Assembly: GCF_045037415.1 (NCBI RefSeq) | Contig: NZ_CP173438.1 | Reading direction: 5' to 3' (one strand) | Origin: Escherichia coli | GTDB taxonomy: Bacteria > Pseudomonadota > Gammaproteobacteria > Enterobacterales > Enterobacteriaceae | Length of the DNA: 64,000 bases | Shown: piece after piece, positions 1 through 64,000 of the stretch | Numbering within the stretch: position 1 is the stretch's first letter | Layout of the letters: each line of letters begins with the position of its first letter | Made by a program: the position numbers and the translations under genes | The notes under the pieces: generated by a model | Told to the model about the DNA's origin: nothing | The model's database searches: none | What the model saw: only the letters and a program-made list of their open reading frames with translations

Positions 1-917
1 AACAGTTCAATCTGCCGATTGAGAAAACGGTTAAGACTCTGCTGGTTAAAGCCGTTGAAGGCAGTAGCTTCCCGCTGGTTGCGCTGCTGGTGCGCGGTGA
101 CCACGAGCTGAACGAAGTTAAAGCAGAAAAACTGCCGCAGGTTGCCAGCCCGCTGACTTTTGCGACCGAAGAAGAAATTCGTGCCGTGGTTAAAGCCGGT
201 CCGGGTTCACTGGGTCCGGTAAACATGCCGATTCCGGTGGTGATTGACCGTACCGTTGCGGCGATGAGTGATTTCGCTGCTGGTGCTAACATCGATGGTA
301 AACACTACTTCGGTATCAACTGGGATCGCGATGTCGCTACCCCGGAAATTGCTGATATCCGCAACGTGGTGGCTGGCGATCCAAGCCCGGATGGTCAGGG
401 TACGCTGCTGATCAAACGTGGTATCGAAGTCGGTCACATCTTCCAGCTGGGTACCAAGTACTCCGAAGCACTGAAAGCCTCCGTACAGGGTGAAGATGGC
501 CGTAACCAAATCCTGACGATGGGTTGCTACGGTATCGGCGTAACGCGTGTGGTAGCAGCGGCGATTGAGCAGAACTACGACGAACGCGGCATCGTATGGC
601 CTGACGCTATCGCGCCGTTCCAGGTGGCGATTCTGCCAATGAACATGCACAAATCCTTCCGCGTACAGGAACTTGCTGAGAAACTGTACAGCGAACTGCG
701 CGCACAAGGTATCGAAGTGCTGCTGGATGACCGCAAAGAGCGTCCGGGCGTGATGTTTGCTGATATGGAACTGATCGGTATTCCGCACACTATTGTGCTG
801 GGCGACCGTAACCTCGACAACGATGATATCGAATATAAATATCGTCGTAACGGCGAGAAACAGTTAATTAAGACTGGTGACATCGTCGATTATCTGGTGA
901 AACAGATTAAAGGCTGA
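1..917 (+). CDS. proS: prolyl-tRNA synthetase, C-terminal ~305 codons (5' end lies outside the window)
   Basis: Frame is open from position 3 to TGA at 915-917; translation matches class II ProS C-terminal/anticodon-binding region; followed by hairpin+T-run; synteny with yaeF-nlpE. Confidence 0.93.
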
Positions 918-923
918 TGCCAG

Positions 924-953
924 AAAGGGTCCTGAATTTCGGGGCCCTTTTTT
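924..953 (+). terminator. rho-independent terminator downstream of proS
   Basis: aaagggtcc...ggggcccttt stem (9 bp with one G-U) around a 9-nt loop, followed by TTTTTT at 948-953. Confidence 0.7.
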
Positions 954-969
954 ACATGGATTGTATAAA

Positions 970-1794
970 ATGGATAAACCAAAGGCGTACTGCCGCCTGC
1001 TTCTCCCCTGCTTTCTTTTACTTTCGGCCTGTACCGTTGATATCAGCCAGCCAGACTCATCAGCCACAGCGGTAAATGCCGAGGCGAAAACATGGGCTGT
1101 TAAATTCCAGCATCAAAGCTCTTTCACCGAACAATCAATAAAAGAAATAACGGAACCAGATCTCAAACCCGGCGATTTGCTTTTCTCCTCAAGCCTTGGG
1201 GTAACCTCATTTGGTATCCGCGTATTCAGCACTTCCTCTGTGAGTCACGTTGCAATCTATTTGGGAAATAATAACGTTGCCGAAGCGACAGGCGCTGGCG
1301 TCCAGATTGTTTCCCTTAAAAAAGCCATGAAGCACAGTGATAAGCTTTTCGTCTTACGAGTCCCGGACCTTACCCCGCAACAAGCCACAGAAATCACCGC
1401 GTTCGCCAATAAAATTAAAGATAGCGGTTATAACTATCGCGGCATTGTCGAATTTATTCCATTTATGGTGACTCGCCAGATGTGCTCACTGAATCCGTTC
1501 TCCGAGGATTTTCGCCAACAGTGCGTCAGCGGCCTGGCGAAAGCGCAGTTAAGTAACGTTGGCGAAGGAGACAAAAAGTCGTGGTTTTGTTCGGAATTTG
1601 TCACGGATGCATTTGCCAAAGCCGGGCATCCGCTTACGCTGGCGCAATCAGGCTGGATTAGCCCTGCCGATCTGATGCATATGCGTAGTGGTGATGTCTC
1701 TGCATTTAAACCAGAAACGCAGTTACAGTATATTGGGCACCTGAAGCCAGGGATTTATATTAAAGCAAGTCGCTTTGTTGGACTGACTCAGTGA
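970..1794 (+). CDS. yaeF: putative lipoprotein YaeF (permuted papain-like/NlpC-P60-superfamily protein)
   Basis: ORF track 961..1794 begins at TTG; in-frame ATG at 970 gives MDKPKAY..., 274 aa, with lipobox LLSAC; synteny between proS and nlpE. Confidence 0.85.
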   Translation: MDKPKAYCRLLLPCFLLLSACTVDISQPDSSATAVNAEAKTWAVKFQHQSSFTEQSIKEITEPDLKPGDLLFSSSLGVTSFGIRVFSTSSVSHVAIYLGNNNVAEATGAGVQIVSLKKAMKHSDKLFVLRVPDLTPQQATEITAFANKIKDSGYNYRGIVEFIPFMVTRQMCSLNPFSEDFRQQCVSGLAKAQLSNVGEGDKKSWFCSEFVTDAFAKAGHPLTLAQSGWISPADLMHMRSGDVSAFKPETQLQYIGHLKPGIYIKASRFVGLTQ

Positions 1795-1819
1795 TAAAAG
1801 CCAGCCTCGTGCGCAAAAT

Positions 1820-1853
1820 GCCGGATGCGGCGTGAACGCCTTATCCGGCCTAC
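1820..1853. repeat. REP (repetitive extragenic palindromic) unit
   Basis: gccggatgcggcgtgaacgccttatccggcctac, canonical REP palindrome in the yaeF/nlpE convergent intergenic region. Confidence 0.75.
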
Positions 1854-1890
1854 AAAATCGTGCTAATTCAAAATATTGCATTGTATGCTT

Positions 1891-1918
1891 TAGGCCTGAT
1901 AAGCGCAGCGCATGAGGC
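1891..1918. repeat. REP-like imperfect palindromic unit (second unit of a BIME-like pair)
   Basis: taggcctgataagcgcagcgcatgaggc, imperfect palindrome related to REP consensus. Confidence 0.5.
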
Positions 1919-1949
1919 AATATTTCATTTGTTTCTGCCTCAAGACGGG

Positions 1950-2660
1950 TTACTGCCCCAAACTACTGCAATCCTGGTTCGGGTAAAATTTACCTGCCGT
2001 ATCGGGCGCTAATACTTTGGTCGGCGCACCGGTATCCGGATTAGCCTCAAGCGTAAAGTGACCTTCTACTGACAGTAACACCGGTTTTTCGCCGTTGCCG
2101 CGCGCAGCCAGGTAGCCACGCTCCAGCTCTGCGTTATTCGCCACCATAAAACGTTTTCCAGTCGCGCAATCAGTAAAGGTCGCCGCATCAGCCATATAGA
2201 AATACATGCCACGCAGGGTCATCGGCGTCATTGGCATGCTCGATTTTGCCGGTTCCAGCGTGTAGTTGAACTGCGATTCAATGGGATTACCTTCACGATC
2301 GAGCATCTCCAGTGCATCCCCTTTCGCTCGATAATATGACTTTTCACCTTTGCTGTCGGTTAATACCAGCTTGTCGGCAGTTCGCGCCCATGTACCGTAG
2401 GAAGCGAAAGAGGAAGGCTCTTCACGTGCCCCCAGATAACGTTCATTCATCACCCAGGTTCCATCTTTTTCGAGGAACAGAGAGGTTTCGATTCCTTCGC
2501 AATCAGCACACGGCAGCACGCCGCGCCAACTTTGCGGCATCGGTTTCAGTTCGGCAGCCTGCGCCGGGGAAAGCGTATCGACTTCGGCCCGATTATTACA
2601 TCCCATCAGAGTAAAAAGGCTGATTACAGCCATCGCTGTCACTATCGCTTTTTTCACCAT
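1950..2660 (-). CDS. nlpE: outer-membrane lipoprotein NlpE (Cpx-pathway surface-sensing lipoprotein)
   Basis: 236-aa ORF, lipoprotein signal ...FTLMGC, CxxC motifs; synteny. Confidence 0.9.
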   Translation of the reverse strand: MVKKAIVTAMAVISLFTLMGCNNRAEVDTLSPAQAAELKPMPQSWRGVLPCADCEGIETSLFLEKDGTWVMNERYLGAREEPSSFASYGTWARTADKLVLTDSKGEKSYYRAKGDALEMLDREGNPIESQFNYTLEPAKSSMPMTPMTLRGMYFYMADAATFTDCATGKRFMVANNAELERGYLAARGNGEKPVLLSVEGHFTLEANPDTGAPTKVLAPDTAGKFYPNQDCSSLGQ

Positions 2661-2673
2661 CCATTCCTTCTTT

Positions 2674-3096
2674 TTACTCCCGACCGCTGCGCACTTTGCC
2701 GCGCATCGCCTTCACGCTTGATTTTTGTGCTTTCGATGCCAGCCTGCGCTCTTTCGATGCACGGGTGGGCCGCGTAGGTCTTCGGGCTTTTTGTTCTGTT
2801 GTTAAATCTTTAATCACTGCCACCAGCCGGGCCAGCGCCGCTTCGCGGTTCAGTTCCTGACTGCGGTATTCCTGTGCCTTAATGACAATCACTCCGTCAC
2901 TGCTGATCAAATGATGGCTGGCGGCGAGCAGACGCTCTTTGTAATACTCTGGCAGGCTGGACGCCCGAATGTCAAAACGCAGATGAATAGCCGTTGAGGT
3001 CTTATTAACATGCTGCCCGCCCGCGCCCTGCGCACGAATGGCGGTGATCTCAAACTCGCCATCAGGGATAGCAACATGTCGGGAAATCACAATCAT
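2674..3096 (-). CDS. arfB: alternative ribosome-rescue factor ArfB (peptidyl-tRNA hydrolase, GGQ motif)
   Basis: 140-aa ORF containing [10 protein letters not shown] release-factor-like GGQ motif and basic C-terminal tail; 4-nt overlap with yaeQ. Confidence 0.9.
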
Positions 3097-3638
3097 GAAG
3101 GTTGTTGCCAGACGGTTAAGTTCACTTCCAGATTATTCTTATCATCCGATAACCAGATAACACCATCCTGAATCGTTGCCTGCAGCGTCATGGTACGATC
3201 GGCAAAGGCGCTCACTTTCGCCAGCTGCTCGTCGTCCAGATACCAGACGGAAAGATTGGCAAACTGCGCACATTTGCTCTGATTTTGCTGCCACCAGATT
3301 TGCGCCGCCCGACTATTATAGGCAAACAGCGCCACTTCTGCGGCCTGGGTGCAGGCTTTCTTAATCCGTCGCTCATCCGGCAGCCCCAGCTCAATCCACA
3401 AATCAATACCCAAATGATCGTTACGCAGCCACGCTTCCGGCTCATCATCGGCACACAAACCACGGGTAAATTGCAGACGTTCATCGGCATATTTTAGCCA
3501 CGCCAGCAGGCGCAGCATCATACGCTCCTGGGTTTCTGAAGGATGGCGCGCCAACGTCAGAGAGGCATCGAGAAACTGGTTGCGGTCGAGATCGGCCACA
3601 TTAACCGTCGCTTTATAAATTGTCGCTTTAAGCGCCAT
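3093..3638 (-). CDS. yaeQ: YaeQ family protein
   Basis: 181-aa ORF, synteny upstream of arfB, translational coupling overlap atga. Confidence 0.85.
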
Positions 3639-3803
3639 AAGAAAACTCCTTTCGAATCAGGAGGCCATTGTAACGGAATACGTGCAGTTGCGGCGCTGAT
3701 ATTGCAGAAATGAGTGTGGTATAGTCACCTTGCGAAACAGAGTTTATCTTCGTAGGCTTAGACTTGCATCCACGGTTAAGTCAGAGTGCTGACAGGAGGG
3801 CAT

Positions 3804-4004
3804 GTGGAAAAATATTGTGAGTTAATACGCAAGCGGTACGCGGAAATCGCCAGCGGAGACTTAGGATACGTTCCGGACGCGCTGGGCTGCGTTTTGAAAG
3901 TGCTGAATGAAATGGCTGCCGACGACGCCCTTTCTGAGGCTGTCAGGGAAAAAGCAGCATACGCTGCGGCAAACTTACTGGTGAGCGATTATGTCAATGA
4001 ATGA
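3804..4004 (+). CDS. yaeP: UPF0253 small protein YaeP (66 aa)
   Basis: ORF track 3786..4004; GTG at 3804 preceded by aggaggg Shine-Dalgarno gives [23 protein letters not shown]..., 66 aa; start codon choice uncertain. Confidence 0.7.
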
Positions 4005-4251
4005 TACGTATCAACCAATCAATTGTGATGATTACGATAATCTTGAGCTCGCCTGCCAGCATCATTTAATGCTGACACTTGAGCTGAAAGATGGCGAAAA
4101 ATTGCAGGCGAAGGCCAGCGATTTAGTCTCCCGCAAAAATGTGGAGTATCTGGTCGTCGAGGCCGCTGGTGCAACCCGCGAGCTGCGTCTGGATAAAATT
4201 ACCAGCTTTAGCCACCCGGAAATCGGTACGGTGGTGGTGAGCGAGTCCTGA
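3997..4251 (+). CDS. rof: Rho-binding antiterminator Rof
   Basis: ATG at 3997 gives [23 protein letters not shown]..., 84 aa; overlaps yaeP by 8 nt. Confidence 0.85.
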
Positions 4252-4260
4252 TTGACTTTC

Positions 4261-4293
4261 GCCGGATGCGACGTTTGATGCGTCTTATCCGGC
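4261..4293. repeat. REP palindromic unit overlapping the 3' end of tilS
   Basis: gccggatgcgacgtttgatgcgtcttatccggc; the tilS stop codon (4285-4287) lies inside it. Confidence 0.7.
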
Positions 4294-5597
4294 TTTCACT
4301 TGACTAAGCGTTTTCTGCCAGACAAAACTGACGCCATTCTCACCTACAGCCACACCTTCTTGCGTCACAAATACCCCTGCCGCCGCAATCAGCGTTTCGC
4401 CATAAAACAGCAGTGGCGTGGTGTCACGTAGCCACGGCGGAACGCCTAACTCTTGCCAGATTTTCTTCAGCTTACGTCCACCGTTGCGCCCGACAATATG
4501 CAGCAGTCCTGGCGCTTTGAAACGCACGCTGACCGCTTCGTCTGCACGCGGAGGGCGAATATCGCCTCCCGCAGTAAGCTGTACACTTCCCAGCCCCGCC
4601 GGTAATTCCAGCGGTTGTAGCCACGTCTGCCACGGCACAATGGTTTCGCTTTGCCCGGCAACGGATTTAATCCACCACAGTTGCGACTGATAGCGGCGGA
4701 TTTCAAACGCGCCCAAACGTAAACAGGGGGAAGCATCTTCCCGCGCCAGCGCCACTTCCTGCCAGATCCGCACCAGCGCCTCGCGGGAAGGCATAGGTGC
4801 ATTCTGCCCTGCCAGCCAGCGGCGGATAATCGCCGCGCGACGGGCATCGCTCATTGCCAGCATTGGCGCAATCTTTAACGTTCCCTGTTGCGTTTGGCAG
4901 TGCGCTAAATCATCCGCCAGCAGTTCATCCAGCAGGCTCTCTTGTTCGGCGCAAAGTGCGGCGCTGCGGGCCGTCGCTTCGGCAAAATGCGGCCAACGCT
5001 GCTGCAATAACGGCACTACGCGCAGGCGCAAGAAGTTACGATCGTAGGAATCGTCTTGATTACTTTCGTCTTCAATCCAGCGTAAATCATACTGACGCGC
5101 CCACTGCTCCAGTTCCCCCGCGTGCGGGCAAGCAACGGGCGGATAAGCCGTGTTCCGGCAAACTCCGAAACTTCCGCCATAGCCGAAAGCCCGGCAGGGC
5201 CGCTACCGCGTTTTAGCGCCAGCAGAAAGGTTTCACATTGATCGTCGAGATGTTGCGCTGTAACCAGCACTTCACCGGGCAACAAGGTACGGGCAAATGC
5301 CTGATAACGTGCCTGCCGCGCCTGGGCCTCAATACCTAGCCCCTCTTGCGCAAGCTGCACACGTTCGACCACCAGCGGCACCTGCCACTGTTGGCAGATG
5401 TTTTCACAATGTTTCACCCAGGCATCAGCATTGGCGCTTAAACCGTGATGCACATGGATAGCGCGCAGAGTGACGCCCGGATTTTCCGTCCGCCACTGCA
5501 CCAGTTGATGCAGTAAGACAGTAGAATCAAGGCCGCCGCTAAAGGCCACCAGAATCTGGCGTGAGGAGAGAAGTTGTCTATTGAGCGTGAGTGTCAT
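4285..5597 (-). pseudogene. tilS: tRNA(Ile)-lysidine synthetase TilS; reading frame interrupted by an apparent -1 frameshift at a homopolymer (possible sequencing error)
   Basis: Two overlapping ORFs, 5016..5597 (PP-loop SGGLDS N-domain) and 4285..5031 (C-domain); the upstream frame goes ...LARTRG then nonsense, the other frame is open and reads [13 protein letters not shown]... from the same point; switch maps to ccccc at 5115-5119. Confidence 0.85.
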
Positions 5598-5661
5598 GAT
5601 GGTGCGATTTTACAGTAGCAATGCCCGGCACGTTACCGGGCAAATGCGGCGATGACAAGCC

Positions 5662-6051
5662 TTACTGCTCATACAGTTCCAACGGCAGCCCGTCCGGATC
5701 GTTAAAGAACGTGAAGCGTTTTTGCGTGTATGGATCGACACGGATGGCTTCACACTTCACGTTATGGCTTTCAAGGTGCGCCACTGCCGCATCGATATCA
5801 TCAACGCTAAAAGCCAGATGACGCAGGCCGCAAGCTTCCGGTCGGCTGGGGCGCTCCGGCGGGAACGGAAATGAGAAAAGCTCAATCACATATTGCCCAT
5901 TAAGCGCCAAATCCCCTTTCCACGAGTCGCGCGCTTCGCGATAGACTTCGCTTTGCAGCGTGAAACCAAGAATATCGCAGTAGAAAGCTTTGCTCATCGC
6001 ATAATCCGTCGCAATAATCGCAATATGGTGAACCTGTTTTAAACCCAGCAT
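5662..6051 (-). CDS. yaeR: glyoxalase/VOC-family protein YaeR
   Basis: ORF track 5662..6078; internal ATG at 6051 gives MLGLKQVHHIAII..., 129 aa. Confidence 0.8.
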   Translation of the reverse strand: MLGLKQVHHIAIIATDYAMSKAFYCDILGFTLQSEVYREARDSWKGDLALNGQYVIELFSFPFPPERPSRPEACGLRHLAFSVDDIDAAVAHLESHNVKCEAIRVDPYTQKRFTFFNDPDGLPLELYEQ

Positions 6052-6107
6052 AACGTCTCCTTTATTTGTTAACAGCACGTTACTCGCCCGGAAGCCGCTC
6101 TGGCAAG

Positions 6108-8249
6108 TTATCCCGCCATTTTTAGGACTCGTACGCGGTAAACGCCGTCTTCGTCCTGTTTCGCGCCGTGAATATCCGTTTCAAAACCGGGGTAATGTTG
6201 CCCTACGGAACAAAGCATCAGTAGAAAATCGAGTACCGTGCGGCTCTCTTCGGTAAGCATTTCTCCCGGCATCAGCAGCGGTACGCCGGGTGGATAAGGC
6301 AGGATCATATTTGCCGATACTCTACCGACCAGTTGTTCCAGCGCAATGGTTTCTACTTCGCCTTTAATCTGTCTCTGCCATGCCTGATGTGGCGTCATGA
6401 TCATCTCCGGCAAGGTATCAAATGCCCGCAACATCAAACCGGGAAGATCGTGTTTACGAATCAGCTTATGGATCCCTTGCGCCAGATCCTGAATACGCAT
6501 ATTGCGGTAGAAATCGGGATCTTCTGCATAGAGATCGGGCAGCATATTTTTGATCCGCAGGTTGAGATCGTAAGAGCGCTTAAATTCCGTCAACCCACGC
6601 AATAATCCCATTGCTTTGGTTTTATCGATGCCAATACTAAAGAGAAACAGCAGGTTATAAGGGCCGGTTTTCTCTACTACGATCCCACGTTCGTCGAGGA
6701 ATTTTGCCACCAGCGCCGCCGGGATCCCCTCCTCGCTCATATTGCCCTGCTCGTCCATTCCCGGTGTCAAAATAGTGACTTTAACCGGATCGAGAAACAT
6801 GTGATTGGCATCCGCATCGCTAAAGCCGTGCCACTGTTCGCCAGGCGCAACGTGCCAGCATTCGGCTTCATCCACCTGCGGCGGTTGCCAGATATCGAAA
6901 AACCAGCTGTCAGACTCTTCCCGCAGCCGCTGGACCTCTTTGCGAAAATGCAGCGCTCGTTCTACTGAACGGTTAATCAGCCGTTTGCCCGGATTACCAC
7001 GCAGCATCGCCGCCGCCGTCTCAACCGAAGCAACAATGGGATAACTGGGCGAGGTGGTGGTATGCATCATAAAGGCTTCGTTAAACGCCTCTTCGTCATA
7101 CTCGCCTTTAATGTGGATCAGCGACGCCTGGGACAACGCCGCCAGCATTTTGTGGGTCGACTGCGTTTCGAAGATCACTTTTCCCGCAACACGCTCACCG
7201 CTCATACCACTTTTACCCTGGTAGATCGGATGAAAATGGGTGTACGGCACCCAGGCAGAATCGAAGTGAATCGACGGGACATCCAGCGTCTGTTTGATCC
7301 AGTCGGTGTTGTAGAGCAAGCCATCATAGGTGGAGTTGGTGATCACCGCATGAACCGGCCATTGTGCCTGCGTGGTGGCAGCGACTTTCTCTTCGATGCT
7401 GTCGCGAGTAAATTCACCGCGCGGGATCCCACCCAGAATCCCCAACGCATTACGCGTCGGTTTCAGCCAGACTGGCACTACATCGTTCATCATCAACAGA
7501 TGCGCCAGCGATTTATGACAATTGCGGTCGATCAACAGCGTACTGCCGGATGGCGCGGCGTACATACCCACAATTTTGTTCGACGTCGATGTTCCATTAG
7601 TAACGATATAACTCTGTTCCGCGCCAAACGTCCGCGCGATGTACTCTTCCGCTTCCAGGTGTGGCCCGGTGTGGTCGAGCAACGAACCAAGCTCGGTGAC
7701 CGAAATAGAGACGTCCGCCTTGAGGGTATTCCCGCCGAAAAAATCATAAAACAGACAGCCAACCGGGCTTTTTTGATATGCGGTACCGCCCATATGCCCC
7801 GGCGTACAAAAGGTGTACTTCCGCTCTTTGACGTAGGTAAACAAGGCTTTCGTAAACGGCGGCGTAATGTTATCAAGATATTCGTTGGTGTACTGACGCA
7901 TACGAATGGCGATATCTTCCGCCTGCCCCAGCGCATATTCAAAAAACCAGAGCGCCATCCGCATATCCTGCACGCTGACATCCATCGTCGAGTGGGTGTT
8001 GATGAAGGCATAAAGCGGGAGATATTCATTAAGTTGATTGATATCGCTACATAAATCGAGACTGTACTCATCCCAGTCAAAAATCACGCCGCAAATTCGT
8101 GGGTTATGTTCGATAAACTTCAGCAAATCAACGCTGTTTTGTGGCCAGATAATCTGAAAGCCTTGCGCCACCAGCGCCGACTCCAGTTCTTTGATGGGCT
8201 CATCTTTATAAAAGACGCCATGCGGTCCCATAATGGCAATGATGTTCAT
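6108..8249 (-). CDS. ldcC: constitutive lysine decarboxylase (PLP-dependent, Orn/Lys/Arg decarboxylase family)
   Basis: 713-aa ORF; fold-type I decarboxylase sequence; location downstream of accA indicates ldcC rather than cadA. Confidence 0.93.
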   Translation of the reverse strand: MNIIAIMGPHGVFYKDEPIKELESALVAQGFQIIWPQNSVDLLKFIEHNPRICGVIFDWDEYSLDLCSDINQLNEYLPLYAFINTHSTMDVSVQDMRMALWFFEYALGQAEDIAIRMRQYTNEYLDNITPPFTKALFTYVKERKYTFCTPGHMGGTAYQKSPVGCLFYDFFGGNTLKADVSISVTELGSLLDHTGPHLEAEEYIARTFGAEQSYIVTNGTSTSNKIVGMYAAPSGSTLLIDRNCHKSLAHLLMMNDVVPVWLKPTRNALGILGGIPRGEFTRDSIEEKVAATTQAQWPVHAVITNSTYDGLLYNTDWIKQTLDVPSIHFDSAWVPYTHFHPIYQGKSGMSGERVAGKVIFETQSTHKMLAALSQASLIHIKGEYDEEAFNEAFMMHTTTSPSYPIVASVETAAAMLRGNPGKRLINRSVERALHFRKEVQRLREESDSWFFDIWQPPQVDEAECWHVAPGEQWHGFSDADANHMFLDPVKVTILTPGMDEQGNMSEEGIPAALVAKFLDERGIVVEKTGPYNLLFLFSIGIDKTKAMGLLRGLTEFKRSYDLNLRIKNMLPDLYAEDPDFYRNMRIQDLAQGIHKLIRKHDLPGLMLRAFDTLPEMIMTPHQAWQRQIKGEVETIALEQLVGRVSANMILPYPPGVPLLMPGEMLTEESRTVLDFLLMLCSVGQHYPGFETDIHGAKQDEDGVYRVRVLKMAG

Positions 8250-8303
8250 GTGTTCCTCCTGGAAAATCCTTCCTTAATCATAGCCTGCTCAAACCGTGGC
8301 GAT

Positions 8304-8331
8304 AAAAAAGGGCCACCGAAGTGACCCTTTT
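8304..8331 (-). terminator. rho-independent terminator after accA (T-runs on both sides)
   Basis: aaaaaa gggccac cgaa gtgaccc tttt; 7-bp stem with one G-U. Confidence 0.65.
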
Positions 8332-8346
8332 CAGAACATTTGCCGA

Positions 8347-9306
8347 TTACGCGTAGCCGTAGCTCATCAGGCGCTGATAACGACGATTTTTTAAATCTTC
8401 AGTGCTTAACACGTCGAGATCGGCCAGATCCGCCAGCAGCTGCGCTTTCAGAGACGCCGCCATCGCTTCCGGGTTACGGTGAGCACCGCCCAGCGGTTCC
8501 GGGATGATGGAGTCGATCAGTTTCAGCTCTTTCAGACGCGGAGCGATGATACCCATCGCTTCAGCCGCCAGCGGCGCTTTGTCAGCGCTCTTCCACAGAA
8601 TGGACGCACAACCTTCCGGCGAGATAACGGAATAGGTGCTGTATTGCAGCATATTCACTTTATCGCCCACGCCAATCGCCAGCGCACCACCAGAACCACC
8701 TTCACCGATAACCGTACAAACTACCGGTACGCCGAGGCGAGACATTTCACGCAGGTTGCGTGCAATGGCTTCCGACTGACCACGTTCTTCTGCGCCCACG
8801 CCCGGATATGCCCCCGGGGTGTCGATAAAGGTGATGATAGGCATCTTAAAACGTTCAGCCATTTGCATCAGACGCAGTGCTTTGCGGTAACCTTCTGGCG
8901 CTGGCATACCAAAGTTACGGCGAATTTTTTCTTTGGTTTCACGACCTTTTTGATGACCAATGATCATCACCGGACGACCATCGAGACGGGCGATACCACC
9001 GACGATAGCTTTATCGTCTGCATACGCGCGGTCGCCAGCCAGTTCGTCAAATTCATCAAATGCCAGGCGAACGTAATCCAGGGTATAAGGACGCTGTGGA
9101 TGGCGTGCCAGTTGCGCAATCTGCCATGCACCGAGATCGGCGAAGATTTTACGCGTCAGTTCTACGCTTTTTTCACGCAGACGATGCACTTCTTCATCGA
9201 TGTTAATATCCAGTTTCTCATCCTGACGGCTAACCGCAGTCAGAGAATCGATTTTCGCTTCCAGCTCTGCAATCGGCTGTTCAAAATCAAGGAAATTCAG
9301 ACTCAT
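8347..9306 (-). CDS. accA: acetyl-CoA carboxylase carboxyltransferase alpha subunit
   Basis: 319-aa [25 protein letters not shown]...; synteny after dnaE. Confidence 0.95.
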
Positions 9307-9318
9307 AGTATTCCTGTA

Positions 9319-12300
9319 TTAGTCAAACTCCAGTTCCACCTGCTCCGAACCAATGAGGCCACGGAGATCGTTTAATAAACGATCGCTCGGAGAGACACGC
9401 CACGTCGCGCCAAAACGCAATCGCGCGCGTGCATCCGCCCTCTGATAGTAGAGATGTACTGGAATTGTCCCAGAGCGGTGGGGTTCCAGAGACTGACGGA
9501 GTCGGTTTAAAAGCTGGTCATCAATTTGCCTGTCCGTCAGCGAGATAGCAAGCCCGCGAGCATATTTTTCCCGGGCTTCGTCAATATCCATCACTTCGCG
9601 AGCAGTCATTTTAAGCCCACCGCTGAAGTCATCAAAGCTGACCTGTCCGCTGACGATAAGTATGCGGTCTTTTTCCAGCAATTGCTGGTATTTATCCAGG
9701 GCGTCAGTAAACAACATCACTTCCAGCCGCCCGGAACGGTCATCCAGCGTGCAGATACCGATACGATTGCCGCGCTTGGTGACCATAACCCGCGCGGCAA
9801 CAACGAGCCCCGCAGCCGTGATGACTTTACCACGTTCTGTCGGGTGCATGTCTTTCAGCCTTACGCCTCCGACATAACGCTCAATCTCTTTTAAATACTG
9901 GTTGATAGGGTGTCCCGTGAGGTACAGACCTAACGTTTCACGTTCCCCATCTAACACCACCTGCTCCGGCCACGGTTGGCAGCTGGCGTAGGATTGTTCA
10001 ATTTGTTCCGGCTCTTCGGCCAGCACGCCGAACATATCGGCCTGACCGATAGCTTCCGCTTTCGCGTGTTGATCTGCCGCTTTTAACGCATCGCCCAGCG
10101 AGTTCATCAGCGCCGCGCGGTGTGGCCCAAGACGGTCAAACGCCCCGGACATGATCAGTTTTTCCAGCACCCGCCGGTTTAACTTTTTGGTGTCGGTACG
10201 GGCGCAGAGATCAAACAGTTCGCGGAAGTAGCCGCCTTTATTACGGGCTTCGATGATGGCCTCAATCGGGCCTTCACCTACCCCTTTGATCGCGCCAATA
10301 CCATACACGATTTCGCCGTCGTCGTTGACGTGGAAATGGTAAAGACCGGAGTTTATATCTGGTGGCAGGATTTTCAGCCCCATCCGCCAGCACTCATCCA
10401 CCAGGCCCACCACCTTCTCGGTGTTGTCCATATCGGCGGTCATTACCGCCGCCATAAACTCTGCCGGATAATGTGCCTTCAGCCATAACGTTTGATATGA
10501 CACCAAAGCATAGGCCGCCGAGTGCGATTTGTTAAATCCGTAACCCGCGAATTTCTCCACCAGGTCGAAGATTTTCATCGCCAGTTCGGCGTTGATTCCG
10601 TTCTTTTCTGCACCTTCAGCAAATACAGAACGCTGCTTAGCCATCTCTTCCGGCTTTTTCTTACCCATCGCACGACGCAGCATATCCGCGCCACCGAGGG
10701 TATAACCAGAAAGCACCTGGGCAATCTGCATGACCTGTTCCTGATACAGGATGATGCCGTAGGTTGGCTCCAGTACCGGTTTCAGGCTTTCATGCTGCCA
10801 CTGCACGTCCGGATAGGAGATCTCTTCGCGACCATGTTTACGGTCGATAAAGTTATCCACCATCCCTGATTGCAACGGGCCGGGGCGGAACAGTGCCACC
10901 AGTGCGATCATATCTTCGAAGCAGTCAGGTTGCAGACGCTTGATCAGGTCTTTCATGCCGCGCGATTCAAGCTGGAATACCGCCGTGGTTTCCGAGCGTT
11001 GCAGCATGTCGAAGCTTTTCTTGTCATCCAGCGGGATCGCGGCGATATCCAGCGGGGGCTCGCCATTCTTCGCCCGCCGCTTGTTGATCATCTCCAGCGC
11101 CCAGTTGATGATGGTGAGCGTACGCAAACCGAGGAAGTCGAACTTCACCAGCCCGGCGTATTCAACGTCGCTTTTATCAAACTGGGTGACCGGATGTTTG
11201 CCCTCTTCATCGCAATAAAGCGGCGCAAAATCAGTAATTTTGGTCGGCGCGATAACCACCCCACCGGCGTGCTTACCGGCGTTACGGGTGACCCCTTCCA
11301 GTTTGCGCGCCATGTCGATCAGCGCCTTAACTTCTTCATCCGCTTCGTAGATTTCCGGCAGCTGCGGCTCGGCTTCAAACGCTTTCGCCAGCGTCATACC
11401 CGGATCGGGCGGGATCAGTTTCGAGATACGATCGACAAATCCGTACGGATGCCCCAATACACGGCCTACGTCGCGGATCACCGCTTTCGCCGCCATCGTA
11501 CCGAAGGTGATAATCTGCGATACCGCATCGCGACCGTACATGTCCGCCACATGTTCGATAACCTGGTCACGTTTCTCCATACAGAAGTCAACGTCGAAGT
11601 CAGGCATGGAGACACGTTCCGGGTTAAGGAAACGTTCGAACAGCAGGTCAAATTCCAGCGGATCGAGATCGGTGATTTTTAACGCGTAGGCCACCAGTGA
11701 CCCTGCACCAGAACCACGGCCTGGCCCTACCGGTACACCGTTATCTTTCGACCACTGGATAAATTCCATAACGATGAGGAAGTAACCCGGGAAGCCCATC
11801 TGGTTGATAACCTGAAGTTCAGTATCCAGACGTTCGTCATACTCCGGACGACGCTTAAGACGTTCTTCCTCGTCAGGGAATAAAAATGCCAGACGCTCTT
11901 CCAGGCCTTCTTTTGCACGCTTGACCAGATAATCTTCGGTACTCATGTCCCCGGTCGGGAATTGCGGCAAGAAGTATTCACCCAGACGCACAGTTACGTT
12001 ACAACGTTTGGCTATCTCAACGGTGTTGGCAAGGGCTTCGGGAATGTCGGCAAAAAGCTCGCACATCTCCTCTTCGCTACGCATATATTGCTGCGGCGAA
12101 TAGTTACGCGGGCGTTTAGGATCGTCGAGGGTAAAGCCGTCGTGGATCGCGACGCGGATTTCGTGTGCGTCAAAGTCGCTGCTGTCGATAAAGCGCACGT
12201 CGTTGGTCGCCACAACGGGCAAACCGCGTGATTCCGCCAGTTCCACCGCAGCGTGCAGATAGCTTTCTTCGTCCGGCCTGCCGGTGCGGATCAGCTCGAG

Positions 12301-12801
12301 AAAATAGCGATCCGGGAAGTGTTCTTCATAAAACGCGACACACTCATCTACCAGCGCGCTGTTACCACGCAAAAGACTGCGTCCAACGTCGCCCATGCGC
12401 CCGCCGGAAAGAAGGATCAACCCTTCGTTTAATTCGATAAGCCAGTCGCGATCGATGATCGGCCCGGCGGCACCGTACCCGCGCTGATACGCTTTTGAGA
12501 TCAGCAACGTCAGATTCTGATAGCCGGTATTGTTCGCCGCCAGCACCGTCAGGTGAGTTAACTCATCACCCAGCAGGTCGCACTGGACGTTAAAATCCGC
12601 CCCGACGATGGGCTTAATCCCTGCGCCATGTCCCGCTCCGTAGAACTTCACCAGACCGCAAAGGTTGGTGAAATCGGTGATCGCCAGTGCTGGCATACCC
12701 AACGCTGCCGCCTTTTTTACCAGCGGTGCGGTTTTGGCCAGGCCATCGATCATCGAGTAGTCACTGTGCACCCGCAGGTGTACGAAACGTGGTTCAGACA
12801 T
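9319..12801 (-). CDS. dnaE: DNA polymerase III alpha subunit
   Basis: 1160-aa ORF with PHP domain N-terminus ([20 protein letters not shown]...). Confidence 0.97.
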
Positions 12802-12837
12802 CTTCAGATTCCGGTTTACTTAATCTCGACACAAGAA

Positions 12838-13434
12838 TCAGGACGCAAGTCCCAGTGCGCGTTTGACAGGCCCAAAGCTGCGCCGATGGTGTTCGGTCGC
12901 GCCGTGTTCAGCCAGTTTTTCCAGATGAAAAGCGGTTGGATACCCTTTGTGTTGGGCAAAACCATATTGCGGGAAAACAATATCCAGCGCCGCCATTTCG
13001 GCGTCACGCGTCACTTTCGCCAGGATAGACGCGGCACTGATTTCCGGTACGCGGCTATCGCCTTTCACCACAGCCATCGAAGGCATCGGTAATTTCGGGC
13101 AGCGGTTACCATCAATCAACACATATTCCGGCGCAATATGCAGTCCAGCGACGGCACGCTGCATCGCCAGCATGGTCGCATGTAAAATATTCAGTTCGTC
13201 GATTTCGTGAGGTTCCGCGCGGCCCAGACTCCAGCTCAACGCTTTCTCTTTGATCTCTTCACAGAGCGCCAGACGGCGTTTTTCGCTCAGCTTTTTGGAA
13301 TCATTCAGCCCGGCAATCGGGCGCGCCGGGTCAAGGATCACCGCAGCGGTGACGACCGCGCCAACTAACGGCCCGCGTCCGACTTCATCCACACCCGCAA
13401 CCAGCTGCGTGTGCGGATAGACAAATTCGATCAT
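12838..13434 (-). CDS. rnhB: ribonuclease HII
   Basis: 198-aa [14 protein letters not shown] motif; overlaps lpxB by 4 nt. Confidence 0.93.
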
Positions 13435-14579
13435 TGTGCTAACTCCAGAACGGCTTGTGCCGCCTGCTCATCGGCATTGCAGCGGATCTGCTGATGCAGC
13501 TCGCGGAAGGTGTCGTGCATCGCATGGCTGGTTTTCCCGTTCGCCAACAGCGGTAACAGCGCCGCAGCCAATTTTTGCGGCTCACACTCTTCCTGCAATA
13601 ACTCTTTGACTAACTCTCTGCCCGCCAGCAGATTTGGCAGCGAGACATAATCAGTTTTCACCAGTCGCTTCGCCAGCCAGAAGGTGAAAGGCTTCATGCG
13701 ATATCCCACTACCATCGGGCATTTAGCCAGCATACACTCCAGTGCTGCCGTACCCGACGCCAGTAGCGCCGCATCACTGGCGACCATCGCCTCACGGCCC
13801 ATTCCATCCAGCAAATGAACCGACAGGTCTGGCGCGACTGCAGCTTTGATGCGTTCAAACTGCTCACGGCGTTTGGCATTCACCAGCGGCACCACGATTT
13901 CGAGATCCGGATATGTCTGGCGCAAAAGCTGGGCCGTTTTCAGGAAATCGGCACTAAGCATTTCGACTTCTGCACCACGGCTGCCCGGCAACAATGCCAG
14001 ACAGTGGGCATCGTAAGGGATCCCCAGCACATCACGGGCACCATTTTTATCTGGATCTAATGGCATGGCATCAGCCATGGTATGACCGATAAAGCGGCAC
14101 GGTACGTTGTATTTGTCATAAAACGCTTTTTCGAAAGGCAGAAATGCGAGCACCAGATCGGTGGCTATGCCTATTTTGAAAACGCGTTTCTGTCGCCACG
14201 CCCAGACGGACGGACTGACGTAATGAATGGTTTTGATACCCTGCTTTTTGAGGTTACCTTCAAGAGTAATATTGAAGTCAGGCGCATCAATACCAACAAA
14301 AACATCTGGCTTCAGTTCGCCAAAACGCTTTGTCAGATCGGCACGAATATGTAGTAAGCGACGCAGACGACCGAGCACTTCAACAATGCCCATCACTGCC
14401 AGTTCTTCCATTTCGTACCAGGCTTCGCAGCCTTCAGCCTGCATTCGTGGCCCGGCAACACCAACAAAGCGGGCGTTGGGCACACGTTCTTTCAGAGCGC
14501 GGATTAAACCGGCCCCCAGGATATCGCCGGAGGTTTCTCCGGCGACCAGGGCAATCGTTAATGGACGCTGTTCAGTCAT
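13431..14579 (-). CDS. lpxB: lipid-A-disaccharide synthase
   Basis: 382-aa ORF; lpxA-lpxB-rnhB coupling. Confidence 0.93.
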
Positions 14580-15367
14580 TAACGAATCAGACCGCGCGTT
14601 GAGCGTGCAAAGAAATCGGTAAAGGCTTTCACTTCCGGATATGTTTCCGCCAGTTCAGCAATTTCCGGTTTCACTTCATCGAGCGTCTTACCGCTACGAT
14701 AAATCAGCTTATACGCATTGCGGATAGCGGTAATCGCCTCACGGCTGAATCCGCGGCGCTTCAGCCCTTCGATATTGACACCGAACGGCGTTGCGTGGTT
14801 ACCCTGCGCAATGACATAAGGAGGGACGTCCTGCGCCACACCGGAGCAGCCGCCAACCATCACATGCGCACCAATGATGCAGAACTGATGGACTGCGGTC
14901 ATGCCGCCGATGATCGCGAAGTCGTCAACCGATACGTGACCCGCCAGCGTTGCGTTGTTGGCGAGGATGCAGCGGTTACCTACCGTACAATCGTGCGCAA
15001 TGTGCGCGTTGATCATCAGTAAGTTGTCGCTGCCCACCTTCGTCAATCCACCGCCCTGGACTGTGCCACGATGAATGGTGACGCTTTCGCGAATGCGGTT
15101 ACGATCGCCGATTTCCACGCGGGTCGGTTCGCCAGCATATTTCAGATCCTGGTTAACTTCGCCGATGGAGGCGAACTGATAAATCTCATTATCGCGGCCA
15201 ATTTTAGTATGACCATTCACGACAACGTGAGATTTCAGTACGGTACCCTCACCAATTTCGACATGGGGTCCAACGATACAAAAAGGACCAATGTGAGCGT
15301 TCGCGCCAATCGACGCGCCCTCTTCCACAATGGCGGTTGGATGCACAAAGGCGGATTTATCAATCAC
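14579..15367 (-). CDS. lpxA: UDP-N-acetylglucosamine acyltransferase
   Basis: 262-aa ORF with hexapeptide repeats; 1-nt overlap with lpxB. Confidence 0.95.
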
Positions 15368-15370
15368 GTA

Positions 15371-15826
15371 TCAGGCCTCCCGGCTACGAGCACACATCAT
15401 CGTTGCTTCGCAAACTACTTTACCGTCGACCAGAGCAACCCCTTTAAAACGGGTCAGGCCGCGGCGCGTTTTTTCGAAAGTGACTTCCATGATCATTTGA
15501 TCGCCAGGCACGACCGGGCGCTTAAAGCGCGCTTCGTCAATACCGGCGAAGTAGTACAGCTCACCCGGTTCCAGTTTTCCTACGCTTTTAAACGCCAGAA
15601 TACCTGTTGCCTGTGCCATTGCTTCCAGAATCAGCACACCCGGGAAAATCGGTTTTCCAGGGAAATGGCCCTGGAAGAATGGCTCATTGACAGAGACATT
15701 TTTTACTGCGCGCAGAAAACGACCTTCTTCAAAATCCAGCACGCGATCCACCAGTAAGAACGGGAAACGGTGCGGCAGAAGTTCTAAAATCTCTTCAATC
15801 TGCAGAGTATGAGTGTTAGTAGTCAA
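15371..15826 (-). CDS. fabZ: 3-hydroxyacyl-ACP dehydratase FabZ
   Basis: ORF track 15371..15919; TTG at 15826 preceded by aggaag SD gives (M)[27 protein letters not shown]..., 151 aa. Confidence 0.9.
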
Positions 15827-15930
15827 GATACTCTTCCTGTCAAAATATAAGAAACGACAATAATAACACGGCCTGCCGCAATCGTAAGAATGAGACAGGC
15901 CGTAAAGTTTGGCGAACAAAAGATGGAACG

Positions 15931-16956
15931 TTAGTCTTGTTGATTAACCTTGCGCTCAAGCGATTTCAGACGCTTGCTCATGTCATCAATGTTCATCACC
16001 AGTGCAGCGGTTTTGCGCCAGACTTTGTTGGGTTGCAGCGGAATGCCTGAGGAATAGACGCCTGGTTCAGTGATGGGACGCATCACCATACCCATGCCCG
16101 TAACCGTCACTTTGTCGCATATTTCCATATGCCCGTTGATTACGCTGGCTCCGCCGATCATGCAGTAACGACCAATTTTCAGGCTGCCCGCCATAATGAC
16201 GCCACCGGCAACTGCCGTATTGTCGCCAATCACGACGTTATGTGCAATCTGGCACTGGTTATCAATGATCACACCATTGCCAATAACAGTGTCATCCAGC
16301 GCGCCACGATCAATAGTAGTGCAGGCACCGATCTCCACGCGATCGCCAATAATTACCCGACCAATCTGTGGGATCTTCACCCAGTTACCACGATCGTTGG
16401 CATAACCAAAGCCGTCTGCGCCTACCACTGTTCCGGACTGGATCAGGCAATTCTGACCGATCTGGATCTCATGGTAAATGGTTACGTTCGCCCAGAGACG
16501 CGAACCTGCACCGATTTTGCTGTTTTTACCTACGAAGCAACCGGCACCGATAATCACGTTATCGCCCAGTTCAACGCCGGACTCAATCACCGCGTTAGCG
16601 CCAATCGATACGTTGTTACCCAGCTTCGCCGTCGCGTCAATCACCGCACTGGGTGCAATGTTCTGCGCGGGCTGCGGCGTGGTATCTAAAATTTGCGCCA
16701 TGCGCGCGTAAGTCAGGTAGGGATTCTTCACTACCAGCGCGGCACTTTTCGCGAAAGGAAGATCGTCCTGGGTCATGACAACCGCGGACGCCTGGCACAA
16801 GCCTAAATGCTCACGGTATTTTGGGTTAACCATGAACGTAATGTGACCTGTTTGTGCAGATTGCATGGACGCAACGCCGGTGATGACGATATCGCCATCA
16901 CCGTGTAGTTCTGCATCCAACTGCTGCGCTAAATCAGCCAGTCGAATTGAAGGCAT
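15931..16956 (-). CDS. lpxD: UDP-3-O-(3-hydroxymyristoyl)glucosamine N-acyltransferase
   Basis: 341-aa ORF with hexapeptide-repeat left-handed beta-helix sequence. Confidence 0.95.
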
Positions 16957-16959
16957 TAC

Positions 16960-17445
16960 TTATTTAACCTGTTTCAGTACGTCGGCAGTGATGTCTTTTA
17001 CATCGCTGCTGTTGTAAGCAACGGCGTTTGCATCAACAACCAGATCGATATCCTGGCTGTTGGCAACGGATTTCACAGCAGTCTGGATACGAGTAACCAG
17101 TTTGCCGCGTTCTTCGTTGGAACGACGTGCGCGATCCTGCTCAAAAGCCTGCGCTTTCTGAGCAAAAGTCTGGCGCTGAGCCATCACGTCTTTTTCCAGC
17201 TTAGTGCGATCGCTGCCCGCTTTCATGGACTGCAGCTTTTTCATTTTAGCCTGCAGATCGGTTTCCATACGCTGCAGTTCGCTGGCACGGCCTTTGAACT
17301 CGTTTTCCAGCGTGTTAGAAACACCGGTTTTCTGCGCTACCTGCTGGAACAGGCTGCCCATATTGACGATTGCAATTTTGTCAGCCGCCTGAGCAGAAGT
17401 TGCCAGTGCTAAACCAGAACCTGCAGCTAATAACCACTTTTTCAC
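16960..17445 (-). CDS. skp: periplasmic chaperone Skp
   Basis: 161-aa ORF with signal peptide and coiled-coil-rich sequence. Confidence 0.93.
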
Positions 17446-17566
17446 AATAAACTCCTTACCATCCCATTTGCACCGGAGGGTGCAGTTCTTTGCGTGGCCC
17501 GGCGATCTTATATTGATCGCCTAAAGTCATCGCTACACTACCACTACATTCCTTTGTGGAGAACAC

Positions 17567-20017
<2,451 letters not shown>

Positions 20018-20028
20018 CTAACTAACTC

Positions 20029-21381
20029 TCATAACCGAGAGAAATCATTGAAAAGTGCAAGCCCCATTAACAGCACCAGCAGAATCGAGCCAATGCGATA
20101 ACAAAAGTCTTGAACCCGCTCGGATACCGGTCCGCCCTTGATCTTTTCGATCGCAAGGAACAGCAGATGCCCCCCGTCAAGTACGGGCAACGGAAACAGG
20201 TTAATTATCCCTAAGTTCACGCTAATAAGCGCAAGAAACGGCAGGTAATAAACTACCCCGAGTTCCGCTGTCATCCCAGCCCCCTTGGCGATAGAGATCG
20301 GCCCACTGAGGTTGTTCAGTTTCACATCACCGGTGATCAATTTTCCCAGCATACTGACCGTCAGCTTCATCAACTGCCACGTTTTGTCCGTGGCTTCGAC
20401 GATAGCGTTGAACGGCCCATACTGGCGTACAACTTTATACTCATCAGGCAAAGGAATGACTTTCGGCTCAATACCGACAAAACCAATCGCTTTACCATTA
20501 CCCGGTTTACTCTCCGGGATTAATGTCAAAGACAAGGGACTCCCCTGTCTTTCGATTTCTAACGCTAAGGATTTACCCGGGTTATCCCGGACAAGCATCA
20601 CAAAGGTCACCCACTGCGTTAAGGGCTGACCATCGACTTTAACGATCCTGTCGCCTGCTTGCAAACCTGCCTTGCTTGCCGCCGAGTTTGGCTGCACATT
20701 TTCCAGTACAGGTTCAATTTGCGGCCCACGAGGACGAATCCCCAACGAAGATACCGGATCTTCTTTATCAGGCTCAAACGCCCAGTGACGTAAATCGAGC
20801 TTTACATCCCGCCGTTGGTCGCTGCCAAATGGCGCTACCGTAATGGTGGTGCTTTCATCGCCAATTTTATCGACCAACTGCAAACGCACGGCATCCCAAT
20901 CAGGCGTTTCGATACCATCTACGGCTTTTAGTTCCGTACCTGGTGCAATTTGTGCTTCCGCAGCTATCGAATTGGCTGCTATTTCACCAACCACCGGACG
21001 TACGCCAGGCACACCAATAATAAAAACCAGCCAGTAGGCAAAGATAGCAAAAATGAAGTTTGCAACTGGACCTGCGGCAATAATCGCCGCTCGTTGGCCG
21101 ACAGATTTATTATTGAAGGCATGGTGGCGGAGTTCCGGAACGACCGGTTCTGCGCGCTCATCCAGCATTTTGACATAACCGCCCAACGGGATCAGGGCGA
21201 TAACATATTCGGTGCCGAGCTTATCAGTTCGCCGCCAGAGCGCCTTACCAAACCCTATTGAGAAACGCTCAACGCGAACACCACAACGCCGGGCAACCCA
21301 GAAATGACCAAATTCATGCACGGTGATAAGTACACCCAGTGCAACGATGAACGAAGCCAAATCCCAGAGAAAACTCAGCAT
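20029..21381 (-). CDS. rseP: regulator of sigma-E protease RseP (site-2 protease)
   Basis: ORF track 20029..21426; ATG at 21381 gives [11 protein letters not shown]..., 450 aa, HEFGH zinc motif. Confidence 0.9.
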
Positions 21382-21392
21382 ATTACCTTCCG

Positions 21393-22250
21393 TTAAAGCG
21401 TCCTGAATACCAGTAACAACAAGCAAGCAAAGACCGGTACCGCAGCCGTCAGGCTATCAATACGATCTAAAATACCACCGTGTCCTGGAATTAAATGACC
21501 GCTGTCCTTAATTCCCGCTTCACGCTTAAACATACTTTCGGTCAGATCGCCGAGCACTGAGGCTAACGCTGCGACAATAGAGCAAATGAGTAAGGTGACG
21601 GGAGCGACGTCGAGATTCACCCACATGCCATAACCCCATGAGATTACCGCTGCGGTCACGAGTCCACCGATAAAGCCTTGCCAGGTTTTACCCGGAGAAA
21701 CCTTCGGTGCCAGTTTATGTTTACCAAACAATTTGCCAAACATATATGCGCCAGAGTCAGCGCCCCATACCAGGATCATGACATAGAGCAGCCATATTGC
21801 GCCACTGTAATGATTCTCGTCGTAGTGCCAGGCCCGTAACGCCAGCATGCCCCAGAAGAAGGGAACAATGGTTAGCACGCCAAAAATAATGCGCAATGTT
21901 TTAGAGTTACGCCAGATTGCTGCGGAACCTGGGTAAAACAGCACCAGCAATAGCGCGACAATCCACCAACCCAGCGAAGCCCAAAGTGAGATTTCAACCA
22001 GCGGTTGATGAATATTTCGGTGATATTCCGGCAACAGAAAAAGCATCAGCGCCAACAATAACCCGCATAACACCGCCAACCATACTCGCTGCGAACGAGT
22101 GGTAAAACCGCTAAGCTGTCCCCATTCCCACGCTGCCAGCATACAGACCACCAGCGTTACAATGGCGAACCCCACCGGCGGCAACAGAAACAACGCCGCG
22201 ATGACGACGGGTATTAACACAAAAGCAGATATCAGGCGATACTTCAGCAA
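21393..22250 (-). CDS. cdsA: CDP-diglyceride synthetase
   Basis: 285-aa polytopic membrane ORF. Confidence 0.93.
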
Positions 22251-22262
22251 AAGCGACCCCCA

Positions 22263-23024
22263 TCAGGCTGTTTCATCACCGGGCTCGGTGCCGCCGAAAC
22301 GACGCTCTCGATTAGCAAAGGCATTTAACGCCCCTTCAAAGTCTTGTTCATCGAAATCGGGCCAGAGAACATCTGTAAAGTAAAGTTCGGCATAGGCAAT
22401 TTGCCAAAGCAAAAAGTTACTAATGCGATGCTCCCCCCCAGTCCTAATTACTAAATCTACAGGGGCCAGTTCATGCATACAGACATGCTGGTTTAGCATC
22501 TCTTCATCTATCTGATCTGGTTGCAGGTTTCCTTGCTGCACCTTTTCAGCCAGTTGCCTGACTCCCTGGACTATATCCCAACGTCCACCGTAGTTCGCCG
22601 CAATATTCAGCGTCAGACCGGTATTCCCGGCTGTTAGCGCTTCAGATTTACGAATACGTTCTTGCAAACGCGAGTTAAAGCGACTGGTATCGCCAATAAT
22701 ACGCAGACGCACGTTATGTCGGTGCAGACTTTTTACTTCGCTATCTAGCGCCCACACAAACAGTTCCATTAACGCACTGACTTCCTGCGCTGGTCGGTTC
22801 CAGTTTTCACTACTAAAGGCATACAGCGTTAACGCCTCAATACCGTTGTTGGCCGCAAAAGAGACAGCCCGGCGGACGGATTTTGCCCCGGCTTTATGCC
22901 CAAAGGCACGAATCTTCCCTTGCTTTTTTGCCCAGCGACCATTGCCGTCCATAATGATCGCAACATGACGACAGCCATGCGCTGGCAATTTTTCGCTAAG
23001 TGGTTGAGTAGCAGACAACATCAC
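22263..23024 (-). CDS. uppS: undecaprenyl pyrophosphate synthase
   Basis: 253-aa ORF; GTG start then ATG; HVAIIMDGNGRWA motif. Confidence 0.93.
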   Translation of the reverse strand: MMLSATQPLSEKLPAHGCRHVAIIMDGNGRWAKKQGKIRAFGHKAGAKSVRRAVSFAANNGIEALTLYAFSSENWNRPAQEVSALMELFVWALDSEVKSLHRHNVRLRIIGDTSRFNSRLQERIRKSEALTAGNTGLTLNIAANYGGRWDIVQGVRQLAEKVQQGNLQPDQIDEEMLNQHVCMHELAPVDLVIRTGGEHRISNFLLWQIAYAELYFTDVLWPDFDEQDFEGALNAFANRERRFGGTEPGDETA

Positions 23025-23079
23025 GCGTTTCTTATTCCCTGACAGGGTTTACGGTACTCAGGAATACTGAAGCCTATAC

Positions 23080-23105
23080 AAAAAAAAGCCGTGTAAAACC
23101 ACGGC
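23080..23105 (-). terminator. rho-independent terminator after dxr
   Basis: gccgtg taaaac cacggc hairpin at 23088-23105, followed on the minus strand by an 8-nt U-run (plus-strand A8 at 23080-23087). Confidence 0.7.
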
Positions 23106-23209
23106 ATACCTGACCTTATAAAGCCAACTACTTACGATCAGATGGCGCAGACTATATCACTGAAGCCCTACGCTAACAAATAGCGCGACTCTCTGTAGCC
23201 GGATTATCC

Positions 23210-24406
23210 TCAGCTTGCGAGACGCATCACCTCTTTTCTGGCGACTTCACGCGCGTTCGCATCAACAGATAACACATCATCCACACATTGTGGTTCGCGC
23301 ATATCCATTTTTTCCAGTACGGATAAATTCAACGCAGCGATATCCGTAAAGCGGATTTGTTGCGCAAGAAAAGCAGCCACGGTGATTTCATTTGCGGCAT
23401 TCAATGCTGTCGTCGCTGCCTGGCCTTGTTCAAACGCCTCCATCGCCAGTTTCAGACATGGATAACGATCATAATCCGGTGCGGCAAATGTCAACGCACT
23501 TAGTTTGCAAAAATCAAGCGGCTTCACGCCAGAGTTCACGCGATTCGGCCATGCCATGGTGTGAGCAATTGGCGTACGCATATCCGGTTCACCCAGCTGC
23601 GCCAGAACACTGCCGTCCTGGTAGCGCACCATTGAGTGAATCACTGACTGCGGGTGAATCAGCACTTCCATCTGGCTGGCGCTGGCGTTAAACAGCCAAC
23701 GCGCTTCAATGTATTCCAGACCTTTGTTCATCATGGTAGCCGAATCGACGGAAATTTTACGTCCCATCGACCAGTTCGGATGACGGCAGGCTTGATCGGG
23801 CGTCATTGTTGCCAAATCGCGCAATGGCGTCTCACGGAAAGGGCCACCAGACCCGGTAAGTAAAATGGACACCACGCCATTTTGCTCAAGGTCAGCGTAT
23901 CCCAGATTATGCTGGATAGGTTGCGGTAAACTCTGAAAAATGGCGTTATGTTCGCTATCGACCGGTAACAATTGCGCTTTGCTCTGCTTTACGGCGTCCA
24001 TAAACAGACGTCCGCAGGTAACCAGTGATTCTTTATTGGCCAGCAAAATGGTTTTACCCGCGCGGATCGCAGCAAGCGTAGGTAACAGTCCAGCAGCGCC
24101 AACAATGGCTGCCATCACCTGATCAACATCCTTAAGCGCTGCCATATCGCAAGCGGCTTGTTGCCCACTTAAGACTTCGGTGCGGCTCCCCTGTTGCTGT
24201 AGCATCGTTTTAAGAAGTTTCGCACTCGCTTCATCGTCCATTACGGCATAGCGGGGAGAGAATTCCAGGCACTGTTCTACCATGCGAGTGACATTTTTGC
24301 CGGCCACCAGCGCAACTACGCGGAAATGTTCGGGATTATGGCGCACCACGTCCAGCGTGCTGCAACCAATCGAGCCGGTCGAGCCCAGAATGGTGAGTTG
24401 CTTCAT
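23210..24406 (-). CDS. dxr: 1-deoxy-D-xylulose 5-phosphate reductoisomerase
   Basis: 398-aa [17 protein letters not shown]... Confidence 0.95.
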
Positions 24407-24497
24407 GAAACATCCAGAGTTGAGACAGAATAAAAAGCAAAACGCCGCCAGCCGATCCGCAAGGATCTACTGAGCGGCGTTTTTGTCGTTCAAGAAA

Positions 24498-25055
24498 TCA
24501 GAACTGCATCAGTTCTGCTTCTTTGTCTGCCAGCGCCGCTTCAATTTTCTTGATTGCAGCATCAGTCAGTTTCTGTACATCGTCCTGAGAACGGCGATCG
24601 TCGTCTTCGCTGATCTCTTTATCTTTCAACAGTGCTTTCACTTTGTCGTTCGCGTCACGACGCACGTTACGTACTGCAACACGCGCTTGTTCTGCTTCAC
24701 CACGAACGATTTTGGTCAGATCTTTACGACGTTCTTCCGTCAGCGGCGGCAGCGGAACACGGATGTCGCTACCCGCAGAGTTCGGGTTCAGGCCAAGATC
24801 GGACGCCATAATCGCTTTTTCAACGGCCGGAGACATTGAACGATCAAACACGTTGATTTTCAGAGTACGGGAATCTTCTACCGTTACGCTTGCCAGCTGA
24901 CGCAGCGGCGTCGGCGTGCCGTAATATTCCACGACAATGCCATCCAGCAGGCTGGGAGAAGCACGACCCGTGCGTATTTTGCTGATTTGGGTTTTGAACG
25001 CTTCTACGCATTTATCCATGCGTACTTCAGCATCTTTTCTGATATCGCTAATCAC
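24498..25055 (-). CDS. frr: ribosome recycling factor
   Basis: 185-aa ORF. Confidence 0.95.
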
Positions 25056-25204
25056 GTTACGAATCCTTGAAAACTTGTCTCAGTCAGACCAGACAGTCAC
25101 ACACAGTGGAAGTGTGCTAAGTATAGCCCTGATTAAACATATTACGGGTAAGATCCCCCGCGATACTTACGCGGAATCTTACCCTTATTTATCCATCACG
25201 GGAA

Positions 25205-40380: not shown

Positions 40381-41820
<1,440 letters not shown>

Positions 41821-42026
41821 TCATACAAATAAGATGACGGCATTTTACTCGCACGTTCCATGAAAATCCTTTGCAAAGCGTAATGTTTCAAATGCACAAA
41901 ACTTTTATACTCTAAGAAATCAGGATTGCACCAGTACAAGCAGCCTGATGTTTGACGAGTATTTAACTTGTTATGAATAACATAGAATAGCAGCCATTCA
42001 CTTTTTCTACGAATCAGGAACCCTCC

Positions 42027-43307
42027 ATGAGTAAGTCTGAAAATCTTTACAGCGCAGCGCGCGAGCTGATCCCTGGCGGCGTGAACTCCCCTGTTCGCGC
42101 CTTTACTGGCGTGGGCGGCACTCCACTGTTTATCGAAAAAGCGGACGGCGCTTATCTGTACGATGTTGATGGCAAAGCCTATATCGATTATGTCGGTTCC
42201 TGGGGGCCGATGGTGCTGGGCCATAACCATCCGGCGATCCGCAATGCCGTGATTGAAGCCGCCGAGCGTGGTTTAAGCTTTGGTGCACCAACCGAAATGG
42301 AAGTGAAAATGGCGCAACTGGTGACCGAACTGGTCCCGACCATGGATATGGTGCGCATGGTGAACTCCGGCACCGAGGCGACGATGAGCGCCATCCGCCT
42401 GGCCCGTGGTTTTACCGGTCGCGACAAAATTATTAAATTTGAAGGTTGTTACCACGGTCACGCTGACTGCTTGCTGGTGAAAGCCGGTTCTGGCGCACTC
42501 ACGTTAGGCCAGCCAAATTCGCCGGGTGTTCCGGCAGATTTCGCCAAACATACCTTAACCTGTACTTATAACGATCTGGCCTCTGTACGCGCCGCGTTTG
42601 AGCAATACCCGCAAGAGATTGCCTGTATTATCGTCGAGCCGGTGGCAGGCAATATGAACTGCGTGCCACCGCTGCCAGAGTTCCTGCCAGGTCTGCGCGC
42701 GCTGTGCGACGAATTTGGCGCGTTGCTGATCATCGATGAAGTGATGACCGGTTTCCGCGTAGCGCTAGCTGGCGCACAGGATTATTACGGTGTGGAACCG
42801 GATCTCACCTGCCTCGGCAAAATCATCGGCGGTGGAATGCCGGTAGGCGCATTCGGTGGTCGTCGTGATGTAATGGATGCGCTGGCCCCGACCGGTCCGG
42901 TCTATCAGGCGGGTACGCTTTCCGGTAACCCGATTGCGATGGCTGCTGGTTTCGCCTGTCTGAATGAAGTCGCACAGCCGGGCGTTCACGAGACGCTGGA
43001 TGAGCTGACAACACGTCTGGCAGAAGGTCTGCGGGAAGCGGCAGAAGAAGCCGGAATTCCGCTGGTGGTAAACCACGTTGGCGGCATGTTCGGTATTTTC
43101 TTTACCGACGCCGAGTCCGTGACATGCTACCAGGATGTGATGTCCTGTGACGTGGAACGCTTTAAACGTTTCTTCCATATGATGCTGGACGAAGGTGTTT
43201 ATCTGGCACCGTCAGCGTTTGAAGCGGGCTTTATGTCTGTGGCGCACAGCATGGAAGATATCAATAACACCATCGATGCTGCACGTCGGGTGTTTGCGAA
43301 GTTGTGA
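42027..43307 (+). CDS. hemL: glutamate-1-semialdehyde 2,1-aminomutase
   Basis: 426-aa [29 protein letters not shown]... Confidence 0.96.
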
Positions 43308-43314
43308 TGATTTT

Positions 43315-43335
43315 GCCTCGCCCACCGGGCGAGGC
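43315..43335. terminator. bidirectional terminator hairpin between convergent hemL and fhuB
   Basis: gcctcgccc acc gggcgaggc, 9-bp perfect stem, flanked by ttttg. Confidence 0.65.
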
Positions 43336-43341
43336 ATCCTA

Positions 43342-45324
43342 TTAACGGCTCTGCTTTCTCAACAAATAGATAAAATATGGCGCGCCGATAAAGGTCGACA
43401 GCAGCCCCGCTGGGATCTGGAATGGAAACAATACCATCCGCCCACACCAGTCAGCGAACACCAGCAGTAATCCTCCCACCAGCGCCGAAATTACGATGTG
43501 TGGCATCGTCCGTCGAAAGCCCATCATCCGCGCAATATGCGGTGCCATTAAACCAACAAAACTCAACGGACCAATGGTCATTGTCGCGGTCGCCGTCAGG
43601 CAAGCCGCTAACAGCAGCAGCGCAATTCGCGTCGGCGTCAGCGCCATCCCCACGGCTCGTGCGGTATCACCACCCAGCGGTAAAATGGTCAGCCAGCGGC
43701 GGCACAGCGGGGTAATCGCCAGCAAAATCACCATCACAATTCCAGTACGCCAGACCTGCGCATCGGTCGCGTTGTAGGTCGAACCGGAAATCCAGGTCAG
43801 AACTTGCGCCATTCGCGGGTCACCACTTGCCTGCAACATCATCAAAAGCATGGTGAACGCGGTACTTAACGCCATCCCCGCCAGTAACATGCGGTGTGGG
43901 GAAAATCCACCGCGTCCGGCGGCGATCATAATGATCAACAGCGTCACCGCCGCCCCGAGACTGCCTGTGGGTAACAGCCAGCCAAAGGCATTACCCGGCA
44001 CCAGAAACAGCATTAACACCACGCCAAACGCCGCGCCGGAGCTAATCCCCAGCACTTCCGGGCTTGCCATCGGGTTTCCGGTCAGCCGCTGAATAATACA
44101 GCCCGCCACCGCCAGCATGACACCCGCAAACAGCGCCGCCATAATTCGCGGCCAGCGCCAGGGCATCAAATCCTCGAGCAACGCCCCGCTCGCCCACGTC
44201 CAGCCGTGCGCATCACGACCAAACGACAGCGCCACCACCACAGCCATCAACAGCAGCACGCCGCCCGCGAGAGCAAACGCCAGCACGTGTTGGCGTTCAG
44301 TCGCGACACGATCGTTGACCTTCATATCCGGCGCGCTAATGCTGCGTAAACGCGGCAGCAGCCACAGTAGCAGCGGCGCACCGATCAACGCAGTGACCGA
44401 ACCGGTAGACACTTCCATCCACACGCGAGTCAGCCAGAGGATGATTTGATCAGAAAGCCACAGAATTAACGCACCAATCAGCGATGCCAGCATCAACCGT
44501 GGCAACAAACGCCGCGCCCCCAGCATTTTCGCCAGCAGTGGCGCGAACAAACCGATAAAGCCGATAATCCCCACCGCGTTCACCAGCAGCGCACTGATGA
44601 CAATCGCCAGCGACAACGCCGCCAGACGAGCGAGCGACAAGGCCAGCCCGAGATTGCGCGCCACGCCATCATCAAGCCCCATCAGAGTTAACGGGCGAAG
44701 TAGCAATAACGTCAGCATCACGCCGCCCAGCAGCTGCGGCCATAAACGCTCAACGCCGCCCCAGTCGGTTTGCGTCAGCGTTCCGGTGCTCCACAGGAAC
44801 ATGCTTTGCAGTTGGTCATGATGGAAGATAACCAGTAACTGATTGATTGCGCCGCAATAAAGGCTCACTACCAGCCCCGCGAGGATCAGCGTTACCGGCG
44901 AAAGCCGTTTCCCCCACGCGACGCCAAAGACGATTAAGCCAACAACACAAGCCCCTGCCAGCGCAGCAAACTGGCTCGCCATCGCGCCGGGGATCGCCCA
45001 GAGCGTGGTGACGGTAATCCCCAGTTGCGCGCCTGTTGCAACACCCAACGTCGTCGGTTCCGCCAGCGGGTTACGCAGCACTTGCTGAAACAGCACGCCC
45101 ACCATCCCCAGGCCCGCGCCCACCAGCAGCGAAATCGCCAGACGCGGCAACAAGCTGTAGTGAAAAATCATCTGCTCGATGACGTCAATATCCGGCGACC
45201 AGGCGGCCTGCGCCCACTGGCTGCGCGGCAGCGCCTGCGAGAAGTTCATCCAGGTCAACGCCGCAGCAGCAACCACCAGCAGCGCCAGCAATAACACCGG
45301 AAAAAGCGCAATTCGTTTACTCAC
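43342..45324 (-). CDS. fhuB: ferric hydroxamate ABC transporter permease
   Basis: 660-aa duplicated FecCD-type permease. Confidence 0.93.
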   Translation of the reverse strand: MSKRIALFPVLLLALLVVAAAALTWMNFSQALPRSQWAQAAWSPDIDVIEQMIFHYSLLPRLAISLLVGAGLGMVGVLFQQVLRNPLAEPTTLGVATGAQLGITVTTLWAIPGAMASQFAALAGACVVGLIVFGVAWGKRLSPVTLILAGLVVSLYCGAINQLLVIFHHDQLQSMFLWSTGTLTQTDWGGVERLWPQLLGGVMLTLLLLRPLTLMGLDDGVARNLGLALSLARLAALSLAIVISALLVNAVGIIGFIGLFAPLLAKMLGARRLLPRLMLASLIGALILWLSDQIILWLTRVWMEVSTGSVTALIGAPLLLWLLPRLRSISAPDMKVNDRVATERQHVLAFALAGGVLLLMAVVVALSFGRDAHGWTWASGALLEDLMPWRWPRIMAALFAGVMLAVAGCIIQRLTGNPMASPEVLGISSGAAFGVVLMLFLVPGNAFGWLLPTGSLGAAVTLLIIMIAAGRGGFSPHRMLLAGMALSTAFTMLLMMLQASGDPRMAQVLTWISGSTYNATDAQVWRTGIVMVILLAITPLCRRWLTILPLGGDTARAVGMALTPTRIALLLLAACLTATATMTIGPLSFVGLMAPHIARMMGFRRTMPHIVISALVGGLLLVFADWCGRMVLFPFQIPAGLLSTFIGAPYFIYLLRKQSR

Positions 45325-46211
45325 GCTTTACCTCCGATGGCGTTATCCAGAATACGCACAAAGTGCATTGCAGAAAGCGTCGCACCATAGAACCAAACTG
45401 CAGGTACGCGCTGAAAGCGTCCGGCGCGGACAAACGGCATGGCCTGCCACAGCGGGGTTGCCATTAGCGCATCCATGTCTTTGCTGTTGTCGTGATCAAA
45501 ACAGAGCACATCAACGTCTTTATACGCTGCCAGACGATCGATACTGACGGCGGTACTGCCCCAGAAGTTGGTTTCCCCTTGCCAGGCATTTGGGATGCCG
45601 TACTCATCGAGAATTTCCTGGAACAAGCTGTTTGGACCGAAGACCAACATATGGCGCGGATCGATAAGCGTCGTCAGCAATAACGGGCGTGCACCACGCT
45701 TCACAAAGCGGGGTTTCATGCTGCGGATAAAGTCTTCATAGTGCGCTAAATGCGTTTCCGCTGCGCTTTGCAGGTTAAGTAAATCTGCCATTTCCGTCAG
45801 TGATTTACGCGCCATCGCCAGTGGCTGTTTGCCGTCGCTGAAGTTAAATCCGCGCCCCGGCGCAATACGTGCCAGCATTTCTGGTGAAGGGCCATATCCT
45901 GCAGACCAGACCATAAACGACGGTTTCATTTCGGTCAGCAGTTCAAGGTTGGGTTCTGTACGCAAACCAACGTCAATCACTGAGTCCGGCAATGGCGGTT
46001 CGCTGACCCACAGGCGATAGTTGATGGTGTCCGCCACGCCGTAAGGCACGATGCCGAGCGCCAGCAGTAACTCCACCGGCAACCACTCCAGTGCCACAAT
46101 ACGATTGGGATCAATAACCGCCGCGTGGGCGGTATTCATCTGCCATAACAACGGAGAAAGCGCCATCGCCGTTAACAGTCGGCGGCGCGAAATAAGAGGT
46201 AAGCCGCTCAT
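45321..46211 (-). CDS. fhuD: ferric hydroxamate periplasmic binding protein
   Basis: ORF track 45321..46214 begins at TTG; ATG at 46211 gives MSGLPLISRRRLLTAMALSPLLW..., 296 aa, Tat-like RRR signal. Confidence 0.9.
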   Translation of the reverse strand: MSGLPLISRRRLLTAMALSPLLWQMNTAHAAVIDPNRIVALEWLPVELLLALGIVPYGVADTINYRLWVSEPPLPDSVIDVGLRTEPNLELLTEMKPSFMVWSAGYGPSPEMLARIAPGRGFNFSDGKQPLAMARKSLTEMADLLNLQSAAETHLAHYEDFIRSMKPRFVKRGARPLLLTTLIDPRHMLVFGPNSLFQEILDEYGIPNAWQGETNFWGSTAVSIDRLAAYKDVDVLCFDHDNSKDMDALMATPLWQAMPFVRAGRFQRVPAVWFYGATLSAMHFVRILDNAIGGKA

Positions 46212-47008
46212 CAATAAACAAAACTCACAGGTGCAGCACCCGCCGGATGCGGCAGAATACCCATCGGGATGCCATAAATCATTTCGAGGGTTTCGCCGCG
46301 CATAATTTCCGCAGGCGTTCCCTGAGCAATCATTTCACCGCCGCGTAGGGCGACCAGATAATCACAGTAGCGCGCCGCCATATTGATATCGTGCAGCACG
46401 GCAATGACCGTCAGGCCACGCTCCTGACTTAAACGATGCACCAGCGCCAGTACATCAACCTGGTGGGCGATATCCAGCGCCGAAGTCGGTTCGTCGAGCA
46501 ACAGACAGCGGCTATCCTGCGCCACCAGCATGGCGATCCACGCCCGCTGACGTTCGCCGCCAGAAAGGCTATCGACCAGCCGATGCGCCAGCGGTTTTAA
46601 GCCAACCAGCGAGATAGCTTCCTCGACCTTTTCGCGATCTGCAACACCAAAGCGCCCCAGCGCGCCATGCCACGGGTAACGACCAATCGCCACCAGTTCA
46701 CGCACGGTCATCCCTTCTGCCGGAGGAAGCTGCTGCGGCAAATAAGCCACTTTGCGGGCAAACGCTTTGCTGCTCCAGCTTTCCAGCGGTTGGGCATCAA
46801 TAAGAATCTCCCCTTCCGACGGTGGCTGGTGACGACCAAGCATTTTGAGCAGAGTGGATTTACCAGAACCGTTGTGACCAATCAGACCGGTCACTTTCCC
46901 GGCAGGAAAGGTTAACGACAGCGGATGCAAAAGCGTGCGCCCGGGCACACGAAAGGAGATATTACGCAGTGCAAAAGTGGTATCGGAATGATTCGTGTAT
47001 TCCTGCAT
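46211..47008 (-). CDS. fhuC: ferric hydroxamate ABC transporter ATP-binding protein
   Basis: ORF track 46211..47050; ATG at 47008 gives MQEYTNHSDTTFALRNISF..., 265 aa, Walker A GHNGSGKST. Confidence 0.93.
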   Translation of the reverse strand: MQEYTNHSDTTFALRNISFRVPGRTLLHPLSLTFPAGKVTGLIGHNGSGKSTLLKMLGRHQPPSEGEILIDAQPLESWSSKAFARKVAYLPQQLPPAEGMTVRELVAIGRYPWHGALGRFGVADREKVEEAISLVGLKPLAHRLVDSLSGGERQRAWIAMLVAQDSRCLLLDEPTSALDIAHQVDVLALVHRLSQERGLTVIAVLHDINMAARYCDYLVALRGGEMIAQGTPAEIMRGETLEMIYGIPMGILPHPAGAAPVSFVY

Positions 47009-47059
47009 AACAGCCAACTTGTGAAACGGGCACGGAAATCCGTGCCCCAAAAAGAGAAA

Positions 47060-49309
47060 TTAGAAACGGAAGGTTGCGGTTGCAACGACCTGACGTTCTG
47101 CGCCCCAGAAGCAACCATAAGTGTTAAAGCAGCTGGCGACGTATTCACGATCGAACAGGTTGTTGACATGCAGCGCCACGTTGGAGCCCGCCATGCCGAC
47201 TCGCGCCAGATCATAACGCACTAACGCATCCACGACCGTATAACTTCCCACTTTAAAGGAGTTAGCCGGATCACCATAGCTGGAGCCAGTATAACGACCA
47301 CCGGTGCCCAGCGTCAGACCTGAAAGCGGACCGTCAAAGAAGGTATAGTCAGCCCACAGCGAAGCCATGTGTTTTGGCACCTGTGCAGGCGTATTTCCTT
47401 TGTAGTTGGTGTCAGTGGTGTATTCCGCGTCAGTATAGGTGTAAGAACCAACCAAGTTAACACTCGCCGACAGTGCCGCTTTCGCTTCCAGCTCTACGCC
47501 ACGCGCACGAATCTCACCGCCTTCAACCGAGAACAGTGAACCGTTCGGATCCGCCATCAGGTTATTAGTTTTGGTAAGCTGATACAGTGCGCCAGTCACC
47601 ACAATTGGGCGATCTTCTGGCACATATTTCACGCCGACTTCATACTGTTTGCCTTTCGAAGGTGCAAACAGATCGCCGTTCGCATCAGTCTGTGAAGCGG
47701 GTTCAAATGATTCACTGTAGCTGAAGTAAGGCGTTACGCCGTTGTCGAACAGGTAGTTTACACCACCACGCCAGGTGAACTCTTTGTCGTCACGTTCAGA
47801 TTTATTACCGTAATCACGGTTGAAAGATGACTGATCGGCCCAGTCATAGCGACCGCCAAGCGTAACCAGCACTTTATCCCACTGCGCCTGATCCTGAACA
47901 TACAGGCCGGTTTGTTTCTGTTTCAGCAGAACGCGGTATGGACCAGACGGATTCGGGTGAGCGCCAAAATCAAAGTCACTACGGTCTAAATTATAGATAT
48001 CAGATGGTGCAACTGAACCGGCATAACCAAACCAGGAATCGATGTCATTACGCATACGCATAAAGTCAACGCCAGTCAGCAGAGTGTGATCCACTGAACC
48101 GGTTGCGAATTTGCTTTGCAACTGAGTATCAACAGAGAAGTTTTCTAACTTCTCATTATCGATAACGTACTGACGAGTCAGTGTATGGCCCCATTGAGAC
48201 TGCGGCACGTTAGCACATGGACTCGAAGAGGGGTTTGAAGAATAGAGCGGGTCTGAGCACATGCCGTAGCCATATACGCTCTTTTGCGAGACTTTATTTT
48301 GTGCAAAGCGCAGGTTCTGACGCACAGTAAAGGTGTCGTTAAATTCGTGGTCGAAGCTATAACCAATCATCTTCTCGTTACGAGAATAGGTGTTGTTCTT
48401 CGCGCCTTCGTTAAAGTCGGTCGGCAGACGCTTACCGTTTGGCAGCGGTTCGACAGTCCCCTCTTTCGGCAACCAGCCGTAATAACCGGTTTCCGGCTCG
48501 TTCTGGAAGTAAGAAAGGAAAGTGAAATTGGTTTTATCATTCGGACGCCAGGTAAACGCTGGAGCAATAGCATAACGCTGCTCTTCAGCCCCCTTCTGCT
48601 GGGCATTCGCAGAACGCGCAAGGCCGGTCAGGCGATAAGAGTAAACGCCGTCATCATCCAGCGCATCGCTGAAGTCAAAACCAGTCTGGAATAGGCTGTC
48701 AGTCCCGGCCTTAAACTGAACTTCTTTCAACGGTTCAGTGGTCGGGCGCTTGCTGACCATGTTCAACAGGCCGCCTGGGCTGCTTTTCCCATACAGCACG
48801 GAAACCGGGCCACGCATGATTTCAGCGCGCTCCAGCATATATGGGTCAATAACCGCATCGTTATAGAAGTTGCCCTGCATCTTCAGGCCATTCAGATAGT
48901 TGTTCTGGCTTTGGCCGTCTGCCGCAAATCCGCGGATGATCAGGTAATCATAAGTATTAGATGCGCCACGGGTTCCCACAGCAACGCCAGGGGTATAGCT
49001 AAGCGCTTCTTTCACCGACTTAGGCTGATGCAGTGCCATCTCTTCAGCGGTGACGACAGAAATAGATTGAGGTACTTTTTGAATCGGCGTATCAGTTTTA
49101 GTGCCGGTAGCGGACTGTCGCGCCGCAATAGTTGCAGCTGGCCCCCATGCGCTTTCTTGCGGCGCAGGTGCAGCGGTAACGGTGATAGTGTCTTCTTTCG
49201 GTTCAACCGCTGCCTGTGCATAAACAGACATGCCGCTAACCGCTGTGGCTACTACAACTGCGATTTTACGCAGTGAGTGTTTTGGCTGAGCAGTTTTGGA
49301 ACGCGCCAT
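47060..49309 (-). CDS. fhuA: TonB-dependent ferrichrome outer-membrane receptor FhuA (receptor for phages T1/T5/phi80, colicin M, albomycin); loop variant differing from K-12
   Basis: 749-aa ORF; signal peptide, TonB box DTITVTA, C-terminal ...ATATFRF; several internal segments differ from the K-12 sequence as I recall it. Confidence 0.95.
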   Translation of the reverse strand: MARSKTAQPKHSLRKIAVVVATAVSGMSVYAQAAVEPKEDTITVTAAPAPQESAWGPAATIAARQSATGTKTDTPIQKVPQSISVVTAEEMALHQPKSVKEALSYTPGVAVGTRGASNTYDYLIIRGFAADGQSQNNYLNGLKMQGNFYNDAVIDPYMLERAEIMRGPVSVLYGKSSPGGLLNMVSKRPTTEPLKEVQFKAGTDSLFQTGFDFSDALDDDGVYSYRLTGLARSANAQQKGAEEQRYAIAPAFTWRPNDKTNFTFLSYFQNEPETGYYGWLPKEGTVEPLPNGKRLPTDFNEGAKNNTYSRNEKMIGYSFDHEFNDTFTVRQNLRFAQNKVSQKSVYGYGMCSDPLYSSNPSSSPCANVPQSQWGHTLTRQYVIDNEKLENFSVDTQLQSKFATGSVDHTLLTGVDFMRMRNDIDSWFGYAGSVAPSDIYNLDRSDFDFGAHPNPSGPYRVLLKQKQTGLYVQDQAQWDKVLVTLGGRYDWADQSSFNRDYGNKSERDDKEFTWRGGVNYLFDNGVTPYFSYSESFEPASQTDANGDLFAPSKGKQYEVGVKYVPEDRPIVVTGALYQLTKTNNLMADPNGSLFSVEGGEIRARGVELEAKAALSASVNLVGSYTYTDAEYTTDTNYKGNTPAQVPKHMASLWADYTFFDGPLSGLTLGTGGRYTGSSYGDPANSFKVGSYTVVDALVRYDLARVGMAGSNVALHVNNLFDREYVASCFNTYGCFWGAERQVVATATFRF

Positions 49310-49330
49310 TGGTATATCTCTGATGAAAGT

Positions 49331-49364
49331 GAATGATAACGTAAACGAGAATGATTATTATAAA
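49331..49364 (-). promoter_or_regulatory. Fur-box-like AT-rich dyad in the fhuA promoter region
   Basis: gaatgataacgtaaacgagaatgattattataaa contains GATAAT/ATCATT hexamers 20-55 nt upstream of the fhuA ATG. Confidence 0.55.
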
Positions 49365-49528
49365 GATGCGATAATATTCGAAACGCTGGCGGGTTCGCAA
49401 GTGATATACGCTCTGTGCGTCCATGAAGGGGCGAGAATCAATCAGATGAATCAAAAATGTTAATCTTTGCACCGTAAACCATAAAAATTCCATTACCAAA
49501 AATTAACATTTATGGCAAAGGGAAAAGC

Positions 49529-50539
49529 TTATCGGTAATACACTTCGAAGGTGGCAACAGAATTAACCCGACCACTTTTGACGCTACCCATTTTGATGTA
49601 GCGTGCTTTTAACGGAATAGTAACATTTTGATTTAACGTCGTTTTTTGAACAGGTGTATAGTCTGTATCAAATACCATCACATTGTTATTACTATCGAGG
49701 ATCTGCAGACCAACTCCTTCCGCCATTCCTGAACCAGACTCAATATTAAGAATATTATTACCCGTTACTCCAGTAGAACCTGATGAAGTAAAGCGGTAAT
49801 CAACTTTTACATCCTGAGAACATTTTTCAATCTGAATTTTAAACCGATCATCGGAAACTACAGGTGACACATTGTTAACATCAAAATCATCTGTGCCAAT
49901 ATCATTGAGTGGAACGGTAATATTTTTTTCTATAAGGTCGCATGTGCCCGGTTGAATATTGACCGGAACAGAACTAAAACGAAGCTCTCCAATAACACGA
50001 TTGTCATACTTCCAGTCAGCAACCAGTTTGCTGGTATCAATGGTCCCATTACCGACAGGTCCTGTGACAATAAACTGAATAGCTGCATGTATTGTAATCG
50101 GATAACCATATCCTTTAATCACTGTTGACGAGCCTTTATGCCAGGGCGTCATTAAATATCCGGCGGTGAGTTGCGCACTGGTGTTATTCGCCCACGCCGC
50201 GCGAAAACCGATTCCTGGCACATTAGTCTGAAACACATTGTTAAGTGGGTTATCAGTACGCATATCACCGTTTGTCAATACGGTATATCCTTGCCAGATC
50301 TCACCATTTGCCGTACAGGAAACTGAAATTGACGGACTGTTCGCATTTACTGTCGCAATAATCGTTCCAGGAACGGCATCGCTATTAACAACCAACGCAG
50401 GCACGGAGAATTGTACTGTTGCCGGATTTCCTCCATTTCCAGAAATGTTACAACCGGCGAAAACCTCAGGAATGACGCCCCAGCTAAGAAATATTATGGT
50501 CAATAATGTTCGTATATAAGAGACGAATCCTGGCTTCAT
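49529..50539 (-). CDS. fimbrial tip adhesin / minor subunit (two-domain, 336 aa) of a chaperone-usher pilus
   Basis: Signal peptide MKPGFVSYIRTLLTIIFLSWGVIPEVFA; C-terminal pilin-type ...SVATFEVYYR; last gene of operon after the usher; AT-rich. Confidence 0.8.
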   Translation of the reverse strand: MKPGFVSYIRTLLTIIFLSWGVIPEVFAGCNISGNGGNPATVQFSVPALVVNSDAVPGTIIATVNANSPSISVSCTANGEIWQGYTVLTNGDMRTDNPLNNVFQTNVPGIGFRAAWANNTSAQLTAGYLMTPWHKGSSTVIKGYGYPITIHAAIQFIVTGPVGNGTIDTSKLVADWKYDNRVIGELRFSSVPVNIQPGTCDLIEKNITVPLNDIGTDDFDVNNVSPVVSDDRFKIQIEKCSQDVKVDYRFTSSGSTGVTGNNILNIESGSGMAEGVGLQILDSNNNVMVFDTDYTPVQKTTLNQNVTIPLKARYIKMGSVKSGRVNSVATFEVYYR

Positions 50540-50560
50540 TATTTTTTCCTGTCTTATTTG

Positions 50561-53038
50561 TTATCGGCAATCCATTGTGGCTTTATAGATACCCGTGGTG
50601 TATTTTTCTGGCACTGTGACAACTCCTGTACATTGCTGGTTAATCTCTTTTCCCCACTGTACCGTAAATGTCATTGATTCTTGCACACCAGTAATATAAA
50701 CCTCCCCATCTTCACCAACAATCGCTGTACTATTCCCTAATGTCAGCAATGCCCCAAAGGGTACGCGTTCTTTATTATGGACTAATGTCAACAAGGCTCG
50801 TATTCCGCTACGTGCATCAAAATCGACACCAACAACAGCCCCTTTCGAAGGAATAACATCTTGTGTGGCATCAGAAATATCAAGACTATCGTGCCCCTGT
50901 GTATTCACAGTAATAGCGTTATGTCGATAATTCGTCATATTGGGAACAATCGCGTTTCCCCAATAATCAGTATAAACGCCTTGCGCATTTTGTACTTTTA
51001 CATTGGCACCCTCATTAATATGCACGATCGCGAATGAATCCTGCACTGATTGCCCCAATGTTACTCCATGAGCATGAGCAACCACCGCACCTTGCGCACT
51101 GTAATTCCACTGACGACTATTTTTATCATAGCTATATCCCAGACCGAATTCCCCCACTGAGCTACGATAACGTCCATTCATGCTGGCATCATAACCCACA
51201 TTATTATCAGTATAACTTTGCTGTAAATTATAACTCAGGTTGTTATCTTGCAGAGCAGTACCGCCAATTCCCAATTGATGTGATGTATTACTTTTATCGG
51301 AACGGTTTACGTTATACATCGCCCATGAATCTGGCAGCCAGCGAGAGAGAGGAATATTGAGTGTTAATGAAAATTGCTGCTCACCAGCCATTCCTGGCGT
51401 TTTCGTTAGTGTGTAATTAACAGACCAATTAATGTTACTCCAGGTCGTACTGTATCCCATTCCTATACTGCGTTCGGCCCCATGCATTCCCCAATAATCC
51501 TGTTGATAACCGTTAAGGTAGACCGAGCCCCAACGACCAATATTTTGTGAAAGATTAATTTGTAAACGATTACGCCGATTATTTGTCTGTCGATAACTGT
51601 AAATACCCTTGTCATCAGGTGTATCACGTTGATCAAGTGCTTCCTGGAAAGTGTAAAATTGTGATGTAGAATAACGATAACTTGCCAGAGTTACTGTCGT
51701 ATCAGTGTCTGGAAAATCTTTCGCATACTGTGCACGCCATGACAGTCCTGTAGCATCATCACGCCCATCATCAAACTTCGTTTCTGCTGCGGTGATATCA
51801 ACAGATACCGACCCCAGACGGCCTAAATCAGCGCCAATCCCTGTCACACCAGAATGATAAATTGAGGCACCAAGTATGCCGCCATAAATCGTTATTCCAT
51901 AGGGCAAGCCATATATCGCGGTTGCAACACCAAAAACAGGTGTCTCAGCATGATTATCGTTGTCACGGTATTTTCCAGTTGCAAGACTATATTTTAATGC
52001 GCCTTCTCGCTGTAGAATTGGAACCGTTGAACTGGCCTGAATAAAACTGTGTTCTTGCCCGTTGGTTTCTTTGATGGTGACTTCCAGATCGGCCCCCGCC
52101 GTTACCTGGCTTAAGTCTTTAATTTCAAATGGCCCTGCCGATACCCACGTTTGGTAAATAACATAGCCGTTTTGTTTAATCACAACTTGTGCATCGCTGT
52201 TGGCAATACCACGAACCACTGGCGCAAAGCCTTGTTCGCTGTCAGGCAGCATACTGGTGTCCGTTTCAAGCTTTATACCTGTCATCTGCACACTGTCAAA
52301 AAGATCGCCATTTGTGAACGTCTGCCCGACTTCCATCTGGCTTCTTAATGCTTTGATATCGCGTTGCAAACTGGTGCTGATCGACTCCCAACTGGAGTCA
52401 CTGTAAACGGTATTATTTCGTAGCCGCCATACGCCTAAATTAATCCCTGAATTTAAATTCAACCAATTTGAATTCAGGTTATCGCCATCACTGTTTTGCC
52501 GGGAACCACTGGCGTAATAACTTAACCAAACCGCACTCTCACCATCACTCCAGTATTTCGGTGAAATACTCCCTGCGGCCCGCGCATTCTGATAGATTTG
52601 CGGGATCCGCAGACACAGCGTTTGGCTGTCTAACTGGAAATCATAACGTGCGCCATCAATAATCTGAGCAATATCACCAAACTCAGTGTCATCATCCATT
52701 ACTTGTAACGCGGGAATGTCGTCAACTTTAAGACCGAACTCACGGAGATCCGCCTTTGTAAAACGAGGGATGAGCCTTTTTTTATCCGAAGACAGAATGA
52801 AGGTAATATTTCTCTTATCAAGATACTCTTGCCCCCACATAACAGAGGTAAGATATACTCCCGGAGTTAAGTTATTATTATTAACAAAATCCTCCAGCAC
52901 TTGTGTATTTTCAAGTGGGCTATCCAGCTCCAGGATACGAAGGTTAAATTCATCTCGTGCATAGCTCAATGAATACACTGCCGATAATGCAAATGTTATC
53001 CCAGTTAAGACAAATGTGCGATGCAATGGTAGCAGCAT
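50561..53038 (-). CDS. fimbrial outer-membrane usher (FimD/PapC family)
   Basis: 825-aa ORF with signal peptide and usher-like size and composition; lies between chaperone and adhesin genes. Confidence 0.9.
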   Translation of the reverse strand: MLLPLHRTFVLTGITFALSAVYSLSYARDEFNLRILELDSPLENTQVLEDFVNNNNLTPGVYLTSVMWGQEYLDKRNITFILSSDKKRLIPRFTKADLREFGLKVDDIPALQVMDDDTEFGDIAQIIDGARYDFQLDSQTLCLRIPQIYQNARAAGSISPKYWSDGESAVWLSYYASGSRQNSDGDNLNSNWLNLNSGINLGVWRLRNNTVYSDSSWESISTSLQRDIKALRSQMEVGQTFTNGDLFDSVQMTGIKLETDTSMLPDSEQGFAPVVRGIANSDAQVVIKQNGYVIYQTWVSAGPFEIKDLSQVTAGADLEVTIKETNGQEHSFIQASSTVPILQREGALKYSLATGKYRDNDNHAETPVFGVATAIYGLPYGITIYGGILGASIYHSGVTGIGADLGRLGSVSVDITAAETKFDDGRDDATGLSWRAQYAKDFPDTDTTVTLASYRYSTSQFYTFQEALDQRDTPDDKGIYSYRQTNNRRNRLQINLSQNIGRWGSVYLNGYQQDYWGMHGAERSIGMGYSTTWSNINWSVNYTLTKTPGMAGEQQFSLTLNIPLSRWLPDSWAMYNVNRSDKSNTSHQLGIGGTALQDNNLSYNLQQSYTDNNVGYDASMNGRYRSSVGEFGLGYSYDKNSRQWNYSAQGAVVAHAHGVTLGQSVQDSFAIVHINEGANVKVQNAQGVYTDYWGNAIVPNMTNYRHNAITVNTQGHDSLDISDATQDVIPSKGAVVGVDFDARSGIRALLTLVHNKERVPFGALLTLGNSTAIVGEDGEVYITGVQESMTFTVQWGKEINQQCTGVVTVPEKYTTGIYKATMDCR

Positions 53039-53104
53039 AAATTCCCTTGCGCCCGTAATATTATAAATACAGATCGGTTATTTATAGTAATACACTTCGG
53101 TGAT

Positions 53105-53821
53105 TTATAACTTTTGTTGTCGTTTCCCAGAACTTGAACCGTAGTCAGTTATCACCGACCATTCAACAATACTTCCCGCTCCGACAGGAAGACTAAACCG
53201 CTGCTCAGAAAATGGTCCTACCATCATCAATAATGCGCCAGGTTCAGATTTGCTCTCGGTGGGAACAATATTTTTTCCCGATACTGTCAGATCACTGAAT
53301 GAAATATAAAAAGGCGTTGGATTTTTTACTATGAGCTTCCCCGCTTCTTTATGGAACTTAAGTTTTTCCCATGCAGTGAGAGCATCACTATTATCCAAAG
53401 AAGCTGGCCGCCAAAATAATTTAAGCCGGGCTTTCATTGCAAATTGCAAGGTATTTCTATCTTTTAGTTCTTCTGGCATCGCAGAAACAGATTTTATGTT
53501 TGCCAGAAACAAACTTTCCCTATCCTGAGGAAGTTTGTTTTTATCACCTGTAAATACAATATGGAGTAATGTTTGCCGATTTTCTTCAAGTTTATAAACT
53601 GGAGGCGTAATGAGAAAGGGGGCTTTAGAGCCATCAATATTACTCACCCAGCTTTGCACCAAATAGCGTGCATATGCATCTTTATTTTTTAATGTGATTT
53701 GAACTTCATTTTGATTTGAAGGATAGATAATACGTGTACCGCCAAGAACAATACTTGCCTGAACTTGCAATGCCGTAAGAAGAAACGTAAAACCTAAACA
53801 AACTCGAGAAAAAACTGACAT
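53105..53821 (-). CDS. periplasmic fimbrial chaperone (PapD/FimC family)
   Basis: ORF track 53105..53854 begins at TTG; ATG at 53821 gives MSVFSRVCLGFTFLLTALQVQA signal peptide; ~238 aa. Confidence 0.85.
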   Translation of the reverse strand: MSVFSRVCLGFTFLLTALQVQASIVLGGTRIIYPSNQNEVQITLKNKDAYARYLVQSWVSNIDGSKAPFLITPPVYKLEENRQTLLHIVFTGDKNKLPQDRESLFLANIKSVSAMPEELKDRNTLQFAMKARLKLFWRPASLDNSDALTAWEKLKFHKEAGKLIVKNPTPFYISFSDLTVSGKNIVPTESKSEPGALLMMVGPFSEQRFSLPVGAGSIVEWSVITDYGSSSGKRQQKL

Positions 53822-53866
53822 AAATAACCCTCCGTGGTCAAACAGTCCTTTCAAACACTATGAATA

Positions 53867-54433
53867 TTAGCGATAAAATACTTCGAACGTCGCAGATGAG
53901 GCATACTTACCCGCAGTCGGCGCGTTATTACCAACCTGAATAACATTGGCGGTGTAATTGAATATTGTTGGAGTAATGCTCCCGGCATTATCAACATCAG
54001 TGGATGCATCGGGAACTGAACCATCAAATTTCACATCGTTAGCACCGCCATTTTTATTTGTCACCGTAATACCCACATTTGTTGCACTGCCAGCCCCAGC
54101 TTCGCTATTTTCCAGACGCAGGAAACCTGCATCCGTTGTCGTTCCAGAAAATGTCAGGTTTAGTTTGTCCACCAACGGATCGCATTTTATTAATTCAATT
54201 TTAAAATCTTTTGACGTTCCAATACTACCGTCTCCAGAATAGTCCGCTGGGTAAGTATCTGCAAAAGTGACTGTCCCTGTTGTACTGGCAGACTCGTTTA
54301 CATTAATTTCGCAAGTATCGGCAACAATTTTACCGTTAAAGTTAACCACTCCGGTATCTGTAGCAAATACACTGGTACTTACTACAGCGATGAGACTTCC
54401 TGACACTAACAGAGAAAGCAATTTTTTATTCAT
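53867..54433 (-). CDS. major fimbrial subunit (type-1-like pilin)
   Basis: 188 aa; signal peptide MNKKLLSLLVSGSLIAVVSTSVFA; Cys pair (ADTC...IKCD); C-terminal ...SSATFEVFYR; first gene of operon. Confidence 0.85.
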   Translation of the reverse strand: MNKKLLSLLVSGSLIAVVSTSVFATDTGVVNFNGKIVADTCEINVNESASTTGTVTFADTYPADYSGDGSIGTSKDFKIELIKCDPLVDKLNLTFSGTTTDAGFLRLENSEAGAGSATNVGITVTNKNGGANDVKFDGSVPDASTDVDNAGSITPTIFNYTANVIQVGNNAPTAGKYASSATFEVFYR

Positions 54434-54734
54434 AAAAATCCCTTAATTATGAGGTAATACACATGATTCCATTCCAGAGCGACTGGTCAGGGCTTGATAA
54501 ATATTGATATTAGAAATATATCCACCAAATAATATTATTTTTAGATTAGAACAAAAAACACATAGCCTGTCTATACAAACTGCAGTAATAAAACAATAAC
54601 CACATGAATTTTAAAGTGTTGTTTTTATTTTAAGAGTTTAAGGTAATAAAATATAACATAAACCCAAAATATATATTAATGGTCGTATATTCATTAAATA
54701 AATATTTATTTGGTTTATCTAAATGATTTCATTA
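54434..54734 (-). promoter_or_regulatory. AT-rich upstream region of the fimbrial operon (candidate promoter; possible nucleoid-protein silencing target)
   Basis: ~300 nt, visibly AT-rich, immediately 5' of the major pilin gene; no ORF. Confidence 0.4.
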
Positions 54735-54758
54735 CGCTCTCCGCATAAGCGGAGAGCG
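54735..54758 (-). terminator. terminator-like hairpin immediately after mrcB
   Basis: cgctctccgc ataa gcggagagcg perfect 10-bp stem 10 nt past the mrcB stop; downstream flank is A/T-rich but without a clean U-run. Confidence 0.55.
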
Positions 54759-54767
54759 ATTACGATA

Positions 54768-57293
54768 TTAATTACTACCAAACATCTCCTTGATCCAGCC
54801 AGCCACGCCGTCGCTGTCTTTTTGCTCCTGTTGAGCAGGTTGCTGTTGCTGCGGCTGAGAAGACTGATCAAACGGATTGCCTGACGGTTGCTGCTGCATC
54901 TCACTCTGCTGGCACAGCGATTGCGGATCGCTGGTCCAGACTGGCAAGACACGCATACCACCGCTGCAAACAAAGTTGCCGTCGTAGTCCACGCCCATAT
55001 CTGCAATATCTTCCGGCGGAACAAGATTCAGCGGTGTTGGCGTCTGGTTAGCCAGATAACGCTGATAAATCGACATTGCCCCGCTGGCACCATACAGTTT
55101 GGTCGGCTGGTTGTTATCACGGCCGACCCAGGTGATGGTCACCGTGCTCCCATCAATGCCCGCAAACCAGGTATCTACGTTATTGTTGGTAGTCCCTGTT
55201 TTCCCTGCCAGATGCAGGTTCGGGTATTTTGCCCCAAGCTGACGTCCCGTACCGCGTTGTACAACCTGCTGCATGGTCCATAGTGTCAGATACGCCGCCT
55301 GCGCCGGAACAGCGCGTTCTGCCTGCGGGAAGCTCTGATACAACACCTTGCCGTCTTCTGCGATGACTGAACGTAGCGCGGAAAGCGGAGCACGATTACC
55401 ACCGCTGGCGATAGTCTGGAAGGCCTGCGCCACTTCGATTGGCGTTAAGTTCAACGCCCCCAACAACATTGCTGGAACTGGATTCAGTTGATCTTTCGGC
55501 ACACCCAGTTTGATCCAGGTATCCGTAACCGCAGGCAGCCCCAACGCCATGCCCAGATTCACCGTTGGCACGTTCATCGAACGGGTCAACGCATCTACCA
55601 GCATCACCCTGCCACTTTCGCTATAACGACGATCATCGTTCTGCGGTGACCAGACCTGGCCATTCGGCTGACGCAGCGCGATTGGCGCATCGGCAATCCA
55701 CGTATTCAAACGATAGATTTTCGGCTGGCTTAAGGCCGTTAGATAAGTCGCTGGTTTTGCAAGGGAACCAATCGAACGACGCGCCTGCATCGCACGGTTG
55801 TAGCCCGCAAACTGCGGCTCAGAGCCACCGACCATCGCACGAACTTCACCGCTAAAGCGGTCAACAACCACAATCGCGGTTTCAAGATCGCTCAACTTAC
55901 GCTGTTTCTTCAGTGCCGGAATGCCTTCCACGGCGGCTTTTTCTGCCGCGTCCTGGGCCACCGAGTCAAAGGTAGTGAAGATCTTCACGCCGGAGAGATC
56001 TTTTACCTTATCGCCTAATTTCGCCTGCAGCTCCTGACGCACCAGCTGCATAAAGGCTGGCTGAGGAGAGATCACCCCACCGCGCGGCTGAACACCCAGC
56101 GGACGTGCACTCAACATGTCATAGAGTTCTTGATCAATAATTTGTTGCTGTTGCAGCAAACGTAGTACCAGGTTACGTCGCTCCAGCGCCAGTTTCGGGT
56201 TACGCCACGGGTTGTAGATGGACGCCCCTTTCACCATACCCACCAACAGCGCCTGCTGATCGAGGCTCAATTCTTCTACCGGGCGACCAAAGTAATACAA
56301 GCTCGCCAGCGGGAAGCCGCGGATTTCGTTGTCGCCGCTCTGACCGAGATACACCTCGTTCATATACAGCTCAAGAATACGGTCTTTGCTGTAACGCGCG
56401 TCCATGATCAGCGCCATGTAGGCTTCGTTCGCTTTACGCCAGTAAGAACGCTCGCTGGAGAGAAACAGGTTTTTAACCAACTGTTGCGTCAGCGTACTCG
56501 CCCCCTGCACCGTGCGTCCGGCAGTCAGGTTTGCCAGCACCGCACGTCCGATTGAGTAGAGACTGATCCCATCATGCTCGTAGAAATGACGGTCTTCTGT
56601 CGCCAGCAAAGTATCCACCAGCAAATCCGGGAAACCACTGCGCGGCACAAACAGACGCTGCTCACCGTTTGGCGAAGAGATCATGGTGATCAGGCGCGGA
56701 TCAAGACGGAAGAAACCGAACTGACGGTTGTTCTCCATATTGACTATCGTCGCCAGATGATCGCCATCAAAGGTCAGACGCGCGCGCACCTGCCCTTCTT
56801 TGCTGTCCGGGAAATCAAACGGACGGCGGATCATCTCAATGCTGTTGGCCTGTACGGTAAACTCACCAGGACGGGTCATTTTCGACACCTGGCGATACTG
56901 GGTCGCCTCCAGCAGCTTCACCATCTCGTTCTTGCTGATGGTCATGTCTGGCTCAAGGTTGACCATTCGACCATAAACTGCCGCGGGCAATTGCCAGACC
57001 TTGCCATCAATACGGCTGCGAATTTTTTGATCGAGATAAACGCCGTAAATGGCGATCAGCACGGCAAAAACGATAGCCAGTTTTAGCAGCAGCCATAGCC
57101 AGCCGCGTTTGCCACGAGGCTTACGCCCTTTGCCTTTGCCCTTACCTTTGCGCGGCATCGGTTCTTCATCCTCATAGTCATCATAATCGTCGTAATCATC
57201 GTCATCTTCGTAACGACGACGGCTTACCTTTTGTTTGACCGGACGCGTCGGTTTCCCTTTGCGTCCAATTGGCTCGCGGTCATTCCCGGCCAT
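54768..57293 (-). CDS. mrcB: penicillin-binding protein 1B (bifunctional glycosyltransferase/transpeptidase)
   Basis: ORF track 54768..57308; ATG at 57293 gives [22 protein letters not shown]...; 841 aa here versus 844 recalled for K-12 (shorter C-terminal Q/P repeat). Confidence 0.95.
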
Positions 57294-57386
57294 GCTTTTT
57301 CTCCGCAATATTCAGGCGCAAAAGCCCGATTTTCTGTTCTTCTGTTGCAAGACAGAAGAAGATATCTCTCAAATTTGCTTTGGTCT

Positions 57387-59816
57387 TCACGAATACTTTT
57401 TCGTTCGTCGCGTCGGTGCGGTGTTTGCCGGGTCGTCCGGCCAGACATGTTTGGGATAACGCCCTTTCATCTCTTTTTGCACCTCACGGTACGCTCCTTT
57501 CCAGAAGGCGCTCAAATCACGCGTGATTTGCAGCGGCCTTTGGGCAGGGGAAAGCAACTCCAGCACCAACGGTACGCGCCCCTGGGCGATAGTCGGATTA
57601 GAGGCCTCACCAAACATCTCCTGCATTCTCACCGCCAGCGCGGGCGGGTTATCTTCATGGTAACGAATGGCGATCCGGCTTCCCGTCGGCACAGTGTAAT
57701 GCGCAGGCAATTCACTATCCAGACGTTGCTGCATTACCCAATCAAGTAATCCACGCAGTGCCTGATAAATATCGAGTGATTTCAGGCCGCGTAGCGAATG
57801 TACGCCTGTCATATGCGGCAGTAGCCACGTTTCCAGCGTCGCCAACAAACTTTCATCATCAACCGCTGGCCAGTCATATTCCGGCAACCACTTTGCGGCA
57901 CATAACAAACGCAAGCGTAGCTGTTCCGCTTCCGCCGTCCAGTTGAGCACGCTTAAACCTTTATCACGAATGCCGTTAAGCATCGCCTGATGCAACTCGT
58001 CTTCCGAGGGTTTCGCCAGCGGTTGCACTTTTACCGTCAACTGACCGATTTGCAGCCGACGCCAGGCTTTCAGCGTACCTTGCGCGTCATCCCACTCCAC
58101 GGTGTCAGACTGCTGTACCAGCTGCGGGCAGCGTTGTACTAACTCATCAATATCGACCGGCAGCGCCAGTAAAATCCGCGCATCCGGCGAAGAACTGCCC
58201 TGCAATAATAACGGCGCGATCAACCATTCGTGGCGGCTAAGCGCATCGTCGGCATCGAGCATCGCCCCCATGCCGTTCGCCAGTTGATAGCGTCCCTCTT
58301 GCCCACGGCGGCGAGCAATACGATCGGCATACGCTCCGGCAAGTCGCGGCGCGATAAGCGAACTGTCTGCCTCACCGCCGCGTACGTTTAAACGTTTTAA
58401 CAGTTGCTGACTACGTTGCTGCCAGGCGGGTTGATTGCGCAAAAACGCCACGCCCAGGTCACTATTGCCCATCCGTGGCGGCTCTTCGAGAATGGCGGCA
58501 ATTTTTGCCGCGGTAGCAGCTTCGTCGTCGTTCTTCGCGCTAACCAGCATTGCCGCTAAACGCGGATCGTTACCCAGCGCTGCCATTTTTTGCCCTTGCG
58601 CACTAAGCCGTTCACCGTCCAGCGCCCCCAGCATCCGTAACAGGCGTTTCGCGGCCAGTAGATTCACCGTTGGCGGTTGATCCAGCCAGCTCATCTGCGC
58701 CGGATCGCTGCATCCCCATTGCAGTAATTCCATCAGCAAACAGGAAAGATCGCTTTGTAATATTTCCGGTTCACTTTGCGCGGCAGCGCGTTCTGCTTGT
58801 TCTTTGGCGATTAAATGCAGGCAGATACCCGGCTCCAGACGCCCGGCACGCCCGGCACGTTGCGTCATCGACGCCTGACTAACACGTTGAGTAACCAGCC
58901 GCGTAAGCCCTGTACGCGGATCAAAACGCGCCACACGCTCCTGGGCACAATCCACCACCAGACGAATACCTTCGATGGTTAAACTGGTTTCAGCAATATT
59001 GGTCGCCAGCACCACTTTACGCATCCCTTGCGGTGCCGGGAGGATCGCTTTTCGCTGATCGTTCAGCGACAACGCGCCATACAGCGGGCAGAGCAACACA
59101 TCACTGCCGATGCGTGAAGTCAGTTGTTCCTGCACACGCTGAATTTCTCCGACGCCAGGTAAAAATAACAGTAATGATCCACTTTCCTGACGCAGCATTT
59201 CGGCGGTGGCAACCGCGACGGCTTCGTCAAAACGCTGATGAGCGGGCAGCGGCAAATAACGGCGTTCAACTGGAAACGAGCGCCCTTCTGAGATGACGAC
59301 GGGCGCTTCTGGCAGCATTTGCTGCAAGCGGTCGTTGTCCAGCGTAGCCGACATAATCAGCAGTTTAAGGTCATCACGCAGACCTTGTTGCACATCGAGT
59401 AACAGCGCCAACGCCAAATCCGCCTGCAAGCTGCGCTCATGAAATTCATCAAGGATCACCAATCCAACACCGCTCAGTTCCGGGTCACGCTGGATCATCC
59501 GCGTCAGCACGCCTTCGGTAACCACTTCCAGGCGGGTATTCGGCCCGACGCAGTTTTGCGCACGCATCCGGTAGCCAACGGTATCGCCTGGCTTTTCGTT
59601 AAGCAGCTCCGCCAGTCGTTGCGCAACGTTACGCGCCGCCAGACGACGCGGCTCCAGCAGGATAATTTTCCCGTTAATGCCGGGATGCGCCAGCAGTTGC
59701 AGCGGCAGCCAGGTTGATTTCCCGGCCCCGGTCGGCGCACTTAATAACACCTGCGATGCACCATCGAGGGCAGCAAGTAACTCAGGTAAGACGGCAGCAA
59801 CGGGCAACGACGACAC
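57387..59816 (-). CDS. hrpB: ATP-dependent RNA helicase HrpB (DEAH-box)
   Basis: ORF track 57387..59861; GTG at 59816 with GGAG SD gives (M)SSLPVAAVLPELL..., 809 aa; Walker A APTGAGKST; DEFH box. Confidence 0.9.
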   Translation of the reverse strand: MSSLPVAAVLPELLAALDGASQVLLSAPTGAGKSTWLPLQLLAHPGINGKIILLEPRRLAARNVAQRLAELLNEKPGDTVGYRMRAQNCVGPNTRLEVVTEGVLTRMIQRDPELSGVGLVILDEFHERSLQADLALALLLDVQQGLRDDLKLLIMSATLDNDRLQQMLPEAPVVISEGRSFPVERRYLPLPAHQRFDEAVAVATAEMLRQESGSLLLFLPGVGEIQRVQEQLTSRIGSDVLLCPLYGALSLNDQRKAILPAPQGMRKVVLATNIAETSLTIEGIRLVVDCAQERVARFDPRTGLTRLVTQRVSQASMTQRAGRAGRLEPGICLHLIAKEQAERAAAQSEPEILQSDLSCLLMELLQWGCSDPAQMSWLDQPPTVNLLAAKRLLRMLGALDGERLSAQGQKMAALGNDPRLAAMLVSAKNDDEAATAAKIAAILEEPPRMGNSDLGVAFLRNQPAWQQRSQQLLKRLNVRGGEADSSLIAPRLAGAYADRIARRRGQEGRYQLANGMGAMLDADDALSRHEWLIAPLLLQGSSSPDARILLALPVDIDELVQRCPQLVQQSDTVEWDDAQGTLKAWRRLQIGQLTVKVQPLAKPSEDELHQAMLNGIRDKGLSVLNWTAEAEQLRLRLLCAAKWLPEYDWPAVDDESLLATLETWLLPHMTGVHSLRGLKSLDIYQALRGLLDWVMQQRLDSELPAHYTVPTGSRIAIRYHEDNPPALAVRMQEMFGEASNPTIAQGRVPLVLELLSPAQRPLQITRDLSAFWKGAYREVQKEMKGRYPKHVWPDDPANTAPTRRTKKYS

Positions 59817-59889
59817 AAAACGCTCCAGAGGGTTAACATTCTTCGCGCCACATTGTAGCATCGCGGTAATTCATAACCGAGTGCCTCAC

Positions 59890-61139
<1,250 letters not shown>

Positions 61140-61316
61140 TAGAGTAAGTAACTGGTTAATTTACATTCTGGTCGCGTGCGCAAATACGCTTTTCCTCACA
61201 CAGTTGTCAAGTGTTACGTTTAGATAATTGCTATCCGGAAAAGCATCTGCTATTTATAGCGGCCTCATTTTTCCCCCGAACATGGGGATCGATAGTGCGT
61301 GTTAAGGAGAAGCAAC

Positions 61317-61772
61317 ATGCAAGAAGGGCAAAACCGTAAAACATCGTCCCTGAGTATTCTCGCCATCGCTGGGGTGGAACCATATCAGGAGAAGCCGGGC
61401 GAAGAGTATATGAATGAAGCCCAGCTGGCGCACTTCCGTCGTATTCTGGAAGCATGGCGTAATCAACTCAGGGATGAAGTCGATCGCACCGTTACACATA
61501 TGCAGGATGAAGCAGCCAACTTCCCGGACCCGGTAGACCGTGCAGCCCAGGAAGAAGAGTTCAGCCTCGAACTGCGTAACCGCGATCGCGAGCGTAAGCT
61601 GATCAAAAAGATCGAGAAGACGCTGAAAAAAGTGGAAGACGAAGATTTCGGCTACTGCGAATCCTGCGGTGTTGAAATTGGTATTCGCCGTCTGGAAGCG
61701 CGCCCGACAGCCGATCTATGCATCGACTGCAAGACGCTGGCTGAAATTCGCGAAAAACAGATGGCTGGCTAA
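61317..61772 (+). CDS. dksA: RNA polymerase-binding transcription factor DksA
   Basis: ORF track 61299..61772; ATG at 61317 after aaggaga SD gives [24 protein letters not shown]..., 151 aa, C4 zinc finger CESCGVEI...CIDC. Confidence 0.96.
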
Positions 61773-61808
61773 TTACAGCCGTTCCATCATGTTTACCACA
61801 GGCGGGAA

Positions 61809-62735
61809 ATGCTCCCGCCTTATTTTTTGTTCAAAGAGATGACAGACACACACTATATTGGTCGCTTCGCCCCCTCTCCTTCCGGCGAGCTTCATTTTGG
61901 TTCTCTGATTGCTGCGCTTGGCAGCTATTTGCAGGCTCGCGCCCGGCAAGGTCGCTGGCTGGTACGCATTGAAGATATCGACCCGCCTCGTGAAGTTCCC
62001 GGTGCCGCAGAGACTATCCTGCGCCAGCTGGAACATTACGGCCTACACTGGGACGGCGACGTTCTCTGGCAATCGCAACGTCACCACGCCTATCGCGAAG
62101 CACTCGCCTGGTTACATGAGCAAGGACTAAGTTATTACTGCACCTGCACGCGTGCGCGTATTCAAAACATTGGCGGTATTTACGACGGTCATTGCCGGGA
62201 TTTGCATCATGGACCAGACAACGCCGCAGTACGTATCCGCCAGCAGCATCCAGTCACCCAGTTTACTGACCTGCTGCGAGGCATTATTCACGCCGACGAA
62301 AAACTGGCACGGGAAGATTTTATTATTCATCGCCGTGATGGTTTGTTTGCCTATAACCTGGCGGTGGTGGTGGATGATCACTTCCAGGGCGTGAGCGAAA
62401 TTGTCCGCGGGGCAGATTTGATCGAACCGACTGTGCGGCAAATCTCGCTGTACCAGCTTTTTGGCTGGAAAGTGCCAGATTACATCCATTTACCGCTGGC
62501 GCTTAATCCACAAGGCGCTAAACTTTCCAAGCAGAATCATGCGCCTGCGTTGCCGAAAGGCGATCCGCGCCCGGTGTTAATCGCGGCACTTCATTTTCTG
62601 GGTCAGCAGGTAGAAACACACTGGCAGGATTTCAGCGTCGAGCAAATCCTTCAGTCAGCCGTCAAAAACTGGCGGCTCACCGCAGTGCCTGAGTCGGCAA
62701 TTGTAAATTCAACATTCTCAAATGCGTCATGCTGA
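61809..62735 (+). CDS. gluQ: glutamyl-Q tRNA(Asp) synthetase
   Basis: 308-aa ORF; truncated GluRS-like catalytic domain; start could be the internal MTDT... (298 aa). Confidence 0.9.
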
Positions 62736-62794
62736 GCTATGATTAGCCGCTATTTTTTTGTCCTGAATGATGTTTGACACTACCGAGGTGTACT

Positions 62795-64000
62795 ATTTTT
62801 ACCCGAGTCGCTAATTTTTGCCGCAAGGTGCTAAGCCGCGAGGAAAGCGAGGCTGAACAGGCAGTCGCCCGTCCACAGGTGACGGTGATCCCGCGTGAGC
62901 AGCATGCTATTTCCCGCAAAGATATCAGTGAAAATGCCCTGAAGGTAATGTACAGGCTCAATAAAGCGGGATACGAAGCCTGGCTGGTTGGCGGCGGCGT
63001 GCGCGACCTGTTACTTGGCAAAAAGCCGAAAGATTTTGACGTAACCACTAACGCCACGCCTGAACAGGTACGTAAACTGTTCCGTAACTGCCGTCTGGTG
63101 GGTCGCCGTTTCCGTCTGGCTCATGTGATGTTTGGCCCGGAGATTATCGAAGTTGCGACCTTCCGTGGACATCACGAAGGTAACGTCAGCGACCGCACGA
63201 CCTCCCAACGCGGGCAAAACGGTATGTTGCTGCGCGACAACATTTTCGGCTCCATCGAAGAAGACGCCCAGCGCCGCGATTTCACTATCAACAGCCTGTA
63301 TTACAGCGTGGCAGATTTTACCGTCCGTGATTACGTTGGCGGCATGAAGGATCTGAAAGACGGCGTTATCCGTCTGATTGGTAACCCGGAAACGCGCTAC
63401 CGTGAAGATCCGGTACGTATGCTCCGCGCGGTTCGTTTTGCCGCCAAATTGGGCATGCGCATCAGCCCGGAAACCGCCGAGCCGATCCCACGCCTGGCAA
63501 CCTTACTGAACGATATCCCACCGGCACGTCTGTTTGAAGAATCGCTGAAACTGTTGCAAGCGGGCTACGGTTACGAAACCTATAAGCTGCTGTGTGAATA
63601 TCATCTGTTCCAGCCGCTGTTCCCGACCATTACCCGCTACTTCACGGAAAATGGCGACAGCCCGATGGAACGCATTATTGAGCAGGTACTGAAGAATACC
63701 GATACGCGTATCCATAACGATATGCGCGTGAACCCGGCGTTCCTGTTTGCCGCCATGTTCTGGTACCCATTGCTGGAGACGGCACAGAAAATTGCTCAGG
63801 AGAGCGGCCTGACCTATCACGACGCTTTCGCACTGGCGATGAACGACGTGCTGGACGAAGCCTGCCGTTCACTGGCGATCCCGAAACGTCTGACTACGCT
63901 AACTCGCGATATCTGGCAGTTGCAGTTGCGTATGTCCCGTCGTCAGGGTAAACGCGCATGGAAACTGCTGGAGCATCCTAAGTTCCGTGCGGCATACGAC
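62795..64000 (+). CDS. pcnB: poly(A) polymerase I, N-terminal 402 codons (3' end outside window); non-canonical AUU initiation codon
   Basis: Frame open from ATT at 62795 to the window end; translation (I/M)[21 protein letters not shown]...KFRAAYD matches PcnB; absent from ORF track because there is no in-window stop. Confidence 0.9.

Follow-up and report, generated by a model that had tools for sequence, protein, structure and literature searches.

BIME-1 elements, non-autonomous repeats for which RIB/RIP is the older name, are the closest described relatives of the repeat that lies between yaeF and nlpE in the Escherichia coli DNA analysed here. A BIME-1 is composed of one y and one z1 REP joined by a long and well-conserved L linker, often carrying an IHF site, and occurs as a single copy (PMC3333891); under the older name the class was described as binding IHF (Boccard & Prentki 1993, as cited in PMC3333891). 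With respect to function, REP325 has been described as acting both as a terminator and as an mRNA stabiliser, REPs located between convergent genes were associated with a higher expression of both genes, and REP effects in general were found to be variable and dependent on context (bioRxiv 10.64898/2026.03.23.713779). REPs also serve as insertion targets: IS1397 is stated to insert into palindromic units (PMC3333891, citing its references 10-12), and the natural target of IS621 is ATCAGGCCTAC (PMC11208160).

The window, i.e. the whole stretch of 64,000 nucleotides that was analysed, carries one such element in the spacer between two convergent genes. Its architecture was compared with that of paralogous BIME-1 copies, of the K-12 reference, of other E. 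coli strains and of related Escherichia species, and the possible roles of the element were weighed against the readings in which it has none.

Organization of the yaeF-nlpE locus

The window begins within proS, whose open reading frame ends at position 917, followed by yaeF (970-1794, plus strand; 825 bp in identical records) and, on the minus strand, by nlpE (1950-2660, with its stop codon at 1950-1952), arfB (2674-3096) and yaeQ (3093-3638), the latter two being oriented as nlpE. All coordinates are those of the open reading frames, and the gene names follow the RefSeq annotation of identical records (matching records for nlpE). As the sequence-only reading had proposed, yaeF and nlpE are convergent with a REP pair between them, and the spacer has the length of 155 bp (1795-1949) that was given for it, with the yaeF stop codon ending at 1794. 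This spacer is almost wholly taken up by one BIME-1: the Y REP starts 25 nt past the 3' end of yaeF, and 31 nt separate the Z1 REP from the nlpE stop codon. Strain 5506 (ST131) has an identical spacer; over the compared region it matches the window at 800 of 801 bases, with the lone difference located within yaeF.

Architecture of the element

By its sequence, the element is a complete BIME-1, made up of an outer motif, a Y REP, a 37-bp L linker, a Z1 REP and a second outer motif. The Y REP (1820-1853) and the Z1 REP (1891-1918) are inverted, tail to tail, and present in a single copy; they are the only REPs in the spacer, and no other close match to the REP tail was found within 2.3 kb. As in the described class, one Y and one Z1 are arranged in this way at the 3' termini of transcription units, the linker between them is long and conserved and has an IHF-type core whose position is fixed, and the outer motifs are common to other copies. 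It departs from the class in its degraded Z1, which shows a stem mismatch at 1914 and TTAG in place of GTAG, and from the paralogous copies in having a shorter left outer motif.

The L linker (1854-1890, unstranded), which joins the two REPs tail to tail, aligns with the linkers of paralogous BIME-1 copies, and sequences similar to it occur at a median of 5 places per E. coli genome. Four of these linker matches were inspected (yfeS-cysM in K-12, msrA-paeA, adjacent to glpD, and yidB-gyrB), and each was found to be part of a Y-L-Z1 arrangement; the BIME-1 of the window aligns with all four of these unrelated loci from just upstream of Y to approximately 23 nt past Z1. The right outer motif (1919-1941, plus strand, AATATTTCATTTGTTTCTGCCTC) is kept beside Z1 at the paralogous loci as A(A/G)TTTTGCGTTTGTCATCAGTCTC, or, in the longer form given by the paralog alignment, as A(A/G)TTTTGCGTTTGT..TC.GTCTC. 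The left outer flank (1804-1819, plus strand) contains GCCTCGTGCGC (1804-1814), which is similar to the head half of a REP and matches GCCAGCGTCG of the K-12 Z2 REP at 9 of 10 positions; this similarity is suggestive, not decisive, and the left flank may be the remnant of a Z2 REP.

An IHF-like core is located within the linker at 1866-1878 (plus strand, ATTCAAAATATTG), with 12 of 13 positions in agreement with the consensus WATCAANNNNTTR. Exact matches to the consensus are absent from the spacer, and this core is its sole match with at most one mismatch, where 0.13 would be expected per 155 bp. In each of the six other L linkers that were examined, the core is found at offset 17-18. Two of these linkers match the consensus exactly; most of the paralogs, like the window, have one mismatch. 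Based on this sequence match, IHF may bind the L linker. At the same locus in strain 357900 (L011, ~1000-1040) the linker is of a different variant, AAAATCGTGCAAAATCAATGGATTGCACAGCTAGC, with an exact IHF consensus, which suggests exchange between BIME-1 copies.

An intact Y and a decaying Z1

The unit at 1820-1853 on the plus strand, which had been called a canonical REP, is an exact match to GCCGGATGCGGCGTGAACGCCTTATCCGGCCTAC at precisely these coordinates, ending in the CTAC tail (1850-1853). It is an intact Y-type REP, with inverted-repeat arms at 1820-1833 and 1836-1849, and is extragenic, since it sits between two stop codons. No chance match to GCCGGATGCGGCGTGAACGCCTTATCCGGCCTAC was obtained in 100 shuffles of the window with up to three mismatches allowed. 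Its hairpin has a predicted energy of -21.3 kcal/mol (z = -4.9 against shuffles), with -19.5 kcal/mol on the opposite strand. REP hairpins with a 5' GTAG tag are the substrate of the TnpA-REP/RAYT enzyme, which recognises and cleaves them, and the Y unit retains a tag of this type (CTAC on the plus strand). A query containing the Y REP has a median of at least 39 places per E. coli genome, with at least 40 matching pieces in 2,937 records, and the Y REP is identical at 34 of 35 positions to the REP query of the Y type that PMC11208160 quotes.

The second unit, a Z1-type REP at 1891-1918 on the minus strand (GCCTCATGCGCTGCGCTTATCAGGCCTA), differs by one mismatch from the intact Z1 of strain W and gave no chance match in shuffles of the window with three mismatches allowed. 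The description of this unit as degenerate holds, its hairpin reaching -6.8 kcal/mol (z = -0.2 against shuffles) versus -13.2 kcal/mol for the intact strain W version. Two changes account for its state: a G at 1914, where the relatives have a C, creates a mismatch in the stem, and a T at 1890 turns the flanking tag from GTAG into TTAG. In an alignment of orthologous and paralogous copies, T1890 and G1914 are confined to alleles of the window type, and both are present in CFT073 and APEC IMT5155. Because the spacer or these changes are common to ST131 5506, CFT073 and APEC IMT5155, which we take to be phylogroup B2 strains, a strain of this phylogroup is the probable source of the window.

In addition to the two REP hairpins, GCCTCGTGCGC (1804-1814) and GCGCATGAGGC (1908-1918) could pair in an 11-bp helix around the linker and the Y REP, one that is present in the fold predicted for the yaeF-sense strand. 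The substitutions A to G at 1813 and C to G at 1914 are specific for the 155-bp allele and both strengthen the helix, the latter also disrupting the Z1 hairpin; this may be a coincidence.

Comparison with E. coli K12

The sequence-only reading had put the spacer of K-12 at about 199 bp and concluded that the composition of the BIME differs between lineages. Both points are borne out: in the RefSeq annotation of MG1655, nlpE (215269-215979) and yaeF (216179-217003) are separated by 199 bp, and an alignment of the two spacers shows that they are different, with Y-L-Z1 in the window versus Z2-Y plus remnants in K-12. The difference of 44 bp is a net value, K-12 having approximately 66 bp more at the yaeF side and 22 bp less at the nlpE side. 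The extra bases at the yaeF side comprise a Y REP reduced to its 3' half, together with a short linker and a Z2-type REP (GTAGGCATGATAAGACGCGCCAGCGTCGCATCAGGC). Missing at the nlpE side are the 22 bases that read ATAAGCGCAGCGCATCAGGCAA in strain W and correspond to most of Z1; of this unit, K-12 retains TGGCCTG alone. It is therefore K-12 that is without the second unit of the window's pair, its Z1 having been removed by the 22-bp deletion.

The K-12 element is thus an atypical BIME, a Z2-Y pair with remnants. It has in common with the window the Y REP (with one substitution), a homologous L linker and right outer motif, and the same junction with nlpE, whereas the two REPs of K-12 form a head-to-head Z2-Y pair and those of the window a Y-Z1 pair.

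Alleles of the spacer in E. coli

The spacer was surveyed in 5,426 complete E. coli genomes. The BIME-1 allele of 154 or 155 bp is present in approximately 2,168 genomes and the 199-bp K-12 form, also found in O157:H7 and BL21, in 1,919, with the reservation that both counts may take in a rare 173-bp form; 551 records of the BIME-1 allele are at least 99% identical to the window. An allele with a 29-bp, REP-free hairpin was found in 522 genomes, and IS1397 is inserted in the Y loop, as in CFT073, in 201 genomes. The remainder, about 616 genomes by subtraction, carries other interruptions, and both of the examples examined have IS621 at the tail of Z1. The number of IS621 insertions at yaeF-nlpE was estimated in this way because the IS621 junction query, which retrieved 1,207 genomes, is not specific for the locus and also picks up IS621 inserted in BIME-1 elements elsewhere whose linkers are similar; in a systematic sample of 40 rows, 5 belonged to the IS621-type class.

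The 29-bp spacer (TGAAAGCCGGAGAATGCTCCGGCTTTCAA) is a perfect hairpin of -20.6 kcal/mol without any REP, laid out as GAAAGCCGGAG AATG CTCCGGCTTTC in strains SCU-102 (L007, 446-474), PS1Phumofeces1 (L008, 445-473) and E69 (L015), and has the appearance of a small bidirectional terminator. As the source of this allele, precise excision from a BIME allele was considered; the two alleles have only some 10 nt in common, next to the yaeF stop codon.

The rare 173-bp allele, found in PCP06021 (L005, 445-617) and 08A21CPO005 (L023, 515-687), combines a left part of the K-12 type (Y remnant plus Z2) with a right part of the strain W type (partial linker plus intact Z1) and has no Y REP. Such a combination implies an earlier and fuller form of the element with Z2, Y and Z1. 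In every allele seen, at least one strong hairpin is located between the two genes: that of Y in the BIME forms, and that of -20.6 kcal/mol in the 29-bp form.

Insertion sequences landing in the spacer

In CFT073 (L009/L018), an IS1397 of approximately 1.43 kb is inserted in the loop of the Y REP and flanked by an AAC target duplication. IS621, a bridge-RNA recombinase element, has entered Z1 at its GTAG|GCC tail in strains 09-00049 and 357900 (L010, L011, L019), the core being AG (CT). Both sites agree with the published target preferences of the two elements. The window itself contains neither IS, and the tail of its Z1, ATCAGGCCTAA, is one base off the natural IS621 target. In both of these IS621-carrying strains, yaeF is annotated as a frameshifted pseudogene.

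Polarity of the changes

Related genomes were scanned with a degenerate pattern for the C-terminus of NlpE, using the contigs of one genome per species. The pattern led to the junction in E. coli E69, which has the 29-bp hairpin allele, and in two other Escherichia records, E. whittamii and Escherichia sp. MOD1-EC7003; three further hits, in MAGs of unrelated organisms, were due to chance, and the scan did not recover Salmonella, E. albertii or E. fergusonii. Both E. whittamii and MOD1-EC7003 carry Y-L-Z1 at the same junctions as the window, with an intact Z1 and a largely intact Y hairpin. The presence of the arrangement at the same junctions in these outgroups, although they are only two, makes it probable that the BIME-1 form predates the K-12 form and the 29-bp form alike. 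In MOD1-EC7003 (L013) a yaeF remnant lies between proS and the BIME, consisting of the start codon and approximately 17 codons, to which the gene's last ~35 nt are fused in another frame; the adjacent BIME-1 is intact.

Proposed function of the element

We estimate at roughly 85% the probability that the spacer contains one BIME-1 copy which acts, as published work on REPs would predict, as a hairpin for the 3' ends of both transcripts and as an IHF site, and that its difference from K-12 results from ordinary turnover. Both convergent transcripts, yaeF and nlpE, would run into the element, where the Y hairpin, at about -20 kcal/mol on either strand, could block 3'-to-5' exonucleases on the two mRNAs and serve as a partial, Rho-assisted terminator for both genes; the L linker, as DNA, could bind IHF. 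A search of positions 1500-2300 for a hairpin followed by a T run was negative on both strands, and with no classical terminator in this region the REP hairpins are its only strong 3' structures. Of the two units, it is probably Y that carries the function in the lineage of the window, as Z1 is no stabler than shuffled sequences and has two lineage-specific substitutions. REPs within ~15 nt of a stop codon have been reported to stall ribosomes; at distances of 25 nt (yaeF) and 31 nt (nlpE) this effect should not apply here.

The dual role of REP325 (naRNA4) in the yjdMN operon is taken as the functional model, by analogy, both systems being built from REP hairpin units. There are also differences: REP325 consists of six repeats in tandem, flanked by genes of the same orientation, whereas the window has a single BIME-1 between convergent genes, and its naRNA4 score in Rfam remains under the threshold. 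The difference between the window type and the K-12 type is best explained by ordinary BIME turnover, through gain of Z2 and small deletions and, elsewhere, through insertion of IS elements at the REPs, and the difference from K-12 signals no new function.

A role for the host is not the only way to read the element. It might instead be selfish or neutral DNA, a decaying REP doublet once mobilised by a REP-associated tyrosine transposase, without host function and tolerated since convergent 3' spacers are permissive. Several observations are in line with this, namely the loss of the stem and of the GTAG tag from Z1, the complete loss of Z1 from K-12, and the high polymorphism of the locus, where the 29-bp hairpin takes the place of the element in 522 genomes, IS1397 interrupts it in 201 and some 600 more are interrupted (by IS621 in the two that were examined). 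With 522 genomes having the 29-bp hairpin instead and about 800 an IS or other interruption, the element is evidently dispensable in nature. However, two other Escherichia species have kept it at the same junctions, its Y hairpin being largely intact, and no allele was seen without a strong hairpin between the genes, so that we consider the absence of any function possible but rather doubtful.

It is far less probable that the spacer encodes a small RNA of the naRNA4 or ES036 type. Rfam matches to both families were obtained, naRNA4 (RF02564) with 41.3 bits at 1780-1850 on the minus strand and ES036 (RF02751) with 25.4 bits over its full length at 1854-1897, but both scores are below the gathering thresholds (59.5 and 37.6, respectively) and reflect common REP and L-linker sequence, not a specific gene, on which grounds this candidate was rejected. 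Moreover, a promoter scan gave two sites, a count within the range of the shuffles, both located in yaeF (1705-1761) and none in the spacer, and the function proposed for naRNA4 has itself been questioned (bioRxiv 10.64898/2026.03.23.713779).

A classical bidirectional intrinsic terminator whose likeness to REPs is accidental would suit the position between convergent genes, the strong GC-rich hairpins and the terminator-like appearance of the 29-bp allele elsewhere, but is highly improbable given that no T run follows the hairpin on either strand and that the sequence is a high-copy repeat (median of at least 39 places per genome) and not specific for this locus.

Implications for genome variation and envelope stress

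The preferred reading, that of a BIME-1 with a putative role at the 3' ends of yaeF and nlpE, gives this locus little weight of its own: strain-to-strain polymorphism of BIMEs is long established, and the spacer is a clean example of a known phenomenon. It illustrates that a large share of the intergenic polymorphism of E. coli stems from BIMEs, which also serve IS1397 and IS621 as landing pads. The series of yaeF-nlpE alleles could be used as a simple lineage marker, and could provide a natural test set for how two convergent genes are tuned by the REP content of their common 3' region.

The product of nlpE senses surfaces and activates the Cpx response to envelope stress. It is conceivable, as a long shot, that the interchangeable 3' modules of the lineages at yaeF-nlpE, namely the 29-bp hairpin, the BIME-1, the atypical BIME and the BIME with an IS, give rise to different steady-state amounts of nlpE mRNA; if this were true, the spacer alleles would add to phylogroup-specific Cpx sensitivity.

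Follow-up and report, generated by a model that had tools for sequence, protein, structure and literature searches.

The tilS gene in the 64,000-nucleotide stretch of Escherichia coli DNA analysed here (the window) is out of frame by a single base as assembled. In all likelihood this is an artefact of sequencing or assembly, and the sequenced genome would carry an intact gene with a run of six G (G6) where the assembly has five (G5). The shorter run is no chance pattern, being an exact one-base difference from thousands of genomes; insertion of one base repairs the gene exactly, the same loss recurs in unrelated assemblies and in assemblies of reference strains, and it is linked to error-prone assemblies. 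We infer that the window was assembled from long reads, and that the sixth G is present in the real DNA. Long-read consensus calling would under-call the run, with the loss of one G in the assembly; there would be no frameshift in the cell, where TilS would be made normally as a protein of 437 aa.

Reading frame, repair and identity of tilS

The features of the locus are collected in Table 1. The N-terminal open reading frame (ORF) begins MTLTLNRQ, includes the motif SGGLDS and has the right sequence up to the run, and the frame of the C-terminal ORF stays open across the same five G; for this second ORF, gene callers choose a shorter form of 243 aa that starts with GTG at 5016. On the sense strand the sequence around the run is CGC ACG CGG GGG AAC TGG AGC. 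The length of the assembled gene is not divisible by three. With one G inserted in the run it becomes 1314 nt, matches tilS of the ST131 strain SK1144 at every base, and encodes 437 aa without an internal stop. SK1144 has six G at this place, as has K-12 (NC_000913.3, positions 212809–212814); the length difference is a single base inside a homopolymer, and the repair yields the sequence of close relatives. The preliminary description had claimed that tilS was split at this run and that one more C/G would restore a TilS of about 437 aa. We re-derived every coordinate and reading of the first claim from the sequence, and the second holds to the base.

Table 1. Features of the tilS locus as assembled in the window
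Feature	Position	Strand	Remarks
tilS, tRNA(Ile2) lysidine-34 synthetase	4285..5597	minus	1313 nt, out of frame by one base
G5 run (CCCCC on the plus strand)	5115..5119	minus	site of the missing base; almost certainly truly G6
Putatively artefactual N-terminal ORF, 193 aa	5016..5597	minus	PP-loop residues 1–163, then 30 out-of-frame residues
Putatively artefactual C-terminal ORF, 248 aa from TTG	4285..5031	minus	TilS substrate-binding and C-terminal domains

TilS, an enzyme of the PP-loop type, modifies C34 of tRNA-Ile2 to lysidine. Its gene is reportedly essential in E. coli, and to our knowledge the Keio collection contains no viable tilS deletion. The identity of the gene in the window is clear from the repaired product, which scored 808 bits against the NCBIfam model NF007942 over residues 1–431, for an equivalog cut-off of 606; the 193-aa and 248-aa fragments, at 301 bits and 431 bits (the latter over profile positions 195–438), both fell under that cut-off. 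The PP-loop ATP-binding motif SGGxDS is present as AFSGGLDS at residues 18–25, and PF01171 is recorded on the tilS product. The repaired product also matches, over residues 1–432, chain 1ni5_A (E = 5e-283), from the structure of E. coli TilS (MesJ), 1NI5, with which it shares the SGGLDS motif, and the gene neighborhood yaeR-tilS-rof is the same here. The K-12 protein has 432 aa, compared to 437 aa for the ST131 form, and the gene as assembled here is one G short.

If the G5 run were real, the two ORFs might be translated separately and their products might assemble as an active split TilS. Both are long, and the GTG of the downstream ORF overlaps the stop of the upstream one (TAGTG) and is accepted by gene callers. 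However, the break lies within the N-terminal catalytic domain, the match of the 193-aa fragment to TIGR02432 ending at profile position 153 of 189, and residues 164 to about 199 (some 36 residues, the conserved DESN segment among them) are missing from both products. The evidence for an artefact, given below, counts against a split enzyme as well, and we find this reading hardly credible.

A real G5 run could also mean that tilS is a true pseudogene, with AUA decoding rescued from another place in the genome, for instance by a tRNA-Ile whose anticodon is UAU or by a mutated tRNA-Ile1; a suppressor of the latter kind is said to have been obtained for tilS of Bacillus subtilis. What speaks for a pseudogene is the out-of-frame assembled sequence itself. 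We sought a suppressor within the 64-kb window, which contains no tRNA gene, and beyond the one base the gene is that of a functional tilS, showing no decay. Moreover, the recurrence of G5 in unrelated lineages and laboratory strains would demand that a rare compensation had arisen repeatedly. A compensated loss of tilS is thus extremely improbable.

The five-G run among E. coli assemblies

We searched 5,426 RefSeq complete E. coli genomes, of which 5,424 matched a 1.5-kb tilS region, and tilS was present in all 5,424. Only three genomes (Ecol_732, A1.S1.18 and UID2309220015) gave an ungapped match of 100% to this region of the window, the next best all being one base longer; elsewhere in the sequence each of the three differs from the window. 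A probe of 76 bases with the run at its centre, in versions with B2-type and K-12-type flanks, identified G5 with the B2 flank in five RefSeq complete genomes (the same three, A1.S1.126 and RM14723) and with the K-12 flank in seven more (51008369SK1, 26561, DH5alpha CP025520.1, MG1655 CP009685.1, FORC_081, CRE78 and NCTC9038). In total, G5 was found in at least 12 of the 5,426 genomes, and the others that matched have the in-frame G6. The preliminary description had proposed a comparison of the run length with other E. coli genomes, and of the 5,424 genomes nearly all have G6. PGAP annotated tilS as 'frameshifted' in all six carriers inspected, among them Ecol_732, A1.S1.18 and UID2309220015. 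The literature on a tilS frameshift or homopolymer yielded nothing of use apart from the methods published for Ecol_732.

The carriers are scattered over ST131, other B2 and K-12-like lineages, indicating that the allele was not inherited from one ancestor. We also considered a real inherited allele in Ecol_732 and UID2309220015, which both come from Bangkok and have two SNPs in common, and rejected it, since K-12 strains, RM14723 and other B2 lineages have G5 too.

Assemblies of reference laboratory strains serve as a control. The missing tilS G is the sole difference between the MG1655 assembly CP009685.1 and NC_000913.3 in 40,077 aligned bases, a stretch with seven more G/C runs of at least 6, all of them right, and the DH5alpha assembly CP025520.1 shows the same lone indel in the tilS run. 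Six G are present in CP032667.1, a further assembly of MG1655. The record of CP009685.1 gives its source as ATCC and its country as 'USA: Menlo Park'. In both CP009685.1 and CP025520.1, tilS is annotated as a frameshifted pseudogene, the locus lying at 19559–20856 of the segments that we extracted. Since otherwise clean assemblies show G5 here although the reference has G6, the tilS run appears to be a particular hot spot of under-calling in consensus sequences. The window, where the tilS run alone among five true G/C runs of at least 6 is short and the sequence is otherwise clean, has the same pattern, and so has Ecol_732. For the latter, a PacBio HGAP3 assembly, the authors went through MiSeq pileups by hand to mend small errors (PMC4958194), yet G5 was retained; no further frameshift occurs in these 64 kb. 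The cleanness of the window and the retention of G5 in Ecol_732 both count against a miscall.

Other carriers bear the marks of error-prone assemblies. A1.S1.18 carries frameshifts in rpsB, ispU, bamA, dnaE and a fimbrial usher gene within these 64 kb, each caused by the loss of one base from a short run; in RM14723 a G6 run and a G5 run of the essential gene rseP are each one G short, and skp is frameshifted in UID2309220015. The exact 193-aa fragment is encoded by GenBank contigs of more than 1 Mb, and between these and the window there are 3–18 gaps and no more than one mismatch over 6.6 kb; substitutions at CCWGG (Dcm) sites mark one carrier, and several have losses in A/T and G/C homopolymers. 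One mid-size contig that we looked at, L037 (132 kb), lacks another seven single bases within 10.5 kb. GCA_037022785.1 matches the window exactly over 6.6 kb, and differs from it at 14167. The case for a miscall is weakest for two Logan contigs from other B2 lineages, SRR30896461 and DRR393627, in which the tilS G is the only difference from the nearest complete genomes in 13.2 kb. Extrapolated from the assembled length, their far end lies at about window position 22414, the fourth A of an A5 run and 19 bases before the C7 run of ispU, and a contig of the sister run ERR5984419 begins within that C7 run. A k-mer assembler would be expected to break at such places if run lengths varied among the reads, a suggestion that depends on the extrapolated ends.

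These properties resemble the G/C homopolymer deletions of long-read platforms (PacBio RS II, Oxford Nanopore), which share with the tilS case the loss of one base from G6 and its independent recurrence, including in reference laboratory strains; in other carriers the tilS loss is accompanied by additional homopolymer losses and errors at Dcm sites. Unlike the usual error of this kind, the tilS run fails far more often than its neighbors, seven of which are right in the 40 kb of MG1655. A homopolymer miscall had been the first choice of the preliminary description, and it is supported by the same loss in unrelated lineages, by the MG1655 and DH5alpha assemblies, and by the error-laden carriers.

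The sizes of the contigs that carry the allele are consistent with this explanation. The exact 193-aa fragment occurs in about 218 contigs, corresponding to 264 index blocks, of which 24 belong to contigs of more than 1 Mb, 220 to contigs of less than 20 kb and only two to contigs between 50 kb and 1 Mb, the typical size of contigs in short-read isolate assemblies. For the intact 437-aa protein, 21,603 of 29,858 blocks have a longest contig of 50 kb–1 Mb, and since blocks list only the longest contig, sizes are inflated for this abundant protein and the contrast is semi-quantitative. A Fisher test on the block counts by size, G5 against intact, was performed, and its p-values were set aside owing to the longest-contig bias. 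In semi-quantitative terms, a real polymorphism present in 0.7–1.5% of chromosome-scale contigs should not drop to about 0.01% at short-read sizes. Taking block sizes and lineages together, and with the same caveat on longest contigs, the distribution of G5 tracks assembly type and not phylogeny.

It is also conceivable that G5 is real and that full-length TilS is produced by recoding, either through -1 slippage of the P-site tRNA-Gly on CGG-GGG-A or through transcriptional slippage. In the former case GGG would re-pair with GGG and the next codon would be GAA; in the latter, RNA polymerase would add a G, and both routes would give the wild-type protein. A -1 shift on the run yields the wild-type sequence RTRG-ELEQW exactly, G5 occurs in several lineages and in two contigs that are otherwise identical over 13 kb, and Ecol_732 retains it after checking with MiSeq. 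TilS is a low-abundance enzyme, and so little product might suffice. If recoding did occur, slippage would keep an essential tRNA-modification enzyme viable, and some of the scattered G5 calls would be true, tolerated alleles. Programmed -1 frameshifting, as in E. coli dnaX (A AAA AAG) and insAB' of IS1, offers a precedent in which a frame change on a homopolymer can make one protein from two frames. However, tilS differs from these systems in having no tandem slippery heptamer, no stimulatory structure and no conserved shifted arrangement. The heptamer X XXY YYZ is absent in the zero frame (ACG CGG GGG AAC), where neither G CGG GGG nor G GGG AAC lets both tRNAs re-pair, leaving room for nothing more than single P-site slippage; AAC, the codon that follows, is common. 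The 93 nt downstream fold no better than shuffled sequences (-26 kcal/mol, compared to -23.1 +/- 3.0 for the shuffles, z = -0.95), and five G is a short run for transcriptional slippage. The out-of-frame arrangement is not conserved, in-frame G6 being the norm and G5 occurring in at least 12 of 5,426 genomes. The same G5 call is found in MG1655 and DH5alpha assemblies, where the reference has G6, and contigs of 50 kb–1 Mb are almost devoid of it. We therefore consider recoding very improbable. The preliminary description had named a compensated lesion and ribosomal frameshifting as alternatives to a miscall; neither gained positive support, there being no tandem slippery heptamer and no downstream structure, and the break lying inside the catalytic domain.

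Sequence differences elsewhere in the window

The window is a segment of E. coli chromosome from proS to pcnB, more than 99.97% identical to ST131 genomes; compared in 24-kb pieces, it is not identical to any of the RefSeq complete genomes. Apart from the tilS run, it differs from close relatives in skp at 17416–17418, on the minus strand, where at codon 10 three adjacent bases are changed, GGTTCT standing for GGTCTC, and Skp would carry the change L10S. Nineteen public contigs share this three-base change, and they belong to lineages 98.4–99.98% identical to the window; UID2309220015 has GGTTCTC at this spot, a one-base insertion that shifts the frame. A three-base change that recurs in different lineages argues for a systematic artefact of base calling, and this is the most likely reading of the skp sequence, in preference to a polymorphism. 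It suggests in turn that the window comes from an assembly that was made from long reads and was otherwise well polished.

Methylation at GGTCTC was considered as a cause of the putative skp miscall; there is one other GGTCTC site in the window. This sequence (GGTCTC/GAGACC, the BsaI/Eco31I site) occurs once in the 64-kb window, at 37376–37381, compared to 18 +/- 4.7 in shuffled sequences and about 10 under a fourth-order Markov model. In 40 kb of K-12 it occurs three times against 9.7 expected, and it is among the rarest 1–2% of hexamers.

The remaining differences from close relatives are few. At 54618, in the spacer between a fimbrial operon and mrcB, one copy of a TTGTTT tandem pair (6 bp) has been lost relative to Ecol_732, A1.S1.18 and UID2309220015, the three ST131 genomes with which the window was aligned at base level; the change may be genuine, through slippage, or may be one more error of assembly. 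The same spacer contains IS1 in at least one relative (strain 23779), and five other top matches align there in two pieces with an insertion-sized gap. Beyond this we found two or three SNPs. At 14167, in lpxB, the window has A, unlike most ST131 genomes; this base is common to A1.S1.18, in which it gives the LpxB variant WP_029700980.1. At 61083, in sfsA, the window again has A, unlike most ST131 genomes, and this base is absent from all three genomes compared.

Two general features of the sequence were also observed. Runs of five or more on the plus strand comprise 30 of C and six of G, an asymmetry that is probably due to gene orientation and replication strand. The spacer between yaeF and nlpE contains, at about 1810–1850, a REP-like element (gccggatgcggcgtgaacgccttatccggcctac), and several k-mer-assembled public contigs stop there.

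Implications for E. coli genome assemblies

Under the favoured explanation, the split of tilS holds no biology to report, and the gene is almost certainly intact. The G6 run (NC_000913.3, 212809–212814) would mark a particular site at which long-read consensus calling tends to fail, and this essential gene would stand falsely pseudogenised in at least 12 RefSeq 'complete' genomes and in about 200 further public contigs. The run could be used as a quick quality-control marker for E. coli assemblies. The case also carries a warning, that a lone frameshift in an essential gene should not be taken as evidence of gene loss or of recoding.

Follow-up and report, generated by a model that had tools for sequence, protein, structure and literature searches.

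Introduction

RSA repeats are palindromic sequences of about 150 bp (152 bp), with six copies in the genome of Escherichia coli K-12, as reported in the K-12 genome paper. The family is said to have been described by Bachellier and Hofnung in 1996 and to have been published also as the BEE95 family, and Bachellier, Clement and Hofnung reportedly surveyed repeats of this type in 1999. The variable occupancy of such repeats among E. coli strains is well known. RSA/BEE95 repeats are cited as an enterobacterial family in PMC3751351, and the PU/BIME repeats of E. coli amount to several hundred copies (PMC2267715).

We analysed a stretch of 64,000 nucleotides from E. coli (contig NZ_CP173438.1 of assembly GCF_045037415.1), hereafter referred to as the window. 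In this stretch, frr (24498..25055, minus strand) and pyrH (25205..25930, minus strand) are separated by a spacer considered shorter than that of K-12 in an initial annotation, which suggested that a discrete small element is present in one lineage and absent from another. We report here that the K-12 spacer harbours a member of a dispersed repeat family of low copy number, and that the window very likely carries an unoccupied site of ancestral type, a MITE-like repeat of about 141 bp having been inserted in the sub-lineage that contains K-12.

The pyrH-frr spacer in the window and in K-12

The complete pyrH-frr intergenic spacer of the window, a short unoccupied allele, has a length of 149 bp (25056..25204, minus strand; ORF coordinates and sequence), as stated in the initial annotation. 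The length of about 291 bp that the annotation gave for K-12 was also accurate: in MG1655 (NC_000913.3), pyrH ends at position 192580 and frr starts at position 192872, leaving exactly 291 bp rather than 149 bp, and the spacer of a second MG1655 assembly is likewise 291 bp long. The difference is therefore exactly 142 bp, and pairwise alignment placed all of it at a single point. At this point, BLAST and the pairwise alignment revealed one indel, in which 145 bp of K-12 (25610..25754 of K-12 locus L141) replace the GAT at 25152..25154 of the window (minus strand; ATC on the gene strand). The gene-strand sequence of the window is ...CGCGGGGG-ATC-TTACCCG..., and that of K-12 is ...CGCGGGGG-(CGTAAGTCTGG...CCAGACGA, 145 bp)-TTACCCG....

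The surrounding region is colinear with K-12, with only four single-base gaps in 1928..25151 and none in 25155..27046, in agreement with the earlier statement that the other spacers of the lpxD-to-tsf stretch match those of K-12. Colinearity ends past tsf, where the rpsB-tsf spacer differs by 123 bp. The additional 145 bp of K-12 correspond to a copy of a dispersed hairpin repeat, described below, and the presence or absence of this repeat accounts for the length difference between the window strain and the K-12 reference. The discrete small element postulated from the window was thus found, and it is present or absent according to lineage.

A low-copy family of dispersed palindromic repeats

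The repeat to which the K-12 insert belongs has a non-coding unit of about 141 bp and occupies a median of five places per E. coli genome (range 1–8), with six in each of MG1655, C600, J53 and ER1709, four in O157:H7 and two in S88-type genomes. None of the family copies carries an annotation. We identified the loci of four of the six K-12 copies: pyrH-frr (filled in about 65% of genomes), pheM-pheS, in which the copy lies between the attenuator and pheS (filled in all the genomes fetched), cysP-ucpA (filled in 1,388 genomes, 26%) and rlmKL-ycbX (filled in 4,188 genomes, 77%). All four copies are intergenic, with lengths of 141 to 146 bp, and share a near-invariant core of about 125 nt with GTAC-N4/5-GTAC at its centre. 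The copies are predicted to fold end to end as one long imperfect hairpin (−57.8 and −53.6 kcal/mol, z of about −5). The terminal 10 bp or so vary by locus yet pair within each copy, and eight base pairs are maintained through two-sided changes between loci. We considered whether the variable termini derived from hairpins already present at the targets and rejected this possibility, as the empty cysP-ucpA, rlmKL-ycbX and pyrH-frr sites lack the sequences concerned.

With an nhmmer profile of the family, no copy of the repeat was found in the window and no match was obtained in the outgroup loci. A metagenome scan with the conserved core recovered only three E. coli loci that were already known, and no other species. 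An Rfam scan of the K-12 spacer returned a single match, sX9, which scored 22 bits where the gathering score is 44; because this sole match is below the threshold and chance-like, the element does not correspond to any described Rfam family. The RNase III site near pheM was also considered as a candidate for the repeat hairpin and discarded, since the paper concerned locates that site within the attenuator of pheM, outside the repeat, and leaves pyrH and frr unmentioned. These analyses provide further detail on a neglected low-copy family, including its unit length, a 5-bp CTAAG duplication (see below) and its occupancy at four loci.

Mobility and insertion junctions

Filled and empty alleles were found at orthologous sites for three loci, pyrH-frr, cysP-ucpA and rlmKL-ycbX. 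At rlmKL-ycbX, the site is empty in the ST131 strain JJ1886, with the sequence ACTCTAAG|AAAATTG. When filled, its sequence is ACTCTAAG-(141 bp)-CTAAG-AAAATTG, such that the additional 146 bp consist of the 141-bp unit and a perfect 5-bp target-site duplication, CTAAG. At cysP-ucpA, the insertion likewise adds 146 bp, the flanking repeat (ATAAG/TCAAG) is degenerate, and the pheM-pheS copy is flanked by AAAAG and CTAAG. Given the filled and empty loci and the perfect target-site duplication, we conclude that the repeat is, or was, mobile.

The pyrH-frr copy does not follow this scheme, as it adds 142 bp instead of 146 bp, and three target bases (ATC) are gone. Alignment and BLAST revealed no direct repeat at its flanks, which are instead inverted (GTAA...TTAC). 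The target arm nevertheless contains CTTAC, the complement of GTAAG and thus similar to the CTAAG target. A model of simple 5-bp duplication does not fit this junction unless an additional rearrangement is invoked, and the junction must have been remodelled.

A third allele was observed at cysP-ucpA in E. coli W (L128), with a 13-bp stub, AACCGGGTTTAAA, exactly at the position of the K-12 element. The stub is similar to the outermost bases of the element, and may be the remnant of a deletion of the palindrome.

Distribution of the two alleles in E. coli

A 701-bp query spanning the spacer was searched against 5,426 complete E. coli genomes and matched 5,424 of them, either as one colinear piece or as two pieces over 843 bp. 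The short allele was counted with a 50-mer centred on the uninterrupted junction of the window. This junction was present in 1,904 of the 5,426 genomes (35%), with at least 99% identity to the query in 1,891 cases, and its carriers include O157:H7, O55:H7, ST131, ATCC 25922, NC101 and APEC O1. The 145-bp segment was found with at least 95% identity in about 3,500 records, consistent with a filled pyrH-frr site in about 65% of the genomes. The long form is therefore not specific to K-12, the dimorphism is genuine and neither form is an artefact. The presence or absence of the element could serve as a simple marker dividing E. coli into groups of about 65% and 35%.

The hairpin downstream of pyrH

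The point of insertion corresponds, in the window, to a position within an intact hairpin, GGGTAAGATTCCGCG-TAAGTAT-CGCGGGGGATCTTACCC on the gene strand (25146..25184, minus strand), beginning 20 nt past the pyrH stop codon and with a predicted folding energy of −25.5 kcal/mol (z −5.5). The K-12 element splits the 3' arm of this hairpin. In the short allele, the ATC trinucleotide pairs with the GAT of the 5' arm and completes a perfect 9-bp outer stem. The outer stem, GGGTAAG/CTTACCC, was found in nine Enterobacteriaceae spacers from several genera, with an exchange between GC and AU at its base. Covariation in this outer stem gives a modest signal, and sequence conservation is seen in the 5' arm as well.

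This last feature concerns the block GGTAAGATTCCGC, which forms the 5' arm (25171..25183, minus strand; spacer comparison and alignment). As the block is invariant across several genera, it is constrained as sequence in addition to its pairing, and 25171..25183 may constitute a second conserved signal besides the hairpin. The counterpart of GGTAAGATTCCGC in Erwinia and Pantoea is GGTATATTCTG. The block also resembles a −10 box (TAAGAT/TATATT).

The hairpin of the window may act as a weak pyrH terminator, as an attenuator or as an RNA-stabilising stem. With respect to terminator features, the stem is strong and the U-richness of the tail, GUAAUAUGUUUAAU, is only moderate. A simple scan of the window spacer gave one weak, lenient terminator-like call, which overlaps the 3' part of the hairpin; the K-12 spacer received no such call.

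Ancestral state and probable insertion of the element

The spacer of the window is very likely 142 bp shorter than that of K-12 because its lineage never received the element. The short allele retains CTTACCC together with ATC, whereas ATC is lacking from the long allele. Excision of the element would consequently not turn the long allele back into the short one, which indicates that the form found in the window was never occupied. Furthermore, among the matches listed, a sample without E. albertii, E. fergusonii and Salmonella, most of the Enterobacteriaceae outgroup spacers are about 130–165 bp long, and the uninterrupted GGGTAAG...CTTACCC hairpin is present in Superficieibacter, Pseudocitrobacter and others. 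The occurrence of the intact hairpin in other enterobacterial genera implies that the site in the window is of ancestral type. We propose that a palindromic mobile repeat would have inserted into the 3' arm of the conserved hairpin downstream of pyrH, that this would have taken place in an E. coli sub-lineage including K-12, the direction of the change being deduced from the above comparisons, and that the insertion would have had a single origin. In flank-only distances, the flanks of the long alleles form one tight cluster, with no more than 11 differences in 2,854 sites, and the short alleles lie on two separate flank haplotype groups, one of which adjoins the long cluster.

The insertion may nevertheless have a longer history. 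One strain, L007 (NZ_JAATUR010000035.1, titled E. coli SCPM-O-B-8794), differs by at least 2.4% over 5.5 kb from all 5,424 complete genomes and carries the long allele of the K-12 type, with identical junctions and two substitutions in the 145-bp element (98.6% identical). The insertion would thus be older than E. coli proper, or would have been moved by recombination. The O145 strain RM9872 has the long allele, as against the short allele in O157:H7 and O55:H7, which are related lineages, and the division of the 5,426 genomes into about 65% and 35% is also compatible with a polymorphism that predates the diversification of E. coli or that was redistributed by recombination. The tight clustering of the long-allele flanks also fits simple vertical descent in one clade. 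We regard such an old or recombined polymorphism as possible, without favouring it; the site in the window would still be one that was never occupied, and the wording 'one lineage' would oversimplify the distribution of the element.

The long allele of the diverged L007 would also be expected if the element were ancestral in Escherichia and had been lost, by deletion or excision, from the window and the other short-allele lineages. Long palindromes are prone to deletion, and the 13-bp cysP-ucpA stub of E. coli W is possibly a deletion remnant. However, loss would not readily explain why the short allele has the ATC that is absent from the long allele and that completes the 9-bp stem, nor why outgroup genera display the same uninterrupted hairpin with CTTACCC. 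It is equally at odds with the distribution of short alleles over two flank groups and of long alleles in one tight cluster, and the near-uniformity of the short junctions (at least 99% identity in all but 13 of the 1,904) would be unexpected under repeated independent deletions. We therefore consider loss of an ancestral element to be very unlikely. An artefact, whether misassembly of the window or a change peculiar to laboratory K-12, can be practically dismissed, since each form, down to the same junction bases, is repeatedly encountered among thousands of independent complete genomes as well as on metagenome contigs.

Signals for frr expression

Insertion into a site of ancestral type, the reading preferred here, would leave the signals closest to frr in place. 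The hexamer TATACT (25120..25125, minus strand) belongs to the block GGCTATACTTAGC, conserved in all the Enterobacteriaceae spacers examined, and is likely to be the −10 box of a promoter specific to frr; it was not called by a simple sigma-70 scan of the window spacer. The frr Shine-Dalgarno sequence AAGGA (25064..25068, minus strand), within the conserved TTTTCAAGGATTCGTAAC, is also conserved in the Enterobacteriaceae spacers examined, and lies ahead of the GTG start codon (25055..25053, minus strand). The K-12 insertion point is located about 26–29 bp upstream of TATACT, so the core promoter is untouched and the sequence further upstream is replaced.

In K-12, a transcript containing frr only and a promoter for frr have been reported (PMC6131387), and pyrH-frr, tsf-pyrH-frr and related transcripts extend across the spacer (PMC6131387). 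The existence of these read-through transcripts implies that the element is transcribed and that it does not block read-through. It is conceivable, but in our opinion doubtful, that the element is a core-conserved MITE targeting CTAAG-like sites and that the splitting of the hairpin, together with the A+T-rich end of the element (...AAATAAAATAGCCTAATAATCC...) immediately upstream of the putative frr promoter, shifts the balance between read-through from pyrH and transcription from the promoter of frr itself. If this were true, an essential translation factor would be regulated differently in the two main groups of E. coli alleles. An influence of the element on the expression of pyrH or frr, differing from lineage to lineage, would be its one biologically relevant consequence.

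Other small repeats and differences in the region

Several other intergenic differences between the window and K-12 were observed. The rpsB-tsf spacer (26929..27062) is 134 bp long in the window versus 257 bp in K-12; at 27047..27056 the window has 10 bp, GTACGAGCGT, and K-12 has a 133-bp palindrome of the ERIC/IRU type (...CCCGGTCACTTACTGATGTAAGCTCCCGGG...), 2 kb from the pyrH-frr site, which we take to be an ERIC by eye, from its characteristic core motif. Between dapD and yaeH, 124 bp of the window (32575..32698) stand in place of an 842-bp K-12 segment with the yaeI phosphodiesterase gene, and, as this segment is missing from the window, yaeI is absent from the window strain. The REP/BIME array between yaeF and nlpE (1799..1927) is rearranged, with 129 bp versus 173 bp in K-12. 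Between hemL and fhuB (43309..43340), 32 bp containing a small hairpin, GCCTCGCCC-ACC-GGGCGAGGC, occupy the position of a 155-bp BIME in K-12, and the 50 bp between yaeH and cdaR (33237..33286) are unrelated to the 85 bp present in K-12, each sequence having its own hairpin-like palindrome. The segment from fhuB towards fhuA (43341..48160) has 93.4% identity to K-12 with 24 gap openings, versus about 98% identity in the rest of the window.

Inserts were also observed in the pyrH-frr spacers of other genera. Those of Enterobacteriaceae bacterium RIT691 (L010; 274 bp) and Kluyvera genomosp. 1 (L021; 275 bp) contain ERIC-like inserts at positions unlike that of the E. coli element, and the 260-bp spacer of Brenneria roseae (L030) carries another insert. 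Small repeats have thus entered the pyrH-frr spacer several times, in different genera.

Comparison with known repeat families

The repeat families proposed for the K-12 insert in the initial annotation included ERIC, REP and RSA. ERIC and REP/BIME were ruled out by sequence. The REP/BIME repeats share with the element their intergenic location, palindromic nature and variability among strains, but the unit of the element is much longer and its copy number far lower, and BLAST gave no match to REP (PU) sequences in the K-12 BIME segments of yaeF-nlpE and hemL-fhuB. The element also resembles the ERIC/IRU repeats, which are imperfect palindromes of about 130 bp that are transcribed within operons and have a conserved centre and a strain-variable occurrence. 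The element has a lower copy number than ERIC/IRU, and BLAST gave no match linking its pyrH-frr copy to the ERIC-type segment of K-12 rpsB-tsf.

The element resembles a MITE in its small size, its lack of coding capacity, its terminal inverted repeats, the occurrence of filled and empty alleles at three loci and the perfect 5-bp duplication at rlmKL-ycbX. It differs in that its termini are the least conserved part and its core the most conserved part, the reverse of what would be expected if a transposase recognised the ends; the termini pair within each copy and differ between loci, rather than forming inverted repeats conserved across copies. The pyrH-frr copy, moreover, lacks a clean duplication.

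No RSA sequence was found in Rfam or in the literature searched, in which the family was attested by citation only. The element is nevertheless probably an RSA repeat, given the size of that family, its palindromic form, its intergenic location and its six K-12 copies: the element is likewise palindromic, intergenic, low-copy and non-coding, with six places in K-12, and its 141-bp unit, together with the 5-bp duplication, falls slightly short of the 152 bp of RSA. RSA was thus the family named in the initial annotation that fits in size, palindromic structure and K-12 copy number. As judged from sequence comparisons, the element behaves in a MITE-like manner and is ERIC-like in its architecture, and its variable presence between pyrH and frr is an ordinary strain-to-strain polymorphism of a known kind.

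Follow-up and report, generated by a model that had tools for sequence, protein, structure and literature searches.

The window, by which we mean the whole stretch of 64,000 nucleotides of Escherichia coli DNA analysed here (contig NZ_CP173438.1), most probably carries a functional gene for the ferrichrome TonB-dependent transporter FhuA, set in a normal fhuACDB operon and encoding an old alternative type of the surface loops. Judged from the sequence, we place the probability of this reading at about 0.8. A FhuA with divergent loops is genuine, ordinary and known: it has already been published that E. coli has several FhuA types, that recombination exchanges them and that a sister allele is no longer recognised by T1 and T5. 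The initial annotation had noticed loop segments that depart from those of K-12, and alignment together with topology mapping bears this out. Both peptides that it quoted are correct (GMCSDPLYSSNPSSSPCANVPQSQWGHTLTRQYVIDNEKLENF in the window, CSDPANAYSKQCAALAPADKGHYLARKYVVDDEKLQNF in K-12), as is the length of the precursor (749 vs 747 aa), and the TonB box and C-terminus are indeed those of FhuA, with residues 1-109 and everything from codon 636 onward unchanged relative to K-12.

The gene was identified on several grounds: (i), the protein is identical to WP_000124398.1 (strain SK1144 and EC958, a strain of the pandemic ST131). (ii), residues 34-749 align end to end with chain residues 1-714 of the structures 1BY3 and 8A8C (1460-1465 bits) and, (iii) the NCBIfam FhuA equivalog NF007465 covers residues 1-749 with a score of 1450.4 bits (cut-off 803). 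The gene order fhuA-fhuC-fhuD-fhuB was read from the SK1144 and EC958 records, which hold the identical protein, and the promoter-proximal 100 nt of fhuA, with a putative Fur-like site (Table 1), are nearly identical to K-12. For the whole gene, dN and dS relative to K-12 are 0.065 and 0.55, a ratio of about 0.12. Residues R81, G99, Q100, F115, Y116, Y244, W246, Y313, Y315, F391 and F693, which (Y244 and W246 aside) we take from the structures of Ferguson 1998 and Locher 1998 to form the ferrichrome pocket, are all retained, and so are both Cys pairs of K-12 FhuA. F702, a further candidate contact residue, was dropped because this position is Ala in all sequences compared. Contact with ferrichrome is documented for Y244 and W246 (PMC10373560). 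The parts that serve transport, namely the signal peptide, the TonB box, the plug, the pocket residues, L3 and L11, are as in K-12.

The loop topology was mapped on the strands of an AlphaFold2 model built from a 34-sequence alignment. The model has 22 strands and its loops match the published boundaries, but with a mean pLDDT of only 52.9 and a plug below 50 (unmodelled) it is poor and was used for strand order alone, the loops being checked against the published limits of L3 (247-273), L4 (318-339), L5 (394-419), L8 (552-558), L10 (640-654) and L11 (689-701; PMC10373560 supplement) and of EL7 (501-516) and EL8 (546-564; PMC9586334). The 22-strand fold of the window protein is otherwise presumed from its 89% identity to solved structures. 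In the alignment with K-12, 671 of 750 columns are identical, and there are no gaps except two indels, of three codons in L4 and one codon in L5. The changed positions, substitutions and indels together, number 79: the extracellular loops account for 44 (L5 16, L4 15, L7 7, L6 2, L8 2, L2 1, L9 1), the outward halves of the adjoining strands for 20, the periplasmic side for 11 and the plug for 4. Plug and linker (161 residues) thus hold these four changes only, all conservative; the signal peptide has none, and neither have L1, L3, L10 and L11. Within the barrel, 64 of 342 positions differ on the outer side and 11 of 213 on the side facing the periplasm, a clustering well outside chance expectation (Fisher p = 2.8e-6). 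The proposal that the changes lie in extracellular loops and outer strand ends (L4-L8), rather than in membrane-embedded or periplasmic parts, holds when the K-12 alignment is placed on the model.

Compared with K-12 FhuA (PDB 1BY3, 2FCP, 8A8C, 8A60), the operon context, the promoter-proximal region, the plug and both disulfides are alike, whereas L4 is three residues longer, L5 is one residue shorter, and L6-L8 differ together with the adjacent outer strand ends; in the core, the DNA is 24-62% mismatched. L4 keeps its Cys-Cys pair and has its tip replaced, in a stretch with 61.7% DNA mismatch (48192-48251). The binding surface is not K-12-like: L4, L5, L7 and L8 together account for 40 of the 79 differing positions, and Y325, D509, E554 and F557 of K-12 are all replaced. 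The interval first proposed for the divergent segments, 47650-48270 (codons 347-553), does hold most of the amino-acid changes, but the block of divergent DNA is larger.

Table 1. Location of fhuA, of its divergent and K-12-like parts and of the variable loops (positions in the window)
Feature	Position	Strand	Remarks
Fur-box-like site	49347..49365	minus	putative; 14/19 consensus matches, consensus match only
fhuA CDS, 749 aa, intact	47060..49309	minus	structure alignment, NCBIfam score, record identity
K-12-like 5' part: signal peptide (codons 1-33), TonB-box DTITV (codons 40-44), plug start	49142..49309	minus	dS ~0.02
Moderately divergent block: plug, strands 1-7, L1-L3	48252..49141	minus	9.8% mismatch, dS ~0.49, dN 0.013
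L4, residues 351-375 (K-12 mature 318-342)	48185..48259	minus	15 changes incl. 3-residue insertion
L5, residues 428-456 (K-12 mature 394-419)	47942..48028	minus	16 changes incl. 1-residue deletion
L6 hairpin tip, residues 494-510	47780..47830	minus	9 changes: 2 in loop, 7 in outer strand
L7, residues 537-550 (K-12 mature 501-516)	47660..47701	minus	7 changes, D509N at tip
L8, residues 582-599 (K-12 mature 546-564)	47513..47566	minus	changes E554N, F557L
K-12-like 3' part from ~codon 638: strands 18-22, L10, L11, C-terminal Phe	47060..47397	minus	dS ~0.10

Synonymous divergence from K-12 is very uneven along the gene. By codon segment, dS is about 0.02 (codons 1-60), 0.49 (61-330), 1.21 and thus saturated (331-650) and 0.10 (651-749), the neighbouring hrpB, fhuC, fhuD, fhuB, hemL and clcA having values of 0.08-0.16. 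Change points in the DNA mismatch with K-12 fall at 49142, 48252, 48192 and 47398: mismatch is 1.2% at 49400-49142, 9.8% at 49141-48252, 61.7% at 48251-48192 (the L4 tip), 23.7% at 48191-47398 and 2.7% from 47397. In the second of these blocks dN is so low (Table 1) that the protein is almost unchanged. The right-hand breakpoint lies near 47398, and the left edge of fhuA is common to all E. coli allele classes examined. The peak of dS in the core, set against the background level of the ends and of the neighbouring genes, argues that fhuA is a mosaic, assembled by recombination around a haplotype of great age; a dS maximum over the variable loops with background values at the flanks is the pattern of a trans-species allele class. 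The two short ends of the gene (codons 1-56, and codon 638 or so onward) are of the usual E. coli kind, and the core between them departs from K-12 at synonymous sites as far as different genera do; the allele is a mosaic made by recombination and not the product of recent point mutation.

A comparison of loops across genera showed that L4 and L5 come in two discrete forms. Those of the window are identical at 32-34 of 36-37 residues to the loops of several other genera (Citrobacter, Enterobacter, Leclercia, Silvania), and the K-12 form recurs in E. whittamii, S. arizonae, Phytobacter and others. Over codons 331-650, the window protein is 77.9% identical to K-12 and 86-89% identical to Citrobacter amalonaticus, C. 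sedlakii, C. youngae, Enterobacter vonholyi and Leclercia; the K-12 core for its part is 88-92% identical to Phytobacter massiliensis, S. arizonae, Citrobacter NCU1 and Enterobacter asburiae, and 98.7% identical to E. whittamii. In bootstrap trees from Kimura protein distances, the core gives a K-12-type clade that crosses genera (bootstrap 99.5%) and 0% for Escherichia monophyly, whereas codons 61-330 give 86% for Escherichia monophyly. The variable part thus groups by class across species and the rest of the protein by taxonomy, which is again the trans-species pattern. In the wider family sample the window loop form is the majority, and the K-12 form is a minority in the family yet the majority in E. 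coli.

Within E. coli, the WP_000124398.1 allele is present in 566 of 5,426 complete genomes. When 5,424 genomes are sorted by identity to the window FhuA, 566 are at >=99%, 314 at 95-99%, 286 at 90-95%, 3,695 at 80-90% and 563 at 60-80%. At least three FhuA classes coexist in the species, with 73-89% protein identity between them, and make up about 68%, 21% and 10% of complete genomes, class frequencies that are not population frequencies because RefSeq complete genomes over-represent clinical clones such as ST131.

The initial annotation had spoken of receptor-loop diversification. As a recent, lineage-specific event, in which phages or colicins would have driven the accumulation of point mutations in the loops of a gene otherwise like that of K-12, this is very improbable. 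The changes do cluster in exposed loops, and dN rises to 0.32-0.46 in the windows of 30 codons containing L4 and L5, as such selection would have it; but dS is saturated in the same stretch, set against a background of 0.08-0.16, nearly unchanged loop sequences are found in other genera, 566 genomes share the identical allele and the boundaries of the blocks are sharp, as expected of recombination. Nor are the synonymous differences an artefact, the alignment with K-12 having no gaps beyond the two indels. The term has therefore to be given up in this sense. Relaxed constraint, with FhuA dispensable in the lineage and its loops drifting, is hardly credible: while fhuA is frequently inactivated in the laboratory and in some clinical strains, and several records have IS insertions, the window gene is an intact ORF with a low overall dN/dS, it keeps the pocket residues and disulfides, its equivalog score is far over the cut-off and the loop form itself is conserved across genera.

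One or more introgressions of the fhuA core from another enterobacterial genus, followed by recombinational spread and without long-term balancing selection in E. coli, would account for a core protein that resembles those of Citrobacter, Enterobacter and Leclercia more than that of K-12, and for the sharp breakpoints within conserved flanks. A third E. coli class (strain GPEC657), which is closest to Enterobacter sp. R1, and the allelic replacement documented in ST410 (PMC6715731) point the same way. We nevertheless consider this scenario unlikely. The sampled species representatives include no donor of the window core that is close at the DNA level, since the best cores from outside Escherichia stand at a dS of 1.3-1.9, much like their non-variable N-terminal part (1.1-1.9), and both loop forms also occur in other Escherichia at about species-level divergence (E. 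whittamii vs K-12, dS 0.34; Escherichia sp. E1V33 vs the window, 0.39). With core synonymous sites saturated, an import in the distant past and a polymorphism maintained since then lead one to expect nearly the same pattern and are inseparable. The old alternative loop type on a working transporter is our preferred reading, and a wider hypothesis, which we advance tentatively and at somewhat less than even odds, may be built on it. Loop forms A and B (L4/L5), with a third form that lacks L4, would be a balanced polymorphism that predates Escherichia and is held in many genera of Enterobacteriaceae by phages and bacteriocins, the first 170 nt and the last 340 nt of the gene, both conserved, serving as recombination anchors for swaps of the loop cassette; FhuA-dependent phages adapted to the K-12 form, which is frequent in commensal E. 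coli, and perhaps colicin M, would thereby fail to recognise ST131. What the pattern makes most likely as the cause is lasting, frequency-dependent selection by phages and bacteriocins for the receptor form that escapes attack at a given time, while homologous recombination carries the forms from lineage to lineage.

FhuA is a major entry point for siphophages (T1, T5, phi80 and many newer isolates), colicin M, microcin J25 and the siderophore antibiotic albomycin. Endriss and Braun are said to have found in 2004 that deletion of L3 or L11 abolishes transport, that deletion of L8 abolishes sensitivity to colicin M, T1, T5 and phi80, and that loss of L7 gives resistance to colicin M and loss of L4 resistance to T1 and phi80. 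The T5 protein pb5 contacts EL4-EL11, and EL4, EL5 and EL8 hold 23 of the 27 hydrogen bonds (PMC9586334). L4-L8, which in the window protein are of the second form, provide the surface on which T5 pb5 docks; for T1, phi80 and colicin M the same is indicated by genetics. A sister allele is informative here: the FhuA of E. coli Nissle 1917 allows no adsorption of T1 or T5, and K-12 FhuA restores infection (PMC13226779, 2026). The Nissle protein (WP_000035479.1 / AID77215.1; 752 aa) belongs to the same class as that of the window and is identical to it at 734 of 752 positions (97.6%). L5, L6, L7 and L8 are the same in both, L4 is identical at 27 of 36 residues with another tip (LYSSNPSSSPCANV in the window, LYTKDQEALKASPCLSI in Nissle), and a handful of other changes lie near L9. 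The arithmetic 753-82 = 671, equal to the count of residues shared by the window and K-12, would suggest one and the same allele; the length, the 97.6% identity and the L4 tip of the Nissle record rule this out.

An altered phage profile, as first suggested from the loop pattern, is likely for the window FhuA given the pb5 contacts in EL4, EL5 and EL8 and the failure of T1 and T5 to recognise the Nissle allele; because the L4 tips differ, non-adsorption of T1 and T5 is for the window allele an extrapolation. We would predict normal uptake of ferrichrome and albomycin, poor or absent adsorption of T1 and T5 adapted to K-12 (by analogy with the Nissle allele), possibly altered sensitivity to phi80 and colicin M, and sensitivity to phages adapted to the window loop form. 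While the window allele leaves the understanding of FhuA itself unchanged, the ST131 loop form is useful for the selection and engineering of therapeutic phages and bacteriocins against ST131, and it bears on how K-12 host-range data are read and on the genome-based prediction of phage receptors.

The exchange of FhuA types has a precedent in the ST410 B4/H24RxC clone, where fhuA underwent allelic replacement at the fhu locus (PMC6715731). As in the window, deeply different FhuA types are swapped within E. coli by homologous recombination; the alleles concerned (WP_039023099.1 and WP_000124383.1, <74% nucleotide identity) make the likeness one of phenomenon only. OmpA offers a second parallel, since eight loop variants set the host range of Gp38 phages (PMC12032242) and discrete variants of exposed loops sit, as in FhuA, on a conserved barrel. 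OmpA is however a different protein, FhuA being a 22-strand TonB-dependent transporter whose variant loops are shared across genera. Targeted literature searches turned up no population-genetic study of the FhuA classes themselves, only remarks in the papers on ST410 and Nissle, and a broad search for positive or balancing selection gave MHC-type papers only.

A fimbrial operon lies adjacent to fhuA in the window and co-occurs perfectly with the allele in the 566 genomes; Nissle 1917 is without it. Joint import of this operon with the fhuA core is unsupported: about 390 nt separate the two, with K-12-like DNA between them (49142-49400), and a homologous fimbrial operon stands beside both loop forms in other genera. 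The co-occurrence in the 566 genomes is best read as shared clonal ancestry.

The window protein is identical to WP_000124398.1, the FhuA allele of the O25b:H4-ST131 strain EC958. It exceeds the NCBIfam FhuA equivalog cut-off by a wide margin (1450 bits against 803), its residues 34-749 align to mature E. coli FhuA as solved in 1BY3, 2FCP, 8A8C and 8A60, and fhuC, fhuD and fhuB lie downstream of the gene in the same arrangement as in K-12. E. coli SK1144 is 99.97% identical to the window across 22 kb. When the protein was aligned with K-12 FhuA (the locus copy of a DH1 derivative), 671 of 750 columns were identical; the lengths of 749 and 747 aa and the two peptides, window and K-12, quoted by the initial annotation were exact. 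The range singled out there, 47650-48270, covers fhuA codons 347-553. Topology was taken from the strand order of an AlphaFold2 model, poor overall, whose 22 strands match the loop boundaries given in the literature (L3 247-273, L4 318-339, L5 394-419, L8 552-558, L10 640-654, L11 689-701, PMC10373560 supplement; EL7 501-516, EL8 546-564, PMC9586334). The 79 changed positions fall in L5 (16), L4 (15), L7 (7), L6 and L8 (2 each), L2 and L9 (1 each), the outer (20) and inner (9) strand halves, the periplasmic turns (2) and the plug plus linker (4), with none in the signal peptide or in L1, L3, L10 and L11. Barrel changes are thus concentrated on the outer side (64/342 vs 11/213 on the inner side, Fisher p = 2.8e-6). 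The earlier observation is correct: alignment and loop mapping place the differences mainly at the surface loops, rather than finding them absent or a matter of the transmembrane strands.

Positions of the features discussed, in window coordinates
Feature	Coordinates	Strand	Remark
fhuA ORF	47060-49309	minus	749 codons
fhuA codons 1-56	49142-49309		suggested common left-hand crossover
fhuB-hemL spacer	43295-43341		34 bp
Fimbrial operon	49529-54433	minus	four genes
Major subunit	53867-54433	minus	
Chaperone	53105-53821	minus	
Usher	50561-53038	minus	
Two-domain tip protein	49529-50539	minus	

These changes are not recent. At the DNA level fhuA is only 86% identical to K-12, against 95-98% for the flanking genes, and divergence is strongly segmental (Nei-Gojobori, against K-12): codons 1-60 show dS 0.02 and dN 0, codons 61-330 dS 0.49 and dN 0.013, codons 331-650 (hereafter the core) dS 1.21 and dN 0.147, and codons 651-749 dS 0.10 and dN 0, compared with dS 0.08-0.16 and dN 0.001-0.013 in hrpB, fhuC, fhuD, fhuB, hemL and clcA. 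A change-point fit gave five sharp-edged blocks with edges at 49142, 48252, 48192 and 47398. Segmental dS and sharp edges together mark the gene as a mosaic built by recombination, with a very old haplotype at its centre. Such block edges, and a dS of up to 1.21 beside neighbours at 0.08-0.16, are not the traces that recently fixed loop mutations would leave. The "diversification" suggested initially does not hold as a new event: the window carries a common, catalogued fhuA allele, and the gene is well known as a polymorphic receptor. In the fhuB-hemL spacer, the window is about 123 bp shorter than K-12 (157 bp), which is probably accounted for by an extra repeat element in K-12.

Where might the core come from? 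We compared fhuA from 66 loci, found by scanning a single genome for each bacterial species. Window and K-12 core proteins are 77.9% identical; the window core is 86-89% identical to those of Citrobacter amalonaticus, C. sedlakii, C. youngae, Enterobacter vonholyi, Leclercia and Lelliottia, and the K-12 core 98.7% to E. whittamii and 88-92% to Phytobacter massiliensis, Buttiauxella massiliensis, Citrobacter sp. NCU1, Enterobacter asburiae and S. enterica subsp. arizonae. In neighbour-joining trees (200 bootstraps), the K-12-type cores of eight taxa form one clade (99.5%) and a single Escherichia core clade is never recovered (0%), while the six Escherichia sequences cluster over codons 61-330 (86%). 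L4 and L5 each exist in two discrete forms conserved between genera, and L6, L7 and L8 vary more gradually. The window L4 is identical at 34/36 positions to those of C. amalonaticus, C. sedlakii, E. vonholyi and Leclercia, but at only 27/36 to that of Nissle 1917, otherwise the closest E. coli allele. Recent import from a foreign source is not indicated by the sequences compared, since no sampled species is close at the DNA level: the best non-Escherichia cores lie at dS 1.3-1.9, about the dS of the unvarying N-terminal part of the same genes. Among other Escherichia species, too, both loop forms are present, and their divergence is about that between species (E. whittamii vs K-12, dS 0.34; Escherichia sp. 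E1V33 vs window, dS 0.39).

Binned by identity to the window fhuA, the 5,426 complete E. coli genomes sampled include 566 at >=99%, 314 at 95-99%, 286 at 90-95%, 3,695 at 80-90% (the K-12 class) and 563 at 60-80%. A 752-aa subtype, found in S1-ISR-02-A and in SSGw2, whose protein is that of Nissle, departs from the window mainly at the tip of L4. The third class, 729 aa long (GPEC657, locus L003:6001-8190, and 562 other genomes), is 73% identical to each of the other two, is devoid of the L4 extension and its disulfide and carries an insertion in L6; it is identical to K-12 over codons 1-60 and divergent from codon 61 to the gene end, and the species scan found nothing nearer to it than Enterobacter sp. 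R1(2018) (86.7%). Five E. coli alleles were compared, and the first ~60 codons are near-identical in each (dS 0-0.04, below the neighbours' 0.08-0.16), which suggests that codons 1-56 may be a left-hand crossover point shared by every allele replacement. One E. coli clone has been described in which recombination replaced the fhu allele (PMC6715731). Judging from the pattern, long-lived receptor classes would have been shuffled by recombination, phage and bacteriocin pressure being the most plausible driver.

Insertion sequences (ISVsa5-family, IS1A, IS3-family) break up fhuA in NZ_CP017100.1, NZ_CP041919.1 and NZ_CP103673.1, of which two come from human isolates and one from a laboratory strain; three fhuA matches are plasmid-borne. 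Early stops in Escherichia sp. MOD1-EC7003 (593 aa), Intestinirhabdus alba (117 aa) and Citrobacter amalonaticus AUH_CA_2023_1 (249 aa) may be pseudogenes or assembly frameshifts. Immediately upstream of the locus, the Nissle 1917 record NZ_CP007799.1 (L072:17569-20357) carries a duplicated dksA and partial sfsA/gluQRS segment, which may be an assembly artefact of this older record.

What differs from K-12 is the docking surface. Residues 1-109 are identical and the plug nearly so, both Cys pairs are conserved along with the ferrichrome pocket residues, L3 and L11 have no changes, and the proximal promoter, Fur-like site included, matches that of K-12; all parts needed for uptake are kept. T5 pb5 contacts every loop but EL1-3, with 23/27 hydrogen bonds in EL4, EL5 and EL8 (PMC9586334), and F557 (L8) and Y325 (L4) have been singled out in work on SO1-like phages and T5 (PMC10373560); the window protein has Leu and Ser at these respective positions. 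Nissle 1917 FhuA, a sister allele sharing L5-L8 with the window, supports neither adsorption nor plaques of T1 or T5, whereas K-12 FhuA in the same cells supports both (PMC13226779). Because uptake parts are kept, docking loops changed and the Nissle phenotype known, we predict normal ferrichrome uptake and lost recognition by K-12-adapted T1 and T5; the earlier hint of a possibly altered phage or bacteriocin sensitivity is reasonable.

mrcB and fhuA, 219 bp apart in K-12, are separated here by a low-G+C (37-45%) chaperone-usher fimbrial operon. It is present in exactly the 566 complete E. coli genomes with the window fhuA allele, ST131 EC958 included. None of its four genes reached an NCBIfam equivalog cut-off (best, the usher against LpfC, 679 bits, cut-off 1271), and residues 1-200 of the tip protein had no PDB sequence match. 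Homologous operons (usher 59-67%, tip protein 35-60% identical) occupy the same site in Citrobacter (On2M, FP75, sedlakii), Enterobacter (chuandaensis, wuhouensis, asburiae), Lelliottia and Huaxiibacter, at bases ~1-2800, directly upstream of fhuA, of the loci L007, L009, L032, L037, L039, L057, L060 and L067. Since they adjoin either FhuA loop form in these genera, the mrcB-fimbrial-fhuA arrangement is old with a patchy distribution, and ST131 is not alone in having it.

Follow-up and report, generated by a model that had tools for sequence, protein, structure and literature searches.

An intact ushABCD chaperone-usher pilus operon of the ST131 type between mrcB and fhuA in Escherichia coli

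In the window, a 64-kb stretch of Escherichia coli DNA, the gap between mrcB and fhuA holds four co-directional minus-strand genes for a pilin, a chaperone, an usher, and a two-domain adhesin. The genes, the flanks, and the noncoding elements of the block are as follows.

47060-49309, fhuA, flank of the block
49310-49464, minus strand, fhuA upstream region common to K-12 (blastn), with strong homology from ~49404 to the fhuA ATG
49452-49514, minus strand, inverted repeat rich in A+T, with arms of 18 nt and a spacer of 27 nt, at the junction toward fhuA and just 3' of the ushD stop
49529-50539, minus strand, ushD, two-domain tip adhesin of 336 aa (Pfam Fimbrial and a weak MrkD-like receptor-binding domain)
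50561-53038, minus strand, ushC, outer-membrane usher of 825 aa, ECSF_0165
53105-53821, minus strand, ushB, periplasmic PapD/FimC-like chaperone of 238 aa counted from ATG, corresponding to ECSF_0164
53867-54433, minus strand, ushA, major pilin of 188 aa, corresponding to ECSF_0163
54434-54767, minus strand, mrcB-ushA intergenic region, 334 bp, 27% G+C
54735-54758, minus strand, G+C-rich hairpin with a 10-bp stem, directly after the mrcB stop codon
54768-57308, mrcB, flank of the block

All four open reading frames are full length and carry conserved functional motifs, each product has a signal-peptide-like N-terminus, and the two pilin-type proteins end in ATFEVFYR or ATFEVYYR. The major pilin, UshA, matches Pfam Fimbrial (PF00419; E = 7e-19) and has a signal peptide, a donor-strand-like N-terminal segment (GVVNFNGKIV), Cys41, Cys84, and the C-terminal ATFEVFYR; it is identical to WP_001035606.1 of strain SE15 and of the ST131 strain 81009. 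For ushB, RefSeq takes the ATG start, and an in-frame TTG upstream (53105-53854) would yield 249 aa. UshB contains PapD_N (E = 1e-33) and PapD_C (E = 1e-14) domains and matches FimC in the PDB with E = 2e-42. In the alignment with FimC, the Arg of GxTRxIYP, the LPQDRESLF motif, and the Lys of RxKLxxRP all line up (GGTRIIYP with GATRVIYP and RLKLFWRP with RIKLYYRP). In PapD and FimC, this Arg and Lys anchor the C-terminus of the subunit. The usher, UshC, whose accession is WP_000926360.1 in both SE15 and 81009, has PapC_N (E = 1e-26), Usher (E = 8.5e-180; model positions 2 to 549 of 549), and PapC_C (E = 8e-14) domains. UshD is made up of a receptor-binding domain (residues ~29 to 196) followed by a pilin domain (~197 to 336) and lacks an N-terminal donor strand; its residues 196 to 335 match Pfam Fimbrial, and the pilin domain matches FimA structures.

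The block is a real, intact pilus operon, with the three-domain usher, the two-domain chaperone bearing the anchoring Arg and Lys, and the pilins of a classical chaperone-usher system. An earlier, sequence-only reading of this DNA had described four minus-strand genes of these sizes and fimbrial functions; the gene calls and Pfam domain sets bear this out, and in the protein family search that it proposed all four products matched pilin, chaperone, or usher families. Its report of a low G+C content also holds, at 0.410 for positions 49465 to 54763 (0.28 to 0.48 in 400-nt windows across the block) against ~55% in the flanks, while its figure of about 60% for mrcB was too high, the adjacent mrcB gene having 54.6%. 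The fimbrial block is the sole sustained G+C trough of the 64-kb window. Its GC3 is 0.29 to 0.37, compared with 0.58 to 0.61 in mrcB and hrpB, and its codon usage is atypical, with enrichment of ATA, CGA, CGG, and TTA. As had been noted at first sight, the block contains no integrase, IS element, or dedicated regulator; we likewise found no transposase gene in it, no flanking direct repeats at its ends, and no tRNA gene within the 64-kb window. The integrase or transposase, tRNA or att site, and direct repeats of a mobile genomic island are therefore absent from this locus.

In K-12, the mrcB-fhuA spacer is 219 bp, close to the ~220 bp given in the sequence-only reading. Comparison by blastn places the end of K-12 homology at position 54764, 4 nt beyond the mrcB stop, and its return at ~49464, so that ~5.3 kb in the window stands in place of 59 to 119 bp of K-12. 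Because the homology is strong from ~49404 to the fhuA ATG, the fhuA promoter lies outside the replaced segment. The hairpin directly after the mrcB stop codon has a folding energy of -22.9 kcal/mol (z = -6.3) that none of 200 shuffled sequences equaled. It is probably the mrcB terminator and is shared by the allele of enteropathogenic E. coli (EPEC); since its sequence differs from that of the K-12 hairpin at the same site, it belongs to the replaced segment. The inverted repeat at the other junction folds weakly (-17 kcal/mol; z = -1.4), a fold equaled by 20 of 200 shuffled sequences, and may be a hairpin at the operon end. The ushA-ushB spacer contains no significant hairpin (z = -0.2), and a consensus terminator scan gave matches at shuffle level only.

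The mrcB-ushA intergenic region is the presumed site of the ush promoter and 5' untranslated region, and the ~200 bp closest to the ushA ATG are conserved among the aligned Escherichia alleles (ST131, EPEC, and SCPM). A consensus promoter scan of this region gave matches no better than chance, at the level of shuffled sequence. Two types of control element were considered and rejected. A Dam/Lrp-type control region finds no match upstream of ushA, where GATC sites are absent from the whole mrcB-ushA region, and the only candidates for a phase-variation switch are weak AT-rich inverted repeats that are probably due to chance and are accompanied by no recombinase. Judging by its base composition, the intergenic region is a likely target of H-NS.

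The pilus type had been left unassigned in the sequence-only reading, and this gap can be closed. The same four genes with the same junction occur in the reference genomes SE15, EC958, JJ1886, and E2348/69, an outcome that the sequence-only reading itself had named as making the block a known accessory operon, and the block is the known Ush operon, ushABCD, of chaperone-usher type ECSF_0165 and the gamma* clade, present here as the intact ST131 allele. The type and clade were defined by Wurpel 2013 (PMC3559732), in whose table the Yad usher of SE15 is ECSF_0152; ECSF_0165 lies 13 genes past it, which matches the usher of the window. The operon was named ushABCD by Stubenrauch 2017 (PMC5717340), a study of UshC assembly in which the EPEC usher depended on TAM for its outer-membrane assembly in E. 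coli BL21 and whose supplement places ECSF_0163 to ECSF_0166 between the penicillin-binding protein ECSF_0162 and the TonB-dependent receptor ECSF_0167. In one full-text literature search, the name UshC was found only in that paper, and a query combining chaperone-usher, fimbriae, mrcB, and fhuA returned nothing relevant; the search by locus tag succeeded. The operon, its clade, its flanking genes, and its distribution in ST131 and EPEC were thus already published. As the result of a genome scan it adds nothing categorically new, and our additions are modest: the exact junctions, the breadth of synteny across genera, the divergence of alleles set against the identity of their flanks, and the structural classification of UshD.

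The structure model of UshD is confident, and in it the receptor-binding domain is closest to adhesins of the Abp1D/MrkD/CupB6 type and not to lectins of the FimH/F17 type. On the strength of this fold, a host protein of the extracellular-matrix kind would be a more likely ligand than a sugar bound in a FimH-like or F17-like pocket; the suggestion is a weak one, as the fold relatives share 15 to 17% sequence identity with UshD and pockets are not conserved across the fold family. Were UshD instead a lectin like FimH, F17G, or UclD, binding glycans and aimed at a mucosal sugar, it would resemble many gamma-clade tip adhesins, which are generally known to be lectins, and FimH, FocH, and LpfD are indeed among its whole-chain Foldseek matches. 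With the modeled binding domain pointing to the other group, we consider a lectin possible but somewhat unlikely.

By megablast, the operon interior is present in 574 of 5,426 complete E. coli genomes (~10.6%), always on the chromosome. The match is at least 99% identical in 566 of these carriers; five have the allele of the EPEC strain E2348/69, and the three others have a third allele with 80 to 90% identity. SE15, EC958, and JJ1886 match the interior at 100%, SE15 over 4,905 nt and with identical proteins encoded between mrcB and fhuA. We apply the label ST131 by way of named reference strains and the literature, which counts Ush among the small number of fimbrial operons distinguishing ST131 from other uropathogenic lineages (Ren 2016). 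Between the ST131 and E2348/69 alleles, identity is 88.0% for ushA, 89.4% for ushB, 95.0% for ushC, and 94.8% for ushD, compared with 99.0% for mrcB and 98.6% for hrpB in the flanks. In E2348/69, ushB is frameshifted, and several ST131 genomes have IS1 or IS903B within the operon. Since the operon is broken in some of its carriers, selection for keeping it may be weak.

The order mrcB-ushABCD-fhuA was found in Citrobacter (five species), Enterobacter (at least six species), Lelliottia, Huaxiibacter, Pluralibacter, and Salmonella enterica and is reported for E. albertii as well (PMC5717340). The occurrence of the same operon type in at least seven genera and the lack of a mobility signature in the window indicate that its position between mrcB and fhuA is old. 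The E. coli alleles have 41% G+C, compared with 53 to 56% in the syntenic operons of Enterobacter and Lelliottia, and simple vertical descent does not explain an operon so much richer in AT than its relatives. We propose that the mrcB-fhuA interval is an old enterobacterial fimbrial locus at which patchy retention or allele exchange would have produced the present distribution in E. coli. Alleles that differ by 5 to 12% between flanks of ~99% identity are more in keeping with homologous recombination through those flanks than with a mobile-element insertion.

The block had at first been taken for a lineage-specific insertion of ~5.2 kb. Its absence from K-12 stands, at ~5.3 kb; its restriction to one lineage and its arrival as an insert need qualification, given the syntenic operons in at least seven genera and the absence of mobility signatures in the window. 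In its strongest form, this explanation holds that a B2 ancestor recently acquired the genes horizontally, by way of a mobile element inserting into its mrcB-fhuA spacer. It would account for the low G+C and GC3, the atypical codon usage, and the presence in only a tenth or so of complete genomes; lateral transfer was also argued by Stubenrauch 2017 (PMC5717340), and remnants of an IS4-family transposase lie between mrcB and ushA in a Salmonella locus (L087) and a metagenome locus (L005). We nevertheless hold it to be unlikely: the operon type occupies exactly the same position in all those genera, integrase, tRNA, IS element, and flanking direct repeats are all lacking in the window, the segment leaves the fhuA promoter region in place and substitutes for the K-12 spacer instead of interrupting it, and the presence of divergent alleles within nearly identical flanks in two B2 lineages argues for allelic exchange at a preexisting locus. 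The IS4 remnants are confined to the Salmonella and metagenome versions of the locus. A 146-aa reading frame beside the L005 operon, considered as a lost regulator, proved to be a fragment of the IS4 transposase.

From what is known of the family, UshA and UshD would be exported by Sec and caught in the periplasm by UshB through donor-strand complementation, and the chaperone-bound subunits would be handed to the usher, UshC. Lacking its own donor strand, UshD would enter UshC first and so come to form the tip, and UshA is predicted to polymerize beneath it by donor-strand exchange into a simple two-subunit fiber. With no dedicated regulator, a leader of 27% G+C, and a body of 41% G+C, the most likely default state under laboratory conditions would be silencing by H-NS, a proposal drawn solely from base composition.

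The same missing regulator and extremely AT-rich leader could also mark a cryptic, decaying relic that happens to have stayed whole in a young clone, is never expressed, and contributes nothing to fitness. The ushB frameshift in E2348/69 and the IS1 and IS903B insertions in several ST131 genomes agree with decay, and conservation at the level of 99% or more in 566 genomes is uninformative if these represent one young clone. The full length of all four reading frames, their intact signal peptides, and the conservation of functional motifs speak against a relic, as do the intact orthologous operons kept at this locus in long-diverged genera, which argue for long-term purifying selection on the system; we judge the relic improbable. 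Very doubtful is a reading of the mrcB-fhuA interval as an ancient hypervariable surface-antigen cassette across the Enterobacteriaceae, in which the ST131 haplotype (ST131-type ush with a private fhuA allele) would encode an MrkD/Abp-type pilus that binds matrix proteins. Under that reading, the UshA, UshD, and FhuA alleles fall into deeply divergent classes combined differently between species, and if it were true, the pilus could aid the success of ST131 on surfaces such as catheters or damaged epithelium.

The joint explanation that we prefer, a known Ush operon working by the mechanism of its family at an old locus with allele import, is very probable. Among multidrug-resistant extraintestinal clones of E. 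coli, ST131 is the dominant one. Work on adhesion and colonization could reasonably target UshD, whose binding domain is predicted to be MrkD/Abp-like.

Among known systems, MrkD of the Klebsiella type 3 fimbriae and Abp1D and Abp2D of Acinetobacter resemble the UshD receptor-binding domain in fold alone (15 to 17% identity) and belong with ushers of a different clade from that of Ush (gamma4 for type 3 fimbriae). Ucl/F17-like fimbriae were set aside, as no homology of UshD to the lectin domain of UclD or F17G was found. Lpf/Stg (LpfABCDE) falls in the same gamma* grouping and provides the best NCBIfam matches for UshA (LpfA) and UshC (LpfC) and the second best for UshB (LpfB), but the bit scores are below the family cutoffs (LpfC, 679.5 versus 1271; LpfB, 151.8 versus 360; LpfA, 38.2 versus 221), and identity with Stg/Lpf was rejected. 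The nearest K-12 paralogue in gamma* is Yra (yraHIJK), with the same order of pilin, chaperone, usher, and adhesin. UshC and YraJ share 40% identity and UshB and YraI 34%, and no BLASTP match at E <= 1e-3 was found for UshA against YraH or for UshD against YraK; unlike Ush, Yra lies between agaI and rsmI. Orthology with Yra is ruled out by the low identity, the lack of a pilin or adhesin match, and the different locus, and the two systems are reported to be mutually exclusive across E. coli lineages (PMC5717340). The Ush operon of E2348/69, whose usher has been studied biochemically, is 88 to 95% identical to the window at the nucleotide level, with a frameshifted chaperone gene. That of SE15, EC958, and JJ1886 is the same operon as the one described here, with a 100% identical interior, the same flanks, and identical RefSeq protein accessions.

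The block between mrcB and fhuA is a real chaperone-usher operon, correctly recognised as such by the sequence-only reading; it is ushABCD, an accessory operon that had already been typed and named. The genes and their flanks are as follows.

47060-49309, minus strand: fhuA, flank of the ush operon
49529-50539, minus strand: ushD, adhesin, 336 aa
50561-53038, minus strand: ushC, usher, 825 aa
53105-53821, minus strand: ushB, chaperone, 238 aa from the RefSeq ATG or 249 aa from an upstream TTG
53867-54433, minus strand: ushA, pilin, 188 aa
54768-57308: mrcB, the other flank

The ORFs, their sizes, the signal-peptide-like N-termini of all four proteins, and the C-termini of the two pilin-type proteins (ATFEVFYR and ATFEVYYR) bear out the four-gene minus-strand arrangement, with intergenic gaps of 45, 66, and 21 nt. 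Windowed composition and codon-usage checks also upheld the low G+C first counted by hand: positions 49465 to 54763 have a G+C of 0.410, the 334-bp leader has 0.27, and GC3 is 0.29 to 0.37 in the ush genes versus 0.58 to 0.61 in hrpB and mrcB, with codon usage skewed to ATA, TTA, CGA, and CGG. The block is the sole sustained G+C trough within the 64-kb window; the figure of about 60% earlier put on mrcB was too high, the measured value being 54.6%. Elsewhere in the window, Rfam matches exceeding the gathering score were found to the t44 sRNA (27816-27902, minus strand; 83.5 bits) and to the HtrA/degP 5' UTR thermometer (36020-36065, minus strand; 77 bits), the latter directly upstream of a 474-aa ORF at 34601-36025.

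HMM searches returned complete Pfam domain sets: Fimbrial for the pilin; PapD_N and PapD_C for the chaperone; PapC_N, a full-length Usher domain, and PapC_C for the usher; and, for the adhesin, Fimbrial at residues 196 to 335 with a weak MrkD-like receptor-binding-domain match at 45 to 122. UshB aligned with FimC (E = 2e-42) and has kept the GxTRxIYP Arg, the RxKLxxRP Lys, and the LPQDRESLF motif; in PapD and FimC, it is this Arg and this Lys that hold the C-terminus of the subunit. The functional call on all four proteins is therefore sound.

The operon interior was compared by megablast with 5,426 complete E. coli genomes and was present in 574, in every case on the chromosome. Identity was at least 99% in 566 of the carriers, reaching 100% in the ST131 references JJ1886 and EC958 and the commensal SE15; five carriers have the allele of the enteropathogenic strain E2348/69, and three have a third allele. 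SE15 and the ST131 strain 81009 carry the four genes between mrcB and fhuA and have the pilin, usher, and adhesin RefSeq accessions in common. The 36-genome survey of Wurpel et al. (2013, PMC3559732) assigns ECSF_0165, a sporadic chromosomal type, to the gamma* usher clade beside Lpf, Lpf-like, Yra, and ECSF_4008; its table shows the type for SE15, for which the Yad usher is given as ECSF_0152. Since the usher of this operon lies 13 genes beyond ECSF_0152 in SE15, these table entries identify it as ECSF_0165. The name ushA-ushB-ushC-ushD comes from Stubenrauch et al. (2017, PMC5717340), who reported the operon from ST131 and the E2348/69 lineage and described Ush and YraJ as mutually exclusive. 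Their supplementary table places ECSF_0163 to ECSF_0166 between the penicillin-binding protein ECSF_0162 and the TonB-dependent receptor ECSF_0167, with identical flank types for E2348/69, E. albertii KF1, and Enterobacter asburiae LF7a. Among 19 uropathogenic strains, ECSF_0165 was limited to the EC958/NA114 group (Ren et al. 2016, PMC4850163). A full-text search of papers from 2017 on found the name UshC, together with fimbriae and ST131, only in Stubenrauch et al. 2017. The pilus type, initially considered unassigned, is thus ECSF_0165/ushABCD, which occupies the identical junction in SE15, EC958, and JJ1886.

The mrcB-fhuA spacer of K-12 MG1655 is 219 bp, close to the ~220 bp first given. 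K-12 homology ends at 54764, 4 nt past the mrcB stop, and returns weakly at 49464 and strongly at ~49404, so that ~5.3 kb stands in for 59 to 119 bp of K-12 spacer; alignment to K-12 showed the fhuA promoter region to be kept. The hairpin after the mrcB stop (54735-54758; z = -6.3) reads CGCTCTCCGC-TTAT-GCGGAGAGCG in ush-bearing strains and is unlike that of K-12 (ACCGGATGGC...GCCATCCGGT, at 3275-3310 of K-12 locus L003), which suggests that the mrcB terminator was exchanged together with the islet. Inspection of ORFs, tRNAs, and repeats revealed no tRNA in the 64-kb window, no integrase, IS, or regulator ORF within the block (as first noted), and no direct repeats flanking it. Traces of mobility are of two kinds only. 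Fragments of IS4-family transposases separate mrcB from ushA in a Salmonella enterica genome (L087:711-1636) and in a metagenome contig of a species other than E. coli (L005:1399-1839); the operon as found in E. coli has none. IS1 or IS903B matches inside the operon in a few ST131-type genomes (H1-H6) mark secondary inactivation.

Using the UshD alignment, we scanned bacteria at a depth of one genome for each species and then compared all neighbours by tblastn. The order mrcB-ushABCD-fhuA-fhuC was found in five Citrobacter species, at least six Enterobacter species, Lelliottia, Huaxiibacter, and a Pluralibacter MAG. Some S. enterica genomes share mrcB-ushABCD-fhuA, as does the metagenome contig, the mrcB of which is only ~85% identical to that of E. 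coli; the more remote relatives found in Chimaeribacter and Atlantibacter have neither mrcB nor fhuA beside them. The ~5.3 kb is indeed absent from K-12, but an operon at the same position across genera argues against the lineage-specific insertion first proposed. A recent mobile-element insertion would account for the atypical composition and patchy distribution, yet it is unlikely given this synteny and the want of mobility signatures. Rather, judging from these comparisons, the mrcB-fhuA position of the operon is ancient. Operon G+C is 0.53 to 0.56 in Enterobacter and Lelliottia, near that of the host (0.56 in Huaxiibacter and Lelliottia being the top of the range), 0.46 to 0.49 in Citrobacter, and 0.41 in E. 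coli.

Across syntenic loci, UshC is 59 to 71% and UshB 56 to 68% identical, while UshA (~42% or 61 to 69%) and UshD (53 to 74% or 38 to 45%) each fall into two classes. The two classes each of UshA, UshD, and FhuA are combined differently among the cross-genus loci L008-L027, which suggests module shuffling inside the interval. Between ST131 and E2348/69, both of phylogroup B2, mrcB (99.0%) and hrpB (98.6%) are nearly identical, and ushA, ushB, ushC, and ushD are 88.0%, 89.4%, 95.0%, and 94.8% identical. UshA protein identity is 90.5%, so that much of the divergence is synonymous and hence old. The operon is patchily distributed in E. coli, and homologous recombination via the conserved flanks is the most likely way in which its alleles were swapped. 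An old locus with flank-mediated exchange would reconcile the "remnant of an ancient cluster" of Wurpel et al. with the "lateral transfer" of Stubenrauch et al.

The window fhuA is itself a deeply divergent allele, with ~86 to 87% nucleotide identity to K-12 (62 to 66% over nt 1051 to 1350) versus 95.8% for mrcB, and 68 to 71% to E2348/69 despite ~99% identical mrcB and hrpB flanks. The protein is no closer to K-12 (89.9%) than to Citrobacter (90.5 to 91.7%) or Salmonella-like loci (89.7 to 90.0%). Among E. coli genomes, fhuA identity was at least 99% in 566, the same count as for the ST131-type ush allele, 95 to 99% in 314, 90 to 95% in 286, 80 to 90% in 3,695, and 60 to 80% in 563. The window mrcB is length-polymorphic relative to K-12 and E2348/69 at an acidic D/Y/E repeat near the N-terminus (first 150 nt ~90% identical, with gaps) and at a Gln-rich C-terminal tail (9-nt deletion).

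The operon could instead be a cryptic relic, as the annotated ushB frameshift in E2348/69 (L004:13926-14643) and the IS matches within the operon might indicate; the intact ORFs in the window and the long persistence across genera make this improbable. H-NS silencing is the most likely default state of the operon, judging from the 27% G+C leader, in which no GATC sites and no promoter matches exceeding the shuffle background were found; an inverted-repeat search of the operon yielded no convincing invertible element.

In E. coli BL21, TAM speeds outer-membrane assembly of the EPEC allele of UshC (PMC5717340). Beyond this usher assembly, the domain content, and the conserved chaperone residues, the assembly route is deduced from the family: the subunits would be exported by Sec and captured by UshB through donor-strand complementation. 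UshD, because it begins with a receptor-binding domain and has no donor strand, would initiate at UshC and become the tip, and UshA would polymerise through donor-strand exchange via its N-terminal GVVNFNGKIV segment. Since the operon has only two structural genes, a simple rod and tip is predicted for the fibre. By the fold ranking, a glycan lectin is the less favoured reading of UshD, and we lean, tentatively, toward a protein rather than a sugar ligand. The MrkD and Abp adhesins bind host matrix proteins, e.g., collagen and fibrinogen, and the receptor-binding domain of UshD is 15 to 17% identical to theirs.

Follow-up and report, generated by a model that had tools for sequence, protein, structure and literature searches.

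A chaperone-usher fimbrial operon ends 219 nt upstream of fhuA in the 64,000-nucleotide stretch of ST131-type Escherichia coli DNA analysed here (the window), and its last gene is followed by an A/U-rich stem-loop that runs into a short U-run. We give about an even chance to the reading that this junction is an ordinary operon boundary, in which the operon's own 3′ stem-loop is joined to the ancestral fhuA control region and transcription terminates partially at the stem-loop and then through Rho. From the folding, conservation and base composition of the gap, we infer a role for the stem-loop in 3′-end formation, the involvement of Rho and a small leak-through into fhuA. Read-through from the fimbrial operon into fhuA is possible, although no feature of the junction singles it out for this. 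The first-pass annotation had proposed that fimbrial transcription could run on into fhuA and partly escape control by Fur, an inference that the present evidence neither demonstrates nor favours.

Layout of the junction and identity of the operon

The adhesin gene and fhuA both lie on the minus strand, and the ORF coordinates confirm the distance between them given earlier (49310-49528, 219 nt; Table 1). The set of subunit, chaperone, usher and adhesin domains is complete, with all Pfam matches above cut-off except for the MrkD-like receptor-binding domain of the adhesin, which falls just under it (25.9 bits, cut-off 27). The Fimbrial domain of the adhesin (PF00419) covers residues 196-335, and the protein is annotated as 'fimbrial protein' WP_001295784.1 in both SK1144 and EC958. 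The GC content of the operon is 38-48%, with 28% in its promoter region and 52-57% in the flanks. A 77-aa ORF that crosses the spacer (49266-49499, minus strand) was rejected as a gene, as its upstream half lies in sequence absent from operon-less strains and its downstream end runs into fhuA in a different reading frame.

Table 1. Coordinates of genes, structures and control elements around the fimbrial operon-fhuA junction (positions in the window).
Feature	Position	Strand	Details and basis
fhuC, fhuD, fhuB, after fhuA	43342-47008		ORF list and SK1144 annotation
fhuA (ferrichrome and phage receptor, 749 aa)	47060..49309	-	ATG 49309-49307; ORF list and RefSeq annotation of collinear SK1144
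fhuA core promoter and operators	49330..49400	-	-10 TATAAT 49362-49357; inferred start site near 49350
Proximal HypT site TTACGTTATCATTCA	49344-49330	-	exact match
Fur-box region	about 49365-49335	-	overlies -10 and start site
Alternative -35/-10 pair	TTGCGA 49400-49395, TATTAT 49376-49371	-	promoter-like match
U-run UUUUUGAUUCAUC	49445..49457	-	U5 at 49457-49453; base of 3′ arm and tail of stem-loop
Putative distal HypT operator homologue AACAUUUUUGAUUCA	49447..49461	-	overlaps 3′ arm and U-run of stem-loop
A/U-rich stem-loop, candidate weak terminator or 3′-protective structure	49452..49514	-	MFE -17 kcal/mol
Alternative 5′ hairpin CCUUUGCCAUAAAUGUUAAUUUUUGGUAAUGG, then AAUUUUUAUG	49490..49521	-	dG -9.6 kcal/mol; U5 at 49487-49483
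Adhesin (336 aa, two-domain tip adhesin, last gene of fimbrial operon)	49529..50539	-	stop TAA 49531-49529; ORF list
Usher, fimbrial operon	50561-53038	-	Pfam Usher/PapC_N/PapC_C
Chaperone, fimbrial operon	53105-53854 as ORF; 53105-53821 in SK1144 (later start)	-	Pfam PapD_N/PapD_C
Major subunit, fimbrial operon	53867-54433	-	Pfam Fimbrial
G+C-rich hairpin CGCUCUCCGCuuauGCGGAGAGCG	54735..54758	-	just past mrcB stop (54770-54768), without U-run; upstream fimbrial-island boundary

The operon is of the catalogued ECSF_0165 chaperone-usher type (gamma* clade), a sporadic and uncharacterised type (Wurpel et al., 2013, PMC3559732). In EC958 the usher stands 13 genes beyond that of Yad, in agreement with the locus numbers EC958_0295 and EC958_0282, respectively, in Table S2 of that study. 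Usher, adhesin and chaperone share their RefSeq protein accessions between EC958 and SK1144, the record matching the window, while the major subunit differs (WP_001035607.1 in EC958, WP_001035606.1 in SK1144). The operon is also present in SE15 and E2348/69, where the locus (E2348C_0155) has the same layout. Phylogroup D was rejected as the carrier lineage, given that EC958 (ST131, group B2) has the operon and enteroaggregative strain EAEC 042 does not. The accessible portions of the text and supplements of PMC3559732 mention neither fhuA nor mrcB and describe no 3′ end.

Search for a terminator

A consensus terminator scan of the minus strand of the gap returned no match. That scan also misses the Salmonella terminator after the orthologous adhesin gene, and for this reason a calibrated hairpin-plus-U-tail score, d, was written, with d > 0 as the terminator threshold. 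The best candidate in 49310-49528 has d = -20.0 and lies below threshold, while elsewhere in the window the score picks out 12 terminators (+3.6 to +39.1), mostly at gene ends. The initial reading had been that no stable hairpin with a U-run could be identified between the two genes. This stands for a canonical terminator, which is absent in both scans, and has to be amended for the A/U-rich hairpin with a U-run at 49514-49452. Folding of the gap as minus-strand RNA divides in the same way, with no strong terminator structure but with a stem-loop of -17 kcal/mol that runs into UUUUUGAUU. A missing canonical terminator is the usual state among the gaps of this window, where 10 of the 15 co-directional gaps of at least 90 nt have none. 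At the upstream boundary of the fimbrial island, the hairpin CGCUCUCCGCuuauGCGGAGAGCG after mrcB (dG -20.4 kcal/mol, d = -12, z = -6.0) is unlike the K-12 hairpin ACCGGAUGGCgaguUGCCAUCCGGU.

An Rfam search of 46500-55500 at E <= 1 found nothing in the spacer, and its sole match, a viral frameshift element at 53502-53520, was dismissed as a chance match. The K-12 Term-seq table (Adams et al., supplement) lists no 3′ end between mrcB and fhuA and one upstream of mrcB only. A literature search on mrcB with Rho found nothing, and a paper on a 'fhuA promoter' expression vector was set aside as irrelevant since it concerns Vibrio cholerae fhuA.

The stem-loop downstream of the adhesin gene

The outer stem consists of 13 pairs formed by CAUAAAUGUUAAU (49514-49502) with AUUAACAUUUUUG (49464-49452), with an inner extension (UUUUG/CAAAG) leading to a 27-nt apical region that contains a 5-bp mini-hairpin. 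Only 2-3 of the 15-17 pairs are G-C, and the structure departs from a canonical stem, which is G+C-rich, about 5-14 bp long and closed by a loop of 3-8 nt. With so few G-C pairs and so large an apical region, the stem-loop is weak and open and would be inefficient as an intrinsic terminator. Its 3′ arm runs into UUUUUGAUU, where the tail score of 4.14 compares with 4.0-5.5 for true terminators in the window; the same Us are paired with the A-rich base of the 5′ arm. Conservation of the U-run is not strict, for the L004 allele has an interrupted version (UUUAUGAUU).

The stem-loop of this window does not exceed shuffled sequence in stability. For the 90 nt that follow the adhesin stop, z is -1.32 and 24 of 200 shuffles do equally well; once the choice of the best sub-window is corrected for, -17 kcal/mol is attained by 32 of 200 shuffles. 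A second, 5′ hairpin (49521-49490) is mutually exclusive with the stem-loop, both being A/U-rich and non-canonical, and it is the one picked by the global 231-nt MFE fold. On reading the aligned sequences by eye, its G-C pairs are lost in the other alleles.

Conservation of the stem-loop

The 13-pair outer stem is present in four diverged Escherichia-type alleles with 94% of cells paired, the other alleles that carry it having adhesin identities of 94%, 90% and 82%. Two compensatory A-U to G-C pairs occur in the outer stem, both within one allele, that of E2348/69, at pairs 49513/49453 and 49503/49463, and the loops have diverged freely between alleles while the stem stays paired. Slid registers of the outer stem gave nothing comparable. 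With four distinct sequences only, the covariation score of the outer stem is reached by 32 of 500 shuffles. The stronger versions of the stem-loop in L016/E2348-69 (-22.4 kcal/mol, z = -3.1) and L004 (-21.6 kcal/mol, z = -4.8) are clearly non-random.

The gene order mrcB, four fimbrial genes, fhuA is also seen in Salmonella, Citrobacter, Kluyvera and further relatives, where about 207-220 nt separate the operon from fhuA; the genome-collection scan with the adhesin gave one locus, and the wider relatives come from a protein search and contig look-ups. The place of the ECSF_0165 operon between mrcB and fhuA is an old one, conserved across several enterobacterial genera. Most orthologous copies have a stem-loop of their own after the adhesin gene, where the hairpins are unrelated between genera. 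Seven of the 12 folded adhesin-downstream regions have z <= -2.9 (L016, L004, L008, L011, L015, L012 and L018, of which L012 is an Enterobacter copy that does not adjoin fhuA), and the L011 hairpin has d = -1.1. Three orthologues (L005, L013, L014) fold with no significant structure relative to shuffles. The compensatory changes, together with the positionally matched stem-loops of the orthologues, suggest selection for a 3′-end element at this position after the adhesin gene.

The same data have to be set against a simpler account, in which the hairpin is an incidental inverted repeat in A/T-rich DNA and transcripts end diffusely, via Rho or decay, in the spacer or early fhuA. The thermodynamic non-significance of the hairpin in this window is consistent with such a repeat, as are the three orthologues without significant structure and the lack of canonical terminators in most gaps of the window anyway. 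So is a scan of metagenomes with the hairpin-arm pattern, which returned 102 stretches: 12 were homologous, all of three allele types already known, and some 90 unrelated sequences matched the pattern by chance. An incidental repeat would not, however, be expected to show two compensatory pairs and 94% pairing around freely diverged loops, nor to fold far better than its own shuffles in the sister alleles, nor to be replaced in other genera by unrelated hairpins at the same position, and we regard this account as unlikely. The repeat was also considered as the end of a mobile element or as a dispersed repeat, and this was rejected because each genome has only one copy of the sequence.

The fhuA control region

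Homology with operon-less strains begins at about 49469-49450, so the 5′ arm of the stem-loop is specific to operon-carrying sequence. Operon-less E. coli lack roughly the first 60-80 nt past the adhesin stop (from 49528 to around 49450). The other ~140 nt, which K-12 shares, make up the ancestral fhuA control region and include the leader of ~41 nt. From about -60 to the ATG, the window is identical to K-12 bar two substitutions (-35 to -10) and one nucleotide missing from the leader. The start site was placed from the HypT site coordinates +7 to +21 (PMC6397515), and a Fur box lies in the fhuA promoter (PMC6397515). The Fur-box-like dyad noted earlier upstream of fhuA is borne out, in that it overlies the -10 and start site, matches GATAATGATAATCATTATC at 14 of 19 positions (49365-49347) and is near-identical to the K-12 promoter. 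This match ties the best score in the window, where six sites on the minus strand reach 14/19, and five further GATAAT/ATTATC-like hexamers lie near the 19-mer. We take the Fur-box region, on these alignments, to be the normal fhuA promoter.

The distal HypT footprint of Salmonella is AACCCTTCCTTTTCA at -111 to -97 (PMC6397515). The distal operator was tested as AACCCTTYCTTTTCA at -111 to -97, where the window has AACATTTTTGATTCA and the position is conserved. In the Escherichia alleles, the operon's 3′ stem-loop appears to overlap and alter this distal HypT operator homologue of fhuA.

This overlap allows an account at the level of DNA, in which the inverted repeat is a remodelled distal HypT operator, another site, bound by protein or forming a cruciform, through which the fhuA promoter is modulated, or a recombination scar of the joining of operon and fhuA. 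The 3′ arm does overlap the distal HypT footprint position (-111 to -97), and the homology boundary with operon-less strains falls inside or just past that arm. Set against this, a spacing of 37 nt between the arms is atypical for a dyad operator, and the putative site matches at only 10 of 15 positions in K-12 (AACCCTTTCTTTTCA) and 9 of 15 in the Salmonella footprint. In addition, A-U to G-U as well as A-U to G-C changes are tolerated, and an RNA stem is favoured since G-U pairs form only in RNA. A DNA-level role for the repeat seems to us quite unlikely.

Transcription across the boundary

In the ordinary operon boundary that we prefer, the stem-loop at 49514-49452 would most likely stop only a fraction of polymerases. 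Polymerases that pass it would cross ~150 nt of untranslated RNA with C exceeding G, where Rho probably terminates them, and proteins on the fhuA promoter, Fur in particular, may block those that remain. Transcripts ended by Rho would then be shortened as far as the stem-loop, and this would protect their 3′ ends. The combination of a partial stop at the stem-loop, Rho and promoter-bound proteins would therefore keep transcription of the fimbrial operon apart from that of fhuACDB, as two units between which there is little leak-through, if any.

The room for Rho-dependent termination comes from the ~200 nt of untranslated RNA between the adhesin stop and the fhuA ATG, in which C exceeds G from roughly +100 on. 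Directly after the E. coli hairpin C/G is only 1.0-1.5, and it rises to 2.1-2.3 from about +120 (99th percentile of the window, 2.16), so that the signal is weak directly after the hairpin and its strong part overlies the fhuA promoter and leader. Directly past the hairpins of the Salmonella, Citrobacter and Kluyvera orthologues, C/G is 3-10.5.

Several observations count against an ordinary boundary, namely the z of -1.32, covariation drawn from four alleles, the broken U-run of L004, the three structureless orthologues, the low C/G directly after the hairpin and the K-12 Term-seq table with its lack of an entry from mrcB to fhuA. A further one is that read-through RNA would have an intact fhuA leader and start codon, which means that translation of fhuA on that RNA could shield it against Rho.

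The intact leader and start codon equally lend themselves to the opposite proposal, that there is effectively no termination and that fimbrial transcription yields Fur- and iron-independent fhuACDB mRNA, with changes in ferrichrome uptake and in FhuA-dependent phage and colicin sensitivity. Two scans without a canonical terminator and a weak stem-loop, indistinguishable from shuffles in this window, are in keeping with it. We nevertheless consider it improbable, in view of the conservation of the stem-loop with compensatory changes, of the orthologue stem-loops that lie mostly at the same position (that of Salmonella scoring as a terminator), and of the ~200 nt of untranslated RNA, richer in C than in G, ahead of the fhuA ATG. 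Two points of general background also count against unimpeded read-through: Fur bound over the -10/+1 region can block oncoming polymerase, and H-NS usually silences cryptic fimbrial operons that are rich in A+T. The same geometry exists in K-12 under the constitutively expressed mrcB, yet fhuA is accepted as Fur-regulated.

A further idea is that the stem-loop is deliberately leaky or conditional, where induction of the operon drives Fur-independent fhuACDB expression in ST131 and related strains, and the long-kept adjacency of operon and fhuA in Escherichia, Salmonella, Citrobacter and Kluyvera is due to this coupling and not to mere historical linkage. We think this very unlikely indeed. 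If it were true, adhesion would be tied to ferrichrome uptake and also to how sensitive the cells are to colicin M, microcin J25 and phages that depend on FhuA. Were read-through substantial, the pandemic ST131 lineage would gain an iron-independent route to FhuA expression, with a possible bearing on phage therapy because several phages and bacteriocins enter through FhuA, itself a siderophore receptor. The evidence points instead to a normal operon boundary, the significance of which is small.

Comparison with known systems

Dar and Sorek (2018, PMC6061677) associate Rho-dependent termination with stem-loops that have no canonical U-tract. The junction resembles those ends in that a non-canonical stem-loop stands a short way past the stop codon, with untranslated RNA richer in C than in G downstream. 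The stem-loops of PMC6061677 are energetically stable, have no U-rich sequence after them and carry rut sites immediately downstream, whereas at this junction the stem-loop is marginal, a U-run follows it and the excess of C over G becomes strong only ~60 nt further on. By analogy, the C/G pattern may be said to fit the arrangement of a rut site after a stem-loop described there.

The Salmonella enterica junction (L008/L009) has the same order, a fimbrial operon followed by fhuA, with a gap of 210 nt and a stem-loop that begins ~10 nt past the adhesin stop. Upstream of the operon, the Salmonella loci have an IS4-like fragment, and the compared stretch is without mrcB. The Salmonella hairpin (AAAAAAAGCCUG-ucuccc-UGCAGGCUUUUCUUUUC) has the layout of an intrinsic terminator, with d = +4.7, just over threshold, compared with -20 in E. 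coli, and downstream of it the sequence is strongly rich in C and poor in G, with C/G as high as 4.

In the mrcB-fhuA junction of K-12, the co-directional mrcB stops at exactly the distance from the fhuA ATG, 219 nt, at which the adhesin gene stops here. Both junctions have a stem-loop shortly after the stop and no canonical terminator (d = -26.6 in K-12), and in both the proximal ~140 nt hold the promoter, the Fur box and the HypT-site positions. The K-12 hairpin (ACCGGAUGGC/GCCAUCCGGU, -17 kcal/mol) is G+C-rich and without a U-run, while the one here is A/U-rich and has a U5. The distal HypT-site sequence here is altered at 5 of 15 positions relative to K-12. The upstream unit is the housekeeping gene mrcB in K-12 and an A+T-rich four-gene fimbrial operon here. 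Since K-12 has the same geometry with mrcB in the place of the operon, the arrangement would be ancestral and ordinary.

Layout of the fimbrial operon and the fhuA junction

The fimbrial operon contains a complete chaperone-usher gene set, with a two-domain adhesin (Pfam) in last position, and ends upstream of fhuA on the same strand. The junction coordinates of the first-pass annotation, from the adhesin stop codon to the fhuA start codon, were correct, leaving a spacer of 219 nt (49310-49528) with 36.5% G+C.

Features of the fimbrial locus and the adhesin-fhuA junction
Feature	Coordinates	Strand	Remarks
mrcB	54768-57308	-	stop at 54770-54768
Fimbrial major subunit	53867-54433	-	
Chaperone	53105-53854	-	
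Usher	50561-53038	-	
Adhesin	49529-50539	-	336 aa; stop TAA at 49531-49529
Competing smaller hairpin	49521-49490	-	-9.6 kcal/mol, then AAUUUUUAUG
Stem-loop	49514-49452	-	begins fourteen nt past adhesin stop; MFE -17 kcal/mol
Distal HypT-site homologue	49461-49447	-	AACAUUUUUGAUUCA (= AACATTTTTGATTCA); 10/15 positions as in K-12
fhuA -10 TATAAT	49362-49357	-	
Inferred fhuA transcription start	near 49350	-	from HypT coordinates
Proximal HypT site	49344-49330	-	exact match to Salmonella footprint
fhuA	47060-49309	-	ATG at 49309-49307
fhuC, fhuD, fhuB	43342-47008	-	

Terminator search in the spacer

A consensus terminator scan of the minus strand of the spacer returned none, a negative that is weak by itself because the same scan passes over the Salmonella orthologue's terminator-like hairpin, which lies just over the score threshold. 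Every hairpin and tail was also scored (d) by our own script with a d'Aubenton-Carafa/Lesnik-type function, whose thresholds are approximate since it runs on current ViennaRNA energies. Twelve matches in the 64-kb window scored above zero (+3.6 to +39.1), eight of them at same-strand gene ends (proS, map, dksA, accA, ispC, frr, tsf, and rpsB) and two being the map and frr terminators read from the opposite strand. The remaining two are weak and intragenic, in clcA (41214-41273, minus strand, d = +7.0) and just within the 5′ end of nlpE (2618-2631, minus strand, d = +3.6); they probably represent either false positives or attenuator-like sites internal to these genes. Within the spacer, the top candidate reached only d = -20.0, and this score detects no canonical intrinsic terminator there. 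The earlier statement that no obvious terminator precedes fhuA thus holds for the canonical type, but it overlooked a stem-loop with a U-run at 49514-49452. Antisense to the first fhuA codons (49257-49284, plus strand) lies a terminator-like hairpin with a T-run, ACTGCGATTTTACGCAGT GAGTGTTTTG, shared with E2348/69; a single such site is about what chance gives (1.0 expected in the scanned region).

We took a census of co-directional gaps of at least 90 nt, with genes placed as RefSeq maps them in the collinear record SK1144. A terminator with a score above zero occurs in only 5 of the 15 such gaps of the window, and those without one include pyrH-frr, degP-cdaR, dgt-degP, dapD-yaeH, sfsA-dksA, hrpB-mrcB, and the gap between mrcB and the fimbrial operon. 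Most of the window's co-directional gaps of this size have no obvious terminator. Substantial read-through of fimbrial transcription into fhuA, the reading that follows the first-pass annotation, gained no positive support from the analysis, and we regard it as unlikely.

A stem-loop retained among Escherichia-type alleles

The outer stem pairs CAUAAAUGUUAAU with AUUAACAUUUUUG and is extended inward by UUUUG with CAAAG, enclosing an apical region of 27 nt that includes a 5-bp mini-hairpin, and the 3′ arm continues into UUUUUGAUU. Its stability in the window is marginal. The 67-nt stem-loop segment by itself, chosen after the fold was seen, gives z = -3.9; the first 90 nt past the stop give a far smaller departure (table below), and 32 of 200 whole-spacer shuffles, each with its own best 67-nt window, equal the stem-loop.

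Comparing the window with three further Escherichia-type junction alleles is more telling for conservation of the stem than window-only folding statistics, and is suggestive but not strong, given a sample of just four sequences in which a single lineage holds both compensatory changes. The 13-pair outer stem is retained in all four alleles, with a freely diverged interior. Aligning the four sequences gives 94% paired cells and nine invariant pairs; one stem pair shows a one-sided change (A-U to G-U) and two show two-sided changes (A-U to G-C), both within the E2348/69 allele. Sliding the register by 1-3 columns leaves 35-53% pairing and a compensatory change at one pair, at +2; the observed covariation score was reached by 32 of 500 column shuffles. 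A metagenome scan yielded no allele types beyond those known. That the hairpin has no function and termination is diffuse would suit the marginal stability in the window, less so the retained outer stem, and we think this improbable.

Folding of the first 90 nt after the adhesin stop (129 nt for L018) in Escherichia-type alleles and orthologous loci
Locus	Adhesin identity to window	Stem-loop	MFE (kcal/mol)	d	z
Window	100%		-17.0		-1.32
L016 (E2348/69 type)	94%		-22.4		-3.1
L004	90%		-21.6		-4.8
L007/L017	82%		-14.0		-1.5
L008 (Salmonella)		AAAAAAAGCCUG...CAGGCUUUUCUUUUC		+4.7	-3.6
L011		GGCCUG...CAGGCC plus UUUCUUAC		-1.1	-3.8
L015 (Citrobacter)		perfect 17-bp palindrome, no U-run		-14.5	-8.8
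L018		G+C-rich 10-bp stem		not scored	-3.3
L013 (Kluyvera)		weak		-43.7	-1.5
L005		none significant		-30.9 (best, elsewhere in gap)	+0.96
L014 (Citrobacter)		none significant		-35.5	+0.74

Identity and age of the operon

The junction sequence recurs with 100% identity in many complete E. coli genomes. A 501-nt query spanning it is matched over at least 80% of its length by 571 of 5,426 genomes; in the others the match begins only at about 49469 or 49450, on the fhuA side. EC958 (O25b:H4-ST131) carries the same locus, with the usher, chaperone, adhesin, and FhuA accessions of SK1144, the record to which the window corresponds, and a different RefSeq accession for the major subunit. Its usher lies 13 genes past the Yad usher, in agreement with EC958_0295 versus EC958_0282 (Wurpel et al., 2013, Table S2; PMC3559732), and this spacing identifies the window's operon as the "ECSF_0165" type of the gamma* clade, recorded in EC958, SE15, and E2348/69 and called sporadic, possibly an ancient remnant (PMC3559732). 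E2348/69 has a diverged operon allele. Its chaperone gene is annotated as frameshifted (L125 8926-9643); in one lineage at least, therefore, the operon is in decay. Across 49200-49469, the promoter-proximal spacer and first 110 nt of fhuA, the window has only 91-93% identity to most E. coli genomes. So low a value for core sequence suggests that fhuA is present here as a divergent allele linked to the operon.

Past mrcB, K-12, which lacks the operon, has a hairpin ACCGGAUGGC-gagu-UGCCAUCCGGU with no U-run (d = -26.6, z = -2.9), and its mrcB-fhuA gap is likewise exactly 219 nt. Operon carriers differ in having a strong hairpin at 54735-54758 (minus strand), CGCUCUCCGC-uuau-GCGGAGAGCG (-20.4 kcal/mol, no U-run); carrier-specific sequence therefore begins immediately past the mrcB stop, replacing the K-12 hairpin. 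In the mrcB-subunit spacer, AAAAAC is single at 54626/54627 in the window versus two tandem copies in SK1144, a 6-bp slipped-strand-type indel in a 28% G+C region upstream of the major subunit gene (gap of 334 nt in the window, 340 nt in SK1144 and EC958).

Protein searches and contig look-ups place the operon directly upstream of fhuA in Salmonella enterica (L008/L009; adhesin identity 56%), Citrobacter (L014, L015), Kluyvera ascorbata (L013), and L005/L006, L010, and L011. mrcB precedes it wherever the fetched sequence extends that far (L005, L007), the adhesin-fhuA gap is 207-220 nt across relatives, and the Enterobacter copy (L012) is the only one not at fhuA. The adjacency is therefore old, and the operon has probably been lost in most E. 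coli, which fits the "ancient remnant" suggestion (PMC3559732). Most orthologous loci have their own, unrelated stem-loop soon after the adhesin stop.

Among fhuA-adjacent loci the lowest adhesin identity is 48-56%, and L011 has two tandem adhesin genes. Between mrcB and the major subunit, L005/L006 (adhesin identity 74%) has a called gene of 146 aa on the opposite strand (399-839, minus strand), with no Pfam match and no counterpart in the window. Common to the non-Escherichia loci (L005 6139-6158, L008, L013, L015) is a second small hairpin, CCCCUNA...UAGGGG, which sits immediately ahead of the -35 region of fhuA, roughly -75 to -55 relative to the fhuA start site, and is followed by U-rich sequence; it is missing from K-12 and the window.

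fhuA promoter and the distal HypT position

HypT footprints obtained with DNase on the fhuA promoter of Salmonella, TTACGTTATCATTCA at +7 to +21 and AACCCTTCCTTTTCA at -111 to -97 (PMC6397515), served to place the promoter elements in the window. The Fur-box-like dyad proposed earlier was borne out, with 14/19 matches at 49365-49347 over -10/+1 and further GATAAT-like hexamers. At the distal HypT position K-12 has AACCCTTTCTTTTCA, while in the window it is occupied by the 3′ arm and U-run of the fimbrial stem-loop, and the altered sequence is common to all four Escherichia-type operon alleles. In operon carriers, both the looping mediated by HypT and the HOCl repression of fhuA might be weaker. 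A DNA-level role for the inverted repeat, which this overlap would suit, we hold to be very unlikely.

Discussion

The most likely account, which we favor with about even confidence, is that the adhesin-fhuA junction is an ordinary operon boundary. The weak stem-loop and U-run would end part of transcription or shield the 3′ end, what remains would be handled by Rho and by proteins at the fhuA promoter, and fhuACDB would continue to be driven from its own promoter, under Fur and HypT control. Past the adhesin stop about 200 nt of RNA are untranslated. Over 78-nt windows, C/G is 0.5-0.6 at the spacer start, 1.0-1.5 past hairpin 49514-49452, and 2.1-2.3 from about +120 into the first fhuA codons (whole-window 99th percentile, 2.16), and it is 3-10.5 directly after the hairpins of the Salmonella, Citrobacter, and Kluyvera loci.

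The operon is already catalogued, the promoter and operators of fhuA are known, and it is commonplace for a co-directional upstream gene to have no canonical terminator. As far as our literature search showed, the conserved stem-loop is undescribed, yet elements of its kind are ordinary. Dar and Sorek (PMC6061677) reported that Rho-dependent transcripts end just past stable stem-loops that lack U-tracts and have rut sites directly downstream; the loci of the other genera fit this pattern well, the window only loosely.

What the first reader, a model, noticed from the sequence alone, without database searches (positions are those of the whole stretch)
54434..54767. AT-rich control region upstream of the fimbrial operon, abutting the mrcB terminator
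About 300 nt of strongly AT-rich sequence separates the mrcB terminator hairpin (54735-54758) from the major pilin start codon. AT-rich curved DNA of this kind upstream of horizontally acquired fimbrial operons is typically bound by H-NS and can host phase-variable promoters. I did not find clear inverted repeats of a fim-like invertible switch by eye, and no recombinase gene is nearby.
Basis: inference. Interest (0 to 1): 0.4.

Follow-up and report, generated by a model that had tools for sequence, protein, structure and literature searches.

The report
Promoter region of the Ush fimbrial operon
This AT-rich 334-bp spacer is the ordinary promoter and leader region of a catalogued but little-studied E. 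coli fimbrial operon (ushABCD, typical of ST131 and EPEC); it shows a promoter conserved across several genera and no sign of a DNA-based on/off switch.

Summary
Window 54434-54767 is exactly the spacer between the mrcB stop codon and the pilin start codon. At 27% GC it is the most AT-rich stretch of the 64-kb window. It carries a perfect 10-bp hairpin at 54735-54758, but no U-tract follows the hairpin, so it is not a canonical terminator.

The operon is already catalogued: fimbrial type 'ECSF_0165' (Wurpel 2013), named ushABCD (Stubenrauch 2017). About 570 of 5,426 complete E. coli genomes carry it, including ST131-labelled strains and EPEC E2348/69. Orthologous operons sit between mrcB and fhuA in Enterobacter, Citrobacter, Lelliottia, Pluralibacter and Huaxiibacter.

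Aligning these spacers reveals a conserved sigma-70 promoter with an extended -10:
- -35 TAGACA at 54573-54568;
- 17-bp spacer, TG at 54553-54552;
- -10 TCTAAT at 54550-54545.

The predicted leader is about 105 nt and carries a conserved AAUGGA motif.

Four switch signatures were tested and none was found:
- inverted repeats are at chance level;
- there is no GATC and no recombinase;
- promoter and leader are at least 99% identical in 565 of 566 genomes;
- those assemblies show one orientation only.

H-NS silencing is untested here. It is indirectly supported because Ler activates the EPEC allele 4-5 fold. The region is an ordinary new member of a known kind, of low interest.

The parts
54768..57308 (-). 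mrcB (PBP1b) coding sequence as the longest ORF; its stop codon at 54770-54768 bounds the spacer
   Evidence: ORF list. RefSeq annotates mrcB at the same place in strain SK1144, with a start about 15 nt further in. The last ~90 nt are only 83% identical to K-12.
54735..54758 (-). Perfect 10-bp stem / 4-nt loop hairpin, 9 nt after the mrcB stop. No U-tract follows. Likely a 3'-end stabiliser or weak terminator for mrcB.
   Evidence: -22.9 kcal/mol, z = -5.4. Not called by the terminator scan. Conserved with one base change in E2348/69. Absent from ush-negative E. coli such as K-12, which has a different hairpin. The other genera have a canonical GCCGCTT...AAGCGGC + T7 terminator at this place.
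54574..54734 (-). AT-rich upstream tract (GC about 20%) between the hairpin and the -35; candidate H-NS nucleation and silencing region
   Evidence: Composition. H-NS binding is inferred only. Two independent IS1 insertions fall here.
54616..54634 (-). Upstream block CTTAAAATAAAAACAACAC, partly conserved across genera as ATTAAGAATAAATAACAAC. It contains the AAAAAC unit (54626-54621), which is duplicated in nearly all other carriers.
   Evidence: Alignments A2 and A1. 562 of 566 genomes fall in the 90-95% identity band against the window's single-copy form, and all 39 full-length rows listed carry the 97-nt two-copy form.
54568..54573 (-). -35 hexamer TAGACA of the conserved promoter (P1)
   Evidence: T.GACA is invariant or nearly so in 13 aligned spacers. 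The pattern is found once in 14 of 15 orthologous spacers and in 0.05-0.5% of shuffles per sequence.
54545..54553 (-). Extended -10 of P1: TG (54553-54552), one base, then TCTAAT (54550-54545). The spacer to the -35 is 17 bp. The predicted start is near 54538.
   Evidence: PWM rank 2 in the region. The start site is inferred and not mapped.
54434..54538 (-). Predicted 105-nt leader of ushA mRNA. It is enriched in GGA triplets (4 against 0.8 expected).
   Evidence: Two independent IS1 insertions interrupt it in other strains.
54474..54486 (-). Small leader hairpin CCAG-N5-CTGG. The stem is conserved and the loop varies among three E. coli alleles.
54468..54473 (-). Conserved AAUGGA motif, ending 29-36 nt before the ATG in every aligned orthologue; function unknown (CsrA-type site is one reading)
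54463..54490 (-). Alternative proximal promoter candidate P2: CTGACC, 16 bp, TGg, AATCAT
   Evidence: Top PWM score in the region (7.98). Conserved among E. coli alleles, but the -10 hexamer is not conserved in the other genera.
54439..54444 (-). Shine-Dalgarno AAGGGA, 5 nt before the ATG
53867..54433 (-). ushA, major pilin (188 aa)
   Evidence: Identical to WP_001035606.1. 88% nt identity to E2348C_0153.
49529..53854 (-). ushB chaperone (53105-53821, or to 53854 as the longest ORF), ushC usher (50561-53038), ushD two-domain adhesin (49529-50539)
   Evidence: Wurpel Table S2 column ECSF_0165 lists EC958_0295, E2348C_0155 and ECSF_0165. Named ushABCD in PMC5717340.

Best explanation
The spacer is the cis-regulatory region of the ushABCD chaperone-usher fimbrial operon (fimbrial type ECSF_0165, gamma* clade, related to Lpf and Yra).

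Read in the operon's sense (minus strand), the layout is:
1. The mrcB stop codon.
2. A stable stem-loop without a U-tract. It probably ends or stabilises the mrcB message but is not a strong intrinsic terminator.
3. About 160 bp of roughly 20% GC DNA.
4. A sigma-70 promoter with an extended -10: TAGACA, 17 bp, TGt, TCTAAT.
5. A leader of about 105 nt with a small hairpin, a conserved AAUGGA motif and the ribosome-binding site.
6. The ushA start codon.

Most likely mechanism: RNA polymerase uses the conserved promoter. The AT-rich tract across and upstream of it is coated by H-NS-family proteins, which keeps expression low. Expression rises when an antagonist is present (Ler in EPEC) or when conditions loosen H-NS binding. 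Control is therefore graded silencing and anti-silencing, not a heritable DNA switch.

Status of each step:
- Shown here: the composition, the hairpin, cross-genus conservation of the promoter and leader motifs, and the absence of switch signatures.
- Taken from the literature: Ler activation and real expression of the EPEC allele.
- Inferred: the start site, H-NS occupancy and any leader-level control.
For: Identity of the operon:
- The order is pilin, chaperone, usher, adhesin between mrcB and fhuA.
- The E2348/69 locus matches at 88-95% nt identity in the genes and 81% in the spacer.
- Wurpel Table S2 column ECSF_0165 lists EC958_0295, E2348C_0155 and ECSF_0165. The ushABCD naming is in PMC5717340.

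Promoter:
- In an alignment with 44% mean column identity, the invariant columns spell T.GAC(A) ... T.TG.T..AAT.
- The pattern occurs once in 14 of 15 orthologous spacers with a 17-18 bp spacer, against 0.05-0.5% of shuffles per sequence.
- It is intact in the diverged E2348/69 allele.

Leader:
- AAUGGA ends at a nearly fixed distance (29-36 nt) from the ATG in every aligned orthologue. GGA triplets total 46 observed against 17.5 expected over 14 leaders.

Own promoter rather than read-through from mrcB:
- In EPEC RNA-seq, the mean normalised counts are ushA 285 over 567 nt and mrcB 434 over 2535 nt. That is about three times the read density in ushA.

H-NS-family control:
- The spacer is 27% GC and the lowest in the window.
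- It stays at 29-38% GC in the other genera, where the operon's coding GC is mostly close to the flanks.
- E2348C_0153 is activated 4-fold (mid-log) and 5-fold (late-log) by Ler. The authors predict that all Ler-activated genes are H-NS-repressed.
- Lpf, from the same usher clade, is reported to be reciprocally controlled by H-NS and Ler.
- Four independent IS1 insertions within 334 bp fit an AT-rich target.
Against: - No transcription start has been mapped, and no H-NS occupancy data exist for any ush-carrying strain that I could find.
- No match within 1 mismatch to the TCGATAAATT H-NS motif lies in the region, and there is no phased A-tract signal.
- A proximal candidate promoter (CTGACC-16-TGg-AATCAT, 54490-54463) scores slightly higher in a simple PWM scan (7.98 against 6.96).
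- The promoter pattern was derived from the alignment and then counted, so the shuffle frequencies are post hoc.
- The Ler effect comes from a microarray on an allele only 81% identical in the spacer, and it may be indirect.
- ST131-type strains are not known to encode Ler (my knowledge, not checked here), so what relieves silencing there is unknown.
Confidence: 0.62

Rival explanations
1. The region hosts a phase-variable promoter: an invertible segment like fimS, a Dam/Lrp methylation switch like pap, or a slipped-strand tract in the promoter.
For: - Many fimbrial operons are phase variable (general knowledge).
- The repeat finder lists imperfect inverted repeats, for example 24 nt at 79% flanking 165 nt.
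- A T6 run lies in the promoter spacer, and it is T7 in E2348/69.
- A 6-bp unit differs in copy number between the window and other strains.
Against: - The best inverted repeat equals the shuffle mean.
- None of the annotated neighbours is a recombinase.
- There are zero GATC sites in all three E. coli alleles, and the operon holds only four structural genes, with no regulator gene.
- The 179-nt promoter and leader are at least 99% identical in 565 of 566 genomes.
- Those 566 records give 567 places. The extra place seen is in strain 20409 (2 places), whose leader carries an IS1, so no inverted segment appears in the assemblies.
- The 6-bp unit is present as only 1 or 2 copies.
Confidence: 0.05
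2. The working promoter is the proximal one (P2: -35 CTGACC 54490-54485, TGg, -10 AATCAT 54468-54463), which would give a short leader of about 23 nt. On this reading the conserved AATGGAATCAT is promoter DNA and not an RNA element.
For: - It has the highest PWM score in the region.
- All its elements are identical in the ST131-type, E2348/69 and SCPM alleles.
- An IS1 insertion in strain 20409 sits right on it.
Against: - In the other genera the hexamer after TGG is ATGCCT, ATTCCA, ACGCAT and the like, which lack the key A2 of a -10. So the conserved motif cannot be a -10 there.
- The whole proximal leader is conserved among the E. coli alleles, so conservation of P2 is not specific to it.
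- P1 is conserved across genera in otherwise unalignable DNA.
Confidence: 0.2
3. The operon has no effective promoter of its own in this lineage. What transcription occurs is read-through from mrcB past a hairpin that is not a real terminator, and the AT-rich tract is a passive spacer of a cryptic operon.
For: - The hairpin lacks a U-tract.
- mrcB and the operon are co-directional.
- Four IS1 insertions, two of them inside the leader, are tolerated in clinical isolates.
- ushB is frameshifted in E2348/69.
Against: - In EPEC the read density in ushA is about three times that in mrcB.
- ushA responds to Ler.
- The promoter and leader motifs are conserved over genus-level divergence.
- The region is at least 99% identical in 565 of 566 genomes.
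Confidence: 0.1

Closest known systems
Regulatory region of the long polar fimbriae operon lpf1 of EHEC O157:H7 (H-NS silencing, Ler anti-silencing)
   Same: - The usher belongs to the same gamma* grouping (Wurpel Table S2), and LpfC is the best NCBIfam usher match.
- Both have an AT-rich upstream region.
- Ler raises expression in both: E2348C_0153 by 4-5 fold, and lpf is reported as H-NS-repressed and Ler-antagonised.
   Different: - The usher scores 680 bits against a cut-off of 1271, so it is not Lpf.
- The chromosomal site differs (mrcB-fhuA).
- H-NS and Ler binding to this DNA has never been shown.
- The ST131-type carriers are not known to have Ler (my knowledge, not checked here).
Cryptic H-NS-silenced chaperone-usher operons of E. 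coli K-12 (yra, yad and others; Korea et al. 2010, as cited)
   Same: - A simple operon with an AT-rich promoter region and no dedicated regulator gene.
- Yad is described as H-NS-repressed and not phase variable.
- YraJ is described as the closest E. coli relative of UshC.
   Different: - YraJ is only 40% identical to this usher.
- I saw no AATGGA motif or other evident similarity in the yraH upstream region when reading it.
- ush is sporadic, at about 10% of complete genomes, and not core.
fimS invertible promoter of type 1 fimbriae
   Same: Both are a roughly 300-bp promoter-bearing region in front of a major pilin gene.
   Different: - There are no flanking inverted repeats above chance.
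- There is no FimB/FimE-type recombinase nearby.
- Only one orientation is seen across the 566 carrier genomes.
pap-type Dam/Lrp epigenetic switch
   Same: Both are an intergenic control region of a chaperone-usher operon.
   Different: - There is no GATC at all.
- The locus has only four structural genes, with no papI- or papB-like regulator.
bgl operon upstream silencer, activated by IS1/IS5 insertion (my recollection, not checked here)
   Same: Both have an AT-rich upstream tract that repeatedly receives IS1. Two insertions lie about 80-110 bp upstream of the predicted start.
   Different: - Two other IS1 insertions lie inside the leader and must be disruptive.
- No expression data exist for any of these alleles.

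Membership tests
ushABCD / ECSF_0165-type fimbrial operon (control region of) | Four genes (pilin, chaperone, usher, adhesin) at the mrcB-fhuA locus, orthologous to ECSF_0165, EC958_0295 and E2348C_0155 | tested here: met
   Gene order. E2348/69 has the same locus at 88-95% nt identity in the genes. Wurpel Table S2. Naming. ST131-labelled genomes carry an identical promoter.
Sigma-70 promoter with extended -10 | -35 close to TTGACA, 17 +/- 1 bp spacer, TGn, -10 close to TATAAT | tested here: met
   TAGACA-17-TGt-TCTAAT. Conserved in 14 of 15 orthologous spacers.
Sigma-70 promoter with extended -10 | A mapped transcription start about 7 nt downstream of the -10 | not testable with these tools
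   No start-site data were found for ush-carrying strains.
H-NS-silenced (xenogeneic-silencing type) promoter region | DNA much more AT-rich than the genome over more than 200 bp | tested here: met
   27% GC against 51.5% for the window; the lowest stretch in 64 kb.
H-NS-silenced (xenogeneic-silencing type) promoter region | H-NS occupancy and derepression in an hns mutant | not testable with these tools
   No ChIP or hns-mutant data were found for this locus. No high-affinity motif match within 1 mismatch.
H-NS-silenced (xenogeneic-silencing type) promoter region | Response to an H-NS antagonist | tested here: inconclusive
   Literature only: Ler activates E2348C_0153 4-5 fold in EPEC. This is a microarray on an allele 81% identical in the spacer, and direct binding was not shown.
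Intrinsically curved upstream DNA | A-tracts phased at about 10-11 bp | tested here: not met
   AA/TT spectral power at 10-11.5 bp is reached by 53% of dinucleotide shuffles.
fim-like invertible switch | Inverted repeats flanking the promoter segment | tested here: not met
   Best inverted-repeat score 9 against a shuffle mean of 9.0 +/- 1.1.
fim-like invertible switch | Adjacent site-specific recombinase, and both orientations present in populations | tested here: not met
   None of the annotated neighbours is a recombinase. 566 records give 567 places; the extra place seen is in strain 20409, whose leader carries an IS1.
pap-like Dam/Lrp switch | Two GATC sites in Lrp-binding regions, plus PapI/PapB-type regulators | tested here: not met
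   Zero GATC in the spacer in all three E. coli alleles. The operon has only four structural genes.
Slipped-strand (repeat-tract) promoter phase variation | A long homopolymer or short-repeat tract in or near the core promoter whose length varies among close relatives | tested here: not met
   The tract is only T6. 565 of 566 genomes are at least 99% identical over the promoter and leader. The AAAAAC unit occurs as 1 or 2 copies.
Rho-independent terminator | GC-rich stem-loop | tested here: met
   10-bp perfect stem, -22.9 kcal/mol.
Rho-independent terminator | U-tract immediately 3' of the stem | tested here: not met
   The stem is followed by UAAUGAAAUCAUUU. The scan does not call it. Orthologues in the other genera do have a T7 run.
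CsrA-controlled leader | Two or more GGA motifs, one overlapping the Shine-Dalgarno sequence, 10-63 nt apart (spacing rule from memory of Mercante et al. 2009) | tested here: met
   GGA at -34 to -42 in 14 of 14 leaders and at -8 to -11 in 13 of 14. Total 46 observed against 17.5 expected.
CsrA-controlled leader | CsrA binding and CsrA-dependent translation | not testable with these tools
   There are no data. GGA is not consistently placed in a hairpin loop in the predicted folds.

The most novel reading that the evidence does not exclude
The conserved leader module is a post-transcriptional control element. The module consists of a small hairpin, AAUGGA ending 29-36 nt before the start codon, and a second GGA in the ribosome-binding site. 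It could be bound by CsrA or by Hfq with an sRNA. If so, Ush fimbriation would be tied to carbon or iron status across Enterobacteriaceae. In EPEC, Hfq lowers ushA mRNA, and RIL-seq recovered ushA::RyhB chimeras. The operon sits directly upstream of the iron-regulated fhuA.
Probability: 0.15. Interest if true: 0.4.

Novelty: new member of a known kind. Interest (0 to 1): 0.2.

Why it matters
ushABCD is one of the few fimbrial operons that set the pandemic ST131 lineage and the EPEC E2348/69 lineage apart from most other E. coli, and its regulation has not been studied. This analysis gives three things that make it directly testable:
- a concrete promoter (TAGACA-17-TGt-TCTAAT, start near 54538);
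- a conserved leader motif;
- natural variants: the 6-bp allele and four IS1 alleles.

It also corrects the picture of a recent foreign island. The mrcB-fhuA slot holds this operon in several other genera of Enterobacteriaceae, and the AT-rich control region is kept even where the genes have native composition.

None of this is surprising to a specialist. AT-rich, H-NS-type controlled fimbrial promoters are the norm.

Tried and rejected
- Rfam scan of 54200-55000, both strands, permissive threshold: only two chance-level hits (E = 0.7-0.8), so no known RNA family.
- H-NS high-affinity motif TCGATAAATT within 1 mismatch: 7 matches in the window, about as expected by chance, and none in the region.
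- RcsB box (TN[GA]GAN4TC[CT]NA, consensus recalled from memory). I suspected it because AAGAATAAT recurs in the upstream block and in the Enterobacter promoter spacer. There was no strict match in any of 15 spacers, so I dropped it.
- Helical phasing of AA/TT as a proxy for curvature: not above shuffles.
- Inverted-repeat significance: at chance level.
- Comparison with the K-12 yraH upstream region, chosen because YraJ is described as UshC's closest E. coli relative. The ushers are only 40% identical and I saw no evident similarity in the upstream region when reading it, so K-12 start-site and H-NS data cannot be transferred.
- E. coli 042, as a strain with H-NS-related literature: it lacks the operon.
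- Literature by locus tag and by name: no promoter, start-site or H-NS study of this locus turned up. The 2026 EC958 qRT-PCR screen of all chaperone-usher loci does not give this locus's result in its text.
- The sigma-70 scan's own minus-strand candidate (TTAATA-18-TATATT, 54679-54650) is not conserved in E2348/69.
- Small ORFs in the spacer, read by eye: an 18-codon ORF starting at about 54693 is not conserved in E2348/69, so I rejected it.

Full report
**What is in the sequence**

On the minus strand the window reads hrpB (57387-59861), then mrcB (54768-57308), then a four-gene chaperone-usher operon, then fhuA (47060-49309). The operon's genes are:
- pilin, 53867-54433;
- chaperone, 53105-53821;
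- usher, 50561-53038;
- two-domain adhesin, 49529-50539.

The finding's coordinates, 54434-54767, are exactly the spacer between the mrcB stop codon and the pilin ATG. Its GC content is 27.2%, and 21% over 54500-54699. The window as a whole is 51.5% GC, and every 334-nt window at or below 30% GC lies here.

The hairpin at 54735-54758 is real. It has a perfect 10-bp stem and a 4-nt loop, and as RNA it folds at -22.9 kcal/mol with z = -5.4. The next bases on the mrcB strand are UAAUGAAAUCAUUU, and the terminator scan does not call it. So it is a stable 3' stem-loop but not a canonical intrinsic terminator.

**What the operon is**

Megablast against 5,426 complete E. coli genomes finds the spacer with both gene ends in 574 genomes. 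The 179-nt promoter-proximal part is found in 566 of them, including strains labelled O25b:H4-ST131. K-12 and EAEC 042 lack the operon. They have a 219-nt mrcB-fhuA spacer with a different hairpin.

EPEC E2348/69 carries the operon at the same place. In Wurpel et al. 2013 (PMC3559732, Table S2) the usher column 'ECSF_0165' (gamma*) lists EC958_0295, E2348C_0155 and ECSF_0165. The text calls this type 'sporadic'. Stubenrauch et al. 2017 (PMC5717340) named it ushABCD, placed it in ST131 and an EPEC lineage, and inferred lateral transfer. Neither paper maps a promoter. The object is therefore a catalogued operon with an uncharacterised control region.

**Not simply a foreign island**

A scan of one genome per species found orthologous operons in Enterobacter (several species), Citrobacter, Lelliottia, Pluralibacter and Huaxiibacter. 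The chaperone is 56-66% identical to the window's. In every locus where both flanks were available the operon lies between mrcB and fhuA.

In most of those genomes the operon's coding GC is close to that of the flanking genes. It is 53-56% in Enterobacter, Lelliottia, Huaxiibacter and Pluralibacter, and somewhat lower in the Citrobacter loci. The E. coli copy is 42% GC against 51-55% flanks.

The ST131-type and E2348/69 alleles differ markedly:
- spacer, 81% identical;
- ushA, 88%;
- ushC and ushD, 95%;
- mrcB, 99%.

So the slot is old and shared, while the E. coli alleles look imported. They probably arrived by recombination through the flanks. The last ~90 nt of mrcB and parts of fhuA are mosaic relative to K-12.

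Importantly, the spacer is AT-rich (29-38% GC) and 320-406 nt long in ten of the eleven complete orthologous spacers. The eleventh, Citrobacter FP75, is 33% GC and 559 nt. AT-richness is therefore a conserved property of the control region itself.

**Phylogenetic footprint**

Thirteen spacers align at only 44% mean column identity. One block is nevertheless invariant or nearly so: T.GACA, then 17-18 bp, then TG.T..AAT. In the window this reads:
- -35 TAGACA, 54573-54568;
- a 17-bp spacer;
- TG, 54553-54552;
- -10 TCTAAT, 54550-54545.

The pattern occurs exactly once in 14 of 15 orthologous spacers, and in 0.05-0.5% of shuffles per sequence. It was defined after seeing the alignment, so these frequencies only illustrate the point. 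The pattern is intact in E2348/69, where the spacer is 18 bp with T7 instead of T6. It predicts a start near 54538 and a 105-nt leader.

Two further blocks are conserved:
- An upstream block, ATTAAGAATAAATAACAAC in the other genera and CTTAAAATAAAAACAACAC at 54634-54616 in the window.
- A leader motif AAUGGA, ending 29-36 nt before the ATG in every aligned orthologue (54473-54468 in the window). In E. coli it is preceded by a small hairpin whose stem is conserved and whose loop varies.

GGA triplets are enriched in the leaders, with 46 observed against 17.5 expected. They sit at two fixed places: -34 to -42, and -8 to -11, the ribosome-binding site.

A simple PWM scan also flags a proximal candidate, CTGACC-16-TGg-AATCAT at 54490-54463 (score 7.98 against 6.96 for P1). 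Its -10 is not conserved outside E. coli, so I rank it second.

**Tests of the phase-variation idea**

- Inverted repeats: the best score of 9 equals the shuffle mean of 9.0 +/- 1.1.
- Recombinase: none among the annotated genes within 9 kb on either side.
- GATC: none in any E. coli allele.
- Repeat tracts: the only one in the core promoter is T6.
- Population variation: 565 of 566 genomes are at least 99% identical over the 179-nt promoter and leader.
- Orientation: 566 records give 567 places. The extra place seen is in strain 20409 (2 places), whose leader carries an IS1. An inverted segment would have shown up as further places.

I conclude there is no evidence for any DNA-based switch. 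Bistable expression without a DNA change cannot be excluded from sequence.

**Tests of the H-NS idea**

The direct tests give mixed results.
- In favour: the extreme AT content.
- Against: no match within 1 mismatch to the TCGATAAATT motif, and no 10-11 bp A-tract phasing.

The published evidence is indirect but relevant:
- In EPEC E2348/69 the first gene, E2348C_0153, is activated 4-fold (mid-log) and 5-fold (late-log) by Ler, the H-NS antagonist. The authors predict that all Ler-activated genes are H-NS-repressed. They also cite the H-NS/Ler control of Lpf, a fimbria of the same usher clade (PMC3891560).
- In an EPEC RNA-seq data set the mean normalised counts are mrcB 434, ushA 285, ushC 14.6, ushD 7.7 and fhuA 1174. 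Hfq is reported to lower E2348C_0153 (PMC8550237).
- Per kilobase, ushA is about three times mrcB. This argues for an own promoter rather than read-through.

I therefore regard H-NS-type silencing with anti-silencing as the most likely mode of control. It is not shown.

**Variation seen in passing**

The window has one copy of AAAAAC (54626-54621). In a 91-nt search, 562 of 566 genomes fall in the 90-95% identity band, and all 39 full-length rows listed carry the 97-nt two-copy form. No full-length exact match to the window's form was found. E2348/69 has the unduplicated form. The duplication therefore looks derived, and the window's form is either ancestral or a reversion.

IS1 has inserted independently at four sites within the 334 bp in five genomes:
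- about 54433-54440;
- 54457-54465;
- 54618-54625;
- about 54631-54647.

Two sites lie upstream of the promoter and two inside the leader. This fits IS1's taste for AT-rich DNA (my knowledge). Whether any of them activates the operon, as in bgl, is unknown.

**Verdict**

- control region: yes;
- H-NS control: plausible and indirectly supported;
- phase variation: not supported;
- 'terminator' and 'curved': not supported;
- 'horizontally acquired': needs qualification.

This is an ordinary regulatory region of a known kind, attached to a catalogued but little-studied operon. What the analysis adds is a concrete, testable promoter and leader. Interest is low.

Noticed in passing
window 54621-54626 (repeat unit); compare L001 9320-9325: The window has one copy of the hexamer AAAAAC (TTGTTT on the + strand). 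In a 91-nt search, 562 of 566 carrier genomes fall in the 90-95% identity band, and all 39 full-length rows listed carry the two-copy form. No complete genome matches the window's form exactly. E2348/69 has the unduplicated form. The site lies about 80-90 bp upstream of the predicted start, inside a partly conserved block.
   Followed up: partly
window ~54433-54440, 54457-54465, 54618-54625, ~54631-54647 (seen in L046, L045, L002, L044): Four independent IS1 insertions, with different sites and target duplications, fall within this 334-bp spacer in five sequenced isolates. Two are upstream of the promoter and two are inside the leader. Their effect on expression is unknown.
   Followed up: partly
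L005-L016 (Enterobacter, Citrobacter, Lelliottia, Pluralibacter, Huaxiibacter): The orthologous four-gene operon occupies the same mrcB-fhuA slot in five other genera. Its coding GC there is mostly close to the flanking genes (46-56%, against flanks of about 49-62%). The E. coli copy is 42% GC against 51-55% flanks. This suggests an old shared slot with an imported low-GC allele in E. coli.
   Followed up: partly
window 54434-54538 and orthologous leaders: GGA triplets are enriched in the predicted leaders: 46 observed against 17.5 expected over 14 sequences. They sit at two fixed positions, -34 to -42 and in the Shine-Dalgarno sequence. This is the layout expected for a CsrA-bound leader.
   Followed up: partly
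E2348/69 NC_011601 173326-173407 (ushA codons ~5-32); window equivalent ~54339-54420: Published EPEC RIL-seq tables list 12 chimeric fragments joining E2348C_0153 (ushA) to the iron-starvation sRNA RyhB (P about 7e-4). The paper's text reports that Hfq lowers ushA mRNA. The operon lies next to fhuA. I did not test the pairing.
   Followed up: no
window 54768-54858 and 48019-48309: The last ~90 nt of mrcB are only 83% identical to K-12, although most of the gene is 95-98% identical. A segment of fhuA is 64-71% identical to K-12, and fhuA is 66% identical between the window and E2348/69. The flanks are mosaic, consistent with recombination having brought the locus in.
   Followed up: partly
L047 5926-6643; L004 788-1500: The chaperone gene ushB is annotated as frameshifted in E2348/69. 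In the divergent E. coli strain SCPM-O-B-8794 it also matches in two overlapping, out-of-frame pieces. Stubenrauch et al. also noted chaperone pseudogenisation in such operons.
   Followed up: no
L011 4844-5402 (Citrobacter sp. FP75): One orthologous locus has a much more divergent pilin (42% identity) and a longer 559-nt spacer that lacks the conserved promoter pattern. This suggests replacement of the pilin gene together with its control region.
   Followed up: no
window 54504-54533, + strand: A promoter-like match (TTGATA-18-AATAAT, 10 of 12) points away from the operon, antisense to the predicted leader and promoter. Overall, promoter-like matches in the region are at chance frequency (3 found against 2.5 +/- 1.5 expected).
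   Followed up: no
L003 1460-1500 (K-12 mrcB-fhuA spacer): The K-12 hairpin after mrcB (ACCGGATGGC...GCCATCCGGT) is also not followed by a U-run on the mrcB strand. The lack of a canonical mrcB terminator is therefore not peculiar to ush carriers.
   Followed up: no
search result: Three of the 5,327 places matching the 601-nt query (probably through its mrcB end) lie on plasmids, and one genome holds two places. I did not examine these.
   Followed up: no

Follow-up and report, generated by a model that had tools for sequence, protein, structure and literature searches.

The pcnB gene of Escherichia coli very probably starts at a known AUU codon within an initiation region nearly invariant in Enterobacteriaceae

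The end of the 64,000-nucleotide stretch of Escherichia coli DNA analysed here (the window) raises the question of which codon starts pcnB, the gene for poly(A) polymerase I (PAP I). The original prediction placed the start at a non-canonical ATT, with a single canonical in-frame alternative upstream, a TTG, and took it for the documented AUU case that keeps poly(A) polymerase low. We re-read and recomputed the coordinates over 62400-64000, and those given for the ATT (62795), the TTG (62774), the TGA that precedes it in frame (62768-62770) and the 59-nt gap after the gluQ stop were all correct; direct reading also bore out that no canonical start other than the TTG occurs in the frame between this TGA and the ATT. 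The gene and its upstream neighbour are:

61809..62735, plus strand: gluQ (gluQRS), the upstream neighbour, whose stop lies 59 nt 5' of the ATT
62795..64000, plus strand: the pcnB coding sequence, of which 401 full codons lie in the window, 100% identical to the pcnB of E. coli SK1144

The gene is pcnB. Its ATT-started protein reaches 996.9 bits against the NCBIfam PcnB equivalog NF008634 (cut-off 702), with residues 1-464 aligned to profile positions 1-468, and 523 against TIGR01942 (cut-off 305.65); all models of CCA-adding enzymes stay under their cut-offs against PcnB, and in the window fragment PF01743 (PolyA_pol), PF12627 (PolyA_pol_RNAbd) and PF12626 (PolyA_pol_arg_C) all exceed their gathering scores. 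The frame is open from the ATT up to the window end, and the complete coding sequence, of 1398 nt, would end at 64192, 192 nt past that end. The species of the window is E. coli: genome comparison found the 701-nt stretch around the start site to be 100% identical to that of SK1144 and to be shared by 5424 of the 5426 complete E. coli genomes, and the window strain shares about 98% identity with K-12-type genomes over the 701 nt compared. The gene order in the SK1144 and MG1655 records is sfsA, dksA, gluQ, pcnB, folK; the enterobacterial order gluQ-pcnB-folK holds at the window locus, and folK (HPPK) is found 3' of pcnB in distant relatives too. The stop of gluQ, a TGA at 62733-62735, leaves an intergenic gap at 62736-62794. 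The start of gluQ itself differs between RefSeq records, with 308 aa from ATG 61809 in MG1655 and 298 aa from ATG 61839 in SK1144 (PGAP).

Around the start site, the window holds the following elements:

62768..62770, plus strand: in-frame TGA, the stop that bounds the pcnB frame on its 5' side (direct reading)
62774..62776, plus strand: in-frame TTG within a TTGACA hexamer, the rival start of a 472-aa form
62785..62790, plus strand: Shine-Dalgarno sequence GAGGTG, invariant in 81/81 sequences and with the best anti-Shine-Dalgarno pairing among the candidate starts
62791..62794, plus strand: spacer of 4 nt between the Shine-Dalgarno sequence and the ATT, fixed in length and variable in sequence
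62795..62797, plus strand: ATT (AUU), the probable pcnB initiation codon (direct reading; RefSeq CDS start)
62828..62830, plus strand: GTG at codon 12, the rival start of a 454-aa form (direct reading)
62948..62950, plus strand: ATG at codon 52, the start first proposed by Liu & Parkinson (414-aa form; direct reading)

Further canonical in-frame codons 3' of the ATT are GTG 62879 and GTG 62885. The predicted pairing with the 3' end of the 16S rRNA is best for the ATT, at -9.8 kcal/mol, and the next strongest, at GTG 62885 (-8.2 kcal/mol), ends only one base 5' of its codon.

Outside RefSeq and UniProt, this start is still annotated inconsistently. Alignment with annotated pcnB genes places the CDS start on the ATT in three RefSeq records: SK1144 (PGAP; locus position 1696, which equals window position 62795), K-12 MG1655 (b0143, 157729..159126, likewise with a gap of 59 nt) and strain 2017-02-2CC. 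The K-12 gene agrees with that of the window in identity, gluQ-pcnB-folK neighbourhood, gap and start codon, and the MG1655 sequence is identical from 62768 to 62806, with no difference at the start site. The K-12 protein has nevertheless been deposited with four N-termini, giving 465 aa (from the ATT; UniProt PCNB_ECOLI), 472 aa (TTG), 454 aa (GTG codon 12) and 414 aa (ATG codon 52), of which the 465-, 472- and 454-aa forms are each found on 1000 or more contigs of public collections, the 454-aa form for example in O157:H7 annotations. The crystallised constructs (PDB 3AQK to 3AQN) begin at residue 28 or 29 and are uninformative on the start. The original prediction went astray in one point, namely in taking the ATT start as the reason why pcnB has no entry in the window's list of open reading frames: the gene is missing because it passes base 64000 and frames running off the end are not listed, and a complete copy is listed, as a 472-aa frame from the TTG (L001 1675..3093).

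To compare start sites we collected pcnB loci from 80 Enterobacteriaceae species, at 83-100% protein identity, which together with the window give 81 sequences; the region upstream is complete, and was scored, in 80 of them (79 loci and the window). An ATT codon alone is nothing beyond chance, and even its invariance (81/81) is weak evidence when taken by itself, since in Enterobacteriaceae the freeze extends over the entire initiation region. The ATT is a real feature because it stands fixed 4 nt after the GAGGTG, which is equally invariant, and because the RefSeq CDS boundary falls there. The spacer between the two occurs in 13 sequence variants, all of them 4 nt long. As expected of an AUU-initiated gene, the conserved peptide here has an in-frame ATT at its N-terminal edge and a Shine-Dalgarno sequence in working range. 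On the 3' side, no canonical in-frame start is universal among the 81 sequences, and the canonical candidates other than codon 12 are each present in at most 69 of them, a count reached by codon 29.

Conservation at the nucleotide level sets this region apart from the rest of the gene:

62784..62821, plus strand: nucleotide-frozen initiation region, from the Shine-Dalgarno sequence through codon 9, delimited by synonymous variability across Enterobacteriaceae

These 38 nt are nearly invariant in the family, synonymous sites and a rare CGA arginine codon included. Codons 1-9 have a synonymous variability of 0.008, where the mean over the gene is 0.286, and this is the lowest value of any 9-codon window in pcnB; a nine-codon run this low did not occur in 20000 shuffles. 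Among 5423 E. coli genomes, 5419 share an identical sequence over the 47 nt at 62784-62830, and the one variant examined changes only the spacer, from TACT to TATT. A direct repeat of 9 nt with one mismatch, ATTTTTACC at 62795-62803 and ATTTTTGCC at 62814-62822, 19 nt apart, lies with both copies inside the frozen region, the second copy out of frame. Farther into the gene, synonymous variation is low again at codons 39-50 (62909-62944), with 9-codon means of 0.07-0.10 against the gene mean of 0.29; this second stretch lies just 5' of the codon-52 ATG, itself not conserved across genera, and may have to do with the internal sigma-S promoter pS1 or with some other element.

Among the other starts, the one at ATG 62948 would add to the AUU product instead of replacing it: transcripts from pS1 would yield a minor, truncated PAP I beginning at codon 52. 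This promoter is active in vitro with the sigma-S holoenzyme, two western-blot bands react with anti-PAP I antibodies (PMC2939334), and the low synonymous variation of codons 39-50 adjoins the proposed start. We nonetheless consider such an isoform improbable, as codon 52 is a canonical start in only 23/81 sequences (the majority codon is CTC), the ATG has weak anti-Shine-Dalgarno pairing (-4.0 kcal/mol) at poor spacing, and the authors of PMC2939334 themselves call the truncated isoform unproven, with pS1 requiring special conditions.

A start at the upstream UUG 62774, as in older annotation, is very improbable. This codon owes its standing to being the sole canonical start 5' of the ATT after the in-frame stop, to its choice by the mechanical ORF finder and to the abundance of the 472-aa form (at least 1000 contigs), and it is named as the start in the introduction of PMC3561954. 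Across the family, however, a TTG occupies that position, seven codons 5' of the ATT, in only 28/80 scorable sequences (an ATG in 2/80), and 43/80 have no ATG, GTG or TTG at all between the upstream stop and the ATT, which excludes the TTG as the conserved start. Depending on the genus, the upstream stop lies from 4 to 58 sense codons 5' of the ATT, and conservation collapses 5' of the GAGGTG, where indels that are not multiples of three break the frame and coding-type conservation is lacking. The TTG also pairs with the anti-Shine-Dalgarno sequence at only -2.3 kcal/mol, and it is the ATT form that RefSeq, UniProt PCNB_ECOLI and the NCBIfam equivalog have adopted.

Whether the segment just 3' of the ATT is translated can be read from its substitutions. 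Among the 81 sequences codons 2-11 contain seven variable sites, of which six are third positions, all synonymous, and the seventh is a conservative K-to-R exchange; against a null of no reading frame this bias has P = 0.007 (binomial), and the peptide is therefore translated in this frame.

Relatives outside the family extend the picture. At 67% identity, L083 retains GAGGTG-N4-ATT-TTT with diverged later codons, and its gene caller chose an upstream TTG; the same motif recurs in two relatives at 62%, L084, a genome of 1.08 Mb whose record begins the gene at the ATT, and L089, for which the gene caller settled on a downstream GTG. Past the ATT-TTT, the freeze is looser in these relatives at 62-67% identity. 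L087 (55%) has GAGGA-N6-ATT, and its gene caller ran far upstream. In L088 (54%), an ATC is homologous to the ATT and a TAG stands six codons 5' of it; between the two (positions 641-700) no ATG, GTG or TTG occurs, which is why the gene caller began about 25 codons late, at a downstream ATG, and which suggests an AUC start in this lineage. The more distant L086 (48%) and L085 (45%) have ordinary starts, a GTG and an ATG respectively, and were called there. Judging from these alignments, an AUU or AUC start marks a wide range of relatives, to as low as about 54% identity, and is not universal, in agreement with a statement, attributed to Binns & Masters in the accessible text of PMC3561954, that many Proteobacteria may have homologues with an AUU start.

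The same comparisons leave hardly any room for the remaining proposal, that the segment from the Shine-Dalgarno sequence as far as about 62827 serves as a regulatory leader and goes untranslated, with translation starting at GTG 62828 (454 aa): the freeze of codons 1-9 could indeed also come from a non-coding element, codon 12 is GTG in 79/81 sequences and the 454-aa form is common in databases, but this GTG has no Shine-Dalgarno sequence (-0.1 kcal/mol), codon 12 is GTC in the other two loci (L080, L081), codons 2-11 vary in the synonymous manner described above, the N-terminal peptide before codon 12 is still recognisable in the relatives at 54-67% identity while the DNA diverges, and in more distant relatives, whose start codons are ordinary, a similar basic helix is kept at the N-terminus. 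Comparative and anti-Shine-Dalgarno evidence thus goes against both the upstream TTG and the downstream GTG, the two starts that the original prediction had named as alternatives.

Taken together, the RefSeq coding sequences, the NCBIfam alignment from residue 1, the literature that cites the AUU start and the comparative analysis make it very likely that pcnB translation starts at AUU 62795, a codon positioned by its Shine-Dalgarno sequence, predicted to initiate inefficiently and to keep the enzyme scarce. The original prediction of an AUU start is upheld by the same RefSeq starts, NCBIfam alignment and 81/81 ATT codons, and its remark that this start is not novel holds as well, for it has been documented since 2002.

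Indeed, Binns & Masters 2002 (Mol Microbiol 44:1287), known here through papers that cite it, is credited with showing that AUU initiation limits pcnB translation in the accessible text of PMC2939334, PMC3561954 and bioRxiv 10.1101/063800, and likewise in that of PMC5499595, PMC4447247, PMC9410913 and PMC9764084; to this extent the literature confirms a documented AUU case that keeps poly(A) polymerase low. In PMC2939334 the non-canonical AUU is given as the true start, and the promoter proposed in 1989 is noted to lie 3' of it. PMC3561954 names UUG as the start codon in its introduction and AUU in its discussion, the former echoing the older view in which the TTG was the start. PAP I is present at about 30-50 molecules per cell, and excess PAP I is toxic (PMC3561954). 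The pcnB ribosome binding site has been called poor (PMC3561954, PMC9764084), in contrast to the invariant, well-placed GAGGUG with its -9.8 kcal/mol seen here. Our search of the literature for retapamulin start-site profiling and pcnB returned only a Staphylococcus aureus paper and nothing on the E. coli site.

infC, which encodes IF3, and pcnB are the only two confirmed cases of AUU starts in E. coli (bioRxiv 10.1101/063800, PMC5499595, PMC4447247, PMC9410913), and in both the AUU limits expression of the product (PMC4447247). The GAGGUG at 62785-62790, 4 nt 5' of the AUU, would position the 30S subunit, and the initiator tRNA would read the AUU with a third-base mismatch, which would lead to inefficient initiation and hence to a scarce enzyme. 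By analogy with infC, IF3 may reject the AUU of pcnB too, and pcnB output would then be expected to be low and IF3-sensitive, as that of infC is; the texts examined make no mention of IF3 dependence of pcnB. The two genes differ in that the AUU of infC is the sensor of an autoregulatory loop, in which IF3 rejects its own start codon (PMC5499595, PMC9410913), whereas pcnB is not its own regulator and its sensitivity to IF3 is argued from the likeness to infC. Another parallel is ebpA of Enterococcus faecalis (PMC4447247), where a rare ATT also attenuates expression and the gene was also mis-annotated from another codon. It encodes, however, a pilus tip protein of an unrelated organism, and was mis-annotated from a downstream ATG, compared with an upstream TTG and a downstream GTG and ATG for pcnB.

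Upstream of the start site, one further element was found:

62715..62743, plus strand: sigma-70-type promoter-like sequence TTCTCA-N17-TATGAT, overlapping the gluQ stop

It is the sole promoter-like match in 62300-63100 and is conserved in most genera and in L083. The block at 62715-62749, in which it is followed by a GC-rich GCCGC, is better conserved than the GluQ C-terminus that it encodes; it is not recognisable in L016 (S. enterica subsp. diarizonae), the sole Salmonella locus displayed. The sequence at 62715-62743 is a candidate for, and probably is, the published major pcnB promoter pB, an identity that we infer, as the text of PMC2939334 gives no coordinates for pB and pS1, whose positions appear in its figures only. 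The TTGACA at 62774-62779, present in some genera only, is a perfect -35 hexamer whose first half is the rival TTG; it is unlikely to belong to a sigma-70 promoter because the nearest -10-like sequences, TACTAT and TATTTT, are only 11-14 nt off.

What holds the initiation region fixed is a separate matter from where translation starts. A generic effect of 5' ends can be rejected, since gluQ and folK, at the same loci, have 5' ends free of such a freeze (0.33 against 0.36-0.38). RNA structure is rejected as well, as no stable structure is predicted: 62750-62860 folds worse than shuffled sequences (z = +1.41), with 190/200 shuffles folding at least as well. Rfam (E <= 1) gave no match over 62300-63300, and no covariation test is possible on the frozen block because it is invariant. 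A literature search for regulation of the pcnB mRNA by sRNAs or Hfq found nothing relevant. The simplest reading is that how much a weak start codon yields depends strongly on its context, which is hence held fixed. It is conceivable, though on balance doubtful, that the block binds an unrecognised regulator (sRNA or protein), or that it is an RNA context tuned to set the extent of AUU initiation; if true, there would be more to this site than a weak start codon. At the same Enterobacteriaceae loci dksA shows a 5' freeze longer than that of pcnB: in its codons 1-21 (61317-61379) synonymous variation is at most 0.06 at all but one codon and 0.00 at most of them, and codons 21-60 average 0.15, which suggests that the 5' coding region of dksA, too, is under constraint at the nucleotide level.

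For E. coli, pcnB is the textbook second AUU case after infC, and RefSeq and UniProt annotate it accordingly. ORF finders and many deposited annotations give three other N-termini (472, 454 and 414 aa), and a scan that trusts mechanical ORF calls therefore misplaces the start of this gene. The frozen synonymous sites offer a modest lead on how the expression of a toxic enzyme may be kept low and tightly set.
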